In this document: piece after piece, positions 1-64,000 of the stretch | Layout of the letters: each line of letters opens with the position of its first letter | Numbering within the stretch: position 1 is the stretch's first letter | Source of the DNA: an uncultured Spirochaetota bacterium | GTDB lineage: Bacteria; Spirochaetota; Brevinematia; Brevinematales; JAOACQ01 | Length of the DNA: 64,000 nt | Assembly (NCBI GenBank): GCA_963783575.1 | Contig: CAWAOD010000016.1 | Coordinates: 160,001 to 224,000, forward strand | Direction: 5' to 3' | The notes under the pieces: generated by a model | What the model saw: only the letters and a program-made list of their open reading frames with translations | Told to the model about the DNA's origin: nothing | Databases searched by the model: none | Translations under genes and position numbers: made by a program

Positions 1-3000
1 GATCGCCGTTTGTGAGATTAACCGGCTGATATGTATATAAGTCGGTTCCCTGGGAGGAATAAACATAATTATATACATCAGTGCCGTCCAGTTTTACATT
101 CACCGAGCAGTTTGCAACATGATAGAAACTGATTGCTAAACTGCCAGCGGAAGAAACGATCATGTTTTCCACTTTACTGATTTTGAAAATCAAATCTTCA
201 TTGTTCTCTACTTTAAACGGTATGCGGACCTGGTTCGTATTGCTCACAGAGTCCACTGCATTTATTATCAGTTCAGAATCACCAGACAGCCCTAGCGTGT
301 CAAACTGGGCTAGGAGGCTGTTACTAACGGTCGAGTTTATACCATCTGCCGCCGGATAACTGGTTCCCCCGTTCGCAATTGTTATGCTGTAAGCCGATAA
401 ATGTTTGTCGCTGATGGTTCCGAGGATATCTATCATGTCGCTGACGATGGAATTTGATAATGGATAGCTTATTACTATGTCAGGATTAATATCGTCGATC
501 TCAAGCGGCGTCACTTTAACGTTCTTATTATATGCTTCATCACGGGTATAAACTTTCGAGAAATATGTGCCGTCCGGCATGATCCTGCCGGTGTTCACAT
601 TCCTGCCATCCCAGGCGTCGACATATTCGTCTCCCGCCGCTGTAGGCTCATCGCTTCTGTATGTATGAAGGATGATATCGCCAAGGCTCTTCGCGCAGAC
701 ATCGAACCAGCCGTTTTTACGGCCGTTTTCATTATTCGATACGGAGGTAGTTATGTTGGATACATAAAGGTTTGATGCTGAAAAGTGTTGTGAGCCGGTG
801 CCATAAGTATATAGATCGATGCTCCAGTTTGTCATCTGGATTAAAGTCCCATCGAATGAAGCCGGATAAGCATATTCCTTAAAAATATCCTCCTTATTTC
901 CGTCACCGCTAAAGCTGAAGGAGACACCATGGTTTTCAACATTTATATCGGAGGTTGTGAAATCCTCCCGGTAAGTGTTCGAAATGGTAAAGCCGGTTAA
1001 ATATCCCAGAGAATTTGTATTTGTCGCCGTAAAAACAATCGTGTTCTGTGCGCACGATAAATCAAAACCGGTGAAATAGCCGTTGACGGGTTTTAAATTT
1101 AAGCTGTTGAAAAGACTCGGATAATGATCTTCATCAAAGATTGTGGGCTTTAATGCAGACAAATTAGTGGAGATTTGAACACGGTTTGTTATATTTTTAA
1201 CTACATATGAATAATTATTTTCATTAACTACCTGGGCAAATACATACCATTGATTCGGTGGATTAGATGAATTGACCGTAGCCGTTGATGAACCGTTTAA
1301 AATATTATTATCGGGAAGCTGACTCCCTTGATAGAATTTTACAGTTACTTTGTTGCTATTATCTACGGTATATGATATTGTAATATTTCCATTGTTTATA
1401 TCTCCTGGCGGAATATTAATAATATCGGATAATTTACCCAGTAAGGCTGCATTGGTGGAGGTCAATCCATACATTACATGCGAATAGGAACTCAGATCCT
1501 TTAAATAACTTATTTCACTGTCACTTAATGCCCGATTAAAAATACGAACATCATCTATTGCCCCTTTAAACAAAAAATTAACTTCATCCTGCTTTGCGCC
1601 GATTCTCAATTTATATTGTGTATTATATTTTAATATACTTTGTCCATTTGATGTAGCAACTAATGAATTATTTACATATAATTTCAACCTTTGATAATCC
1701 GGAGCCGTCCCGTCATATGCCAGGACGACAAAATACCATTGATTAAAATCGGAAACATTCGGGTTAATAACAAGAGTTCCGCCTTGATAGAATCCGCCGC
1801 AAACTTGACCTTGGAATTTTTTATCATTATTATCATTATAAAATAGCTTCATAACATCATATTCCGTCCCACCATCATACTGTGAAATAATTGTATATTG
1901 CTTTGTACCGGAAACAGACCCGGTAGGCTTAACCCAGGCCGAATAGGTTAGGCCGGTTAGTCCTCCCATATTCAGCGGTGTCTGTACAAAAGAATTTATC
2001 CCGTTAAAATCGTACGCGCTGTTTAAATTTCCAAAACGGTCTGAAGTCAGAGCCGCATTATAAGCTGATCCATGATTGCCGTTACCGCTTGTATCATTCG
2101 CGTTTCCGTTAAAAAGATATTCACTGGTAAGACCTTTTACGTTAAAGGTTACCCATTCATTTGTAACCAGATAATTAGTTTGCTTTCCATAGGCCGTGAG
2201 AGTGAGATCGGCGGGTGTTACCCGGTAGTATATCCCGCTTCCCTTTGCCGTATAGCCGTAAGGGAAGACATCTCCCTCGATGTTATGCGTGACAAAGGCT
2301 GTTTCTGTTGTAACTGTCTGGTTGGTGACCGTTACATCATCGAAGAAACCGGTGCTCTCTCCCGGTGAGAAGATGGTGTTGCCGGCAGCGGCTGCCGGTA
2401 ATACGGGAGGGGTTGTGTCTACTGTGCATTCCATAGAAACCGGTTGCGATTTGTTTCCCGCGAGATCGAAACAGGTTTCCTGTATCCGGTATATGCCATC
2501 AGGAACTAATCGCCCGGTATCATCTTTTCCGTCCCAGGTATTTGTTATCGCTGCAAAGCCAACACAATTTGTTTCTATGGTCCGGACTATTGTTTCTCCG
2601 TCCTGTTTAAATATTTCATATCTTACAAAAAGGACCGGACTTATATCATCAGTCACTGTAGTAATGACCGGCAGTTCATCCCGCATCTGATCACCGTTAG
2701 GTGAGAAAGGATCATCATATTTTGCCAGAAGAATGCTTACAGGATTCACACTGTCAACAATGATCTTGTCTTTCCGACTGAAAACGTTTCCACTGGGGTC
2801 TTCAAGGGTTATCTGAAGTTCATAACTGCCGTCTGTGGCAAAATCGCCGTTATCCATCCTTCCATCCCATTCAAATGTTTGCTCGGTGTTGTTTGAAAGA
2901 ATTCCCTGGAAAATATTCCGGACGATCATTCCATACATACGAATTGAAATATCAGCGTTGATGCTGTCCGAATCCACAGCTTTCATCTTAAATACAGCTT

Positions 3001-6000
3001 TTTGTATACCGCCGGGGTTCTGCGGTGAAATATAGCTGTTCAATAGGTTGAATTTATAAAGAGCGGGTGAAATATTATCTACAAGAATCTTTTGAACCTG
3101 TGAAGACTGCATCAGGTTGCCTGCTTCATCCGAAGCCTCAACCTTTGCGTAGTATGTTCCGTCTGGAACATACTGGCCGTTGCTATCCATGCCGTACCAG
3201 TAAACTTCATTTGTAAGTTCCAATTGATAAGGTTTAAGAACGGCTACTTCACTGCCATACTTATCAATAATCCGGACCGAGCTGTCCGGGATAGATGTTA
3301 TATCGTCCGTAACCGCATACTGCATCTGGATGATTCCGACTTTATTCGCGGTATAACCGATCCGGTTAGTGGACAGTGTCAGGAAAACTACTCCCGGTTC
3401 GTTATTATCGACAATTGCCTCAATATTTCCGGCTTTAACGGCGCTCCGGTTGCCATTTTTGTCCGATACTGAAAGCAGGGCCTGATACTGTCCTCTATAT
3501 ACCGGCCGGTTATTAAGCGTCCCGTCCCATTCAATCCGGTTCATTCCTGCATAAACCGAGTAATTTGATAATATTAAACCCAGTATACCATTATTATTGG
3601 CCAGTAGAATATCAGCGAACCCGTCTTCCGATGTAAAGAAGCTGAAGCTGGTTCTGATTTTTCCGGCGATGAACTTTTGAGGGTTCGCAACGGGTTCCGT
3701 GATAGCCGGAGCGGTCCGGTCGATTATTATCCGGATATTCTTTGTAAGGCCTTTATTCCCGGCTTCGTCTTCATAATGAATACGCAGGGTATATTCCCCG
3801 TCCGGCAGGGGGTTGAAAGTGCTATCATATGACGGCAGGGCGAATTCATCATCTTTTTTATAATCACTAATGTTCATTCCGTTAACAAAACTGCCGTCGG
3901 CGGCATAAACCTCTATGTTTATCATTACAGGTTTCGTGGCTGTGAAATGGAGCTTCGTTTCACCTGTTTGATTCACGAGGCAGCTATCGCTATCCGTCTT
4001 CAGTTCCGGCGGAACCGTATCTATGATAAAACTCTGCACCAATCCCTCGTTTACATTTCCAATCCTGTCCACCGTTGAAAAGCGGTAGTCGTAGCCACCG
4101 TCCGGGAAGACTTTCCCGTTATTATCCATGCAGTCCCAGGTGATTGTATTTGAAACTTGCGTCTGGCTGTCTATACCGTCAACAGAATCGGCAGATAGAG
4201 TTTCCGAATAAAGGGTATTCCCTTTTCGGTCATATAATTCAAACCGGACATCGCTGTCCTTTGATAAACCGTAATCGGCGGTGAACAGGTCTTTATTCCC
4301 GTCTCCATTCGGAGAAATATATTTTGAGGCGTTAAAATAATCTATTTTCGCACCGGCGCTGTCCTGGAGCACGATAATCCGGTCAACCGGGGAATTTTCC
4401 GAATCATATTTCACCGCTACATAATTCGTTCCTTCATTCAAAATAATATTTGTGAAAATGAACCACCCGGCTGGATATATGTTTGTCGTAATTGTATTGT
4501 TATTGTCCGCGGTACAGTTTGTGAGCTGCTGCCCGGAATCTCCCAGGATGCCGCTTTTACCGATAGACCGGCCCTGGCTCTGGCTGTTTATTCTCTGATC
4601 CGTGCTAACAAAACAGACCGCATTCGTAGGTATACCGCTTCCTTTCGCGGCGATCCCGGCTATTGAGATATTGGTTTGTTTTGTATAGTATAAGGATTCC
4701 TTATTTTTATCATTTAGAAATGTTTGATCTGCCGGCAAAATATCCAGATCCCGGATTAAATCCCGGCGTATCTGAGGGGCCGGCAGGTTGAAATTGGTGC
4801 CGTTCAAAACAAAGAAGTACGAGAAGTGCGACGCGCTCGCCGTAAGCTGTATAATATTGAATTTCTCCGGCCTCTGTGTATTTGTCTGGATGCTTGAGTC
4901 TACACTGCTTGTGTCCCAGGACAGGTAAAGCACGGTTGTATTCAGCGCTTCTATCCCGTTTTCTGAGATTGTATAAATGGCGGGGCTGCTGTTTATCATT
5001 CCGAATTGATTGGCTTCCTCCCAGGTATATTTTACGGTAATTCTCGGCCAATCGGCAGGATTATCGCCGAATTGATATGGCGAAGGCTCCATCTTAAGAA
5101 TAGGTCCGATTGGAGAAATGTCGGGCAGTTTGGTTCCGATTTCACTCTCTTTCAATTCATCCAATCCCATTGGTGTTACATTTACAAGAGTGTTATCCGG
5201 TACACTTGCCGGTATAACAAGTTCCACCCGTTTGTATGGCGTTGAAGTTAAGAAATTGCCGGAGCCTGTATTCGGTTTCTTATATTCGCCGATGTCCACT
5301 ACCTGCTTTGCATATTTTACTCCCTGATTATTATAAGCCTTGAGGAGAATTGTATACCTTCCGCTTAAACCGCGGACGTTCCAGTACGCGAGCGTGGCGT
5401 TGCTGATCACCTTCACGACGGGGACATTGGTAATAGACTGGAAATTATTCCCGTCATAGTAAAGAAGCTCATAAGCCGAATTTACGCTTCCCCTGATCTC
5501 GACTACTTTCTGGCCCTCCCTTCCAGGTTTCAGCGCGGCTAAAAAGTATCCGTTCGCGAAATTGGTTCCCGACTCTATTGTTACGTTCGAAACGCACAGG
5601 TCTTCATTTTTCTCGCCGTTAAGATAGTAGAACTCAATGTTATCGGCTTTGACAGAGTCTTTATCCACGATGAGCCAGGGATTGTTAATAACAATTCCGT
5701 TCGTTACCCAGAAGAGACCGTCATTACCTGTAGAATCCTGTTTCGGATAAGAATCTTTAAAGTTCAGCCTGATTGCTTTTCCGTCGAATTCCTTTCCGCA
5801 GATAACATTGGTCCCGCTGACAAGCGTATGGCCCGTCGGAGAGAGTCTTTCGTCACTGCTCATATACCAGAGGCCTGAGAAGGTGCGTCCGGTACAATTG
5901 ATTGAACCGCCTGCGTCAACGCTGCTTGTAAACATAAGGGAATTGGCTTTGTTATAATCCTGGTTGGCCGCGTATTCGGGATCGAGGGGCTCTACTTTGT

Positions 6001-9000
6001 CAACAGCTATCCCTAAGTTATTCAGGTTAATGTTGCGTATATTGCCCTCAGGTCCGGATGTGTTTAAATTAAAATTAGCGAATAAACCTGTTTTATTAAA
6101 AGAATAATCGCCTTTTGAATTATCCAGCTCAATCACATCCGAAGCTGTTATGTAGGAGGCTCCGTATCCCCCGTAATTGATTTGAGAATTATTTGGATCA
6201 AGGAATGCATTATGCAGGGATGCAAAATATTTATCGTAACATCCGTCACCGTTGGTATTAAAATTATGGCTCTGGTTCCAATTCGCCACCTGATTAAGCG
6301 TAGCTGGAAAATCAATAACAATGTCGTTTTTATCATCGATATCTGTATGGGCAATATATGTGTGGGTATTAGGAATTTGAGTGAAATACACATTGTAAGC
6401 TTTATTTGCTTCCAGATTATCGCCTTCAAACCTGAAATTCACATGGTTTCTGGGTACAAACCCATTAAAATTTGCATTTTCATCATATTCATAGCAAAGG
6501 GCTTTCCCTTTGCTAACATTCGCATCGAAATCATTCGCCATCGATACATAATGGCTGATATAACCGTTTTTGCCTTGTATTCTCCAATTGTAATAATGCC
6601 TTGCACCGTCCTCTTCGATAACCGAACCCGAAATATCAAAATGAGTATAACTATCGTAAATTGGCCCTACATTATTTGTTTCAGTCTCGTCCGAATCTTT
6701 TAAAATTTTGTTATTTTGATCTTCTTGGTTCCCATAATAATATTTATTTTCAGAGGCCCATTGGCTGAAACGGTTGAGAACATTATTCATCATTGTATTC
6801 CCTCTTCGATTTGGATCGAATGTAAAATCGAAGTTACCGACAAGATGGGAATATTTATATCCTCCGACATCCCCCCATTCTCCCACATCAGTATTTTCCA
6901 CCCTAAAATCTTCACCCGAAGCAGTTTTATGAACATTTTTCCCATTTACTGTTATATCATCCAGGCCGTACATTCCGCTCGGCCAGCATCCGACGGACCC
7001 GATCCGGTGATCGAACCAATCGCCGTTATCCCCGTTATCGATTTTATTATCGGCGCTGAAATGGATATGCTCCCCCGGGCCCATTACCTTTTCTATGCCT
7101 GCGCTGCCGGTGTCTTTTCTGTCATTCGCCGTCGATACGCTTCCCCAAAAAGATTTCTTGACTTCTCTCCTTGTAAAATCATATTTTCCTTCAACCTTCA
7201 CATAAGCCGAGTCAAACCAGCGATAGGCTTCCGTCACGAAAGGCACGAAGGGATAACCTACCACGGCCTGGCTTCCTCTTGCATTTAACCTGTATGTGAC
7301 TTTTAACGGTGGAAGGTATGCGCCCGTTACATTCTTTAAAACCCATTTAAAACGGGCGTCTCCATTTACGGCTACTACATTCTCATTGTTTGTGCTCTGC
7401 CCTTCAACGTTTAAAAGGGGGGAAAGCCCTCCGGATATTTCTTCGGGATTCAATGTAAATGGTATAAAGTTTGTTGCGGCGATATCGGGATGATCCGCGT
7501 CCCACGCCACGATCCTGAAATTGTAATTTCCTTTATCGAGAAATTCGGGAGAGCCGATTGAGTCTTTAACGCCATTATAGTTTACCTGGTTATAATAATT
7601 GCCGTTTACACTCGTGTTTTTCACAATTTCGCAAACATCCCTATTATTTGTATCCATTACAGTTATATCAACAAAGGCGCTCTTTGTTACCCTGAAAGAC
7701 AGTGTTGTACAGTTTATTCCTGTACTAAAAGGATCAAAATTTGTGGATGAAAGACCGATATTTGTTATATCTATTCTGCTGTATACTTCCAAATTGTCAA
7801 TGTTTTTTTTATCGAAACCCTTTCCATCCCTTCCTTCGGCGGTTAGAACCAGCCGGTAATTTCCGTCATTTACCAGTGATCCGTAAATATCCTTGCCGTC
7901 CCAGGTAAACGAAGGCGCCGGCCTGGCATTTTCAAGCCGGAATCCTATATTGTTTGAAAGGCTTCCCACAGAGGCCGAATAAGGATTATCATCCCCAAAG
8001 ATGGATTCAAGAACAGGGTGCTTACCGTTATCATAATAAATAAAATTCGGGTCCGCCTGGTCATTTACAAGCAGTTCGAACCAGACTTCATCCGCGTCGG
8101 TGTTAAAAATAATTTCCCTCTGTCCCTTATGGGTATTGGTTATTACCGTACCTTTATTGGTAACGATATTATACTGCGAAGTTGCCGCTTCTTTTACCGA
8201 GTCGTCCGAGGCAACCGTGTAGGAAAAACTGAATTCATTTTCAGTACGATATGTGATCCCATGGTCCCTGGTCGAAATGGCGTTGTCTTTAAGTCCGCCG
8301 ATGCCTTCCTCAGCCCTAACTCTTCCGCCAAACCGCATATCCGAAGAACCGGGGTTTGTCATAACGATATGCCAGCCCGCTTCGTCCTGGTAGACGTTAA
8401 AGCCCTCCGTCACATCCGGAGTCGGCTGAATATATGGCTTCCCGTTCAGATTATATTTCTTGCTATTGCAGACATTATTTGAATTTTGATCGTAAACACC
8501 GAAATTTACATCAGCGCTGGATACATTCTGCAGGGTTAATTTGTAATCTAATTTTACGCTGTTCTTTCCGTCCGCTATAAAATTCATTTTATCTACGCCC
8601 ACTTCCTGAAGAATGACAGTCGAAACCGAATCATCAGTGGGAATTTCTATTGCGTTGGTAATTTTAATAAAACTTAAGTCCGCCCACTGGGCTCCTTTCA
8701 ATTCCTGGAGAGAAGGCGCGGATGTGCTCGCAAGGAGTACCGACATGGGTTCTTCCCTTGCGACAAGAAGCAGGGTATAATCTCCATTCGTAAGCTTTGC
8801 TGTTTCAAGATACCCGAGCAGGGAATTCTCTTCCACGGAACGGAAGGATATGTTTGCCGTTTCCCCGGCTTTACGGTTGAGTTCCGGAACCCAGAGTGCC
8901 CCGTCTCCGTCGCTCCAGCCTTCACCGGTAAGAACGGAATGGTCCAATCCATCGGGCATGGTTTGATTACCGGGCTTGATATAGACTGCGTAGTTCATAA

Positions 9001-12000
9001 AATTCTGTTTATTGTCCCAGACCGGATCTTTCGCGATACCGGTTATGCCCACATTTCCCGATATGTTTGTAGAAATGACATTTCCGGAATCGTCATATCC
9101 TTTAGGCGATGTGATCAGTGGTTTGATTCCGCCTTTAACCAGTTCGGCATAACGGGTAGCCCTGTTACCATGAATATCATCAGCTTCGATGATGAAGTCA
9201 TAAGTCCCGCATGGAAGCTCAACGCCGTTCGTTTTTCCATCCCAATTGAAGCTGTTCTCGCTTCCGTCGGCCTGGTTCATGCAGTTGCTGAATACAGCTA
9301 CCGCTTCGTTCGCGTACTTATCCAGAATGGTGATCTTTACATCGACTTTCCCCCGGTTGAGAGGGTAATCGTCATCTTCGGACAATTTATAATAAAGATT
9401 GGCAGTCCCATTGCTGCTCTGCATAATGAAAGGCATTGTATAAGCCTGATATATCACGGGGGCTTTCCGGTCTACTATTAGTGATGTTTCGCGCACCGGT
9501 CCAACATTCCCGGCCAGGTCGGCGGCCGCCATCATTACACGGTACTCGCCGTCTTCTATTCTCTGGAACGGGTCGTAGAAAGACCAGAGATTGGTCTGGG
9601 GAATTCCGAACTTTTCCTTCTCGATTAATGAACCGCTGTAATACCTTCTCCCGTCGTTTTTGTTCTCCAAAGTCATCCGGAAATAGCCTTCGTTGTTTGT
9701 AATCGTGCTGCCGGAATCGTTTAAGGTGAAGGAAACATGGTATAAATCTCCTTTTTCAGCCGTTATGGTTCCATCCAATTCAGATTGTTTAACTTCAAGT
9801 GCGGGAGGAACCGTATCGACAATGAAGTTTTTACTGTAAACGGAGCTGTTGCCGGCCTGGTCTACGGATGTTATGGTCACAGTGTGTACACCCTCGCCGG
9901 GGTTATAATTATTTGAGATATAAACATCAGGGCCTATAGAACAAAGGGTTTTGGCACGGACAACGCTTCCGTCTATTTTCATTTCCATACTGCCGAAGCA
10001 TGGGTATAGGTGTGTCTTTCAGTTTGTAAGCGACCATCAATGTTTGATTATGGTTTACGATGCCGATATTTTCAATATCGGCGATCGGCGGGGTGGTATC
10101 GTTATAAAATCCGGTGACCGTGGTCGATTGATTGCCCATCATATCAATAGTCTCAATCATTACTGCATATTCCCCTTCCGGTATTATATTTTCCTTTTTC
10201 TGAAGAGGGAAGGAAACATTCCAGGATGTCGCATCGTTCTGGCTGATCGTGTAATCCGTCACCGGAGTCCAGTCATCATAGTAACCGCTGACCGTTTCCT
10301 GCATCCATGGGATAGAAAGCCGCTTGAGGTAGATCTTTAAATTATCCCGTTTCAATTCGGCTCCCATATCGGAATTGTAAACACCGACCGCAATTTCAGG
10401 ATTCTGTGTTCTATTGAGATTGACTACGTCAAATATCTTCGGATAAATAGGGTAAGCTTGCATCGGCATCATATCGAGAAAGATTTCAAAAGCATAACTC
10501 CCAATTTCCCCAGCGATTACTTCATTGCCCGACCTGTTTTTATATGCCAGGCAAGTGGTAAAGGCGATGACATTCCTTCCTTCCAGAAGATGCAAGCCCG
10601 ACAGTTTAAATTCACCCTTCGCGCTCAATGGGACTTCTTTATAATCGCTGTAATTGATTGAATACATAAGTTTTCCAAGCTGCGGAATGTTTGCCCGGAC
10701 AATCCCTTCTATTGAGTTGACGAACTCATTCAGCATGACATTTTCAACCGATGTAACCTGGCCGCTCCTTGAATTGAGGAGGGTTTGTATTCCCAATTTT
10801 CCTTCAGTAAACTTATACTGGCTAACCGGATTCCCATTTATCTTGAGGAGTAAAACCGGCGGGGCTTCCCCGCCCAATTTACTTAGGGTCAGGTTTTCAT
10901 TCGTTACGATTTTGTCGAAACTTCCCGTGATACCCCCGCCGCCACTCTGTCCGCCCTGCAGGCCGAATATTTTAGTCATGATCAGTTCGCCGCCTTCACT
11001 CTTCAGATCGGTGTTTTTAAGATAATCCGTCGCGAGTAAAGCGGCTGTTCCCATAATCGCGGCACCGGCAAAGCCGGGTGGGATTGGCACCGATACCGAT
11101 ATGTTTGGTACCGGAAGGATGCAATCCACTAATGTGGAAACCTTGTCCTGGATGATTTGTTTGGTCGCCGCGTTAAGATAGCTGACTCCCCTGTCGTATA
11201 GTCCCTGCACAAAAAGAATCGGGCGTTGTTTGATGTTTTCCAGCATTGAAACAAGACTGCTGCCTGAATAGTTCAGGTTGTTGTAAAGCTTTTCCATCCC
11301 CGAAACCTCGTCCAGAATTGAAGAAACATCCCCCTGCAGAAACGCCAGGTAGGAATCTATAAAATAGGAGAAAGCGTCGAGATGGCCACTGTTAGACAAT
11401 TCGGTCTCATTCGTTAGATCACTGAAAAACCCCCTGATTTCATTATTATCAAAAATGACTGAAATACAGGAAGAGGTATTCTTTATACCGTCCACGGTGC
11501 TGTCAACCTGATCGGCAATTTGTCCGGCCTGATCCATGTAACTTTGAAGTTCATTATAAAGGTTGTTAACGCCGTATTCATTTCCCAGCTGGTAAAAAGC
11601 GGTTTGAATTATTTCACTATAAGCATCTTGCACCATTTGTCCTGCCATACTTGAGAAATTAGGGAATATTTGCCGTATCCAATCCGGTGTATTTCCGCCG
11701 GATAGGGAATTCTCCACAGCACTTTTTATTTTACTACCGTTCAGCCATTCCCTGCCGTCGGATATAAGAGACCTGACGGTAGGACTAATTGATTTGATCT
11801 GACTGCCGATCTCAGAAATCTTATCCCCCATAACCTGAAACTGTCCACCGTAAACATCCGCAAAGGTACTATATCCTCCGGATAGTCCCGGCGTTGTCAG
11901 GATAAGATCCTTCAAACGCTTATATGCCTGGCTCCTCACTTGCTGAGGCGTACTTGAAGTGAACCGGCGGATAACCATCAAGGCATTCTTGACCTCATTC

Positions 12001-15000
12001 AGTTTGGACTCGATTACGGTAATGCCGCTTCCTGTTTTTTTAGTAACGATAGTCCCAATATCATCATCAGCAATTTCAAAGCAGCTGTCCGAAACCGTTT
12101 TAAGCTGATTTTCTATCTTCAGCCAGAGAGGAGTATAAACCATATTGTTCAACGCCTCTTCCGCGTATTCGGAAGCTATTTTTCCAAGCTCTTCATCCAG
12201 GTTGTTAAACACTTTACTGTCTGTTGAGAAGAGTTTGGTACCCGTATAAAGGCCGGCAAAGCCGCCGGCCCCTGCAAATACAACTACGCCGGCCTGGAAC
12301 AAAAACGGCATGTCGGGCCAGAATGCCGAGCTCGTACTTGAAACCTCTACCCCAATGTCTTCCGGGTTAAAGTTCCGGATGGAATTCATTAAAGAACTGT
12401 TGGCGTCCACGCTTAAGGCCGAGTCAGCCCTGCCCAGGAGGATAGAGATATAATTGAACGGATTTATAATATCGTCGTTTCGTACGATTTTTTTTACCGT
12501 ATCTTCTATATCCATTCCTGTAAGGGTTCTTATAATATCATTCGGTTTGATGTTGGTATCGATGCCTATCGGATTAAGATCGATATTGACGGATGAGAGA
12601 AGCCCCAATACCGGTGCGATCGTCAGGTATGCCGCGTAGGATTGCGCAGCCATACTGATAGAGTTGTAACCGTTTGCGGGCACTCCGATCTCGATAATCT
12701 TCGAAATCCTGGGAGCGGCCATCCGCTGCCCTGCGGGAAGGTCCTTTTCGTCCAGAAGCATTTTACGAACCCAGATACCGGCCTTACCCCATGTCGACAA
12801 AACAATCTTCCCTCCGCCAGCGGAATTATAGTAATCGATCACCGCCTTCCGGATCTTATCCACAGCTGCCTTTCCGCTATCACGCTCGTCTTCCGGTGTT
12901 ATGGAAATGCTTTTTGCGTTCACACCCTTTCCTACAAGTACATATTTCACCGGATCAATCTCAACCCCGCCTGCCGAAATACCCGGCGCAACAATCAGGC
13001 ACTTGTCTGAAACACCCAATACGTCGTAAAGAGCCTTCTTTGCGGTTTCCTCGACGATTTTATCGACATTAAAATCAATGCCGTCAACCCAGCTGTTGCC
13101 TGCGTCGTCTGCTGCCTCGACAGTAAAGACGCCTGAAAGTCCCTGAGCGAGTTTGCCTTTTCCCTCCAGGAACTCTTTAAGGTCCCATAGAATGGTGAAT
13201 TTACCGGTATTGGTATCAAAACTCACCGGTATCCCGGATATGGTTTCAACCGTTACATCGCCGAAATTTCCGGTCAAAATCCTGTCCGCATTATGTACGA
13301 CAAATTCCCATTTATTAAGCTCCTCGCCAGTGGACTTGTCCTTCGACGTTACGGAAACATGAATATTCCGGGAAAGATTATCGGAAAGGGTTAACACCAG
13401 CGCGTTTCCCAGCCCCTGCATAATGTCGCTGAAAAGATCGCCTAGACTGAATGTAAATGTGGGCGGGGTGTAGTCAATGGCAAAATCGGGGGATAGAAAA
13501 CAGCCGTCCTGGTTAAGATCGTCTTCCGGGGGATTTACATTATCCGCTAATAAAACCATATCGTTTTTAAACTTTGTTATTCCCCCCGAACTGGCAAGAT
13601 AGGAAAGCCTGTGGAAGGTTACACTATCCGCCATTAATAAAGCCAGTTTATATCTTCCGTTTGGAATTATGTTGTTATTCGCCTGAAGATTTATCGAACC
13701 GCTGTTCCAGCCATATTCTGCTGTATTATTCCTAATTTCTCCTTTAGTTAAAGGATTTCCCCATTTTATTCCATTGCCTGAGCTTACAATTTCTATTCCT
13801 CCGATATTACGTACATTGCCAAGAAAACTTTGAAACGCGTCTTTTCTCCCTTTATCATCTATACTGGATGCATAATCGCTTAAATAAGCATCTCTTTTTA
13901 AATAAAAATCATTAACTTTGTTATTGTCCGGGTTATCCGGTATTAAAAAAGCGAAGGTATTTCCTTTGTCCAATGTTTTGTCGTCATCCGCTTTAAGTTT
14001 GATTGTAATATTTTCCTTACCGATATCACTAAACAGCCTGGCTATGCCGTTGCAGGCGTTATTTATTTTCCTGAAATCCCATTCCCCAAGATTCCCTCTT
14101 TTATCGCTGACTGTATTAAAATAAGTCAAGACAGGCATCTCGTTGTCAAAACATAAGGGCAGGTACATTGGAGTTGAATGCTCGTAGTTAATGAATGCAA
14201 AGCTGCTTTGTGACGCCGAACCTGTATCGATTCCCACTTCAGTCTGAGGATCTGAGTCTACTTCGTTATTAGCCATGTCATGACCGCTCAGAAATATACC
14301 GGTTTTGTTTAAAAGAATATCTGCGCTCATCTCTATATTTTTCGCATCCATCCACATCATGTTTTCCGATTTAATGCTGTTATAAACATCAGCCGGCATG
14401 ATATTCCCAAGAATCAACCCGGTCTGGCTGATATCCGGGAAAGAACTTGGCGCCAGATTGACCAGGAAATTATCCGAGGGATTGACATTCCATCCGGTTA
14501 ATTTTGCCAGCCATTCTTCTGCCTCCGTCAGATTCAGGTTTAAATCCGATTTGCAGAATGTCAGGCTTCCATCCTTCATCCCGGCCGGGGACCGGCTTTT
14601 AAAACCGGCGTATAGCTGCAATGTAATATTACCGTCGCCATCCGCGAGAGACTTTATTTTCTTTCCGTCGGCCACGTTCACAAAAGACGAAATCCATTTT
14701 CCGCCGTTGTTTTTATAGAAATAATAATATGCAAGAATTTCTCCGCTTCCCGACGCAATGATCACCGCCCGGACCGATGCCGGGTAATAGCCCGTGTAGC
14801 GGTAGAAGATGAAAGTTGCATTATCAGAAAAATTCATTTCCTGGCGGAAACCATCCTGCTTACTTAGGTAAGTATGTGTGCCTGAAACCCAGCTTGTATT
14901 GGTCGCGGCAGCATAGAGACTAATGCTGGATAACCCGCTATTATTTCCGACCGGTTGCCAGCCGGTCTGGCTGTTAAACGAAAAAGGCCCATACTCAAAA

Positions 15001-16137
15001 GGATTTGAGTCACCTGATGAAAGAATAGTATCCTGTTTCTGCCCGTTTATTGATAGGTAGACATTATCCCATTTTTGATCCGCTGTCTTTTCCGCCTTCG
15101 TCAATATTCTGGAACCTGAACGAATCCGAAGCTGGAAATCAATGGAACTGCTCGCGCTGTCTATCAGATAATTATTTTGATCCAGCTGCTTCGCATTCGC
15201 CGGTGGTGTCAGGACAAATTGCGGATAGGGGGAATAATTATCAAACCCCTTTCTACTATCATAAACTGTACTGTCATGTTTTGGAAAATAAATTTCACTT
15301 TTATTACTAGCTAATCTAACCATTTCACCCTGTCTTTTGATAGCTGCAGGCGGTACTCTTGTATTGGCATCTAATAATTGCTGTATTTGATTTAATACAT
15401 TATTTTCTCCATAAAAAAATCCCGGAATTAAACCCATCTTGAGCTTCATAAATAATACCATATTTATGTTCTTTATCCTGCCAACCGCCAAATAGCATGT
15501 TATGTGTTGGATAACTGAAAAAATCTCCCCCTTTTAAATCATAAGTATCAACAGGAAGTGATATCTTTTTCAATTCATCTATACTATCCAATATATATTG
15601 TGAATTATCAGGATGTTCATATTTGTAAGCCCTAGTGACAAAACCAGTACATTCAATCCCTGCAATTTGATTAAAGTTCAAACTACCGAAAGTGTCCCAA
15701 TAATATTCCGTTCCCTGGCCGGTCTTACGATCAAATCCACCCGGTACAATTGAATCGTTTTTTATTCTATTTATATACTCATTGGGGCTGTTATAAACAC
15801 CAAAAGCATAAGGCATTATGTTAAACGAGCCTTCGTTTGCATCGCTTTCAAGGTTTTTATTTATTATGATATTGTTATTCGGATCTCTGAAACCCGTATC
15901 ATATTTATATAGGAAAGGTATTTTATCATTTCCCTCATATATTTTATAATAAATCGTCTGGAAATCTTCAGAATCATTATTCGTAATAAAAGTAACCGTA
16001 TCACTGCCAGTTTCCTGCCATGTTGGGATCTGTAAATATGATTCCGCAGTTTGAATTACACTCTGTCTTTCATTTACAACTGAATAACTATAATTAAGAA
16101 TAATAAATGAGGATATAACTAAAATTATTAATTTCAT
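1..16137 (-). CDS. Giant secreted multidomain protein (>5,300 aa, 3' end outside window); two apparent +1 frameshifts (~15415 and ~10003)
   Basis: ORF 15400..16137 has a signal peptide and GIECTGFV..HNML..IYEA. It joins ORF 9927..15491 if one base is removed from the A7 run at ~15413-15419. That ORF joins a third frame if one G is removed at 10002-10004. Spot-checks at ~9840, ~7140, ~5100 and ~600 are all in that frame, and the ORF track lists no stop-terminated ORF in it, so it appears open to position 1. It contains repeated WDG..G..V.DG.Y, SPNGDG and D.AGN motifs. Confidence 0.8.
1500..2135 (-). other. LamG/concanavalin A-like domain within the giant protein
   Basis: Translation YLFNGNANDTSGNGNHG...DRFGNLNSAYDFNG...TYSAWVKP...WYFVVLAYDG...FKGAIDDVRIFNRALSDSEI. 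Confidence 0.85.
4950..5300 (-). other. ZU5-like domain within the giant protein
   Basis: Translation VELVIPASVPDNTLVNVT...PIGPILKMEPSPYQF...PRITVKY. Confidence 0.45.
12640..13010 (-). other. Degenerate alpha/beta-hydrolase (lipase/PGAP1-like) domain within the giant protein
   Basis: CLIVAPGI...KIVLSTWGKAGIWVRKML...KIIEIGVPANG parallels the lipase pattern KVxLVGHSMGGLxxR...LITIGTPxxG, with Gly at the nucleophile-Ser position. Confidence 0.55.
15400..16137 (-). other. N-terminal NlpC/P60-like (papain-fold amidase) domain of the giant protein
   Basis: Signal peptide MKLIILVISSFIILNYSYS; motifs GIECTGFV (cf. GxDCSGFV), LKGGDFF, HNMLF, IYEA. Confidence 0.6.
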
Positions 16138-16138
16138 T

Positions 16139-17647
16139 TTAATTTCCCCCTAAATAGACGGGTGTGTAACGATATATCCTCAAGCCTTTGAACAGTCCCG
16201 GGTCTTTTCTATCAATCACATTTGGAAAAGGATACTCATATAACCTTTGATCGCCGGAAATAAAATAATCCGGTCTATATATCGCATAGTTATAATAAAT
16301 ATTTTCTCCATTATTAGAAATAACAGTTATAAATGAATTATTAGCTTCAGAATAAATGTTTATTTTTAATTCCTTTTTCCCCATCTTCCAATTGTTAAGA
16401 ATTCCTTTTGAATAGTTATCATAATTTAAATTTAAATACTCAGAAAATATCCTATTAAAATAATTTGAATTTGTTGTATTCTTTGTATGCTGTATATTAG
16501 TTATAAATTCTCCGTTTGTTGTTAATATGACAAATAAATTCGTTCCATAATAATCTATTAATATATTGTTATTTATGTAGAGATCGCACCAGAAATTATC
16601 TTGAATTGTCATATTTTCTTTTGGCATTCTTACTTTCCATTTTTTTATTGTCTTACCCTCTCCATTATCTGATAAAGGCAGTTCTGCAAAATCTTCAACC
16701 AAAAATACTTTTCCATCGTCATTTTTTAATAAAAAACGGTCTTTTTCTTTCATTTTTAAGATAAAATTTAAATATGCCTGTATCTTTGATTTTTGAGATT
16801 TGACCAGACTTGCCGCAGAATCTAATTCAATTGCTTCTCTCAAATCAAAAGCTCCTGATTGGCTTTGCCAGCCTAATTTACTCAGATCGTCTAAATAATA
16901 TTCGGTTTTTTTATTCACCTTTGTCAATACATTCAATTTGCCCGTTGCCTTGTACACCTTTAATGCTTCATCAGTAGAAAGCCCTTCCTTCGGCAGGGTT
17001 AGCAGTATTGCAAGCTGCCGGGCGGCGTTGTATGTTTTGCTCACCGCTGTGGCGCTTTGAATACCGGGATTGTTGTTGGACAAGGTTTTTGTGTCAATTT
17101 TGATTTGCTCTTTGTCCCGGATAGCAATAGAATCGTCCTCACCGGTATCGATCTGCTCCATCTTTCGGACATAATCCATATTTTTCTTTTCAATATCGTT
17201 CAGGTCTTTAAGTATGTTAAAATTTGTTTTCACCTGGTACCATGAAGCCGCTGAAAGGGTTTTCCTGAGATATTCGGTTTCGAATGCATAGCCATGCCTT
17301 GCGAATATCTCATTTCGCAGGAGTATAAGGTAGGAGAGTTTGATGTTTGTAATCGGCTCTACAATTCCCGCTGGGGCTTTCAAGTCGTCTGTGTTGTAAG
17401 GCCGCCTGCCGCCGTTGTAGTTTTTCCCGGAGAAATAGGCGGCGATTTTAGTATAATAAAGGTTGGTAATGTTATCTTCAGTTTTGAATTCTGATTTTTT
17501 CTCTGTCTCTGCAGACGGCACTTTAGCCGCAGCGGTTTGAGAAGCCGGTTTTTTCTCGGCTTGGGGTTTGACGGCGGCTTTCTGTCCGCATGCTGCAATG
17601 ATGAGAGAAGTCATAGCGATAGCGGTAACTAAAATTGTTAATTTCAT
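16139..17647 (-). CDS. YARHG-domain lipoprotein
   Basis: Lipobox IAAC; LRNEIFARHGYAF motif; stop lies 1 nt before the ATG of the giant gene. Confidence 0.85.
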   Translation of the reverse strand: MKLTILVTAIAMTSLIIAACGQKAAVKPQAEKKPASQTAAAKVPSAETEKKSEFKTEDNITNLYYTKIAAYFSGKNYNGGRRPYNTDDLKAPAGIVEPITNIKLSYLILLRNEIFARHGYAFETEYLRKTLSAASWYQVKTNFNILKDLNDIEKKNMDYVRKMEQIDTGEDDSIAIRDKEQIKIDTKTLSNNNPGIQSATAVSKTYNAARQLAILLTLPKEGLSTDEALKVYKATGKLNVLTKVNKKTEYYLDDLSKLGWQSQSGAFDLREAIELDSAASLVKSQKSKIQAYLNFILKMKEKDRFLLKNDDGKVFLVEDFAELPLSDNGEGKTIKKWKVRMPKENMTIQDNFWCDLYINNNILIDYYGTNLFVILTTNGEFITNIQHTKNTTNSNYFNRIFSEYLNLNYDNYSKGILNNWKMGKKELKINIYSEANNSFITVISNNGENIYYNYAIYRPDYFISGDQRLYEYPFPNVIDRKDPGLFKGLRIYRYTPVYLGGN

Positions 17648-18031
17648 AAAACAATCCTTAAAAATTTTATTTAACAACTGTTAATCTGAAGCAATGAAGT
17701 TAACAATTAGCCTGATTATAAATTTTTTAGATTGCTATTAATTAAGAAAGTTCCCCGTTTATCGCTATATAATAAGTCCCCTGAAAAATTACATTAATGA
17801 ATGAAGTAATAAAATTAAAAGTTTTTTGATGTACTTTTCATATTTAAAATGTTTGAATATACTAATATTTTAAATAATATATTTTAATTTTAAAATAATT
17901 TTTTTGCACTGAAAAGCGAAAGTTTAATATAATTAAACTCAAAATATTACATAACTATTCTATCAAATATTTATTCTATGTTGTACGACTATTTATTAAT
18001 CCGTTGAGAGGAAACAAAATTCTAAGGAAGT

Positions 18032-18061
18032 ATTATAACCGATTTGGCACCAGATTGTCAA
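18032..18061 (-). promoter_or_regulatory. Sigma70-like promoter for the YARHG/giant-protein operon
   Basis: TTGACA-18 nt-TATAAT on the minus strand, ~385 nt upstream of the start codon. Confidence 0.55.
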
Positions 18062-18092
18062 TATGTTGTTTATATATTTTATAAATTGATAA

Positions 18093-18280
18093 AGGGCAGT
18101 TCTAAAAACACATTTTTTACCGCCATCGTACTTGGCGAAGTATGGTTACAATTACTGCAAAACATGTCACCCATTCGTCAACAGACTGTGTGAAAACTCG
18201 ACTTTTAGAAGTAATGAAAAATAGTTTTCACACAGCCTGCAAGCTCAGGGTGACTTTTATTGAGTTTTTAAAACTGCCCT
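18093..18280. repeat. Nested repeat: outer inverted-repeat element containing a REP-like palindrome containing an IS1182-type MITE
   Basis: Outer IR AGGGCAGTTCTAAAAAC/GTTTTTAAAACTGCCCT; inner GTCACCC..TTCGTCAA|CAAGCTCAGGGTGAC. Confidence 0.7.
18182..18239. mobile_element. 58-bp MITE with the ends of the IS1182-family element at 51784..53474
   Basis: CAGACTGTGTGAAAACT...AGTTTTCACACAGCCTG flanked by CAA direct repeats; left end identical to the IS1182 end at 51784. Confidence 0.85.
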
Positions 18281-18348
18281 AAAATTACTTATAATTCAAC
18301 TTATCTCTCTTTTTTGAATTCAAAAAATGTTTACAGTAATTTCTTAAC

Positions 18349-19614
18349 TTATTTCGATTCAAGTTCAACCATTGTTTCAATGTGTACGGTATGCGGGAAC
18401 ATATCAACAGGCTTGAAGGATTTTATTTTGTATGCCTTTTCCGTGAGCAATCTTAATTCGCCGGCTAGTGTTTCAGGAGAACAGGATATATAAATTATTT
18501 TTTCCGGCTTAAGCCTGAGTATTTCCTCTATAACATCTATTCCGCAGCCTGAACGCGGCGGATCCATAATGAATGTCCTGAAAAATCCCTTTTTAATTTC
18601 TTTGAGCGTCTTTTTAACATCGGCGGCTATGAATTCAGTATTTTCGATTTTATTGATTTTTGCGTTTATAACCGCATTTTTTATTGCCTCAATATTATTT
18701 TCAATACCGGTAACTTTTTTAGCCGCCGATGCCGTCAGCAGGGTAAAAAAACCAGAGCCGCAATATAAATCAAGGACATTGCCGGCGTCTTCCCCGGCCG
18801 ATTCTTTAACCATATTCTGAAGGATTCCCGCCTGGGTATAATTTGTCTGAAAGAAACCGTTAACAGGGATATGGAAAATCAGCTCATTTATCTTTTGTTC
18901 CAGATAATCCCTGCCCTCGATTGTATGATAATCTCTATAGCTGGAAACACCTATTCCGGTTACGGATTTGATTTCTTTCATCATTTTAGTCCCGGTCTTC
19001 TTAACTTCAGGATTCATCCTCTTTACAAAAAAACAAACCCCGACACTTCCGTCTTCAGTTCCTCTAAAATGCATCTGCAGGATATCCGGCGGAAAATTCC
19101 AATTTTTTAATTTATCATAAACTTTACTTATACCGGAAATTTCCATGGGACAATTATCAAGAAATATACTTTTACCGGAATTCTCCTGTATAAAAACTAA
19201 TCTGCCGTTATTGTTTATAAGCGACATCTTGTTCCGGTATTTTTCCGGTTTTTCCATCCCGATGATTTCATCCGGCTGAACAGAATTATTAACATAATTT
19301 TTTATCAAACCTCTCAGGGTTTTATTTTTCCATAAAAGCTGTTCGCCGTATTCCATATTAAGCCAGCGGCATCCGCCGCAGCCCCTGTCGAACGAAGCAC
19401 AGCGGGATTTGATCCTTTTATTCGACGGTTTGATTATATTAATCAAATCGGCTTTAATATGACGATTTCCCTGCATTGAGATTTTTACCCGCACAATATC
19501 ACCAGGAACAGTTCCCGGGATGGGAATCATTCTGTCCCTGTATTTTGCGGTTCCAAGTCCCTGATTATTGAGTCCGAAAATTTGTAATTCAGCCGTTTCA
19601 TTTTTCCGCATCAT
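18349..19614 (-). CDS. rlmD: 23S rRNA (uracil-5)-methyltransferase, RlmD/TrmA family
   Basis: TRAM-like N-terminus, C..CGGC Fe-S motif, FFQTN, DLYCGSG, DPPRSG, YISCS, DMFPHT. Confidence 0.9.
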   Translation of the reverse strand: MMRKNETAELQIFGLNNQGLGTAKYRDRMIPIPGTVPGDIVRVKISMQGNRHIKADLINIIKPSNKRIKSRCASFDRGCGGCRWLNMEYGEQLLWKNKTLRGLIKNYVNNSVQPDEIIGMEKPEKYRNKMSLINNNGRLVFIQENSGKSIFLDNCPMEISGISKVYDKLKNWNFPPDILQMHFRGTEDGSVGVCFFVKRMNPEVKKTGTKMMKEIKSVTGIGVSSYRDYHTIEGRDYLEQKINELIFHIPVNGFFQTNYTQAGILQNMVKESAGEDAGNVLDLYCGSGFFTLLTASAAKKVTGIENNIEAIKNAVINAKINKIENTEFIAADVKKTLKEIKKGFFRTFIMDPPRSGCGIDVIEEILRLKPEKIIYISCSPETLAGELRLLTEKAYKIKSFKPVDMFPHTVHIETMVELESK

Positions 19615-19742
19615 ATTTTCCTACTCATAATTCTAAACATCAATTACCTATTAGTCAAAACTGAATAATGTACTTTTCAATAATTTACTGAAAATTTTTG
19701 ACTGCTTTGCTAGCTATGCATTCAAAGCAAAGTTTGCTCAAT

Positions 19743-19771
19743 TTGACTAAATGCCTTCTTTATATTAGAAT
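19743..19771 (+). promoter_or_regulatory. Sigma70-like promoter upstream of riboswitch
   Basis: TTGACT-17 nt-TAGAAT. Confidence 0.55.
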
Positions 19772-19778
19772 TATAAGG

Positions 19779-19870
19779 TTAAAGGGGAGTAGTTGTTTTA
19801 CAAAGTCAACATACTGGTATTAATTTACCTGGCTTTGCAGACCGTTAAACCGGGAAACGAGACTTTTAAC
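19779..19870 (+). ncRNA. yybP-ykoY (Mn2+) riboswitch
   Basis: TAAAGGGGAGTAG...GTCAACATAC...CGAGACTTTTA hallmarks; lies upstream of a UPF0016 Mn exporter. Confidence 0.85.
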
Positions 19871-19936
19871 ACAGTCGGAAAGGATTGTGTTGCAGGCCTC
19901 GTTTTTTTTTGGAAATATTTTATTCAGGAGCGATTT

Positions 19937-20677
19937 ATGCATACGAATTTATCAGCAATCTTATTTTCGGCGGCCGCTGTTTTTTTAGCGGAAATGGGTG
20001 ATAAAACACAGCTTCTTGCAATGGCTTTTTCTGTAAAATATAAAATTTATAAGGTTATGCTCGGGGTTTTCCTGGCGACAGTTTTAAACCACGGGCTGGC
20101 TGTTGTTTTCGGTAATTTAATTACAAGGTTCGGGCCATTGCATATCTGGGTACAGATAACCGCAGCCGTTTCGTTTATATTTTTCGGGTTATGGACTATC
20201 AAGGGAGATAAACCGGATTCGGAAAACAATAAAAGATATAAGTATGGGGCTGTAATGACTGTATTCCTGGCTTTTTTTATGGCGGAAATGGGGGATAAAA
20301 CCCAGCTGGCTACTATAGCTCTTGCAGCCAGGTTCCCCGAAGCGCCTGTCGGAGTCCTGGCCGGTACAACAACCGGTATGCTTTTCGCCGACGGGATCGG
20401 CATTGTTGCCGGGGTGGTTTTTTGTAAAAAAATACCCGACAAAATAATAAAACTTGTTTCCGCTTTCGTTTTCATCCTTTTTGGCATTGCAGGCAGTTAT
20501 CAAACAATGCATGATAGTTTAAAGTTAAATTTTAATACTATTATTTTAATATTATCTTTAATTTTAATAGCATCAGGTTTTGCAAGCTTTATTATGATTA
20601 AAAAGTACCTTAATCTTAATTCTTATGAATCAATAAACAAAGTTTGCAAAACCGACGAAAGGAAAGAACCCATATAA
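19937..20677 (+). CDS. TMEM165/GDT1 (UPF0016) family Mn2+/Ca2+ exporter
   Basis: Two LAEMGDKTQL-type motifs; start reassigned to the ATG after the AGGAG SD. Confidence 0.92.
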   Translation: MHTNLSAILFSAAAVFLAEMGDKTQLLAMAFSVKYKIYKVMLGVFLATVLNHGLAVVFGNLITRFGPLHIWVQITAAVSFIFFGLWTIKGDKPDSENNKRYKYGAVMTVFLAFFMAEMGDKTQLATIALAARFPEAPVGVLAGTTTGMLFADGIGIVAGVVFCKKIPDKIIKLVSAFVFILFGIAGSYQTMHDSLKLNFNTIILILSLILIASGFASFIMIKKYLNLNSYESINKVCKTDERKEPI

Positions 20678-20686
20678 AGAATTCAT

Positions 20687-21475
20687 TTAGAACAAATATG
20701 GTATCAGTGCTTTTCTTGATGGCGGATAATCAGGAAATTCTTTTTTGTACCATTTATGATGGGATAAAGCCCTGGGAGCAAGATTCGCGGCTGTCCATAA
20801 TGCGAAAAGCAGTCCCGGGACCGACCATGTCGCAATCGCCCAGCCTGTCCATTCGGTGATTTCGCCTAGGTAATTCGGGCATGATACCCATTTAAAAAGA
20901 CTGCCTTCCGGTATTTTGTAAATTTCCCCGCCCTTCTTTCTCAATCCCGTTAATATCAAATCGGAATTTATATTAACCGTCATTCCGGAGATAAAAACAA
21001 TCAAGCCGGTTATAAAACGGGGATCGGTTAACCATACGACAGAATAACCCGGAGAAAACCGGAACAAATAGCTGCCGTTCAAATAAGCGTTGACAAGATT
21101 GAATAAAAACCCAAATACCAGGATTAATACAGGAAAACCTTTTTTATCATTTCCCCTCAGGAATGGAAATATAAATGAACGGTTTATATAATGAGCTTCC
21201 CATAATATCAGAAATATAACGGCCATTAAGCTATAAGTCCTGACGCCTGAAAAAAACAGGATAAGCATCAGCAGCGGGGACGGAGTTTCCATGATGATCC
21301 AGGCCGCCCTTGAACCGGTTGAAATTCCCCAGCCCTGCTTTTTATGCCTGCCGTAAGGCGCGGTTACAAAAAATAGCGATATAAAAACCCCTGCCGACAT
21401 AATAAACCAGATGATTTCAAGAACTTTCACAACCTGCCGTTCATTTATCATAATAATTGTCTCTCCCTGAACCAT
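20687..21475 (-). CDS. 3-oxo-5-alpha-steroid 4-dehydrogenase (steroid 5-alpha-reductase) family
   Basis: APYGRH, AWIIMETP, YKIPEGSLFKWVSCPNYLGE, NLAPRALSHHKWY, RKALIP; true start may be ~21451. Confidence 0.9.
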   Translation of the reverse strand: MVQGETIIMINERQVVKVLEIIWFIMSAGVFISLFFVTAPYGRHKKQGWGISTGSRAAWIIMETPSPLLMLILFFSGVRTYSLMAVIFLILWEAHYINRSFIFPFLRGNDKKGFPVLILVFGFLFNLVNAYLNGSYLFRFSPGYSVVWLTDPRFITGLIVFISGMTVNINSDLILTGLRKKGGEIYKIPEGSLFKWVSCPNYLGEITEWTGWAIATWSVPGLLFALWTAANLAPRALSHHKWYKKEFPDYPPSRKALIPYLF

Positions 21476-22391
21476 TCGATTGTATCTTTAATAGTGTTTT
21501 CCAGAGGGCGGGGATTATACCCGACTCATTTACGGCCTTCCGGATTGAAATATTACGGTGATGCCTCAAGGCAAATAATGAAGAGCTTGTAAACAGAGGG
21601 TTGTCTCCCCTTACCTCCGCTATAATGCTTGAAAACGGCGCGGCGATTCTTGCCAATGCCATAGGAACGGCGAATTTACTGCGGCTCCTGCCTGAAACAG
21701 TACCCAATATCTCTGCCAATTCTTTAATAGTTGCCCATCTTCCTCCAAGGATATAACGCCCGCCCTTTCTGCCGGATTTTTCCGCAGAAACGGCTCCGAT
21801 AGCTACATCGCGGACATCAACCCAGTTGAATCCGCCGTTGACAAGCGCGATTAATTTGTTCCGGTATAATTCAATCAGCATCCTTCCCATCAATGAAGGT
21901 TTAAAATCGTATGGGCCGATTATGCCTGTCGGAGTAATAATAACAGCATCCAATCCTTCGGCGGCCGCTTTAAGAACAAGCCTTTCCCCTTCGGCCTTAC
22001 TCCAATCATATTTCAATCCCTGGTTTTTTGCTATCAGCGGATTTGTTTCATCGACTAAAGTACCATGCCCAGCATCCAATAACGCATGAATCGTGCTGAA
22101 ATGCATAAGCCGACTCACATTGCAGCTGATGCAGGCTTCAATTACGTTAGCCGTACCTTTTATATTGATCTCGGGAAGATATCTGTCACACCTCTTCGAT
22201 ATGGAAATCATTGCTGCTAGGTGATAAACCGTTTGAGCACCCCGGAAAGCCTTTTTAAGAGAATCAACATCCAGGCCTTCGATGGAACGCGAATCCTCGC
22301 GGATCACAGCGCGTATATCGTTACCCTGTCTCAGGAGTTCACGGATTAAACTAGCTCCCAGATGGCCTGATGCGCCTGTTATTACCGTCAT
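21441..22391 (-). CDS. NAD-dependent epimerase/dehydratase (extended SDR, HpnA/3-beta-HSD-like)
   Basis: TGASGHLG, HLAA, YDWSK; apparent short internal deletion (EGLDVDSL) and an aberrant C-terminus suggesting a frameshift at ~21510. Confidence 0.85.
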   Translation of the reverse strand: MTVITGASGHLGASLIRELLRQGNDIRAVIREDSRSIEGLDVDSLKKAFRGAQTVYHLAAMISISKRCDRYLPEINIKGTANVIEACISCNVSRLMHFSTIHALLDAGHGTLVDETNPLIAKNQGLKYDWSKAEGERLVLKAAAEGLDAVIITPTGIIGPYDFKPSLMGRMLIELYRNKLIALVNGGFNWVDVRDVAIGAVSAEKSGRKGGRYILGGRWATIKELAEILGTVSGRSRSKFAVPMALARIAAPFSSIIAEVRGDNPLFTSSSLFALRHHRNISIRKAVNESGIIPALWKTLLKIQSNGSGRDNYYDK

Positions 22392-22432
22392 AGAAAAACC
22401 ATTCCCGGTTGATAATTATTTGGAGTCAAGTA

Positions 22433-23928
22433 TCAAGCTTGTAAAAAATCATCCTTCGTCTGATTAAATACATCTTTTCCGCAAAGAAGACCGGCAGTAA
22501 CCGGGGCAGCTTTTTTCACAATTGTAACCAGTTTTTCTGAAATGTTACGGATATCCCATTGGGCATGTGTATCCATTCTAAGCCTGGAAATATGATAAAT
22601 TTCCCTTAAGTTCGCCCCGATCAGAATCCTTCGCCTGTGGGCATTTGTTAAAATATATTCCGCGCCGTCTTTATGATTTTCACATAGTTGTTTATATATC
22701 CTTTCAGTATCATTCATAATACCGTTAAACAATTCCTGCTGCCCGGTCTCGATTATAGAAGGCGGAACCGTAAATCCCAGGGAAATATCATAATTCTGCC
22801 TGATTAAAGTCATCATCCTGTGCCTTTTGATCTGGGCAAAAGCGCTTGAACTTACAACCGCTTCAAACATAAAACCGGCAGTCTCAAATTCCCTGAAAAG
22901 AGAATCATGCTCGCTCAGGTCTTTTAACAGCGCCTGCAAGAACTTTTTTTGCCCCTTTTTTTCATGCTTTTCGCTTTTGAGAAACATACGCTGTAAGGCT
23001 TATCCGACACGGAATGAAGCAGCGCGGCTATAATCGCCGCATCCGGGTCAGCGGTATGATACAGCAGTTTTATGCCGGATGCTTCATCTTTACTTCCCAT
23101 ATTCAGAACCTCTCCGGCCAGTTCCCTGAGATATTTCCTTCCCGCGGTAAGAATGCCGTCGGAAACATCGAACCCGAACTGCTTTTTGAAAGCCTCCGGG
23201 TCGGAAAGAATTATTAGAGAAGGGACAACTGTCTTTGCATTTTCATATAATTTATGGCCAAGCTCCTGAACTTCCGGCAGGGGGTGATATTTAAACTTCC
23301 GGATCAGGGTTTCAATATTCCTGGCGTTTGCCGAAAACCCAAGCTGGCATTCCATTGCCATAGGCAGGACATACCGGGCATCTTCCTTAGCCCATCCCTC
23401 AATAGTATTGAGGCCGGTTTTTGAATCCAGCATATCTCTGTGTATAGTCGTCTGGTATTCAAATAGGATGGGAAATAGGCTTTTATAAGCTTGAACCTGT
23501 TTATCAACCATTGAGGCAAAAATGCTTTTTTCATTTTCATCAAATTCAGAAGGGGAAACATAATCACCTTCAAGCGTAATATAACGTTGGGATTTTTCCG
23601 TATACGAGCACAGGCGCGCTTCTTCAAGGGCTTCTGCGGCAAGCCTGGATAATCCCAGAATATCGAAATTGAGCATCGCGTGCTCCGCTACCGAGTGGTG
23701 GCCCATCTTGAAAACAATATTTTCATTTGATTTCCTGGCTTTATCGACCTCATCCCTTGAATCCGCCCGCAGTTCGTTAACAGACCTTGGATCCCTGCTT
23801 ATCCGGGCATATGCCGCAGATATAGTCTCGGGAGTAATATTGTTTTTCCTATCCCAACCCCGGGTTTTCAATTTTTCAATCACTTCCGTATCGACATTAT
23901 ACCCCGCCAGTTTAACTTCCATTGTCAC
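22433..23928 (-). CDS. thyX: FAD-dependent thymidylate synthase, tandem two-module form; frameshift in homopolymers at ~22945-22962
   Basis: GHHSVAEH, TEKSQRY and EDARYVLP in the first module; QIKRHR, NLREIYH and HAQWDIR in the second. Confidence 0.85.
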
Positions 23929-24105
23929 CTCTGACGCTAATTAAGTTTTTCTTCAATTTTGATACAAAATTTTATCGGCGGGCTTGAAAATATGCAAAAT
24001 TTTTGATTATTCATTTGGAAACCGCACTTATTTGCCCATCTGTAAATTATTAGCTATACTTGATATGAAAGCAAATTTATACTCCGGCCTAAAAAGGAGG
24101 ATTTT

Positions 24106-24309
24106 ATGATTATTAGCGGTACCCAGCCAGTTTATGATGTTACCGATGTACAGAATAAAAAAGAAGCGGTTAAAGACGAAGAGGCCAGAAAAGCGGAGGA
24201 AACATCCGCAAGAATTAAAAATGAGAACAGGGAAGAAGTTCAACAGAAAAAGCCAGCACCTCTGCCTCAAGAGGAAAAAAAGGGAAAAAACATCGATGTA
24301 ACGGCATAA
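24106..24309 (+). CDS. Small charged hypothetical protein
   Basis: Strong SD AAGGAGG; ends KGKNIDVTA. Confidence 0.7.
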   Translation: MIISGTQPVYDVTDVQNKKEAVKDEEARKAEETSARIKNENREEVQQKKPAPLPQEEKKGKNIDVTA

Positions 24310-24407
24310 TCCTGTCTGAAAATAATTTTTCCGTAACATTAAAAACTCAACATAATTATGATAAAATTATATTGAACAAAATATACAATCATGATATAAT
24401 TATCAAT

Positions 24408-27400
24408 ATGAAAAATGAATTTATTTTATTATTGATAAATGAATTGGGCTTCAAACTCAAAGATAATTCGATAGAAACTTACTTCAAAACTTACGCCGCC
24501 CATGATAATTATATTATTGAAGTTGATTTCCAGACAAATACAATAAATTACGGCAAACTCATCAATTTAGGGGATAAAACTACATCCAATTTTAAGGCCG
24601 GGGAAAACTTTGTTGTTCTGGAATGTGTCAACCGCTTATTGGAAAAAGGCTACAAACCTCAAAATATAACACTGGAAAAAATCTATCCAACCGGTCATGG
24701 AACCAGCGGAAAGCTTGATATATTAATAACAAATAATGATAAATCCGCATATATTATGATCGAATGCAAGGCCTGGGGACAGGAATATCATAAAGAACTC
24801 AATAAAATTAGAAAAGATGGCGGACAATTATTTACCTATTTTCAGCAGGATAGATATGCCGAATATCTGGTCTTATATACTTCCTGTTTTGACAAAAATG
24901 AAAAGGCTATTCTATATAAAAACAACATCATAAAAATTGAGTCCCATTATCGGGAAGCGGGTAATGTATTCGATCTATTTGATAGATGGAATAAATTGTT
25001 TAAGGATAATGGAATATTTGAAAACTGGGCTTCCGCTTATCAAATAAAAAGCAAAGCGTTAAAACGGAAAGATTTGCAGCCGATAAAAGAAGAAGACAGC
25101 AGCTTTATATTCGGCCGTTTTCTTGAAATCCTGCGTCATAATGTCGTTTCGGACAAACCGAATGCTTTCAATAAAATATTTACTCTTTTTCTCTGCAAAA
25201 TCGTTGATGAAAATAAAAATGATAATGAAGATCTTGAATTTCAATGGCTGGATTCGGATAACCACATTGATTTTCAAAAAAGGCTGACGGATTTATACAA
25301 GCGGGGCATGAAAGAACTGCTGGAAAAAGAAGTGACCGATATCAGCGATCAGGAAGTGGACAATAAATTTATTGGAATAGATGAAGAGAGCAAAAATAAA
25401 ATTAAGGAAATTATTACAAATATCCGGCTGAAAAAAAACAACGAATTTGCGATAAAAGAAGTTTTCGATGACGATTCATTTATCGACAACGCCAAGGTTG
25501 TAAAAGAGGTTGTCGAGCTTCTCCAGCATTATCAGATACGATATAACGAGAAACAGCAGTATCTCGGCGAATTCTTTGAACTGCTTCTGACAACCGGACT
25601 AAAACAGGAAGCCGGGCAATTTTTCACTCCCGTTCCGATAGCACGGTTCATTATAAACAGCATTCCTTTAAAAGAAATAACTATAAATAAATTGAGACAG
25701 GGAAAAGCAAATGATTTATTGCCGTTTCTGATAGATTATGCCTGTGGAAGCGGTCATTTCTTAACCGAAGCAATGGATATCCTTCAAAAAATCATTCACG
25801 AAGCTGAGATCGAAAATTTAAGCCCTAATACCAGAAAATCAATCCAATCCTGGCGTATGGATCAATTTACCTGGGCATATGATTATATATATGGAGTAGA
25901 AAAGGATTACAGGCTAGTAAAAACCGCTAAAGTGAGCTGTTACCTTCATGGGGACGGACTCGCCAAAGTGATTCATGGTGACGGTATCGGGAATTTTAGC
26001 AGCTACAAAGATTATAAAGAAAAATTAATATTAACGGATAAAGATTTTTCGCAGGATAACAAGCAATTTGATATGGTTGTGTCGAATCCGCCTTATTCAG
26101 TCGCCGCATTTAAAAATACACTTGAGAATGCCGATGAAGCTTTTGAAATCTTTAAAAGACTGACGGATCAGAGTTCCGAAATCGAATGCCTATTCATCGA
26201 GCGGACAAAACAGCTCCTGAAAGACGGCGGTTTAGCTGGAATCATACTGCCATCCAGTATCTTAAGCAATACCGGTATTTATGAGGACGCCCGCGAAATA
26301 ATCCTGAAATATTTTAAAATCATAGCAATCGCAGAATTTGGTTCCAATACCTTTATGGCAACCGGAACGAATACAATCACCTTATTTCTGGAAAGAAGAA
26401 ACAATTATGAATGGCTGAATGTCGAATCTGCCGTTAACGGCTTTATAAAAACCGGTGTGGATGCTGCTGTGAATGGGATCGAAAGGCCGTTCGGAAAATA
26501 TGTTTCGTATATCTATGAAGGACTGAATCTTGAAGATTATCTGGAATTATTAAACAAAAAACCGAACAAAAAAATGAAAACCCATGAGATTTACTCTGAT
26601 TATCAAAAAGCCTTCGGAAAACTCAGGGAGAATGACTTTTTTGAAAAAATCATAGAAATAGAAAAAGAGAAATTATTGCATTTTATATTGGCCTATCCAC
26701 AGAAAATAGTGCTGGTTAAAGCCGTTCCGCCGGATTCGGCCGATAAAAACCGTGATGAAAAGGAATTTCTGGGGTATGAGTTCAGCTTCCGGCGCGGAAG
26801 CGAAGGGCATGAAACAATACCGCGATAAAGACGGCAATTTCGCCACCAAGCTCTACGATGAAAAGGATTTAATGAATCCGGAAAAAGCTAATTATTATAT
26901 TTACAACGCTTATCTGGGCAAAAATGATTTGCCTATCCAGGATATCCTCGCTAAACATATTCAAACTGTTGATTTGACCGACCTGATGAACTTCGGGCGT
27001 GTGGAGTTTATCAAGAACATTTCCACAAGGATGTTTAAAAAAAAAGCAAAAATTGAAAGCCGATGGGAGTTGGTAAAATTGGAGGAAGTTACTGAAATTT
27101 TTAACGGAGGAACACCGGATACAAATAATGGAGATTATTGGGATGGAGGAATATGTTGGGCTACTTTGGCAGATACAAAAGAGAAGTATCTTTATCAAAC
27201 TCAAAGAACAATATCAGAACTTGGCTTAAAGAATAGCAATGCTCAATTACTCCCGATTAATACGGTATTATTCTCAAGCCGGGCTACTATTGGAGATGTA
27301 ACAATCGCTAAAGTTGAAACAAGTACAAATCAAGGATATAAGAATTTTGTATGTAATCCTGCCAGAATTTATTATGAATATTTGTATTATATTTTAAAAC

Positions 27401-28119
27401 ATGTGTCTCCCAACATCAAAAATTTAGCTTCCGGGATGACTTATCCTGAAATTTCTAAAGAATTAATATCAAACTTCAAAATTCCCCTGCCGCCCCTGGA
27501 TGTGCAGGAGAAGATTGTGAAAGAGATGGGGGTACTGGAAGGGAATGAAAGGGAATTAAATACCAAGATTTCTTCCGCCAATAACCATATAAGTCAAATA
27601 ATCAAAAAAGTTAAAGATACGAATCAAGAAATCAGAAGATTTGATAGTGTTGCTTCTTTGGAATATGGATCAGGATTGCCGGAAAGGGAGCGAATTTCCG
27701 GTGAATATCCTGTGATGGGATCAAATGGTATAGTAGGTTATCATAATCAATATTTGATAAAATCACCCTCAATAATTGTCGGAAGAAAAGGCTCGGCCGG
27801 AAAAGTAACTTTGGTAGAAAAAAACACATATCCGATAGATACTGCTTATTATTTAAAATATAATGAAACCATGATCCACTATAAATATTTGTATTATGTA
27901 TTGAAGGATATGGAATTATATAAACTATCCGAAGGCATTGGCGTTCCCGGCTTAAACAGGGACAAAGTTCATTCTCAAAGCATTATTTTGCCTCCTCTCG
28001 AAAAGCAGAAAGAAATCGTCGAGGAAATTGAAAAAATCGAGTCTGAATTAAAGATACTGGAAGCCAGGCTGGAACAATTAAATCTTGAAAAAGAAGCTGT
28101 TATTAAAAAGTATTTATAA
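24408..28119 (+). CDS. Single-chain restriction-modification enzyme (HsdR_N-like nuclease + N6-adenine MTase + two HsdS-like TRDs); +1 frameshift at ~26805
   Basis: KLD..IECK nuclease motif, GQFFTP, DYACGSG, NPPY, then S-subunit repeats (GGTP..., IPLPPLDVQEKIV, LPPLEKQKEIV); removing one G from GAAGGGCATG fuses the two ORFs. Confidence 0.85.
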
Positions 28120-28131
28120 AGCATTTTATGG

Positions 28132-28446
28132 ATGGCACGGATGAACGGAAACAAAAAGGATATTGAAATACCCCGGATTGAGGAATTTATTAAGGGATTG
28201 AATGAAAAAGAATTGATTTATTTGAACCGGTTTGTTATCGAACGGTTAAAACTTTTATCGCAGGAAAAGAGCACAACACAGATGATGCGCTTCAATATCG
28301 GCGATTACGTCGCTTTTACCCCGCCGGACGGAAGGCAAAGAAAGGGTTTTATAAACCGCCTGAACAAAAAAACAGTATCAATCCGAACCGAAGACGGGTA
28401 TAACTGGAATGTCCCGCCGGGTTTATTAAAGCGTCTGGATAGCTGA
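28132..28446 (+). CDS. Hypothetical protein (C-terminal SH3/KOW-like beta motif)
   Basis: FNIGDYVAF...G.I.RLNKKTVSI...WNVPPGLL. Confidence 0.7.
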   Translation: MARMNGNKKDIEIPRIEEFIKGLNEKELIYLNRFVIERLKLLSQEKSTTQMMRFNIGDYVAFTPPDGRQRKGFINRLNKKTVSIRTEDGYNWNVPPGLLKRLDS

Positions 28447-28518
28447 CTTTTGACGATAAAAAAAGATAATAAAAGACATGATTATTTTATTTAATTAGAA
28501 CTTATTAAGGAAATCTTA

Positions 28519-28855
28519 ATGAGCGAAGTTAAAGAATCCGATTGGAAATACCTGAGAAAACTTCCATGATTCGATGCTCGAAAGACTGTGCGCCCGAATT
28601 CTTAATGAGGTTCATAATGAGTCCGATGGATCGCAAATCAAAGGCTCTTTGTATCAGCAATATTTGAAAGTATTCAAGACCATCCAAAACATGGATGAAA
28701 TTGTCGCCGATTGCTTTGATGACTGGCGGCGCAGCCGTTTTATACTTATATTGCTTCAGTTGGTAAGAAATAATGTTATAACCGGCGAGGAATTAAGCGG
28801 CTTTTCGGAAGAAACAAAAAACAGGCTGGCCTCCATCAGAGAAACATTTGGGTGA
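28519..28855 (+). CDS. Conserved hypothetical protein, frameshifted at ~28565
   Basis: MSEVKESDWKYLRKL joins ORF MLERLCARIL...FDDWRRS via one extra C. Confidence 0.7.
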
Positions 28856-28887
28856 ATTTCCAGTTATTGATTAATTATGAGGTATTT

Positions 28888-29430
28888 ATGGAAGCGGAAA
28901 AAAAAGGCAGACAATATGAAATCTCAAAAAAGCTTTTTGAATTCTGTAAAAAATATTTGAATGAAGAATATTTCAGTTATGCTGAAAAACTTCTTCAAAA
29001 CCTTTGCCGGAAGCGTAAGTTTGACATTACGAAGGGCCGCACCGATATCCTCGCGGCGGGTATAATGACTGCTATCGCAAGGCTGAATTTTCTTTTTGAT
29101 AAAAACAGTTCAAACTATATTTCACAGGATGATCTTTGCGCCTTTTTTCAGACGAATAAATCAACAACAGGCAGCAAGGCTCTCCAGATCATGGATTTAT
29201 GCAAACTGCATATCGGCGAAGAAGGTTATTGTTCACAGGAAATTACTGATACTTTCACTTATTATGAAACCCCGGAAGGTTTTATCGTACCAAAAAGTAT
29301 GATAAAAGACGAAGCGGAACAGGCAAGAATCAGGGAAGAAAAAGAGGCTGAAAAAAAACGGCTGCAGGAGGAAAGAAAACAAAAAGCGAAAGAGTTGAAG
29401 GAAAAAGACCAGCTTCGCCTATTTGATTAA
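28888..29430 (+). CDS. DUF6398-like hypothetical protein
   Basis: FCKKYLNEEY...AAGI...RLNFLFDK pattern; SD GAGG. Confidence 0.65.
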   Translation: MEAEKKGRQYEISKKLFEFCKKYLNEEYFSYAEKLLQNLCRKRKFDITKGRTDILAAGIMTAIARLNFLFDKNSSNYISQDDLCAFFQTNKSTTGSKALQIMDLCKLHIGEEGYCSQEITDTFTYYETPEGFIVPKSMIKDEAEQARIREEKEAEKKRLQEERKQKAKELKEKDQLRLFD

Positions 29431-29456
29431 ATATTATTGCAGAACTTGATTATCAG

Positions 29457-29497
29457 ATATGGGCACTTCTATAACTGAATTTTAGAAATGCCCATAT
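29457..29497. terminator. Palindrome between convergent genes (bidirectional terminator or mini-repeat)
   Basis: ATATGGGCACTTCTA...TAGAAATGCCCATAT; arms resemble the outer IR at 18093/18280. Confidence 0.55.
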
Positions 29498-29507
29498 TGG
29501 TTTCGAT

Positions 29508-31478
29508 TTAAATCTTTTTATCTTTAGCTTCCGCCGTAGTTTTTTCCGTTGATTTACTTAAAAACTGCATCAGAGTCGCCGCGAGTCCGTCTACCGATGA
29601 TGAACCTCCGGAAACAAGAATATTAGGTACAAACGACAATCCCTTTTCGGCAAGGACTGTAATCGCGTTTACAAACCCCGTTTGTTCCTTTCCCAGTGCT
29701 TCGGCTTGTTCCCTGAAAGCCTTCGCGCGCGCCATACCGACTGCTTCCACCTCGGCTCCCTTCGCTTTACCGGTTTCACGAATGTAGGTTGCTTCACCGT
29801 CCGCTTCGGCTTTTCTTGCATCGGCGTTATTAACTTTGATGTCGACGCCAACCTTGCTTCTCGCCAGTTCGCTCTGCATATCGGCCGTGCCTTTTGAGTT
29901 TTCCATCGCCACCCGCTGGTCCTGGGCGTCCGTCTGCCGTTTGAATGTCTCTATTTCCTGGTTCGCGATTTCCCTTTCCGTCAAAACCTGTACAAGGTTC
30001 TGAGGAAGCTCGACATCCTGTATATATACCCCTTTTGTTTCAATTTCGTATTGGATAAGATGTTCCTTGATATGCTGGAAAGCCTCTTCCTGCACCATCT
30101 GACGGGTTTCAATAAATTTTATCGCCGGCATACTCTGGAGCTTATCCCGGAAATGGTTCCCGACAGCAGCCTGAAGGACTTCATTAACAAGGTTCTGCAT
30201 TGTACCGACAATGGAAATAACCTTTGGAGCCCTTGTGTCGGGGACATGTATCTGAACCTGCAGGTCTATCTTAAAAACAAAGCCTTCCCGGCTTTTCGCG
30301 TCTATTGACTTTAAATTGGCATCAAGCCTGTGAGCGGTTGATGTCGCTTCCGCCCAGTTGAGCGTTAAAATGAAAGTCGGAACAATCTCCGCTTCATAAC
30401 ACCTGGGGTTGATCGGATATTTACCCGTGCGGAGGGGTTCCTGCCATATTCCCCTGTGGCCGGGACGGACAAGCGCCCCGAATTTGAATTCCTCTCCCGA
30501 GATATCCTCGGTCGGCAGTCCCACATAAGACTTGATAACCGCAACCTGTCCCTGTTCGACAACAAGCATCGGCACAATCTCCACGCTGACAAGGAAGGGA
30601 TTAAGGTTATACGCTCCGTACATAAGCGGGTCATGCTGGAGGCCGATCTTTCCGCCATGGTCGATAAAAGCCTGAAAATCCTGATAATTATTGTGGAGGT
30701 TGTTTTTGTTGCCGAATATCGTTTCTATTAGCCTTGAATCGCTTTCCTTCTTTTTCTCCATTTCCTCAACATCCGCGTAAGCTCCAAGGCGGCTGGCAAT
30801 GTCTCCGGAAGGGAGGGGATCTCCCTCGTATGTGGTCACAATCCCGATCTGATCGGTGGTTTTGCCGGCGCTTATGGGTTTCGGTTCGACCCTTATAACC
30901 TCAAGCTGGCCGGGCTTTAAACCGTAAGCCTCACAGGTCAGGCCTTCGCTGCTTTTTGCCTGCTCCTCAAGATCCGGCGAAATGGGAAGCCCGAAAACCT
31001 GGTCTTTTGTAATGACCAGAAAAGCGACAGGATGAACCGGGAGGATTGATCCGGGCGGCAGTGTAGGCCTCTGTACTCCTTTCTGGCCGCCCATCTCTAT
31101 AAATGTATGAAGATCGGTGAAATTCCCGAATTCTTTTTTATAAAAAGCCGATTTCGCCCCGACTGGAAGCGGCTGGCCCGCCTGCGCTATAACAACACCT
31201 ATCTGACCCGCGGGTATCTGCACCCAGGCAAACTTCTCAACGCTGTAAATTATCCAGAACTTCAGCCTGAAACCCGGCATCAATAGCTGGGCCTGGTAAC
31301 CCGCCTCTCCTTTAAAAGCTATGGGGTTTCCCTCCGAAAGCTTTTTAAAGGAAAAGCGCTTTATGACCAGCCCGACTTGAGTCGGCCCGATGATCCGTAC
31401 GGATGGGAAGAATAGAATAATAAACAGCCCGATCGCCATGATAATAAGGCTTGTCGTTATTGAACCCGTAAATATCAT
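29508..31478 (-). CDS. SPFH/band-7 (flotillin-like) domain protein
   Basis: N-terminal TM, repeated GxQ..L.PG segments, SREGF..DLQVQIH, C-terminal AEA-rich coiled coil. Confidence 0.85.
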   Translation of the reverse strand: MIFTGSITTSLIIMAIGLFIILFFPSVRIIGPTQVGLVIKRFSFKKLSEGNPIAFKGEAGYQAQLLMPGFRLKFWIIYSVEKFAWVQIPAGQIGVVIAQAGQPLPVGAKSAFYKKEFGNFTDLHTFIEMGGQKGVQRPTLPPGSILPVHPVAFLVITKDQVFGLPISPDLEEQAKSSEGLTCEAYGLKPGQLEVIRVEPKPISAGKTTDQIGIVTTYEGDPLPSGDIASRLGAYADVEEMEKKKESDSRLIETIFGNKNNLHNNYQDFQAFIDHGGKIGLQHDPLMYGAYNLNPFLVSVEIVPMLVVEQGQVAVIKSYVGLPTEDISGEEFKFGALVRPGHRGIWQEPLRTGKYPINPRCYEAEIVPTFILTLNWAEATSTAHRLDANLKSIDAKSREGFVFKIDLQVQIHVPDTRAPKVISIVGTMQNLVNEVLQAAVGNHFRDKLQSMPAIKFIETRQMVQEEAFQHIKEHLIQYEIETKGVYIQDVELPQNLVQVLTEREIANQEIETFKRQTDAQDQRVAMENSKGTADMQSELARSKVGVDIKVNNADARKAEADGEATYIRETGKAKGAEVEAVGMARAKAFREQAEALGKEQTGFVNAITVLAEKGLSFVPNILVSGGSSSVDGLAATLMQFLSKSTEKTTAEAKDKKI

Positions 31479-31573
31479 TTGATACCCCCGATTTATTTAT
31501 TATAAATCTTTAAATGGATATATAAGTATATTTCATTTATAGATTTTGTAAAGTAAAATGATATATTTCTTTG

Positions 31574-31954
31574 CTATAAATGCGCAATGGCTTCGTCTTC
31601 AATTTTCACATCCCTGGGCAGCCGGGATACTTCAACCGTCGAACGCGCCGGGGGATTTTCAGAAAAATACTTTTTATAGACATCGTTAATAATGGGAAAA
31701 TCATTCATATCTTTAATATAAAGCGTTGTTTTAACAATATTTGAAAAGTCCAATCCTGCCTCATTTAAAATTGAGCCTAAATTTTCAAGGACGGTCATGG
31801 TTTGTTCTTTTACATCATCTGTTTCGATTTTATTATTTTTATAATTAATGGGTATTTGCCCCGAAATAAAAAGGAATCCCCCCGCTTTTACACCCTGTGA
31901 ATATGGGCCGATAGGCTGCGGCGCGTTTACCGAATTTACGATTTCTTTTATCAT
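31574..31954 (-). CDS. ridA: RidA/YjgF family reactive-intermediate deaminase
   Basis: APQPIGPYSQG, SGQIP, PPARSTVEVSRLP. Confidence 0.92.
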   Translation of the reverse strand: MIKEIVNSVNAPQPIGPYSQGVKAGGFLFISGQIPINYKNNKIETDDVKEQTMTVLENLGSILNEAGLDFSNIVKTTLYIKDMNDFPIINDVYKKYFSENPPARSTVEVSRLPRDVKIEDEAIAHL

Positions 31955-31969
31955 ATGAAACTCCTGGTA

Positions 31970-32135
31970 ATAAAGATCCTCGAGGCAGAGCCTCAAGGTA
32001 TTAAAATCAAAAAAACTGAAAATATTTTCTATTAGAATCGCAGCATAGCTGCGAGGAATTAACCGGGTCAAGCGGCACGCTTGTTAAATTCCGTATTGTC
32101 ACCTGCCAGCTTCCCCCTTTGAAAAGGGGGAATGA
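31970..32135. repeat. Cluster of short REP-like palindromes
   Basis: CCTCGAGGCAGAGCCTCAAGG; TCGCAGCATAGCTGCGAGGAATTAACC (related to 51027..51060); TTCCCCCTTTGAAAAGGGGGAA. Confidence 0.55.
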
Positions 32136-32240
32136 CTCAAACAAAAAACACCGCACATGAAATATAATTAATACTTATTATAATGCGGTAATTCATTACG
32201 GTCAATAATAACCCCTTTAAGAATATATTTTATGGAGGAC

Positions 32241-32292
32241 TTGACAGTAGTATACTTAATATGATATAATTTATAGGGTAGTGGGGTATACT
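32241..32292 (+). promoter_or_regulatory. Sigma70 promoter with probable CsoR operator
   Basis: TTGACA-18 nt-TATAAT followed by the G-tract TAGGGTAGTGGGGTATA, resembling CsoR operators. Confidence 0.65.
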
Positions 32293-32312
32293 ATTGAAAA
32301 GGAGTTTATTTT

Positions 32313-32627
32313 ATGGAAAGAAAATGCGCGCATTGCGATGCCAATGGCGAAAATAAGGCCCATCATTCCGAGAAATTAAAAAACAATATGGTTTCAAGGC
32401 TGAACAGGATCGAAGGGCAGATTAGGGGTATAACAAAGATGATCCGGGAAGATGTTTACTGCGATGATGTATTGAACCAGTTTCACTCCGTTGAGGCGGC
32501 CCTGAACGGAGTGAAAAAAGTACTTCTGGAAGCCCATTTCAGGAGCTGCGTTTTAGGCCAGATTCATGAAGGAAAAGAGGAAATAGTAGATGAATTTCTT
32601 GAGACTGTGGAAAAAATGATATGTTAA
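32313..32627 (+). CDS. csoR: CsoR/RcnR family metal-sensitive repressor
   Basis: RLNRIEGQIRGI, YCDDVL, AHFRSC (Cys-His-Cys). Confidence 0.9.
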   Translation: MERKCAHCDANGENKAHHSEKLKNNMVSRLNRIEGQIRGITKMIREDVYCDDVLNQFHSVEAALNGVKKVLLEAHFRSCVLGQIHEGKEEIVDEFLETVEKMIC

Positions 32628-32656
32628 ATATTTATATTTGGAGGAATTAAATAACT

Positions 32657-35105
32657 ATGGAAAAAACAGTAACTTTAGGTATTACCGGAATGTCCTGCGC
32701 ATCATGCTCACTGAGGATCGAAAAAGGACTTGCAAAACTTCCGGGGGTCTTGTCGGCAAACGTAAACCTTGCCCTGGAAAAAGCGCAGGTCTCGTTTGAA
32801 GATGCCAGGGTCAGGATCGAGGATATTAAAAGTAAAATCGAAAATATAGGTTACGGGGCTATTCTTCCCAGGCAGGAACCGAATAAGAAAAACGGAACCG
32901 CAGAGTTCGCGATCAGTGGCATGACCTGTGCTTCCTGTAGCGCGAGGATTGAAAAAAAGCTTGCTTCCCTCGATGGGATATCAAATGCTGCGGTTAATCT
33001 TGCATCCGAAAAAGCCTTTGTCGAATATGACTCAAAGGTAATAAATTCTTTAAGTATGATTAAAGCAATTCATGACCTGGGATACGGTGCGGAAGAGATC
33101 AGGGATGAATCTGTGGATAAGGCGGCCATAGCGCGTAAAAAAGAAATGCGGAAACTGCATATTCTTTTTGTTTCATCCGCTGTGCTTAGTTTTCCGTTAT
33201 TATTGGGAATGCTGTTTATGCTGCTTAAAATTGAAATTCCTTGGCTTGAAAATCCTTACATCCAGCTTGCGCTTGCTACACCGGTGCAGTTCATTATCGG
33301 GTTCAGGTTTTATAGAAACTCATGGCATAATATTAAGTCCCTCTCGCCCGGAATGGATGTCTTGATCGCGCTGGGTACGTCAGCATCATACTTTTTCAGT
33401 TTTTACAACGCCTTTCTGGGCGGCGATCCCAAACAGCTTTATTTTGAAGCCGGAGCCGTAATCATAACTCTTGTACTTCTAGGCAAATACCTGGAATCGG
33501 TCGCAAAGGGGAAAACCTCCGAGGCTATTAAAAAACTCCTGTCGCTTCAGGCTAAGACGGCCCGCATAATCAGGGACGGCATCGAACAGGACATATCCAT
33601 TGAGGAAGTAATTACCGGAGACAGGATAATCGTAAAACCGGGTGAAAAAATACCGGTTGACGGCATTATAATAGAAGGATATTCTTCAATAGATGAGAGT
33701 ATGGTTACCGGGGAAAGCATACCTGTCGAGAAAAAAGCCGGTTCGAATGTAATCGGCGCTACAATGAACCAGAACGGAAGCTTTATTTTTGAGGCCCTTA
33801 AGGTCGGTAAAGACACGATGCTGGCGCAAATTGTTAAGTTTGTGGAGGATGCACAGGGTTCGAAAGCCCCCGTTCAGCACCTGGCCGATAAAGTCGCGGG
33901 AGTTTTTGTCCCCGCGGTTCTGGTTATAGCGCTGATCACTTTTGGAATCTGGATGTTTCTGGGGCATGATCTTGCAGAGAGCCCTGATATCGGCTGTCTC
34001 TGTTCTTGTGATCGCTTGCCCCTGCGCGCTCGGGCTTGCCACGCCGACCGCTATAATGGTAGGAACAGGAAAAGGTGCTGAAAACGGCATTCTTATCAAG
34101 AGCGGCGAAGCCCTGGAAAAGGCATACCGGTTAAGCGCAATTGTTTTTGATAAAACCGGGACCATCACAAAAGGCAGGCCGGAACTGACCGATATTACAC
34201 CTGTCAACGGTTTCACGGAAGATGATGTTCTGCAGTATGCGGCCATAGCCGAAAATAATTCCAGCCACCCGCTTTCAAAACCCATTGTTGATAAGGCAAA
34301 AGAGAAAAACATTCTGGGGTCATCCGAGAAATTCGAAAACATCCCCGGAAAGGGCGTAATTGCTTATTACAAAGGGAAAGAAATATTGTTTGGAAATAAA
34401 ATGCTTTTAACGGAAAATCATATTGATATTCAGAACACCGGTTCCATAATGGAAAAACTGGAAAGCGAGGGAAAAACCGCCATGCTGGCAGCATACGGCG
34501 GAAAGGCCGCCGGTGTGATAGCTGTCGCTGACACAATAAAAGAGAATTCACATATGACAATTCAAGCTTTACAGAAAATGGGGATTAAAACCATAATGAT
34601 AACCGGCGACAATGCCGGGACGGCGAAGGCGATAGCAAAACAGGCGGGGATAGAAAAGGTGATAGCCGAGGTTTTACCGGGCGATAAGGCAAAAGAAATA
34701 GAACTTTTAAAAGAAGCAGGGGAAATTGTCGCGATGGTTGGAGACGGCATAAATGACGCTCCGGCCCTGGCCGCGTCGGACATCGGCATCGCTATCGGCG
34801 CCGGAACGGATATCGCAATTGAGGCCTCGGATATAACACTCGTCAGGAACGACCTTATGGCAATCGTTGACGCAATAAGGCTGTCCAGGAAAACCATGGG
34901 GAAAATCAAACAGAATCTTTTCTGGGCTTTTGTTTACAACTGCATCGGCATACCTTTTGCCGCTTTCGGGCTCTTAAACCCTGTAATCGCAGGGGGCGCA
35001 ATGGCCTTCAGCTCGGTTTCGGTTGTGACAAATTCTCTTTCTTTGAAAAGGGTTAAATTGGGTAATTTTATAAAAAAACAGGAGTTACATTATGAGCACG
35101 CGTAA
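32657..35105 (+). CDS. copA: Copper-translocating P1B-type ATPase; +1 frameshift at ~33970
   Basis: Two GMxCASC HMA domains, [29 protein letters not shown]. Confidence 0.92.
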
Positions 35106-36855
35106 GATTTTTAAAATTGAAGGAATGTCCTGCCATCATTGTGAGGACACGATCGAACGGTCTTTGAAAACAAAAGGTATTCTGAAAGTGGAAGCGCATC
35201 ATGCGAAAAAATTCGCAAGAATTGAGTATGATCAGGATATGGTATCCGAAAAAGAGATTAAACAAATTATTAATGAAGCCGGATACCAGGTTACGGAAGT
35301 AATTGAGGATAACGGCCCGGATAAAAAGACAGTTGAAATCGCGCAGTTTGTCGGCATTACAATTGCTTTGCTGGGTATATATTTCCTGATCCAGAAAACG
35401 GTCGGTTTCAATTTTATTCCCCAGGTCAATTCAACAATGGGATTCGGTATGATATTTGTTGTCGGCCTCATAACTTCTCTTCACTGCGTGGCGATGTGCG
35501 GGGGAATCAGCATTTCCCAGTGTGTGGAAAAGGAGGGCAATAAATATACGAACGGTATATTTTATAATGCCGGAAGAGTTGTTTCTTATACAATTCTCGG
35601 CGGAATAATCGGAGCGCTCGGTTCCGTGTTCAATTTCTCCCCGGCTGTAAAAGGCGGAATTGCTCTCGGCGCAGGGATCCTTATGGTGTTTGTCGGACTC
35701 AGAATGGCCGGTGTATTTTCTTTTCTTAAGAAGATTAAAATTCCTGGCAGCGATATTTTTTCAAAACTTACGCCCAAAAAAGCAGGCTTAAAGGCCTATC
35801 GCTATGGACCATTTTTTGTCGGACTTTTAAACGGCCTGATGCCATGCGCCCCTCTTCAGGCGATGCAGCTTTACGCGCTTGGAACAGGAAGCGCGCTGAC
35901 AGGCGCTTTATCGATGTTCTTTTTCTCATTGGGAACCGTTCCGCTGGTGTTCGGACTGGGTACCGCGGCATCTTTATTTACGCGTAAATTTTCCGGCGGG
36001 CTTATCCGGATCAGCGCAATAATAGTTATTTTTCTCGGCCTGGTTATGGTAAACCGCGGTATGTCATTGTCCGGTAAAATACTTCTGCCTGTAGCCGCGA
36101 ATGGAAACACGGCGGAAGTACAGAATGGTATTCAGGTAATCAGGAGTGTTTTCAAGGCGAACAGCTATGCTCCAATCACTGTGCAGAAAGGCATACCTGT
36201 GAAGTGGATCATTTCGATAGCAGATGATGATCTCAACGGTTGTAATGGAACCATGATTATTCCGGAATATAATATCAATAAAAAACTAGCGCCGGGTGAA
36301 AACATCGTCAATTTCACTCCAGCCAGAAGCGGTACGATCGGTTATTCATGCTGGATGGGTATGATCCGAAGTTCCATCACGGTTGTTGAAGGCCGGAATA
36401 ATTCTTCCGCCATCGCTCAGACGAACACGGATACACCGCTGCCAAATGCGGCGCCGGTTACCGATTCGGATATCTTTGTCTCAAAAAGCAATGGCATTGA
36501 GGAAGTCAAAATCCATGTTAACGCTACCGGCTATACACCGAGAATGATTGTCCTAAAAAAGAATACCAGGGCTCGTTTCACTTTCATTGTAGATCAGCTA
36601 TCAGGGTGCAATACCTTTGTCGTTTTCCCTGAATACCGGGGAGGATTGGATTTAAGCAAAGGCCAGACTCAAACTCCCGAGCTGAACATTACTCAGGACT
36701 TTCACATACGTTGCGGAATGGGAATGCTGAACGCCACTGTCAAAGTTGTGGACGATCCCTCTAAAATCGACCGCGAAGCCTTAAAAAAACAAGCTGCCGC
36801 AATCGTATCCGGTCAAACCGGAGGTTGCTGTTCGATATCACCTCCCAGAAGTTGA
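35092..36855 (+). CDS. HMA + DsbD_2/TauE-like membrane domain + two cupredoxin-like domains
   Basis: [36 protein letters not shown] and CGMGM. Confidence 0.85.
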
Positions 36856-36871
36856 GGAATATAAACGTCTT

Positions 36872-36900
36872 ACAGGCGGATATTCTATTCCGCCTGTTTG
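36872..36900 (+). terminator. Rho-independent terminator
   Basis: ACAGGCGGA-loop-TCCGCCTGT followed by a short T-rich tail. Confidence 0.6.
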
Positions 36901-37045
36901 ATTTCACCCTATGCCGGTTATCGCTATATATTCGGCAATATAAATCTGGATGGATTGAACGATTCTTCTCTCCGGAATTTTAATTTTGGGATCAACCTGG
37001 ATTTTGGTATATTTTAAATACTAATTTTCTTAGTATTTATCCTTA

Positions 37046-37074
37046 TTGACTTCTAACCCTGATCTGTTTATATT
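37046..37074 (+). promoter_or_regulatory. Sigma70-like promoter
   Basis: TTGACT-17 nt-TATATT upstream of AAGGAGG SD. Confidence 0.5.
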
Positions 37075-37101
37075 GAATTATAAAACAAAAGGAGGCGCGT
37101 A

Positions 37102-38043
37102 ATGTCCAATAGATTATTTAAAGGGGTTTTGTTGTTGAGTATAGCGCTGGTTATTCCCGCAATTGCTTCAACGCAGAGTATGATGGGCTGGGGGAATGGG
37201 AGCGGAGGGATGATGGGCGGTTTTTATAACAACCGGGGCGAAGCGGTGGAAAAATCCGAAAAAGTCCGGTCGGTTCTTTCCGAAATACGCAAGGAGCAGG
37301 GTTTGAAGGAAGGGGAGCCGGTCAATGCTGATAAAGTCAGCCCGAAGCTTCTGGGCGAACTTGGGGATGAGGTCATGGAAGTTGTTATCGGAAATCACGA
37401 GAGGCATGAATGGATGGACAATATGATGGGAGGGGAAGGCTCCGCAAGACTGGAAAATATTCATGAGCAGATGGGATACCGGTATCTTCTGGGATTACCA
37501 ATAGGAATGATGGGCTGGGGTTACGGAACCGGAGGAACGGGGAACGGTTACAACGGCGGTATGATGGGCGGCTACGGCAATATGATGGGATATTATGGGG
37601 GCTTTTACGGCAATAATCCGTATATACCTATGATGTCATTAGGCTCTTTTATGGGTATGGGTACGCTTATGGACATCAACTGGATATTGGATTACAGGTT
37701 TGCCGATTTTTTAGGACTGACAAAGGATCAGGTGAAAAAAATAACTGACTTGAAGCTTTCATATGAAAAAGATGTCGATCCGGTTCGATCGCAATTACTG
37801 GATAAAAGAAAACAGATTTTCGATCTCTGGTCGGCAGCAAAGCCTGATGAAGATGCTATAAAAAACGCGGATAAAGATGTTTTAAATTTAATTTCTGCCA
37901 TCTCCGACAAGGGGACCGAATACCGGATCAAAGTCCTTCAGATATTGACACCCGATCAGCGGAAGAAAATGGACTATAATGGGATGACGGATTATCAAAA
38001 CCGGTACTTAAACCGGAATGAGCAGGGTAAAACAAATAAATAA
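37102..38043 (+). CDS. Exported Met/His/Gly-rich protein with C-terminal Spy/CpxP (LTXXQ)-like domain
   Basis: Signal peptide; HERHEWMDNMMGGEGS; GMMG repeats; LTKDQ...LTPDQ. Confidence 0.8.
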   Translation: MSNRLFKGVLLLSIALVIPAIASTQSMMGWGNGSGGMMGGFYNNRGEAVEKSEKVRSVLSEIRKEQGLKEGEPVNADKVSPKLLGELGDEVMEVVIGNHERHEWMDNMMGGEGSARLENIHEQMGYRYLLGLPIGMMGWGYGTGGTGNGYNGGMMGGYGNMMGYYGGFYGNNPYIPMMSLGSFMGMGTLMDINWILDYRFADFLGLTKDQVKKITDLKLSYEKDVDPVRSQLLDKRKQIFDLWSAAKPDEDAIKNADKDVLNLISAISDKGTEYRIKVLQILTPDQRKKMDYNGMTDYQNRYLNRNEQGKTNK

Positions 38044-38074
38044 AGAAAGTAAAAAAACTATTTAAGGAGGATTT

Positions 38075-38728
38075 ATGCTTAAAAGAAGTGCAATCTACCT
38101 GTTCAGTCTTGTACTGCTTATTTGTTTTTCAGGCGTTTTTGCCGTTGATGATACGCCTAAAAGCATAGAAGCGGTAATGAATGAAATCAGACAGGAACAG
38201 GGGCTTAAAACGAATGAAACTATCAATGTTAACAAAGTAAGCCCGGCGAAGCTGGAAGAGCTCGGCGACTCAGTGATGGAAGCTATGATAGGCAACCACG
38301 CTTTGCACGAACAGATGGACAGAATGATGGGCGGGGAAGGATCGGCATCGCTTACAGCTTTACATCAGAGGATCGGGTATAACTACCTGGCCGGATATCC
38401 GCTCGGAATGATGGGATTGATGGGCGGAGGCATGTTGGGTTACCCGTTTAATACTGCCAATGCTGGCAGAGGAGGATATATGATGGGTGGATACGGTTAC
38501 GGCGGATATGGCCCGGGTATGATGGGCTGGTTCGGCTGGGGAGGCATGTTTATGGGGCTGATATTTCTTGTTATATTGGTTTTGATAATTGTCTTTGCGG
38601 TAAGGGCGGCAAGCGGGAGCGCTTTCAGATTTTCAGGTTCGGAAACAGCGCTGGATATCCTGAAAAAACGATATGCAAAGGGCGAGATATCAAAGGAAGA
38701 TTTTGACAGGATGAAAAAGGATATATAG
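38075..38728 (+). CDS. Exported Met/His/Gly-rich protein with TM helix and SHOCT domain
   Basis: Signal peptide; HALHEQMDRMMGGEGS; ALDILKKRYAKGEISKEDF. Confidence 0.85.
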   Translation: MLKRSAIYLFSLVLLICFSGVFAVDDTPKSIEAVMNEIRQEQGLKTNETINVNKVSPAKLEELGDSVMEAMIGNHALHEQMDRMMGGEGSASLTALHQRIGYNYLAGYPLGMMGLMGGGMLGYPFNTANAGRGGYMMGGYGYGGYGPGMMGWFGWGGMFMGLIFLVILVLIIVFAVRAASGSAFRFSGSETALDILKKRYAKGEISKEDFDRMKKDI

Positions 38729-38843
38729 TTTTTTAATTTGCCGGTGCCCGATGACTTCGGCTTTTATAAACAGAATAAGTCATATTTCTTGATGAAGATA
38801 AACAAAAACAATTCCTCGCAATAACGGCAATTTTTATTATACC

Positions 38844-38868
38844 AGCCTGGGGGACCCCCCAGGCTTTT
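38844..38868. terminator. Rho-independent terminator
   Basis: AGCCTGGGGGA-CCCCCAGGCT-TTT between convergent genes. Confidence 0.65.
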
Positions 38869-38922
38869 ACTTTCTGTCTTTAATAAAACCCTGGCTCCTG
38901 CCGAACCAGAGGGGCATGCCTG

Positions 38923-39411
38923 TTAAAAATAACCGATCCCATTCTGGAGGTCGGCGACGGTTATTAGAACTTTACAGTTTTTGAAATTCCGATCAAGCGG
39001 TATGGGGTTGCACGAACCTGTTTCCGTATTGATCTTCACGGAAGGATAACGTTTCCCGCAATTGTTACAGACCGTAAAATCGCCTTCCTGATGGAATCCC
39101 TTTTTAGATCTATAACAGATTACACATCCGTCAAAAGCCGCACGGATTACACCGTCAGATGAACGTATTACCAGAAAACGGACGCTGGCATCTTTGAACC
39201 TGTAAATATAAAATTTAGCTACTCCGGCTGCGAAATCTTTTTCCGAAAATTCCAGGACTCCATTTTTATCCTGCACAACCTTGAAAGGAACTGCCGAATT
39301 TGCCTTTTCTACTGCCGGGTTGCCTTTTTGCGCCCACATCATACCTGATATGAAGAATCCCGACAAAATAACCATTGATAAAATTTTTTTATTTAATATA
39401 TATCCGATCAT
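38923..39411 (-). CDS. DUF2318-like (FtrD-like) Fe-S/Zn-binding exported protein
   Basis: RAAFDGCVIC...CNNCG...GSCNPIPL. Confidence 0.8.
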   Translation of the reverse strand: MIGYILNKKILSMVILSGFFISGMMWAQKGNPAVEKANSAVPFKVVQDKNGVLEFSEKDFAAGVAKFYIYRFKDASVRFLVIRSSDGVIRAAFDGCVICYRSKKGFHQEGDFTVCNNCGKRYPSVKINTETGSCNPIPLDRNFKNCKVLITVADLQNGIGYF

Positions 39412-40002
39412 GTATTTCTCCTCTTAATTTAAAATTCAATATGTAAGTTTATGATGTTAAAAATATAAAAAAATAAGAATTGTATTTGGTAGATTTGAGT
39501 TATCAGCAGAGAAGCCGGATTTTTTTGATCATGAAATAATAAACTGTTGAGTTTTTATCAGTAACTTTATTTGACCTAAGTAAGGATATAATATCAGTAT
39601 TGTTTAAAGCAAGGAAAGTTTTAAATAAAGTACTTACGGCCTTTTCTTTTATTTCGGGATTTAGCGTGTCGGGAACGCTGCCGGATTGAAAGATATCCTT
39701 GATATTAAAGCAGGATTGTGTATTTTGTGTTATGTAGTTCCGAATATTACCATTAGAGCAACCGTCATTTTCACATGAAGAAAATACTTTATTGTATGTT
39801 TAACTATGATGAAAATAACACTTTATGCTTTCTATCGAGAAATGCAGTAGACTTAAAATAAAAAAAGGCAGTATGAATGCTTTTTTATAAACCATATAAT
39901 TATAATAAACTGCATAAAGAAAATAATCAAGAAATCTCCTCCGGTTATTAAGAAGGCCGGCGAGCGGAATATCTCACCGGCACCAACTAACATTTTCAAA
40001 AC

Positions 40003-40656
40003 TTACTGGTGGAAACCAACCTGCATAATGAAAAGCGGCTGCTCATCCTTGCCGAGCTTTAAAACCGAAGCAATATCCTTCGGCTTGATATTGTACATTA
40101 TGATAGAATCCATTTTCATGGCGCCTGCCGCAAGCGCGGCGTTCTGAGCGCCGTAACTTGCCGATCCGTCCACAATCTGCGAAACCATAGCCGCATTACC
40201 TTTTAAGAAAGCCGGAACTTTTGAATTGTCATAGGTAAAGAGTATGATGAAAGCCGAAGTTTTAATAACTTCAGGAGTCAGCGAACTGCGTAAATCACCG
40301 TTTGCTATCAGCTTTAGCTGATTATTCACCGGGTCGTACGCATAGGCGCCTTTGTCATTAAAAAGATAAACGTTGATATAGTCAACGTCACCCGATATTG
40401 GAATGGTCCTGTTGGCTTTACTGGCGGAAGTTACAGCGTCGGCTCCTTTTTTCAGCCCGTTTGCCGCCCACAGGATTGTCGAAAGATCCTCAGGCGCGGC
40501 ATCATGTTTAACAAAATTCCTGGCTGCCTTTCTTCCATTGATTGCCTCCAGCAGGTCGATTCCCAGCTTTGCTTTCGGTTCGGGAAGGGAGATGTCCTGT
40601 CCGAATAGCATTGCCGCCATAAAGATAAGGATAATTGAGAGAATAATTTTCTTCAT
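40003..40656 (-). CDS. Nitroreductase-family (SagB/ThcOx-like) protein with signal peptide
   Basis: ISLPEP, R..R.F, LSTILWAANG, AQNAALAA; start reassigned to MKKIIL after the AGGAGG SD. Confidence 0.8.
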   Translation of the reverse strand: MKKIILSIILIFMAAMLFGQDISLPEPKAKLGIDLLEAINGRKAARNFVKHDAAPEDLSTILWAANGLKKGADAVTSASKANRTIPISGDVDYINVYLFNDKGAYAYDPVNNQLKLIANGDLRSSLTPEVIKTSAFIILFTYDNSKVPAFLKGNAAMVSQIVDGSASYGAQNAALAAGAMKMDSIIMYNIKPKDIASVLKLGKDEQPLFIMQVGFHQ

Positions 40657-40723
40657 TGAAATCCTCCTATAATAATCATTATTTCTCATATTAGAATATA
40701 AAAAAACAGATATCCGTTCTCTT

Positions 40724-41062
40724 TTACAGGGCTTCTTCCCCGGCCTGTCCCGTCCGGATTTGAACTGCTTCTTCAATCTGGCTGATGAATATCTTACCGT
40801 CGCCATGCTGACCGGAATGGCATATTGTACGTATTTTTTCCACGATATTCTTCACCAGGGGGTCGCTTGTAAAGATTTCCAGTTTGGTTTTCGGTACTAA
40901 TGCCACATCGCCCTCGGCAAACTCAATTAAGCTCTGGTGCCCCCGCTGGTGGCCGAAGCCTCCTGCTTCAATCACCGTAATTCCCTGTACTCCCATGTCG
41001 GAAAGCGCTTTTTGAACTTCCGCAAGCTTTGATCTTCTGATAATCGCCTCAATTTTTTTCAA
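40724..41062 (-). CDS. glnB: P-II family nitrogen regulatory protein
   Basis: MKKIEAIIR, GFGHQRG, GDGKIF, IRTG; lacks the canonical T-loop Tyr51. Confidence 0.85.
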   Translation of the reverse strand: MKKIEAIIRRSKLAEVQKALSDMGVQGITVIEAGGFGHQRGHQSLIEFAEGDVALVPKTKLEIFTSDPLVKNIVEKIRTICHSGQHGDGKIFISQIEEAVQIRTGQAGEEAL

Positions 41063-41210
41063 GCATACCTCCCGGATTAAAATAACCTATTAAAATTAAA
41101 CATTAATTTGAAAATTTTCAATTAAAAGAAAAAAATTTGGAGGATTTTTTTATATAAAGAAATATTAGTATGGCAAAAGTAAGAATGAGAGTAAGCTTGC
41201 GAAATGGCTT

Positions 41211-42518
41211 TTATGGTTTTTTATTCTGAAGCAGCCAATTATAGAATTCCGGATCCATATATGTATCGGTCCAAACATCATGATCATGATCTTTCAAAAT
41301 TGTGAACCTGATATTGACCCCTGAATTATTGAAATCATTTATTGTATTCTGAGCTTTATTCACCGGAACAATAATATCATCCGACCCATGAATCTCCCAT
41401 CCCGGAATCTGTTTTAACCTGCTTAAAGGAATGTCTTTCATTTCCGCTTCTTCCCGGTAGTAAGCGGAATCATATTTTGCCTGAAACCCCGATAACGAAG
41501 CAATTGCGGCGAATTTTTCAGGGTGTTCTAAGGCAAAACGGTAAGTTGCCTCTCCGCCCATGCTAATCCCTGTCAGATAAACCCTCTTTTCGTCAACCCT
41601 GTAATTACCCATCACCTCATCGAGCACACCTTCGAGATAACGTTTAGGAAATGAACGGAAATCCTTCGACAGATTCAAAATCGGAGCAACAATGATAAAA
41701 GAAAGCGGGCCTTTTTCCCGGATCATCATATATGGGCTTGCCTTTGCAAGCAGGAATACATTTGTACCGCGGTCGCCCGTTCCATGAAGGAATAAGATTA
41801 AAGGCCATTTCTCATTGGTTTTCTCTTCATATCCCTCCGGGAGATATATCATATAGCCTTTTCCGTAATTATTCAATTCAGTATTTTTATAATTCCTTGT
41901 ATAAATTCGTTTGCCAGCCAGGTATGCCTGATAATCTTTATATACATAAAATGATTTATTACGGCCCAATTCGATTTTATCAGGACCTCTAAAGTTTCCG
42001 TATGACATTTCACCGATCAGGCGGTCTTTTGTTTTATTATATCTTAATTTGAGAAGACCAGGGATTACTGTAAATTGTCCGGTCCAAAATGCGGCTTCAA
42101 TTGAAGGGCTTTCTCCCTTAACAACTTTAAATCTTATTTTTTCGATTCCCGCAGGATATTGCAGATTATAACCGTAGTAAATTACTGCCTCCCCGCCCCG
42201 ATCATTAATCTTTTTTATGCTCAGTATTATTTTCATATCCATCTTTACCGGAGGATTATAGTTATACCCTTCCCATCTCCCCGGAAAAGGCTGCAAATCT
42301 TCGGAAAGATCTTTTGACGGAGATGAAACAGGCACTTTGCCAAGGATTAAAAATTTATTAGTATCTTCATCCGAATTAGAATGAAGTTTTACAAAGTCTT
42401 CTCCTGAAATTTCCGCTACAGGCGATATCACTTTATTTATTATAAAATAAAATGAAAATACACATACGATAATAACAAGCCCTGTAATAACCGTTATTAA
42501 TTTTGTCTTTTTAATCAT
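41211..42518 (-). CDS. Membrane-anchored alpha/beta-hydrolase (esterase/peptidase)
   Basis: WPLILFLHGTG, TGISMGG, HGSDD, HDVW. Confidence 0.85.
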   Translation of the reverse strand: MIKKTKLITVITGLVIIVCVFSFYFIINKVISPVAEISGEDFVKLHSNSDEDTNKFLILGKVPVSSPSKDLSEDLQPFPGRWEGYNYNPPVKMDMKIILSIKKINDRGGEAVIYYGYNLQYPAGIEKIRFKVVKGESPSIEAAFWTGQFTVIPGLLKLRYNKTKDRLIGEMSYGNFRGPDKIELGRNKSFYVYKDYQAYLAGKRIYTRNYKNTELNNYGKGYMIYLPEGYEEKTNEKWPLILFLHGTGDRGTNVFLLAKASPYMMIREKGPLSFIIVAPILNLSKDFRSFPKRYLEGVLDEVMGNYRVDEKRVYLTGISMGGEATYRFALEHPEKFAAIASLSGFQAKYDSAYYREEAEMKDIPLSRLKQIPGWEIHGSDDIIVPVNKAQNTINDFNNSGVNIRFTILKDHDHDVWTDTYMDPEFYNWLLQNKKP

Positions 42519-42727
42519 AATTCTTATTCTCCTTCTGATTTAATAAATTATAGTCAGCAGTTGAATTTTAATCAAAAAAACTGGGGGGGTTGACCTTATA
42601 AATAAATCATTTTGAATTGCCGATTTTGTTTCCCCGCTTGAATGATATTCTGCGAACCGTAATCAAGGGCATTCCAATCCGTTTCTGCCATTTTCAACAA
42701 GGGCTTCCTGCTATTCTGCATTTATAA

Positions 42728-42790
42728 TACCCCGCAGCGCTTGCACTGAGCTAGTCGAGAGTGTGCTGTGCTGCGGGGATAGTTTATTAT
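42728..42790. repeat. Nested REP-like palindromes
   Basis: TACCCCGCAGC...GCTGCGGGGATAGTTTATT enclosing GCACTGAGCTAGTCGA. Confidence 0.6.
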
Positions 42791-42846
42791 CGAACCGTAA
42801 TATTTCTATATATTGAGACAATATTGAGATGCTGCTATAATATAAT

Positions 42847-43401
42847 TTGAGGGATAAAGTGATAGAAAAGTATTTAAAACTGTTTGGACTCAATCCGGAT
42901 GCGGCTTTAAGCGATGTCAAAAAAGCTTATAGAATGCTAGCTAAAAAAAATCATCCCGACCGTTTTACTGATGATGAACAAAAAAAAGATCAGGAATTAA
43001 TAATGATCAGGATAAATGAGGCCTATAAAAAGATTATTGAATATTTTAAAAGCAAGAAAACAGAACCAATATCTGATCAGAAACAAGAAAGCGATTATGA
43101 GCTTTACAAAAAAGGCATCGGATACTTTAACAAATGCTACGAAGGCATACTTGTTAAAATGGAAAAACATGACTTGAAAGAAAAAGAAAATAGCCTTATA
43201 AAAGCCGGATCATATTTCTCAAAAGTTTTGGAGGAATATCCCGAAAGCGACTGGGCTTTTGATTCGGAAATAAAATTGAGGAAAATCGAAAAGATGCTTT
43301 CGAATCTCAGAGACTTAAATTCAAATTTCGAAACTCAGCCTTTGCCCCGTAAAGATCAAGACTTTTATGCTCATAAATTCAAAAAGATGTTCGAAAAATA
43401 A
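42847..43401 (+). CDS. DnaJ (J-domain) protein with TPR-like C-terminus
   Basis: VKKAYRMLAKKNHPD...INEAY; EEYPESDWA. Confidence 0.85.
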   Translation: MRDKVIEKYLKLFGLNPDAALSDVKKAYRMLAKKNHPDRFTDDEQKKDQELIMIRINEAYKKIIEYFKSKKTEPISDQKQESDYELYKKGIGYFNKCYEGILVKMEKHDLKEKENSLIKAGSYFSKVLEEYPESDWAFDSEIKLRKIEKMLSNLRDLNSNFETQPLPRKDQDFYAHKFKKMFEK

Positions 43402-43417
43402 TTATATTCTTATGCCG

Positions 43418-43936
43418 TTACCATTTTCCCATGCCGATAACTCTTCCTACCCCGAACAAAAGCAGCAAAAGCGGTAAAGCTACAGCCGTTCCAGCCGCCA
43501 TAGATATTATTATTGTTTTGATAGTAAAGAAGCCTTCTTTCAAGCCCCTCCTCAACAGGTAAAGGGTAACAGGAATATTTAGTAAAACGCCTGTGATAAC
43601 ACCCGGAGCATAACGCCCGGTTAAAATCGCGGCAAACAGGTGGGGAATAAATACATTTGCAAGTATGACACCTAATACAGCGCTGATTATATAATTGGAA
43701 AAGCCGCTTTTACTCACTGAGAAATAATATATCAACCCGTAGAAAATCAAAGTTATGACTATTACCGCAAACCTGAATTCGAATGCCCCAACTGAGGGAT
43801 GCCATATTCCAGCTGTGCGCGACCATCCGGGAAGCCATATGGCTTCTTCTAAATTGTGTAAAGTCTCGCAAACCGCTAAAATCCATATTATTCTCTTAAA
43901 ACTGATCTGATCAAGCCGTTTAATTATCTTATTCAT
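43418..43936 (-). CDS. HXXEE-domain membrane protein
   Basis: LHNLEE, YAPGVIT. Confidence 0.85.
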   Translation of the reverse strand: MNKIIKRLDQISFKRIIWILAVCETLHNLEEAIWLPGWSRTAGIWHPSVGAFEFRFAVIVITLIFYGLIYYFSVSKSGFSNYIISAVLGVILANVFIPHLFAAILTGRYAPGVITGVLLNIPVTLYLLRRGLKEGFFTIKTIIISMAAGTAVALPLLLLLFGVGRVIGMGKW

Positions 43937-44181
43937 AAAACATCCTTAAAAATTTCATTTTGCGCTAGCAATAACACTTCGAACAAATTCTCTTGTGGTA
44001 TTTATATCCTTATCATCATGGTGTTTCCTGTTGAGCGCCCGTCAATTGAATTATTAACCGTTATAATTATCATTTATGTGTTAAAGCGGATGGAATGACC
44101 TAAAATCATCATCAAACAGGAATGCGCTTCCTTTTCCTGACATCATATAAATGATCTATCACTTTCATAACATCATCCCGG

Positions 44182-46973
44182 CTATTCCTTTAAATGCTTC
44201 CTGATAAAATTTTCAATTTCAATCAAATTAATATTTTTAGCCAGTAATTTTAATCTTGAAGCAAATGGGAGCATTTCGGAATTGGCAGACGATTCAATGC
44301 TTTCAATATACTTTCTTATATTTACAATATCCCCGATTTTTGCCATTGAATATAAAGCTTTAAGTTCATCCGCCGGCGGAATCGGGATTTCCCAGTCCTC
44401 TAAACCGTTTCCGTATTTTCCGAAAGTAACAGCACTGACATTGGTAAAATCTTTATTCAATAAAATGAAGCTTGTATCAAACCAGAATCTGCTGCCTTTG
44501 CCGATTTCGCTTTTTACATAAAGATCACTTCCCAACAATTTTGCAAGGTTCCTGCTTATTGTGAGACCAAGGCCTGTCCCCTTTGTTTTCGGCTGGCCGG
44601 TATCAAGCTGCTGGAATGAATCAAAAATTATTTCCAGCTTTTCTTGTGGAATACCAATGCCTGTATCTTCAACTTCAAAATGCAGTTTATCTGTTTCAAT
44701 CATGCCAGCCCTTAACAATACCTTCCCTTTTTCTGTAAATTTAACGGCATTGCTTAAAAGATTTAGGAGTATCTGGTTAAGCCTTTTACTGTCGCCCAGG
44801 ATATTTACAGGTAAATCCGAAAAGGATTCAAATATGAATTCGAGACTTTTTTCTTCGGCCTGGACCTTGATTATATCAACAATTTTATTTAATAGTTCAG
44901 GTAGTGAGAATGCATTATTTTCAAGCTTCATCTTACCGGCCTCGATTTTTGACATATCAAGCAGGTCGTTAATCATATTAAGAAGATGCAAACTGCTGTT
45001 ATACATCATAGCTATGCTTTCAGTCTGCTTTTTAGTAAGGCTGTCTGTTGTCCCGAATAACTGTATGTAGCCAAGGATGGCATTCAGAGGTGTACGGAGT
45101 TCATGGCTGATATTTGCTATGAACATGCTTTTTGCCTGGTTCGCTTTTTCTGCGGTCTCTTTGGCCTTGAGTATTTCCATTTCGGCGGTTTTACGTTCGG
45201 TTATATCATGAGCGACCACAAAAGCGCCGACAATTTTATCATCGCTGAATTTGAACCTGCTTTTGAGTATGCCCCAGACTTCATTCCCGTCCTTCCTAAT
45301 CGCCTTATACTCGATGGATTCTTCCGGGAGCTCTTCCTACCCGGGCTTTTCTGATTCTCTCAAGGAATATCTCCCTGCTTTCTTTATCCAGGATTTCTAA
45401 TGGGTTCATTCCAAGGAGTTCGGTTTCCGTATAACCGAGCATTCTGCAAAGCCCGTCATTTACTGTCTTGAAACGGTTATCAATGAAATCAATCTCGTAA
45501 ATTGCGGTAGGAGCATATTCTACAAGGAGCCTATATTTCTCCTCACTTTCCCGGAGCGCCTGTTCGGCTTTTTTGCGGTCGGTGATATCAGTATGGTTCC
45601 AGAGACGTCCGTATTTTTTTTCACCGAGATGAATGGGAATAAATTCGCGCAGAAGAGTTCGTCCATTGCTCATTCGAATGTCTTCGGTCTGAACCGGCTG
45701 CCCCAGCCTGACTATTTCATTGATTCGCTTTATGGCAGCGTCAGGATTAATATATGAAAACCGTATTTTTTCAATCAATTCGTTAGAGGACAAATTCGAA
45801 AGATCGGCCGGAGAATTTTTCAAACCGAAAATATCACAAAAAGCCTGGTTGGTAAATTCTATCCGGTCTTCATTCGTAACCAGCAGTATTCCATTATGCA
45901 TACTTGAAAGAAATCAGATAAATCCGCTGTATTGTGGATTGCAGTTTTTCCTCCGCGTTCTTCCGTTCGGTTATATCTTCGGAAAGAATAAAAATACCCT
46001 CCGGAACAGGCTGAAAACTTAAGAAAAAACTTCCCATCGAACCGTCAGGAAAAGTAAATCTGTTTTCAAAGTTCTTAGCAGCCCTTTTTTCCATGCAATA
46101 TTTCAATGTTTTGAACATTTCAGTGTCTTCAATTCCGGGAAACCTCTCCGTCATTTTATGACCGGTAAGTTCTTCTTTTACGTATTTTCCCTGTTTTGCC
46201 GCCGCTGAATTTACATAAATATATGTGAAATCAAAGCCGATGATCTGGCAGCCTTCAAGCATATTATCCAGGGTTTCCCTGTACCGTTCCTCACCTTTTT
46301 GCAGGGCTGTTTTCATTTCAATGCCCTGTTCGATAAGTTTCTGGTTTTGAAGGATGATAAAACTGAGGGTAATTCCTATGACGGTAAAATCAATAATTAA
46401 AATAATCACAGTCGTCATCATATCGCTGTTAAATATTGACTGCATAGGATTAATAAATGCGGATATTGTCCGGATCAAATAAAATAAGACATTTAAAGCC
46501 AGTATTAGTATGATAATATATAAAGAAGTGGCTCCGGATTTTTTAACATTCTTAATGCAGAGAAAACCCGTAAAAAAATCAATAAAAGCGACGAAAGATG
46601 AAAATAAGGCAACACGGATATAAGTTAAAGGAATGATGTATGTAAAAATGCAGGTTAAAATTATATAAATAATTGTATAGGCAATTAAAAAATATCTGTT
46701 AATCTTTAACTTTAAGAACTGCAAGAGCCCGATTGAAAGAAATATAACGGAAGCAACTAAAAGTGTATTTGACAATATTATTCCCAGAAAAACGGATGTA
46801 TAGCCCTGGGCTGATATGAATGCAAGGCCGGCAGTTTGCAGAACAAGCCAGGCCGAAAGCGAACGGCTTCCTGGCAGCCTGCGGCGCGTACTTGAGGATA
46901 TGATCATTAGCAGGGAACACAGTAAGCATGTTATTATCAACATAAAAACCATTGTCCTGTTATCCATATCCAT
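44182..46973 (-). CDS. Membrane-bound multi-PAS sensor histidine kinase, split into three ORFs by two frameshifts (~45915, ~45335)
   Basis: TM N-terminus; three PAS/PAC units ending [43 protein letters not shown]. Confidence 0.85.
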
Positions 46974-46989
46974 CTCCTTTTATTTTTCA

Positions 46990-47232
46990 TCCGGATAAAT
47001 ATTTTTCCCGGTTAACTTTTCAATTACCGTCAGACGATAGCCGATCTAATATTTTCAATTCCCTTATTTTAATAATAACCCTTTTCTTTACCATTTCACA
47101 TAAAGCTTTCATTTCATCATCCGATTGGAATCGGGATTCCCCCGTCTTCTAAACTGTTTTCGGATTTCATGAAATTTACAGCACCGGTATTGGTAAAATT
47201 TTTATTCAATAAAATGAAGCTTACATCAACCC
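46990..47232 (-). pseudogene. Remnant of a paralogous kinase C-terminus
   Basis: 47165-47230 is near-identical to 44425-44482 (SFILLNKxFTN); continues, after a frameshift, as DDEMKALCEMVK, matching [12 protein letters not shown]. Confidence 0.7.
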
Positions 47233-47880
47233 TTTTGCCTCAGCCCTCGCTCTTGTATTTCGTATTATTAAAAATTGAGCCATTTATTGTGTTGGAGCCT
47301 TTGTTATTTGCCGTATAATTGCTGATAACGCAATTGATTACAATAGAGTTGGAGTTATTCCAAAAGCAATTCCGCCGCCCATGGGTTCACTGAAAATCAG
47401 TATAAATCTTAAAATGTTTAATAAACAGTATTTTATTGGTGTCATATCCTATTTTATAATAATGAGTTATAAATGCAATTAGAAAAGGCTGGTTATAGTT
47501 TTCTAGTTTTAACTCATTTTTCAGTGAACCCGCCCATGCCACTATCTATTCCACCTGAGCCGTTGCAATTCCGGTGCGGATAAACCCGTTTATTAACATT
47601 AACAAAAAGAAACCAAGCGAACCCGCTTTGATAATAACTGTTTGAATGGTTTTTACGTGTGAATTCAAAGTCCTGGGATTTGTGTCATTTCTATTTGTCA
47701 CGATATAGACCGCATTTTTGATTGAGTTTGAACTATCAGAAGAATTGAAAATTCATTTTTCATTATGGCCCCTATAAAATATTATATTAAAAATATTTTG
47801 ATAGAAAGTGCCTTATCCAATATTTTTAATTATTATAGCATATTAAATGGAAATAGGTCAACCCGCCCTAAAATTTAATT

Positions 47881-48225
47881 TCAGGCAATGATGCGCTTCC
47901 TTTTCCTGACTTCCTCATATGCATGGTCGATCATTTTAAAAACATCTTCTCCGGCAATTCCTTTATTATAATAGACGGTGTTTTTAAATTTCTGCTGAAA
48001 ATGCGGGACATGGTATCCGGGTATGACAATCCCGGGATATTCCATCCTGAGAAATTCCGCCAGGCCAGGATCACATCGCAATGTAATTTTCTCCTGTTCG
48101 GGATAAATTTCAGCGGCAATCATTCCAAAGGCTTTTATACAAACCGGGATATCACCGAATGGGAACTCAACGGATGCGCCTTCTTTTTTCAGACAGTAAT
48201 CGGCTATTTGGGAAGCTGTTAACAT
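47881..48225 (-). CDS. MmcQ/YjbR family protein
   Basis: EFPFG, ITLRCDP, PGYH, MIDHAY. Confidence 0.85.
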   Translation of the reverse strand: MLTASQIADYCLKKEGASVEFPFGDIPVCIKAFGMIAAEIYPEQEKITLRCDPGLAEFLRMEYPGIVIPGYHVPHFQQKFKNTVYYNKGIAGEDVFKMIDHAYEEVRKRKRIIA

Positions 48226-48336
48226 TATTTGACCTCAAAGCGTAAATTTTTATCTGCCGCTGAGCCGTGGCAATGTGGCTTTTTTACTTTCTTTTTCCAG
48301 TCCGCGGAAAAAGAAAGTAATCAAAGAAAAAGGCGT

Positions 48337-48598
48337 CCCCTCCGCATGAACGCCATTTCATGTAAAGCGATCTTATTGTACTGCGGTGTTGTTATTCAAT
48401 ATATCCTCAAACATCTCTTTTATTAACCGCCTCCTCATCAGTCCGTCCGTGGACTGATTCGTCGGTTTTTGCCCTCCGTGGCAAAACCCTCAAGATTGCT
48501 TAGTCTATGTTAATTATGAATAACAATGTAGATTGTCTCAAGTTCGCGTTTAACCGCAGTGAAGATTAATCAGAAATGGCATTAATGCTGCGGGGGGG
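48337..48598 (+). mobile_element. ~260-bp non-autonomous inverted-repeat element, copy 1
   Basis: Ends GCATGAACGCCATTTC / GAAATGGCATTAATGC; body aligns by eye with the reverse complement of 51502..51762. Confidence 0.7.
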
Positions 48599-48756
48599 GA
48601 TTTATCCTTAACAAGCAAATATCTATTGCTATTAATCACTTTTTTCATTATCAAGACATTTTTTTAAATTTTGATATTGATCAATTAACACAAGGGGTCA
48701 CCAAATATCCTAATCAATTTTAATATCTAAATATATGAAGTCAAGATTAATGTTTC

Positions 48757-49554
48757 CTATTTATGTAATTTTAGTAATATTTGATTGACTGCTTGTCTTA
48801 TTATTCTATGCAAATTCTTTCCCTTTATTATCAAATCTAAAGTGAATTTAACATTATTTTTATTTTCCCATCCATAAAATGGTAATTGAGCAAAATTTGA
48901 ATTTAACATACAAAGTATATGATAAAGATCATGTAATTTATTGAAATCAATATACTTATCCAAATAATCTTCACACAATATCATTTCTATTACAGATCGT
49001 TTTAATATAATTAGTGGAGACACAGCTCTTACATCATTCTGTTCCAGATCTATTTTAATAATATCTAAATAATGCTCATTAAAATCAAGTTCTTTTAATA
49101 AGCTATTTAACTTTCCTTCAACATTTACTAAATTTACTTGTCTTAATTCTTTAATTTTATTTCCATCAAAAAAATGCAGTCTATTTTTATATTGATTAAT
49201 ATTCAAATCGCGTAAAATTATTTCAATTGCCGATTGTTTATACTCCTCAGATATCATAACATAAAAGTAATTAATATAGACATTTTCTTTTGATATAATA
49301 TCTGGAAATGGCATATTGAAAGCTCTTTTGATATGTTCAATAATATCTCCCATATCACCTTGATTTTTACCATTAATATTTTTGAATTTTACTTGAGCAG
49401 CATGATATTGTTTTATTCCAAAACGATTATAATCTGAAAACAGAATATCCTTACCAAATTCGTCTATTCCATGATTATTCCTAACATCGCTAAAACCCAT
49501 ATTTTGAAGTAACGGTATTATTATCTCATTAGTATATTCTTCTTCATCATTCAT
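48757..49554 (-). CDS. Putative PD-(D/E)xK restriction-endonuclease-like protein (Mrr_cat-like N-terminus)
   Basis: PLLQNMGF...EFGKDILF...AAQVK; very AT-rich. Confidence 0.65.
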   Translation of the reverse strand: MNDEEEYTNEIIIPLLQNMGFSDVRNNHGIDEFGKDILFSDYNRFGIKQYHAAQVKFKNINGKNQGDMGDIIEHIKRAFNMPFPDIISKENVYINYFYVMISEEYKQSAIEIILRDLNINQYKNRLHFFDGNKIKELRQVNLVNVEGKLNSLLKELDFNEHYLDIIKIDLEQNDVRAVSPLIILKRSVIEMILCEDYLDKYIDFNKLHDLYHILCMLNSNFAQLPFYGWENKNNVKFTLDLIIKGKNLHRIIRQAVNQILLKLHK

Positions 49555-49627
49555 CTATTCCCTCCATTCTTTCCATCTCCCTCACAATCCTTACTGTCTC
49601 CACGCTTACCGTGCAGGCCCAGCGGAT
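49547..49627 (-). repeat. Type ISP R-M 3'-end remnant, copy A
   Basis: Translates IRWACTVSVETVRIVREMERMEGIDE*; stop overlaps the start of the next gene. Confidence 0.65.
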
Positions 49628-50295
49628 TTATCTTTATTATTCAGAATTCTAAAATACTCTCTAAGACGATAAATTCTTCTGCAAGAATCTCTATTAGCAT
49701 TTATCAAAAATATTATTATAATAAAAATTAAAATTCCAATGGGTAAATATTCCCAGACCATATATAATTCTTTATATAATAAAATTTCAACTGTAAAATA
49801 TACAATTGAAATCATCAAAGCGATGGCTGTATTTCCCGTCGCTTCCATAATAACATCTAACCGCTCCAGCACAAGCCTTTGTGATTCATACCATTCGTTC
49901 ATTGGTATCTTATTTTCTTTTTCCTCAATTTTCTGAAGTTCATAAGTTATTTTTTCAAAACCAAATTGAATCTTATAGTTTTTATCTAATTGATCATTAT
50001 CAAACTCATTTGATTCTATATCCTCAATAATACCTACAATACCTATAATAGGGATACTGCCTAAAATTAATCCTATTCTTTGAATTGCAAATCCTATGAT
50101 CCAGGCAAAACCTATTATAAAAAGCCAGGACATGAAGCTCTGTTTTTCAATAAGGGTTATTAGATAATTTGAATAGTGAAAATGTATGTTATAAAGTGTA
50201 TTAATTAATATAAAACCCGGCAGTATCTTGCTGAGGAAATCCCTTAAAACAAAATGAGTATAAAAATATTTTATTAAGTCGGTAAAATCCTTCAT
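49606..50295 (-). CDS. Hypothetical 4-TM membrane protein
   Basis: ORF with SD GGGAGG and hydrophobic segments; AT-rich. Confidence 0.7.
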   Translation of the reverse strand: MKDFTDLIKYFYTHFVLRDFLSKILPGFILINTLYNIHFHYSNYLITLIEKQSFMSWLFIIGFAWIIGFAIQRIGLILGSIPIIGIVGIIEDIESNEFDNDQLDKNYKIQFGFEKITYELQKIEEKENKIPMNEWYESQRLVLERLDVIMEATGNTAIALMISIVYFTVEILLYKELYMVWEYLPIGILIFIIIIFLINANRDSCRRIYRLREYFRILNNKDKSAGPAR

Positions 50296-50310
50296 AAATA
50301 AAAGCCTCCC

Positions 50311-50447
50311 TTATATTCTTAAAGTTTCCCTTTCCATCTCCCTTATAATCCCCACCGTCTCAACGCTGACAGATCAGATACACCGGATTAAATCAATCGC
50401 CGATTCCTTATAATCCTTAAACCTGCTATACGCCGTCGGGTTCGTAG
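50311..50447 (-). repeat. Type ISP R-M 3'-end remnant, copy B
   Basis: Translates NPTAYSRFKDYKESAIDLIRCI*SVSVETVGIIREMERETLRI*. Confidence 0.65.
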
Positions 50448-50458
50448 TTAATTAACAA

Positions 50459-51001
50459 TTATGCATTTCTATAAATAATTAAACCTATTTTATCATTACC
50501 ATCGAATTTTACAGTTAAGTTATTATTATCATTTATTGGTATACGTTCATATGAATTTATATCAAATAGGCTTATACAAAATTCTGATTGTATTTCGCTT
50601 GATGAAAATGGTAAATCAAAACGTTTTATATTTCTTTTACTTTTTTCTCGTGCATAAGTTGGTAATGCAGTATATTCCTCTATTTTATGAGAGATATCAG
50701 TTAGTTGGCAAGAAACATTACCATTTTCAGGATTTAAATTAAATTTTATTTTAGCAACAGCTTCTGTAGAATTTATATCATAATTAAAACTTGGAGACAT
50801 ATGAGTTCCATTATCTTTTAATCTATTTCCACCATTTATAATTTGATTATTATTGAGATGAAACCATAAATGTTCATGTGTATTACCTCCTACACAATTA
50901 ATAAATACATCATTTGTTCCATCTTCTCTACCACCAGTGCTTAAAGTAACACAGTATTTATTAAACCAATAAATTGCATAACCATTTTGATATTCAGGCA
51001 T
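50459..51001 (-). CDS. Hypothetical protein
   Basis: 180-aa ORF with AGGAGG SD; AT-rich. Confidence 0.7.
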   Translation of the reverse strand: MPEYQNGYAIYWFNKYCVTLSTGGREDGTNDVFINCVGGNTHEHLWFHLNNNQIINGGNRLKDNGTHMSPSFNYDINSTEAVAKIKFNLNPENGNVSCQLTDISHKIEEYTALPTYAREKSKRNIKRFDLPFSSSEIQSEFCISLFDINSYERIPINDNNNLTVKFDGNDKIGLIIYRNA

Positions 51002-51026
51002 ATTAGCCTCCTGTTTAATCTCTTTG

Positions 51027-51134
51027 GGTTAATTCCCCGTTGCTGCGGGGTAGTTTATTTAACCACAGATGGGCACAGATAAACACAGATATTTACTAAT
51101 CTTATCCGTGTGCATCCACGTTCATCTGTGGTTG
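51027..51134. repeat. REP-like palindrome plus CACAGAT-repeat hairpin
   Basis: GGTTAATTCCCCGTTGCTGCGGGGTAGTTTATT; AACCACAGAT-GGGCACAGAT-AAACACAGAT...ATCTGTGGTT. Confidence 0.65.
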
Positions 51135-51140
51135 ATTCTT

Positions 51141-51227
51141 TCACGTTTTCATTTCCTCCATCTCCCTCATAATCTTCACCGTCTCGATACTCACAGTACA
51201 GACCCGCCGGATATAATCAATTACAAA
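51141..51227 (-). repeat. Type ISP R-M 3'-end remnant, copy C
   Basis: Translates FVIDYIRRVCTVSIETVKIMREMEEMKT*. Confidence 0.68.
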
Positions 51228-51376
51228 ATTTAAACAGAGCGATTCTAAATATCAGGCAAGCTTTTAAAGCCGACATTACCTTAGCATAATCAGTGTTGAT
51301 AAATGCATGTCATATGCCGGGAAAATCATAATACTTATGTTTAAACAAATCAAATTATCGAGACGTCAGTCATGCC

Positions 51377-51483
51377 GGTCACTTCGATACGCGTTTAACC
51401 TAATCTTTTAACAAAGCCTCGGTCACTGAGTAGGGCTTCAGCCCGTATCGAAGTGACCATAAACAAGCCGCTACTCAGTGACC
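51377..51483. repeat. Nested REP-like palindromes (TTCGA/CTCAG class)
   Basis: GGTCACTTCGATAC...CTACTCAGTGACC enclosing GGTCACTGAGTAG...GTATCGAAGTGACC. Confidence 0.7.
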
Positions 51484-51501
51484 AAAGCCATCTTAAATGC
51501 T

Positions 51502-51762
51502 CCCCGCAGCATGAACGCCATTTCCGATTGAACCTTTGTGTAGTCATAATAGAACTCGGCTTAATAATTGTTGTTATTCCTGTTAAACCTGATTTAAACA
51601 AGTTAAAGGGTTCGGACAGGGATGTCCGAAACCGAGGAATCAGTATAAGGATGTACTGATGACGAGGCGGTAATAAAAAGATATCTTTAATAAAAATACT
51701 TGAATAACAACACCTCAGAATAAACAGATTTCTTAACATGAAATGGTGTTAATGCGTAGGGG
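51502..51762 (-). mobile_element. ~260-bp non-autonomous inverted-repeat element, copy 2 (inverted relative to copy 1)
   Basis: Reverse complement begins CCCCTACGCATTAACACCATTTCATGT...GGTGTTGTTATTCAA...TTATTACCGCCTCGTCATCAGT, as in copy 1. Confidence 0.7.
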
Positions 51763-51783
51763 TCGTTCCTTTCTCTTCGACAG

Positions 51784-53474
51784 CAGACTGTGTGAAAACT
51801 CAGTAAAATTTTATAGTAAAATCGATTAATTATACAAAAACTCCATTTTTTGATATATTTTTCAAGCTAAAAAAATCTTAGTTTAAAAAATCTATCCGAA
51901 TACGATAAACGATGGTTTATTAGCATCAAACCAGAGTCATAAGTCTCTTTATTCCCAATATATTCAATACTTTTATTAAATTATGAATGAATCCTGCCAA
52001 ACTGGATTCCGTCAGAACGCCATCCTTTCCCTTCATTAAAAAATAACTGTAACCCATATTCCTTTTTATCGATCCAAATGGATGTTCACATATCTCTTTC
52101 CTTTTCTCTATGATCTTTTTCCCGGCTTCAGAACGAATTTTCCTCTTGAAGTTCTCAATTTCTTCTTTTCTAACTGGTACTTTGATACTTCGTCCTTCCA
52201 CGCTTTCAGTACACTTATTTCTTACTTCACATTGGCTGCATAAGCCGCACTTGTACCTGACTATCTCTTTTCCTCCATTGACCTTCTCTACTTTTTTCCC
52301 ATTTCTCACTAATGGGTTTCCCTCCGGACAATAATAAACATTTTGTCCCGGATCATATTTGAATTTATCAACCTGGTATTCTTCAGCAGGTACTCCTTTA
52401 TTATCTTCTTTGCCTCGAATCCTTGCCTTATGTCCGTCATCCGGATTCGGCATATATACGTTATGTCCCTTATCTATACATTCCAGTATCTGCGGTTCGC
52501 TGTAATAACCGGCATCCGATACTTTGACCGTTTCAGTCTCTACCTTAAGCTCGTCCTTTATTTCTTCTACTCGGTCACACATTCCTGCCATCTGTTTGAT
52601 ATCATTGTTTTCATTCGTCACATCAATCGCCACAATCAGTTTATTCGCATCATCTACTGCCATCTGCAGATTATATGCAATGTCGGATTTCCCTTTATCA
52701 TTCATAAACCGGCTTTCCGGGTCATTTGAATAATATTTCTCCATTTCAGGATTTCCCTCAAAAATCTTTTTAATAGCCTCAACTTTATCCTTTTTTGTTT
52801 TCATTTTCTTTAAACGTTCCGCTATCTTTCCGGAAAGAAATTCAAATTCATTCTTTTCTTCCTTATCGTTCTTATCCATCTCATTCAAATATTCTTCGAT
52901 CTTTTGATCTATTCTATGTATGATTTCTTCTATGTTTTTCCTATGATAAACATTGTTATTGTGGTTTTGCGCACTGATCTTGGTTCCATCAATTCCAACA
53001 ACGTCAAATGATAAAAGCCCGGCTTTATGACATATCTTCAAAAATTCTCTGAATATCGACTGTATTCCCTTCTTATTATCTTTCCTGAAGTCGGCAATCG
53101 TCTTGAAATCCGGCGCTAGTCGTCCAGTCAGCCACATCAACTCTGTGTTTCTTCGGCACTCTCTCTCTAATTTCCTGCTTGTCCTGATTTTATTCAAATA
53201 TCCGTAAATATAGATTTTTAAAAGTATTTCGGATTTATATGAACTTCTGCCGGTTGATGCTTCTTTTACTTTAAAACCAACTCCTTTCATATTTAGCTTA
53301 TCAACAAAAATATCTATAAACCTTACCGGATCTTCTTCTCCTAACAGATCTTCCAGTGTTTCATTGAACAGAACTATCTGATCCCTTGATTCTCCCTCAA
53401 TATGCTTCATCTTTTACTCCGATTATTTTTGTTCTAATAATTATAGCATATTTACTGTGTTTTCACACAGTCTG
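51784..53474 (-). mobile_element. IS1182-family insertion sequence
   Basis: Terminal IRs CAGACTGTGTGAAAAC / GTTTTCACACAGTCTG enclosing the transposase. Confidence 0.9.
51926..53410 (-). CDS. IS1182-family DDE transposase
   Basis: YIYGY...SRKLE...PDFKTIADFRK, IDGTKI, DAGY, EHPFGSIK. Confidence 0.93.
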   Translation of the reverse strand: MKHIEGESRDQIVLFNETLEDLLGEEDPVRFIDIFVDKLNMKGVGFKVKEASTGRSSYKSEILLKIYIYGYLNKIRTSRKLERECRRNTELMWLTGRLAPDFKTIADFRKDNKKGIQSIFREFLKICHKAGLLSFDVVGIDGTKISAQNHNNNVYHRKNIEEIIHRIDQKIEEYLNEMDKNDKEEKNEFEFLSGKIAERLKKMKTKKDKVEAIKKIFEGNPEMEKYYSNDPESRFMNDKGKSDIAYNLQMAVDDANKLIVAIDVTNENNDIKQMAGMCDRVEEIKDELKVETETVKVSDAGYYSEPQILECIDKGHNVYMPNPDDGHKARIRGKEDNKGVPAEEYQVDKFKYDPGQNVYYCPEGNPLVRNGKKVEKVNGGKEIVRYKCGLCSQCEVRNKCTESVEGRSIKVPVRKEEIENFKRKIRSEAGKKIIEKRKEICEHPFGSIKRNMGYSYFLMKGKDGVLTESSLAGFIHNLIKVLNILGIKRLMTLV

Positions 53475-53623
53475 TAATCTCAGGGCAGGCTTTGTATGCT
53501 TATCAATATACAAGAGATTTACTTCGGTTGCTGAGCTTGTCGAAGCATTCCTGACGAACTCAGGAAAGAGAGGAACAAAGCCGTATGCCAAGGCTCTGTG
53601 GCAAATCGCCCCTCGGGCGAAAC

Positions 53624-54325
53624 TTATTTTTTTCCATAAGGGCAAACATAAAGGCACATTCCACAAACATCTTTTATTTTAGTGTTTTTTTTCAACTCAT
53701 CAAAATAATTCTGGCATTTAATAAAATCAAGTCTCCGGCTCCTGTCTTCTCCGTCAACATAATTCCGGCCTTTGATTGCGCCAACCGGGCATATTTCCCG
53801 GCATTTGTTGCAATTATTGCATTGCTGGTCCAATGGTTTTCCGGTCGGCTTCAAGGGAGCGTTTGTCAGAAGACTTGTAAATCTGACGCGGGGGCCATGT
53901 TTTTTCGTAATTAAAAGACAATTCTTTCCTATCCATCCCAGGCCGGCTAAATGGGCTATCATTTTATGAGATACCGTGGGTATCGCGTTATCGATATCCG
54001 TTCTTTCGGCGGAAGGAATGGGAAGCGTGCTATAGCCGTTTTTATTTAAATAAGAAGCGATCATAGATGCCGTAATATTCAACCGATTGTTTATTATTTC
54101 ATATGCATGTGTTTTATATTCACATGCAATATCTTTATCATTTCTACCCGGTAAAAAATCTACAATTGTTTTAGGTAAAACAATACCGATACTGATGCCG
54201 TATTTAAAGCCTTTTACAATTTTACCGCCGAATGATTCAATCTCAGCCTGATAATCAGTTAAATCCGCAACGCCAAAATAATCAATAAATTGGGTTTGCA
54301 GTATCTTTTGGATCTTTTTGTTCAT
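53624..54325 (-). CDS. QueG-like 4Fe-4S dicluster (epoxyqueuosine reductase family) protein
   Basis: SHKMIAHLAGLGWIGKN, GPRVRF, CxxCxxCxxxCP, CGMCLYVCP. Confidence 0.8.
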   Translation of the reverse strand: MNKKIQKILQTQFIDYFGVADLTDYQAEIESFGGKIVKGFKYGISIGIVLPKTIVDFLPGRNDKDIACEYKTHAYEIINNRLNITASMIASYLNKNGYSTLPIPSAERTDIDNAIPTVSHKMIAHLAGLGWIGKNCLLITKKHGPRVRFTSLLTNAPLKPTGKPLDQQCNNCNKCREICPVGAIKGRNYVDGEDRSRRLDFIKCQNYFDELKKNTKIKDVCGMCLYVCPYGKK

Positions 54326-54553
54326 TATTTCCCCTTTTTTCAAATAAGCGAAAGTATTCTATATTTTTGCATCAAAATACCCGGGATACAACTCCTTAAA
54401 TTTTAATTCTGAATGTAAAATAATACAATTATTCAATTTTATAAGATTTATTCATATCAGAATATGGACTTTATTCGGAGCGCGCTCTAAACTTAACATT
54501 ATAATTCCAGAAATCCGGTAAAAATTCTACCGGCGAAAAAAAGGCGGTATTTA

Positions 54554-55999
54554 ATGGAAAATCCTCAAATCGTTCAGGGCGGGATGGGTGTCGGAGTGTC
54601 GAACTGGAAACTAGCGCGGGAAGTTTCCCTTACCGGCAATATTGGGGTTGTTGCAGGAACTGCTATGGATGTAATTATTGCCAGGCGGCTTCAGGACGGC
54701 GATCTCGATGGATCGATACGTCGCGCGCTGGCTCACTTTCCCGATCCTGAAATTGCGGGAAGAATCCTTGCGGAATATTATGTGGAAGGCGGAATTAAAC
54801 AAAAAAACTGTTATAAACAAGTGCCTATGTTTACCATAAATCCTCTTAAGCAACTTATCGAGCTAACAATCGCGGCGAATTTCGCCGAAATTTACCTTGC
54901 CAAAGAAGGCCATAACGGGCTGATCGGCATCAATCTGCTGGGAAAAATCCAGCTTTCCAATGTTTACTCAATTTACGGCGCAATTCTCGCCGGAGTCGAT
55001 TATGTTATAATGGGCGCGGGTATTCCCCTGGAGATTCCGGGAGTACTGGAGCGTCTGTCCCAGAACAATGCTGTTGCCGTTCGGCTGAATGTATTTAACA
55101 GTGGCCCTGACGATAAATTCGAACTGCATTTTAATCCCGGTGAAATTATCCGGGAATCGGCTTTACCGGATTTGTACCGTCCGCGCTTTTTCCCGATCAT
55201 ATCATCAAATGTGCTTGCCGCGACTATGGTTAAACGGGCCAGCGGCAGGATTGACGGCCTTATTTACGAAAGCTATATTGCGGGCGGGCATAATGCACCT
55301 CCTAGAGGAAAACTGGAATTAAGCGATTCGGGCGAACCGGTTTACGGTATTAAAGACGAAGTAGATATTCAGGGTTTAAAGCAATACGGACTTCCTTTTT
55401 ATCTCGCGGGCGGCTACGGCAACCCGGCAAAGCACAGGGAAGCGCTGGAATTGGGAGCGGCGGGGACACAGATCGGGACTCCTTTCGCTTTCTGCGAGGA
55501 ATCAGGCCTTGCCCCGGAAATCAAAAGCAATATTTTACAGGATATTTTAAACGGCGTTTCAAAAGTTTTTACCGATCCGTTCGCGTCGCCGACCGGATTT
55601 CCCTTTAAGGTTCTGAGCCTTATCGATTCGATATCAGAGAAAATCCAGTTCCTGAACAGGCCGAAGATCTGCGACCTGGGATATCTGCGGCAGATCTTTA
55701 AGAAAGATGACGGAACCGTGGGCTACCGCTGCCCTTCCGAACCTGAAAAAGATTACTTGAAAAAGAATCTTAACGGCGATGAAATCATCGGCAGGAAATG
55801 CCTCTGCAACGCTCTTATGGCGAATATCGGCATTCCCAGGCGGCAGAAGTCCGGATACCTTGAAAAGCCGCTCATCACGGCCGGGGATTACCTTAAATCC
55901 GTCGCGAACCTTATCAATTCAGGCAAATTGGCATATACTGCCAGGGATGTGATCAATTATATTTTGAATAAACCGGAAAAGGCGATGGGCATACGGTGA
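54554..55999 (+). CDS. Nitronate monooxygenase family flavoprotein
   Basis: IVQGGMGVGVS, MGAGIP, AGGHN, QIGT, SPTGFP; C-terminal Cys cluster. Confidence 0.85.
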   Translation: MENPQIVQGGMGVGVSNWKLAREVSLTGNIGVVAGTAMDVIIARRLQDGDLDGSIRRALAHFPDPEIAGRILAEYYVEGGIKQKNCYKQVPMFTINPLKQLIELTIAANFAEIYLAKEGHNGLIGINLLGKIQLSNVYSIYGAILAGVDYVIMGAGIPLEIPGVLERLSQNNAVAVRLNVFNSGPDDKFELHFNPGEIIRESALPDLYRPRFFPIISSNVLAATMVKRASGRIDGLIYESYIAGGHNAPPRGKLELSDSGEPVYGIKDEVDIQGLKQYGLPFYLAGGYGNPAKHREALELGAAGTQIGTPFAFCEESGLAPEIKSNILQDILNGVSKVFTDPFASPTGFPFKVLSLIDSISEKIQFLNRPKICDLGYLRQIFKKDDGTVGYRCPSEPEKDYLKKNLNGDEIIGRKCLCNALMANIGIPRRQKSGYLEKPLITAGDYLKSVANLINSGKLAYTARDVINYILNKPEKAMGIR

Positions 56000-56025
56000 T
56001 TCCGATAATTATTCTTTTGATTTAG

Positions 56026-56424
56026 TCAGCATGTTCCATGGGCTAAAAGAGCAACTTTCTTACCTTTTTTAAAACATTCATTATAAATCCGGCAGGCTGC
56101 GGGGGTTTTTTCTATGATCAGTTTCTTTATTCCTTTTTTAAGAATAAATTCCCTCACCTTATCAGGGCATTCCAGCATTCCGTCGGCTCCTGTCCCAATT
56201 ATCAAAACATCAATTTTATGCTCAAAGATTCCTGTAATCATTGTTTTATCCAGATTATGCCCCTTCCTTTCCTTCCATTTTGACACTTCGGTCCCGATCA
56301 TACGGATATCTTTTCCCTCACCGGTTTTACCCGCGCCGGTCTTGCTGTGCTCCTTACCGCAAACGACAAACTTTCCCCAGGAATAATGCTCTATAGGACC
56401 TTCCGGATCATCGAACATAATCAA
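56026..56424 (-). CDS. Mth938-like (DUF498) protein
   Basis: IIGTG..G, TPAACRIYN, LAHGTC. Confidence 0.85.
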   Translation of the reverse strand: MIMFDDPEGPIEHYSWGKFVVCGKEHSKTGAGKTGEGKDIRMIGTEVSKWKERKGHNLDKTMITGIFEHKIDVLIIGTGADGMLECPDKVREFILKKGIKKLIIEKTPAACRIYNECFKKGKKVALLAHGTC

Positions 56425-56427
56425 CCT

Positions 56428-57237
56428 CTATTTTACCGGTGATTTATTGATCGCCGCAAAGCTCTTAGGATTAACACCCGCATATTTTTTGAAGGACTTC
56501 GAAAAATGGCTTTGATCGTAAAATCCAAGATCAAGCGCGACGGCAGTAATCGGTTTTCCAATCCGCAGGTCTTTGAGAGCTTTATTAAGCCTCATCTGGC
56601 GCAGATAGACGTGCGGCGGTATTCCGAAAGCCTGCTTGAACAGCCTTGTAAAATGAAAACGGCTGCAGAAAGCGGCCTGTGAAAGTTCATCCAGTGAAAC
56701 ATTCTCATGGCACTTTTCCCTGATATAATCGCGGATGCCGGCCAATCTGGCATTTTCCAATGAATTACGCCTCAATCTTTGAGATGAATATTTACCGATT
56801 AATCGCTTTATTACCGAATCCAGTTTTTTATTATAATCATCGCGCGAATTATTTAATACTGATAATTGAAACAATTTTTCCAGCTCATGGTACAAAGTTT
56901 TGTCATGGATGATATTTTTAATAACAGCTTCACAGTTCACGTATGGCGCCGGTATTTTACCGTTAATATATTCCACCGGAATGCTTACAGCCGAATAAGA
57001 CGATCCATTATCTTCGCAGTAATGCGGCTGATCCGGGTTTACTGTAAAAACGCCGCCTTTCCTCAGAATATTCCGCTGTCCATTGATAAAAAATACTCTT
57101 TCACCGCCCGATACTATACCGATGACATAATTTGAATGCGGATGAACCGGAAATCTGTTCCGTACACTTTTCCCATAAACCAGTCCGAATCTTGCATTGA
57201 CGGCTGCAAATTTGAATAAAATCTCATTTTTTTTCAT
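56428..57237 (-). CDS. AraC family transcriptional regulator
   Basis: N-terminal cupin HxH; C-terminal HTH SRFHFTRLFK...GFYDQSHF. Confidence 0.9.
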   Translation of the reverse strand: MKKNEILFKFAAVNARFGLVYGKSVRNRFPVHPHSNYVIGIVSGGERVFFINGQRNILRKGGVFTVNPDQPHYCEDNGSSYSAVSIPVEYINGKIPAPYVNCEAVIKNIIHDKTLYHELEKLFQLSVLNNSRDDYNKKLDSVIKRLIGKYSSQRLRRNSLENARLAGIRDYIREKCHENVSLDELSQAAFCSRFHFTRLFKQAFGIPPHVYLRQMRLNKALKDLRIGKPITAVALDLGFYDQSHFSKSFKKYAGVNPKSFAAINKSPVK

Positions 57238-57243
57238 ATCATA

Positions 57244-57621
57244 TTATAGTAATGAAGGCGTAAATTTTGCAAGCAGCAGCAGGCCTTTTTTCCCGGCAAT
57301 CACTTTGTGGGGCTTATTCTCGGGAATCAGCGCTATACTTCCCGCCCTGTAAGAAATTGATTCCTTCTCAATTTGACAGATTCCATCACCATCAATGACT
57401 TCATGCACCTCAAATTTCCCCTCATGAATATGTTCCCCGATTTCGCACTCCGGATCAATTTTAACCAGATGGCAGCTAATTTTCCCATTTGTTTCCGCCC
57501 CCTGTATCAAATGTTTTAAAAACACTCCTTTAAATATGGAATGCGGGTTCCATGGCAAATCTTCAGTAATAAGTCTTTTCCCATTGGTAAAGATTTTGCC
57601 GCTCTCAAATTGCTCAATCAT
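57244..57621 (-). CDS. Cupin domain protein
   Basis: HIH..E...G...H cupin motifs. Confidence 0.85.
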   Translation of the reverse strand: MIEQFESGKIFTNGKRLITEDLPWNPHSIFKGVFLKHLIQGAETNGKISCHLVKIDPECEIGEHIHEGKFEVHEVIDGDGICQIEKESISYRAGSIALIPENKPHKVIAGKKGLLLLAKFTPSLL

Positions 57622-57898
57622 AAATTCCTCCCGATATTTATAATTATTTTATATCTGAAGAATATAAAAATATTGTAAAAAATTGCTTTTTTTTCACAAA
57701 CAGGATATTTTAATAATTCAAAAGTGATAATTTTTTCCGGTAAAAATAATTTACCTTTCTAAGGGTTTTCCCTGATGACGAGATTCGACAAATTATATAT
57801 AATTTTATAATATAAAGAATAGAAGGCGGTAATATTTTTCAATTTTTCACCGCTTAAAAATGAAATATAAATTATCTTTAATTAGATATTTATTATAG

Positions 57899-58100
57899 GA
57901 GGTGGTATGATAAAAAAGGTTGAAAAATAAAAGAGCCCGCATCAAAATAGATGAGGGCTCTGAATAGGACAAAGATCGAATCAATTTGTGGGGATAAACC
58001 CCGTTAGGAGTATGATCGAATCCTTGTCCGAACCACCATTTTGAGGATAAACCTCGTATTGGAGTATGGTAATTTTTCAACCGGATTAATATACCACTAA
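57899..58100 (+). ncRNA. Candidate bridge RNA of IS110 element 1
   Basis: Closing stems GTGGTAT/ATACCAC and GGTTGAAAAAT/ATTTTTCAACC; two paralogous hairpin modules GGGGATAAACCCC and GAGGATAAACCTC. Confidence 0.65.
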
Positions 58101-58138
58101 AAGATTCAGGCCTCCCAAATAAATTAGGGAGGAAAACG

Positions 58139-59149
58139 ATGGACGCAAAAAAGTGGATCGGAATTGATATCCACAAAAAGCAAATTACCGTTTGCATTAT
58201 TATAGAAAACGGTAAAAAATCAATCAAGCAATATGAGAGAAATGAAAAAGAATTAGCGGAATTTGAGAAAGAGATTGACAAAGAAACGATAATCGGGATT
58301 GAATCGACAAACTGGACATGGGATTTAATCAAACGGTTAAAAGATAAAGCAAAGGATGCGGTTATTTTCAATACTATTGATTTAAAAAGATTAATGGATC
58401 GATTTAAAAAAACAAACAAGGAAGATGCAGAAAGAATGGCGATTATATTACAAAGATTTGAAAAAGAAGAGCTAAGTACCTGTCAGATAAGAAGCGACGA
58501 AGACGCTGAAATAAGAGGATTATTATCTGTGAGGGAAGAAATGGTTAGCAATAAGAAAAGCTATAAGACAAAGATAATAGCGATGATGGAGTATTGGGGG
58601 ATTAAAACCGGAGACAAAATGTTCAACAATTTTGAAAAGAACACAAACTGGGTCAAAGAACAAAACATACCTGAGAGTATAAAGAGAGCCGTAATCCAGA
58701 TGTATGTTATGTTAGAAAATCTCAAAGAAGACATTAAGGTACTGGATAAAGAAACAGAAGCCTTAAGCATAAAGAGACCCGGATATAATGAGATTAAAGA
58801 ATTAACGGGAATAGGCACAACAACCGGCGCATACATCATAACGAAGGTAGGCAATATAGACCGCTTTAGTACCTCAAAAAAATTTGTATCATATATGGGA
58901 TTAGCACCAAGAGTTAGTGAAAGTGACGGAAAAGGAACAAATGGTCAAATTACACGAAAAGTAGACGGTGCTTTTTTAAGGGTCATAGTACAAGCAGCCT
59001 GGGTTCGTGTGAGATATGATAAAGAAATGAAATCGTTTTATGAGAATATTCGAACAAGAAGAGGAAAACAAAAAGCGATCATTGCAGTAGCGAGAAAAAT
59101 TATTGTGGAAGTATATTATAAGTTGTTGAATCTGAAATCTGAGGCTTGA
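58139..59149 (+). CDS. IS110-family recombinase/transposase
   Basis: IGIDIHK, IES, KTNKEDA, GIG, RF..K.VSYMGLAP...S, KAIIAVARK. Confidence 0.92.
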   Translation: MDAKKWIGIDIHKKQITVCIIIENGKKSIKQYERNEKELAEFEKEIDKETIIGIESTNWTWDLIKRLKDKAKDAVIFNTIDLKRLMDRFKKTNKEDAERMAIILQRFEKEELSTCQIRSDEDAEIRGLLSVREEMVSNKKSYKTKIIAMMEYWGIKTGDKMFNNFEKNTNWVKEQNIPESIKRAVIQMYVMLENLKEDIKVLDKETEALSIKRPGYNEIKELTGIGTTTGAYIITKVGNIDRFSTSKKFVSYMGLAPRVSESDGKGTNGQITRKVDGAFLRVIVQAAWVRVRYDKEMKSFYENIRTRRGKQKAIIAVARKIIVEVYYKLLNLKSEA

Positions 59150-59188
59150 ATCTTAAAATAAAACTTGACAAATTACATAGGAGGAAAT

Positions 59189-59644
59189 ATGAATCTTAAA
59201 AACGTTTTTGAAGGTACAATTGTTTTGCTTTCTACTTTGATCATTTTATCCGGATGCAACCTTTCCAGCCAGTCTTCATCATCAAGCTCAAGCGCGAAAC
59301 TGCTGTCTACATGGAACGGAACATACCATCATCATGACGGTTCCACAGGTTCTATTTCAATAAAACTATATGATGACAACACAGCTTCTGTTACCGCGGC
59401 CAACGGCAATCAAACCGCAAGCGGTTCCGGGAATTATACGCTCAGCGGAACCACATTCACCGTTACAATAAACGGAACGGCAAATAATCCCGGAGCTTCA
59501 CCCGCATCTTCAGGATTTAGCGATAATGTTACCGGTACTCTTGGTGCCAGCACCGGATCGGGTTCATATAATATTACTTATAACAATTCCGGGTGGAACA
59601 GCACGGCCGGCGGAAGCGGAACCTGGAGCGCAACCAAACAATAA
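59189..59644 (+). CDS. Ser/Gly/Thr-rich lipoprotein
   Basis: Lipobox LSGC, poly-Ser linker, beta-rich body; SD regenerated at the IS junction. Confidence 0.8.
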   Translation: MNLKNVFEGTIVLLSTLIILSGCNLSSQSSSSSSSAKLLSTWNGTYHHHDGSTGSISIKLYDDNTASVTAANGNQTASGSGNYTLSGTTFTVTINGTANNPGASPASSGFSDNVTGTLGASTGSGSYNITYNNSGWNSTAGGSGTWSATKQ

Positions 59645-59854
59645 TAATAAACTGAATTAAGGATTTAACCGGGATATAATGCTGCCGCCCAGCCATCAGT
59701 CAAAAAATTGTTTCTTATTTACCTGTTAGGTTGAAATTATCAAAAGACTCAAAAATGTTATCATTATTTTTTCCCACTCGAAAACAAAAAAAATCATCCA
59801 TTGATTTTGATTATTCTTTTTCTCCAATAAATTATTTTTTATCCATTGTGATAA

Positions 59855-60125
59855 GTGCCGCCCGAGAGGGCGGGTTATTGACGGGAAGAACGTTGCGAAA
59901 GAATGTGACTTTTGCGGCCCTCCGTAACTCGCATCCCTGCTTCGGACAGATCTGCGGGCACGCCGGCGTCCTGCCGGCTCGCAAAAGTAACATTCTTTCT
60001 CCGCTGTGCTTTCCCGTGAATCTTTGCGCAATCATTACGCTGCCGAACTTTCGTTCGGCCGGATATTTATATTTGGGTGGATATCATGGCGCAGTCCTTA
60101 CGCCCGAGGTTACTTGGCTTCACTC
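59855..60125. repeat. GC-rich long hairpin element (MITE/REP-like or structured RNA)
   Basis: ACGGGAAG..GAAAGAATGTGACTTTTGCG / CGCAAAAGTAACATTCTTTC..TTCCCGT arms with internal hairpins. Confidence 0.55.
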
Positions 60126-60259
60126 CTGATTGAAAGTATTCCATTATGACCAATAATAATCTGAAATTGCCGGTTCTTTTTGTTTTTTGGCCGGCTGTTC
60201 TAAATTATTCTTTGATAGAAAATCACAATAGTACCCAAGTTGCGATGTTATGATAAAAT

Positions 60260-60535
60260 GAGGAAATAAAAAAAGAAATTTTGACAGGTGAGGGAGATGG
60301 TATTAAACTCTGCCCGGATATACTCAAGATGGGTATAAAAAGGCAGAAGAAGGCTGGCTGCTCCCCTGGGATATAACGGGATTCTTTTTGAGAATACCGA
60401 ATAAAGCCCGAAGCTGCGAATAGTCCAGCCTTCTTCCTTACCAACATTATGGGACCGGAGCAAAGCTCCTGAACCCGAATAGACGGATGGCTGCCATTAC
60501 TCAGCCCGTCAAGGTGACTTTTTTATATTTCTTCT
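60260..60535 (+). ncRNA. Candidate bridge/seek RNA of IS110 element 2
   Basis: Closing stems GAAATAAAAAAAG/CTTTTTTATATTTC, TTGACAGG-TGAG/CTCA-CCCGTCAA and GAAGAAGGCTGG/CCAGCCTTCTTC; contains AATAGACGG matching the reconstructed target. Confidence 0.65.
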
Positions 60536-60569
60536 TAAGTATTCTAAAACATAAGAAGGAGAGTGTCAA

Positions 60570-61640
60570 ATGTATTACGGAGTTGATTTGCATTCGGATA
60601 ATCTGAAGGTTGCGATTCTTGGGGATAATGAAACTGAACCGAGGATATTCAGATCGAGCCTTGAACCAAAGTATTTTGAAAAGTTTTTAAACCGGTTAAC
60701 AAAAGATGATTACATCGCAGTAGAAGCATCAACAAACACATTCTGGTTTTATGACCAGGTTAAACCTCTTATCGCAGAATGTTATGTAATCAATCCCGGT
60801 AAATTCCAATTGGTTTCAAACTCAATGGTCAAGACAGATAAGAGGGACGCTATCAGTATTGTAAGAATGCTTAAATATAGTGTAATTACCGGAGAACCTT
60901 TACATACCATTTATATACCTAATTTGGAAGTAAGGGAAATCCGCGGGCTATTTACAACATATAAGCTTTTTAAGACGGATATTGTCAGAATGAAAAACAG
61001 GATTCATTCATTATTAAAGCAGAACGGTTACAAACAGGAACGGGAAAGCCTGAATGTTAAAGGTACAAAAGAACAAATTCTTCAGCTTGATTTAAGCGAA
61101 ACTGTAAAATTTGAGATAAATCTATTGTACAAGCAGATGGAAGAAATGATTAACAGTGCTAATGAAATAAAGAAAGAGATCTTGGTAAAAGGCAAGATAT
61201 TCAAAGAGGAAATAAAATTACTAATGAGTATAAAAGGCATTAGTCCATTTACCGCGATAGGAATAATGTCGGATGTGGCTGATATTAACCGTTTTAACAG
61301 TGTAAAAGACTTTTGTTCTTATCTGAGATCGGCTCCAAAAGTGGATTCCTCGAATAAAATGACGAAAATCGGAAAGCTTAATAAGAAGTCAAGACGTTTA
61401 ACGATGGAGTTATTAATCCAGAGCATTCAACACTTTCGGGATTGTAAGAAATTTAATTATTTTTATGAAAAGAAAAGTAAAGGTAAGTCAAAAGGCAAAG
61501 TCAGGGTTGCATTAGCAAGAAAAGTCATGGTAGCTATTTATCATATGCTTAAAAAGAAAGAGTTGTTTTACTACATTGATAAGAAGTGTTATGAAAGCAA
61601 AATGTGTGAGTACAATAATTTCTTAAAAAAAGCCGCTTAA
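60570..61640 (+). CDS. IS110-family recombinase/transposase
   Basis: YGVDLH, VEA, KTDKRDA, GIS, RF...SY...P...SS, VALARK. Confidence 0.92.
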   Translation: MYYGVDLHSDNLKVAILGDNETEPRIFRSSLEPKYFEKFLNRLTKDDYIAVEASTNTFWFYDQVKPLIAECYVINPGKFQLVSNSMVKTDKRDAISIVRMLKYSVITGEPLHTIYIPNLEVREIRGLFTTYKLFKTDIVRMKNRIHSLLKQNGYKQERESLNVKGTKEQILQLDLSETVKFEINLLYKQMEEMINSANEIKKEILVKGKIFKEEIKLLMSIKGISPFTAIGIMSDVADINRFNSVKDFCSYLRSAPKVDSSNKMTKIGKLNKKSRRLTMELLIQSIQHFRDCKKFNYFYEKKSKGKSKGKVRVALARKVMVAIYHMLKKKELFYYIDKKCYESKMCEYNNFLKKAA

Positions 61641-61735
61641 ACTCTTTAGTTTTATCATAGACGGGGAGCAATTTGATTCTTTATCTGAATTAAGATAATT
61701 ATCACGACAATTGTATTAAAATTAATTATAATAAT

Positions 61736-62857
61736 TTATTCTTCTTCAATAGAATTTGTATATTCTTCAGTTCTGATCTCAATACCTTTTTCAAAATAAG
61801 TTTTTTGAATATAAATTTTATTATCATCAGCGGGCAACTCAGGTAATCCTTCTACTTTTTTCCCGGCATACCGGTAATAAATTAATTTATCGCCATTCCA
61901 ATAAGGATCAACTATTGTCTGGTAACCCGAATTAAGTACATGATGCCCTGTTTTAAGATCAAAAGCATTAAGTCCCCTGCCTCCTGCGCTAGTTCCAGTA
62001 TCCAGAAATATATATCGTTTATCATAAGACATCATCATTATTGATGTGTTGTCTTCATTATCAAATCTGAATGCCCATTTCTTATTTTGACAATCAAACA
62101 AACCGAAAACAAATATAGTAACATCAATACCACCTATAGAAACTACCAGATATTTATCTTCATAATTTTGAGTTAATTTTAAATCTTTAAATAATATTTC
62201 ATAGCCTTCCGGTATTGATATTTTTTCTTTATAATAAATTGTTTTGGAATCTCCCGATTTTATGTAAAGTATATTTTCATCTAAGAAAGCTTTTAAATTA
62301 TAGCTTTGATTATCGCCTTCAATTTTATCCTTATTTTCTCCCCATAAAACTATATCGCTGACGGATATATCTTTCCATTTACTTCCATTATTAACTTCAT
62401 CAATTATCATTTTAATCTTTTTTACATTTTTCTGCTCAGTATTAAAGCTGTCAAAGCCTTTAATATCTTTGAAATTCAGTAAAATCGGATTTTTATACTC
62501 ATCATTTATAATTACTGTAGCTTTTTTTATTCTGCTGTTTAAAAAATACAAATCTCCGAAGTGTTTGTCATAATGCTGGAAACCATTGGCAATATTAATA
62601 TTATACAGCTTAATAGGTTCTTTAAGATAAATTTCAATCCAGGGCTTTACGTTACTTTGATATTGAACCTGCCAGCAAGTTGCCAGATCACTATCCAGAA
62701 CATTTTCGGGAACAAAAGAATAATCCGAGTAAGGGCTTAAATAAGAAGAAGCCTTGACATTCTTTATGAGATAATTCACATCTTCAAAATTATTTTTTGT
62801 CTCAGGAAAAATTAAATTTACTGAAAATAATGTTAACAAAACAATCAATCTTTTCAT
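61736..62857 (-). CDS. Exported protein with discoidin/NADase-type glycan-binding domain
   Basis: Signal peptide; ASSYL...PENVLD...T.W...NGFQ...NSRIK...G.KW.DISVSDI. Confidence 0.75.
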   Translation of the reverse strand: MKRLIVLLTLFSVNLIFPETKNNFEDVNYLIKNVKASSYLSPYSDYSFVPENVLDSDLATCWQVQYQSNVKPWIEIYLKEPIKLYNINIANGFQHYDKHFGDLYFLNSRIKKATVIINDEYKNPILLNFKDIKGFDSFNTEQKNVKKIKMIIDEVNNGSKWKDISVSDIVLWGENKDKIEGDNQSYNLKAFLDENILYIKSGDSKTIYYKEKISIPEGYEILFKDLKLTQNYEDKYLVVSIGGIDVTIFVFGLFDCQNKKWAFRFDNEDNTSIMMMSYDKRYIFLDTGTSAGGRGLNAFDLKTGHHVLNSGYQTIVDPYWNGDKLIYYRYAGKKVEGLPELPADDNKIYIQKTYFEKGIEIRTEEYTNSIEEE

Positions 62858-63214
62858 ATGGCCTCTATATTACGTGAAATAGTAATATACGTAAATTTCT
62901 ATTTAATAAATAATATTATCAATACAAAAATTGCTCCTGATATGGCATAAATTAATAGATTTATTCCTTTTGGGCCATACAGAAGTTTGCCTTTCAGAAA
63001 AATTGATATGCCCACAAATATTGATAGTAAAATAATAAAAAACAATCTTATCATTAGCCGCCTTTTAAATAAATATTAGAAATTATTTTTCACTATGTCG
63101 CTGCTCCGAGGTAGACACTTCACATTTATCACTTTTGGGCATTATAATATTCCTTAGTTTTTATCGAAATATACCCTATAGAAGTACAGATCGTAAATAA
63201 AGTATATAGATATT

Positions 63215-64000
63215 TCATGAAATCTTTTCTTCAACTTTTATTGGAATACCAATTCTTGCTCTAATTTCTTCATAAATTGGAAGGTCAATGTTAAAAAGGC
63301 TATTAACTTTTTCTACTGCTTCTAATGTTACAGCTAGACCATAATAAACATCTTCATCTAATGTTTTTGCGTCTTCTCTGCATACAACTGAAATCTTCAT
63401 AAATTTACCATCATGATAAGATACTACTTTTGAACCCTCAAAAACTTCATGTTGAACGGTGCCATTTTTTACCTGTTGCCAATCCGCATTTATTCTTTCA
63501 ACCCCTATGTCATCCATAGGTGGTTCAATTGATAAATTAGCTTTTCTATACTTTCTATTTGCAGGATTAATAGGGCTAAACCATGCTAACGTAATAATCA
63601 ATCGTTTTATTTCATTTATACCACTTAAACATGGGGGCAAAGGAAACTGAAAGTCATTCTTTTCATCTTTTTTTATTTTCCCAAAACCTATTGCGGTTGC
63701 TCTCTGTGAAGCACATTCAAGAACGCGTTGAATGTTTGGTATGCCAAAACCCATATATCGTGCAAAATTTCTCTTAAATTGTTTTTTATTTTGATTTGTA
63801 CTGAATATTTTTTTTAGAATGCTATAACCTTCACCCCATGATGCACTATGAACCAATAAGGCTTTTAAAATAACAGCGACATTGCTTTCATCAATTGAAA
63901 TATTATTTTCTAATATTAATGGGCTTAGCATTTCATAAATTTGAGATGCAGTCCGTGTAGCAAGCGCCGCGGAATTACTTGTTCCTCTGATATAAAAGCA
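63215..64000 (-). CDS. S8 (subtilisin-like) peptidase, C-terminal part; 5' end outside window
   Basis: Frame stays open to 64000: RGTSNSAA (catalytic Ser), KALLVHSA, YMGFGIP, ITLAWFSP, GTVQHE. Confidence 0.8.
   Translation of the reverse strand, partial: CFYIRGTSNSAALATRTASQIYEMLSPLILENNISIDESNVAVILKALLVHSASWGEGYSILKKIFSTNQNKKQFKRNFARYMGFGIPNIQRVLECASQRATAIGFGKIKKDEKNDFQFPLPPCLSGINEIKRLIITLAWFSPINPANRKYRKANLSIEPPMDDIGVERINADWQQVKNGTVQHEVFEGSKVVSYHDGKFMKISVVCREDAKTLDEDVYYGLAVTLEAVEKVNSLFNIDLPIYEEIRARIGIPIKVEEKIS

Follow-up and report, generated by a model that had tools for sequence, protein, structure and literature searches.

Orphan 3' ends of DrdV-like restriction-modification genes alternate with unrelated AT-rich genes in a Spirochaetota genome and may record serial displacement of alleles

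Three unrelated AT-rich genes in the genome of an uncultured Spirochaetota bacterium are each preceded by an orphan 3' end of a restriction-modification (R-M) gene. This array was probably built by serial displacement of DrdV-like R-M alleles whose passenger genes were retained. It lies on contig C16, in the 64,000-nucleotide stretch analysed here (the window), and comprises the following features, given together with the neighbouring elements:

48757..49554, minus strand: ORF A, 265 aa, 24% GC; last cargo gene, with no tail behind it
49547..49633, minus strand: tail A, orphan 3' end of about 27 codons, open
49606..50295, minus strand: ORF B, 229 aa, 27% GC; four hydrophobic segments (4-TM)
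50326..50445, minus strand: tail B, orphan 3' end of about 40 codons with one in-frame TGA
50459..51001, minus strand: ORF C, 180 aa, 26% GC; orphan, predicted to be mostly beta
51035..51133, no strand assigned: palindromic repeat elements in the gap between tail C and ORF C, with 31-nt arms at 51061-51091 and 51103-51133 and a hairpin at 51035-51050
51141..51230, minus strand: tail C, first tail of the array, orphan 3' end of a DrdV-like Type IIL/IIG R-M gene, about 29 codons, open, with its own stop
51784..53474, minus strand: multicopy IS with DUF772 and DDE transposase and 24-nt terminal inverted repeats; outside the array

The initial annotation described three diverged direct repeats alternating with three AT-rich ORFs, and all of these are present. 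In the repeat listing of the window, the tails form one direct repeat family, D1 (49572-49636, 50333-50397 and 51157-51221), with spacings of 761 and 824 nt. The copies are 68-78% identical in pairs, the longest identical runs that they share are 11-14 bases, and their GC content is 41-51%, versus 24-28% in the ORFs. They code for the final 25-40 residues of helicase-less R-M enzymes of about 1000 aa. The shared C-terminal peptides read as first given, that of copy C extending further, to MREMEEMKT and the stop. A tail profile made from 120 other proteins, with the window copies excluded, ranks these copies as the top three matches of the genome (27.7, 32.5 and 15.2 bits); in 100 shuffled 16-kb pieces the best score was 9.3 bits and none reached 12 bits. 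Neither blastn nor tblastn found a fourth copy in the whole 4.9-Mb genome. A repeat dispersed genome-wide is ruled out by these searches, the profile ranking and the confinement to a single locus. The junctions are tight. Tail B starts about 14-43 nt past the stop of ORF C, and the last codons and stop of ORF B (49608-49606) come from tail A in a different frame, in agreement with the earlier observation that this stop falls inside copy A. The purine-rich end of tail A overlaps the start of ORF A. The last codons of copy A overlap the ATG region of ORF A (49554) by 8 nt; the stop itself (49549-49547), initially described as overlapping the ATG, is located just past it.

The peptides had been attributed to the C-terminus of Type ISP enzymes. 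Profiles confirm that they are R-M 3' tails, but the family is DrdV-like Type IIL/IIG, not ISP. DrdV is a Type IIL single-chain R-M enzyme of 1029 aa (PDB 7LO5/7LVV; bioRxiv 10.1101/2021.01.06.425610), and residue F304 of that paper agrees with the PDB chain. A member of the parent family aligns with 7lo5_A at E 9e-303, up to residue 1024 of 1029, and the family matches PADLOC REase_MTase_IIG over its full length (1024 positions). One single protein, P0060 (1035 aa), matches copy B at E 4.9e-4 and copy C with its residues 999-1033. None of the family proteins examined (120 listed) has a helicase Pfam domain, and most carry PF18135/PF02384/PF07669/PF22240. LlaGI and LlaBIII, which are Type ISP enzymes (PDB 5FFJ, 4XQK), have a homologous MTase and TRD, but possess an SF2 ATPase/helicase between nuclease and MTase, which the parent family lacks; its alignment with LlaGI starts only at residue 549. 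The canonical-ISP tail profile has no matches in this genome. Judging from these comparisons, the window repeats are 3' fragments of a DrdV-like Type IIL/IIG R-M gene, and their parent is a helicase-less family that is labelled 'type ISP' at NCBI without being true Type ISP; plasmid matches to the tails are likewise annotated as 'type ISP'. PF18135, suggested as a check, gives no match at the window repeats because the profile stops short of the tail, ending about 20 residues before the C-terminus (L047, L316). On the DrdV structure, the window tails map onto the final residues of its C-terminal TRD region; the available passages of the DrdV paper are silent on downstream tail copies (10.1101/2021.01.06.425610). 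Only 25-40 codons survive in the window, so that no enzyme is encoded. The other ISP-like gene of the genome (C11, ~377.8-380.8 kb, frameshifted as assembled) was ruled out as the parent because its tail is of another type and its DNA shows no significant match.

Cargo genes differ in how far they can be characterised. ORF A consists of an N-terminal Mrr-like PD-(D/E)XK nuclease domain (residues ~1-144) and a C-terminal four-helix bundle. It has 1030 homologs, Mrr_cat being present in 15 of 40, a plasmid homolog annotated as restriction endonuclease and two distant matches elsewhere in the phylum. Its structure model (pLDDT 95.5) matches the folds of 1y88 (Z 11.4) and of FokI and BspD6I (Z 9.2-9.4), and Foldseek adds weak matches to MspJI and Cap4. 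Homologs and predicted fold thus identify ORF A as an Mrr-like nuclease, consistent with its earlier description as restriction-endonuclease-like. ORF B has no Pfam, PADLOC or plasmid match and resembles unnamed Atlas clusters at 0.94. ORF C was called an orphan, and the homolog search is indeed empty; there is no Pfam match above cut-off and no PADLOC match, and the fold of its model (pLDDT 53, best Z 6.1) is uninformative. A lectin/CdtC-like identity of ORF C was discarded since the Atlas matches reach only 0.82, under the useful range. None of the three ORFs has a significant PADLOC match. In viral contigs, no cargo homologs were found, and the one stretch with the tail DNA pattern is an intact gene.

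Tyrosine integrase (PF00589) and resolvase (PF00239) are absent from the five array contigs tested (C16 and contigs of four other genomes). The initial annotation likewise saw neither an intact ISP gene nor an integrase in the window, and the parent gene is gone. The repeats are coding sequence, do not appear in the inverted-repeat listing of the window and have variable 5' boundaries, so they are unlike attC. Sequence prediction finds no same-strand terminator-like site within the array. For the palindromic elements, short matches exist in one related genome and at other places in the present one. The IS, whose terminal inverted repeat has 66 matches genome-wide, stands upstream, near where the parent gene would formerly have been. 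Two other candidates were rejected: a composite transposon, since the inverted arms (48325-48399/51700-51774) and the inverted flanking elements of ~190 nt are multicopy across the genome, and a structured RNA, since the one Rfam match is at chance level (14.5 bits versus a cut-off of 50). The same locus was not found in 40 related genomes, and tandem tails of the window type are missing from 400 other genomes of the phylum. Two DNA sequencing runs, which may be the source sample, contain small shares of short identical pieces, one of them across the ORF B/tail A junction; they are not counted as support, and no RNA run is listed among those with the sequence.

The tail-cargo-tail layout, with a tail ahead of variable cargo, recurs behind intact family genes in many bacteria. 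Orphan tails, up to five, are found downstream of 7 of 64 intact family genes in a sample with reduced bias towards multi-tail loci, and 15 of 155 long loci have at least two tails, although multi-tail loci were over-sampled in the latter set. Among 53 R-M genes, 8 have their 3' end repeated downstream (in one case as a repeat at the stop) and none has its 5' end repeated there; among 257 control genes, the 3' end recurs in 3 (p=5e-5). Arrays are limited to one locus in each of the five genomes tested. Neither of the outcomes named in the initial annotation as refuting its interpretation was observed. Remnants have a median length of ~111 nt (range 59-423) and all fall within the conserved C-terminal part. 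Locus L055 has five gene-sized units in series. Units are gene-sized and co-oriented in L055 as in the window; exceptions are the multi-gene units of L098 and L106 and the reversed cargo of L126, and in L210 a tail lies right behind the gene with no cargo between. Array slots hold known defence families (AbiL, PD-T4-4, DarT-macro and TA pairs) beside unnamed genes. In G290, with tails of the canonical-ISP type, two PF18135 fragments are followed by DarT-macro and AAA-S8 protease pairs. The cargo is mixed and goes beyond the defence genes initially assumed: in the window it is an Mrr-like nuclease, a 4-TM protein and an orphan, and that of L055 includes NmrA, ODP and two SnoaL/DUF4440 genes.

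Divergence of the tails follows the reading frame. Over 21 comparisons, tail differences at codon positions 1, 2 and 3 number 38, 28 and 157 (157/223, or 70%, at the third); the five L055 remnants give 9, 6 and 26, and the variable columns of the window copies 6, 2 and 11 (p=0.024). This third-position excess indicates that the tails are ends of different alleles and not decayed duplicates. In arrays with a live gene, remnants are 74-100% identical to it. Of 40 remnants, 21 start within -60 to +20 nt of a same-strand stop, the expectation being 8% for any position and 17% for non-coding positions, with 6 of 57 for intact gene starts; these 21 are not independent, five coming from L055, and the other 19 have no tight junction. 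One pair was inspected for microhomology. L074 has gene and cargo with no remnant, and in L100 the same cargo abuts a remnant, the two meeting in a shared ATTGA (5 nt) at the cargo's stop codon; the two genes are only ~77% identical, and L074 is no true donor. Behind its last remnant, L126 has the flank that follows the single tail in L254; likewise, the flank after the last remnant in L054 is found after the single gene in L301. In both cases the presumed ancestral flank lies behind the last remnant.

From this layout we infer the order of events and the recombination mechanism. A newly arriving allele, bringing its own passenger gene behind it, would recombine upstream by homology. At its far end it would be joined illegitimately within the last ~20-100 codons of the resident gene, either in one step or by insertion, with the old gene body deleted afterwards. 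The resident tail and its passenger would thereby be displaced downstream and retained, the travelling unit being a tail and the gene behind it. Among the passengers, ORF A would be the oldest and ORF C the youngest; the live R-M gene would later have been lost from the window locus. Selection may favour short tails and junctions at the upstream stop because downstream genes would then remain on a single read-through transcript and because the following gene may have its ribosome-binding site in the purine-rich end of the tail.

The initial annotation interpreted the tail as a handle for serial capture. In a refined version of this model, the tail would become a reusable downstream homology arm once a cargo-tail junction exists: a gene-cargo-tail fragment from outside, or a circle looped out between two tails, would recombine with the tail of the resident gene and add a unit by homologous recombination alone. 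Reuse of tails in this way is plausible, would give an integron-like array without att sites and may operate on top of displacement; as the explanation of the arrays we regard it as possible but doubtful. The recurring single-locus arrays, the series of five gene-sized units in L055 and the short remnants restricted to the conserved C-terminal part fit it, and the identity of remnants to live genes is mostly sufficient for recombination. However, the 5' boundaries are all different, and no cargo-tail junction is common to two genomes when 54 short tails are compared with all scanned loci. Between the window copies, identical runs do not exceed 14 bases, and there is no live partner gene. The tails are better read as scars of displaced alleles than as handles. 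The window is a fossil case: it has lost the parent gene, and its tails have diverged too far for easy recombination among themselves.

Erosion alone, in which complete units of R-M gene and cargo went in as tandem insertions or through unrelated events before the gene bodies were deleted, the tail persisting solely as ribosome-binding site and spacing for the next gene, appears unlikely as a general account. It does operate locally: at least 4 of 53 short tails (L239, L198, L093, L185), as well as L310 and L311, are head-plus-tail internal deletions, L202 has a promoter-plus-tail arrangement, and the tail stop of L310 adjoins the ATG of the next gene. Some tails are therefore plain internal deletions for which no incoming allele is needed. 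A short stretch before the first remnant of L106 also resembles what we take to be an internal gene piece, which counts on the same side. Yet 49 of the 53 short tails have no head fragment, the arrays show none before the remnants, remnants of intermediate length are scarce, and tails of 60-250 nt far exceed what a ribosome-binding site requires. Insertion of cargo at the resident 3' end with duplication of 50-250 bp of target is improbable and, for most tails, disfavoured. The geometry is compatible, several remnants are nearly identical to the resident gene (L100, 100% over 50 nt; L106, 97-98%; L240, 97%), and the mechanism is known for R-M loci (Furuta, Abe and Kobayashi 2010, PMC2853133). 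However, 70% of differences are at third codon positions, among remnants too, whereas neutral decay would spread them evenly. As far as the available text of that study goes, its loci also have direct repeats of >30 bp around inserted genes and no mobile-element enzyme, but in that case the inserted DNA consists of the R-M genes, with near-identical repeats, whereas here the repeat is the R-M gene end itself, in copies that are diverged alleles. Retention of tails as small translated peptides, acting as regulators or alternative enzyme C-termini, is very improbable. Most remnants are stop-free, and a few have an upstream ATG or an in-frame fusion to cargo (L098, L106), but copy B is interrupted by an in-frame TGA, a TAA precedes copy A, which lacks a start codon, lengths vary freely, and the tail is the conserved rather than the variable part of the protein.

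Integron arrays consist of gene-sized, co-oriented, low-GC units with mixed accessory content, separated by a repeat, the newest likely being nearest the promoter; they depend on IntI, the attC palindrome and a fixed crossover point. The present arrays share the gene-sized, low-GC, co-oriented units, the separating repeat, the mixed accessory content and, likely, the position of the newest unit nearest the promoter, but have no IntI, attC palindrome or fixed crossover, and their repeat is coding sequence of variable length. Serial displacement has a closer counterpart in the T6SS effector-immunity arrays of Vibrio cholerae and in Rhs/CDI orphan modules, where, according to the accessible part of that work, a new module enters in front, likely via homology-facilitated illegitimate recombination without an integrase, and pushes back the old 3' end together with the partner gene downstream of it, an arrangement whose likeness to integrons was remarked on by the authors (Kirchberger et al. 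2017, PMC5361080). By analogy, the model suggested here is the same displacement model, with shifted 3' ends and no integrase, at an R-M gene anchor. The remnant here is a conserved C-terminal end, and the passengers are unrelated genes (nucleases, TA pairs, Abi systems, metabolic genes) in place of the cognate immunity genes retained in the T6SS/Rhs arrays. No description of R-M tail arrays was found in the literature searched at the level of listings and abstract openings, or in the accessible text of a review (PMC12707154).

As a tentative generalisation, DrdV-like (and ISP-type) R-M genes might have in their conserved 3' end a recombinase-free cassette platform. Tail copies would there be reusable homology arms through which promoterless, gene-sized cargo is added, looped out and reshuffled downstream of the R-M promoter in many phyla. 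If so, the R-M gene itself would nucleate and grow a defence or accessory island, which bears on how defence islands start and grow at integrase-free loci. The scars would log the successive steps, and they mark 7 of 64 intact family genes, or about one in nine. A 50-residue tail profile locates the junctions directly, and the mechanism is therefore testable in strain collections. The slot behind a tail may also give simple guilt-by-position guidance on cargo not yet studied, ORFs B and C among it.

The alternation of three diverged repeats (tails A, B and C) with three ORFs that the initial annotation had described is borne out by a repeat finder, ORF calls and reading of the encoded peptides.

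Features of the tail array in the window, in array order
51230-51141, minus strand: tail C, first in the array
Between tail C and tail B, minus strand: ORF C, 180 aa
About 50445-50326, minus strand: tail B, between ORF C and ORF B
Between tail B and tail A, minus strand: ORF B, 229 aa
49633-49547, minus strand: tail A, between ORF B and ORF A
Last in the array, minus strand: ORF A, 265 aa

The tails are the top family of the repeat finder (65 nt, 68-78% identity), with a GC content of 41-51% versus 24-28% in the ORFs. The search for further copies in this genome, which had been proposed, returned no fourth copy in the 4.9 Mb. Tail A supplies, in another frame, the last codons and stop of ORF B, and it shares 8 nt with the start of ORF A. 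Every cargo start is preceded by a purine-rich leader, and no same-strand terminator-like site lies within the array. Upstream of tail C are a multicopy insertion sequence and other multicopy repeats. The former (51784-53474, DUF772-DDE) has 24-nt inverted repeats with 66 matches genome-wide (about 30 copies) and has expanded recently; non-coding repeat families with about 20-40 matches each (48325-48600 and 51300-51774) flank the array in opposite orientations. Two more transposase-like ORFs (58139-59149 and 60570-61640) are presumably IS110-like. At the start of the window (9927-15491 and upstream), the minus strand carries an 1854-aa ORF and further long frames; small genes, YARHG among them, lie beside it, and the locus may encode a large secreted protein.

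By tblastn, tail B matched five plasmid records; three of the matches fall within genes annotated as 'type ISP', each at the end of the gene. A search with the C-terminus of one of these proteins yielded 2826 relatives, and the last 75 residues of the 120 listed among them were made into a tail profile from which the window sequence was excluded. The three window copies take the top three ranks in the genome (27.7, 32.5 and 15.2 bits); the best score among 100 shuffled 16-kb pieces was 9.3 bits. The 120 listed relatives are about 1000 aa long and lack a helicase Pfam domain. The family matches PDB 7lo5_A (1029 aa) over almost the entire length, LlaGI from residue 549 onward only, and the PADLOC model REase_MTase_IIG. 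Together, these results indicate a DrdV-like parent family rather than a true ISP one. We take PDB 7LO5 to be DrdV, as its length and F304 agree. In its description (bioRxiv 10.1101/2021.01.06.425610), DrdV is a 1029-aa Type IIL enzyme with an MTase and TRD close to those of Type ISP. Thus, of the earlier assignment to Type ISP C-termini, what stands is that the tails are the C-termini of genes so annotated; the family itself is DrdV-like, and a profile of seven ISP-type tails found nothing in this genome. The suggested comparison with PF18135 gave no match to the repeats, but that profile stops short of the tail region. No parent gene is left in the genome. Its sole ISP-like gene, a second helicase-less R-M gene on contig C11 (377821-381490, = L002:5822-9491), has a different tail type, is frameshift-split as assembled and is directly followed by a DUF2971/PDC-S31 candidate defence gene. 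The window also holds a Type I-like R-M locus (24372-28119), in which one gene (818 aa) fuses an R N-terminus to the MTase and the S subunit carries two TRDs.

A 36-nt degenerate pattern fitting all three window copies was run on genome and metagenome contigs and matched at least 122 stretches in each. About 80 stretches per scan, among the matches listed, were taken with flanks; removal of four duplicate loci and of loci of 700 nt or less left 155. Two or more tails are found in 15 of these 155 (among the matches listed, with multi-tail loci over-sampled), from Bacteroidota, Chloroflexota, Thiotrichales and unnamed contigs. In the clearest array, L055, five remnants, set apart by one or two ORFs each, lie behind an intact 998-aa gene. 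Since multi-tail loci were over-sampled, a further count was restricted to intact genes with their own tail fitting the pattern and 3 kb downstream; orphan tails follow 7 of 64. By blastn, after removal of three more duplicate loci, 8 of 53 R-M genes have a further same-strand match to their last 150 nt downstream (in one, L104, a repeat at the stop), versus 3 of 257 other ORFs of those loci, one of these being an R-M fragment (p=5e-5); for the first 150 nt the figure is 0 of 53. All 15 tail matches in five array genomes lie at the single locus. As the initial annotation had noted for integrases, neither a tyrosine integrase nor a resolvase was matched on the window's contig, nor on four other array contigs. 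Tandem tails of the window's type occur in 0 of 400 other genomes of its phylum, and tandem ISP-type tails in one genome (G290) among 29 with ISP-type tails. There (L316:140-6202, contig C33), a 1227-aa helicase-methyltransferase that has zinc-finger repeats lies upstream of two C-terminal fragments of the ISP type. DarT and macro-domain genes come after one fragment, AAA and S8 protease genes after the other. The latter cargo is similar to an AAA ATPase/S8-type protease pair of the window (63215-63931 and L004:1216-4975; protease apparently split), which we assume to be IteAS-like.

The description of the cargo as a nuclease-like protein, a four-TM protein and an orphan agrees with our results. 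None of the three ORFs has a significant PADLOC match. ORF A has 1030 homologs, and Mrr_cat is matched by 15 of the 40 aligned. Residues 1-144 of its predicted model (pLDDT 95.5) resemble PD-(D/E)XK nucleases (1y88, Z 11.4, rmsd 2.5, 111 aligned; FokI and BspD6I, Z 9.2-9.4); the model also has a common four-helix bundle, and Foldseek returned no match for it within an E-value of 0.001. In ORF B there are four hydrophobic segments, and its look-alike clusters are unnamed; ORF C is the orphan. Of the 58 cargo ORFs listed for other arrays, 35 were chosen for comparison with known families; these include AbiL, PD-T4-4, DUF4062, AlbA, HEPN, PIN, Gp49-HTH, DUF433/5615, Uma2 and HIRAN; NmrA, ODP and SnoaL also occur, and 17 have no Pfam match.

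Remnants differ from the first tail of their locus at 38/28/157 sites in codon positions 1/2/3 (21 comparisons). Variable columns among the window tails are distributed 6/2/11 (p=0.024), and the five L055 remnants compared mutually give 9/6/26. This third-position excess argues that remnants diverged while coding, as the ends of different working alleles. As a rule, homology breaks off close to the gene's conserved end. The 169 tails comprise 66 of full genes, 44 truncated by contig edges, 41 that span at most 100 codons, 13 of intermediate length (several being full genes whose match is broken by a variable region) and 5 too short to score. For junctions, 40 of 54 short tails were used, after exclusion of the three copies in the window, three weak hits, six pieces that were long or ambiguous, an internal deletion and a tail without cargo. 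The median length of the 40 is about 111 nt, and 21 start within -60 to +20 nt of a same-strand stop (these 21 are not independent, as five come from L055), against 8% or 17% expected by chance and 6 of 57 starts of intact genes.

Some loci form natural pairs. In both L074 and L100 the gene is followed by an identical type of 120-aa cargo; only in L100 does a remnant come next, joined through an ATTGA that the cargo's stop and the tail have in common. The flank after the last remnant in L126 is also the one after the lone tail of L254 (93%), and L054 and L301 are related likewise. Relatives of L100 share a slot that lies upstream of a Mg-chelatase-family gene and, in several cases, downstream of a DUF3597 gene. 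Its occupant is either a full gene, alone or together with a remnant, or else a remnant that has other cargo. The Mg-chelatase-family gene is presumably YifB/ComM, a natural-transformation helicase. In loci L300, L301, L304, L310, L311 and L054, from Chloroflexota-type genomes, the R-M/tail slot is directly upstream of this AAA gene, and in L310 a deleted gene's promoter and tail are still fused ahead of it.

We consider serial displacement the probable origin of the arrays. An incoming allele with its passenger would recombine in through upstream homology, and its far end would join illegitimately within the final codons of the old allele, either directly or following a deletion, so that the old tail stays together with its passenger. 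Selection for read-through expression may then favour tight junctions and short tails. The initial annotation had instead proposed that the tails serve as recombination handles for serial capture of defence cargo. Short, conserved remnants fit that idea, and such reuse of tails as homology arms could act on top of displacement, but it was not observed. No two genomes proved to have an identical cargo-tail junction in common, and uninterrupted identity between the window copies extends over only 11-14 bases. We regard this reading as doubtful. Pure erosion of R-M genes accounts for the solitary head-tail cases and is unlikely as the general origin. Head-plus-tail internal deletions (4 of 53 short tails, plus L310 and L311) and the cargo-less tail of L210 weaken any single story. 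Target duplication, as presented in PMC2853133, fits near-identical cases only and seems improbable.

Displacement as a class of mechanism is already known, the same model having been proposed for T6SS immunity arrays by Kirchberger et al. (PMC5361080). Arrays built on the conserved end of an R-M gene, with unrelated passengers and across phyla, are not described in the literature searched, of incomplete coverage, or in the accessible part of a 2025 review (PMC12707154). We conclude that tail arrays are real and general.
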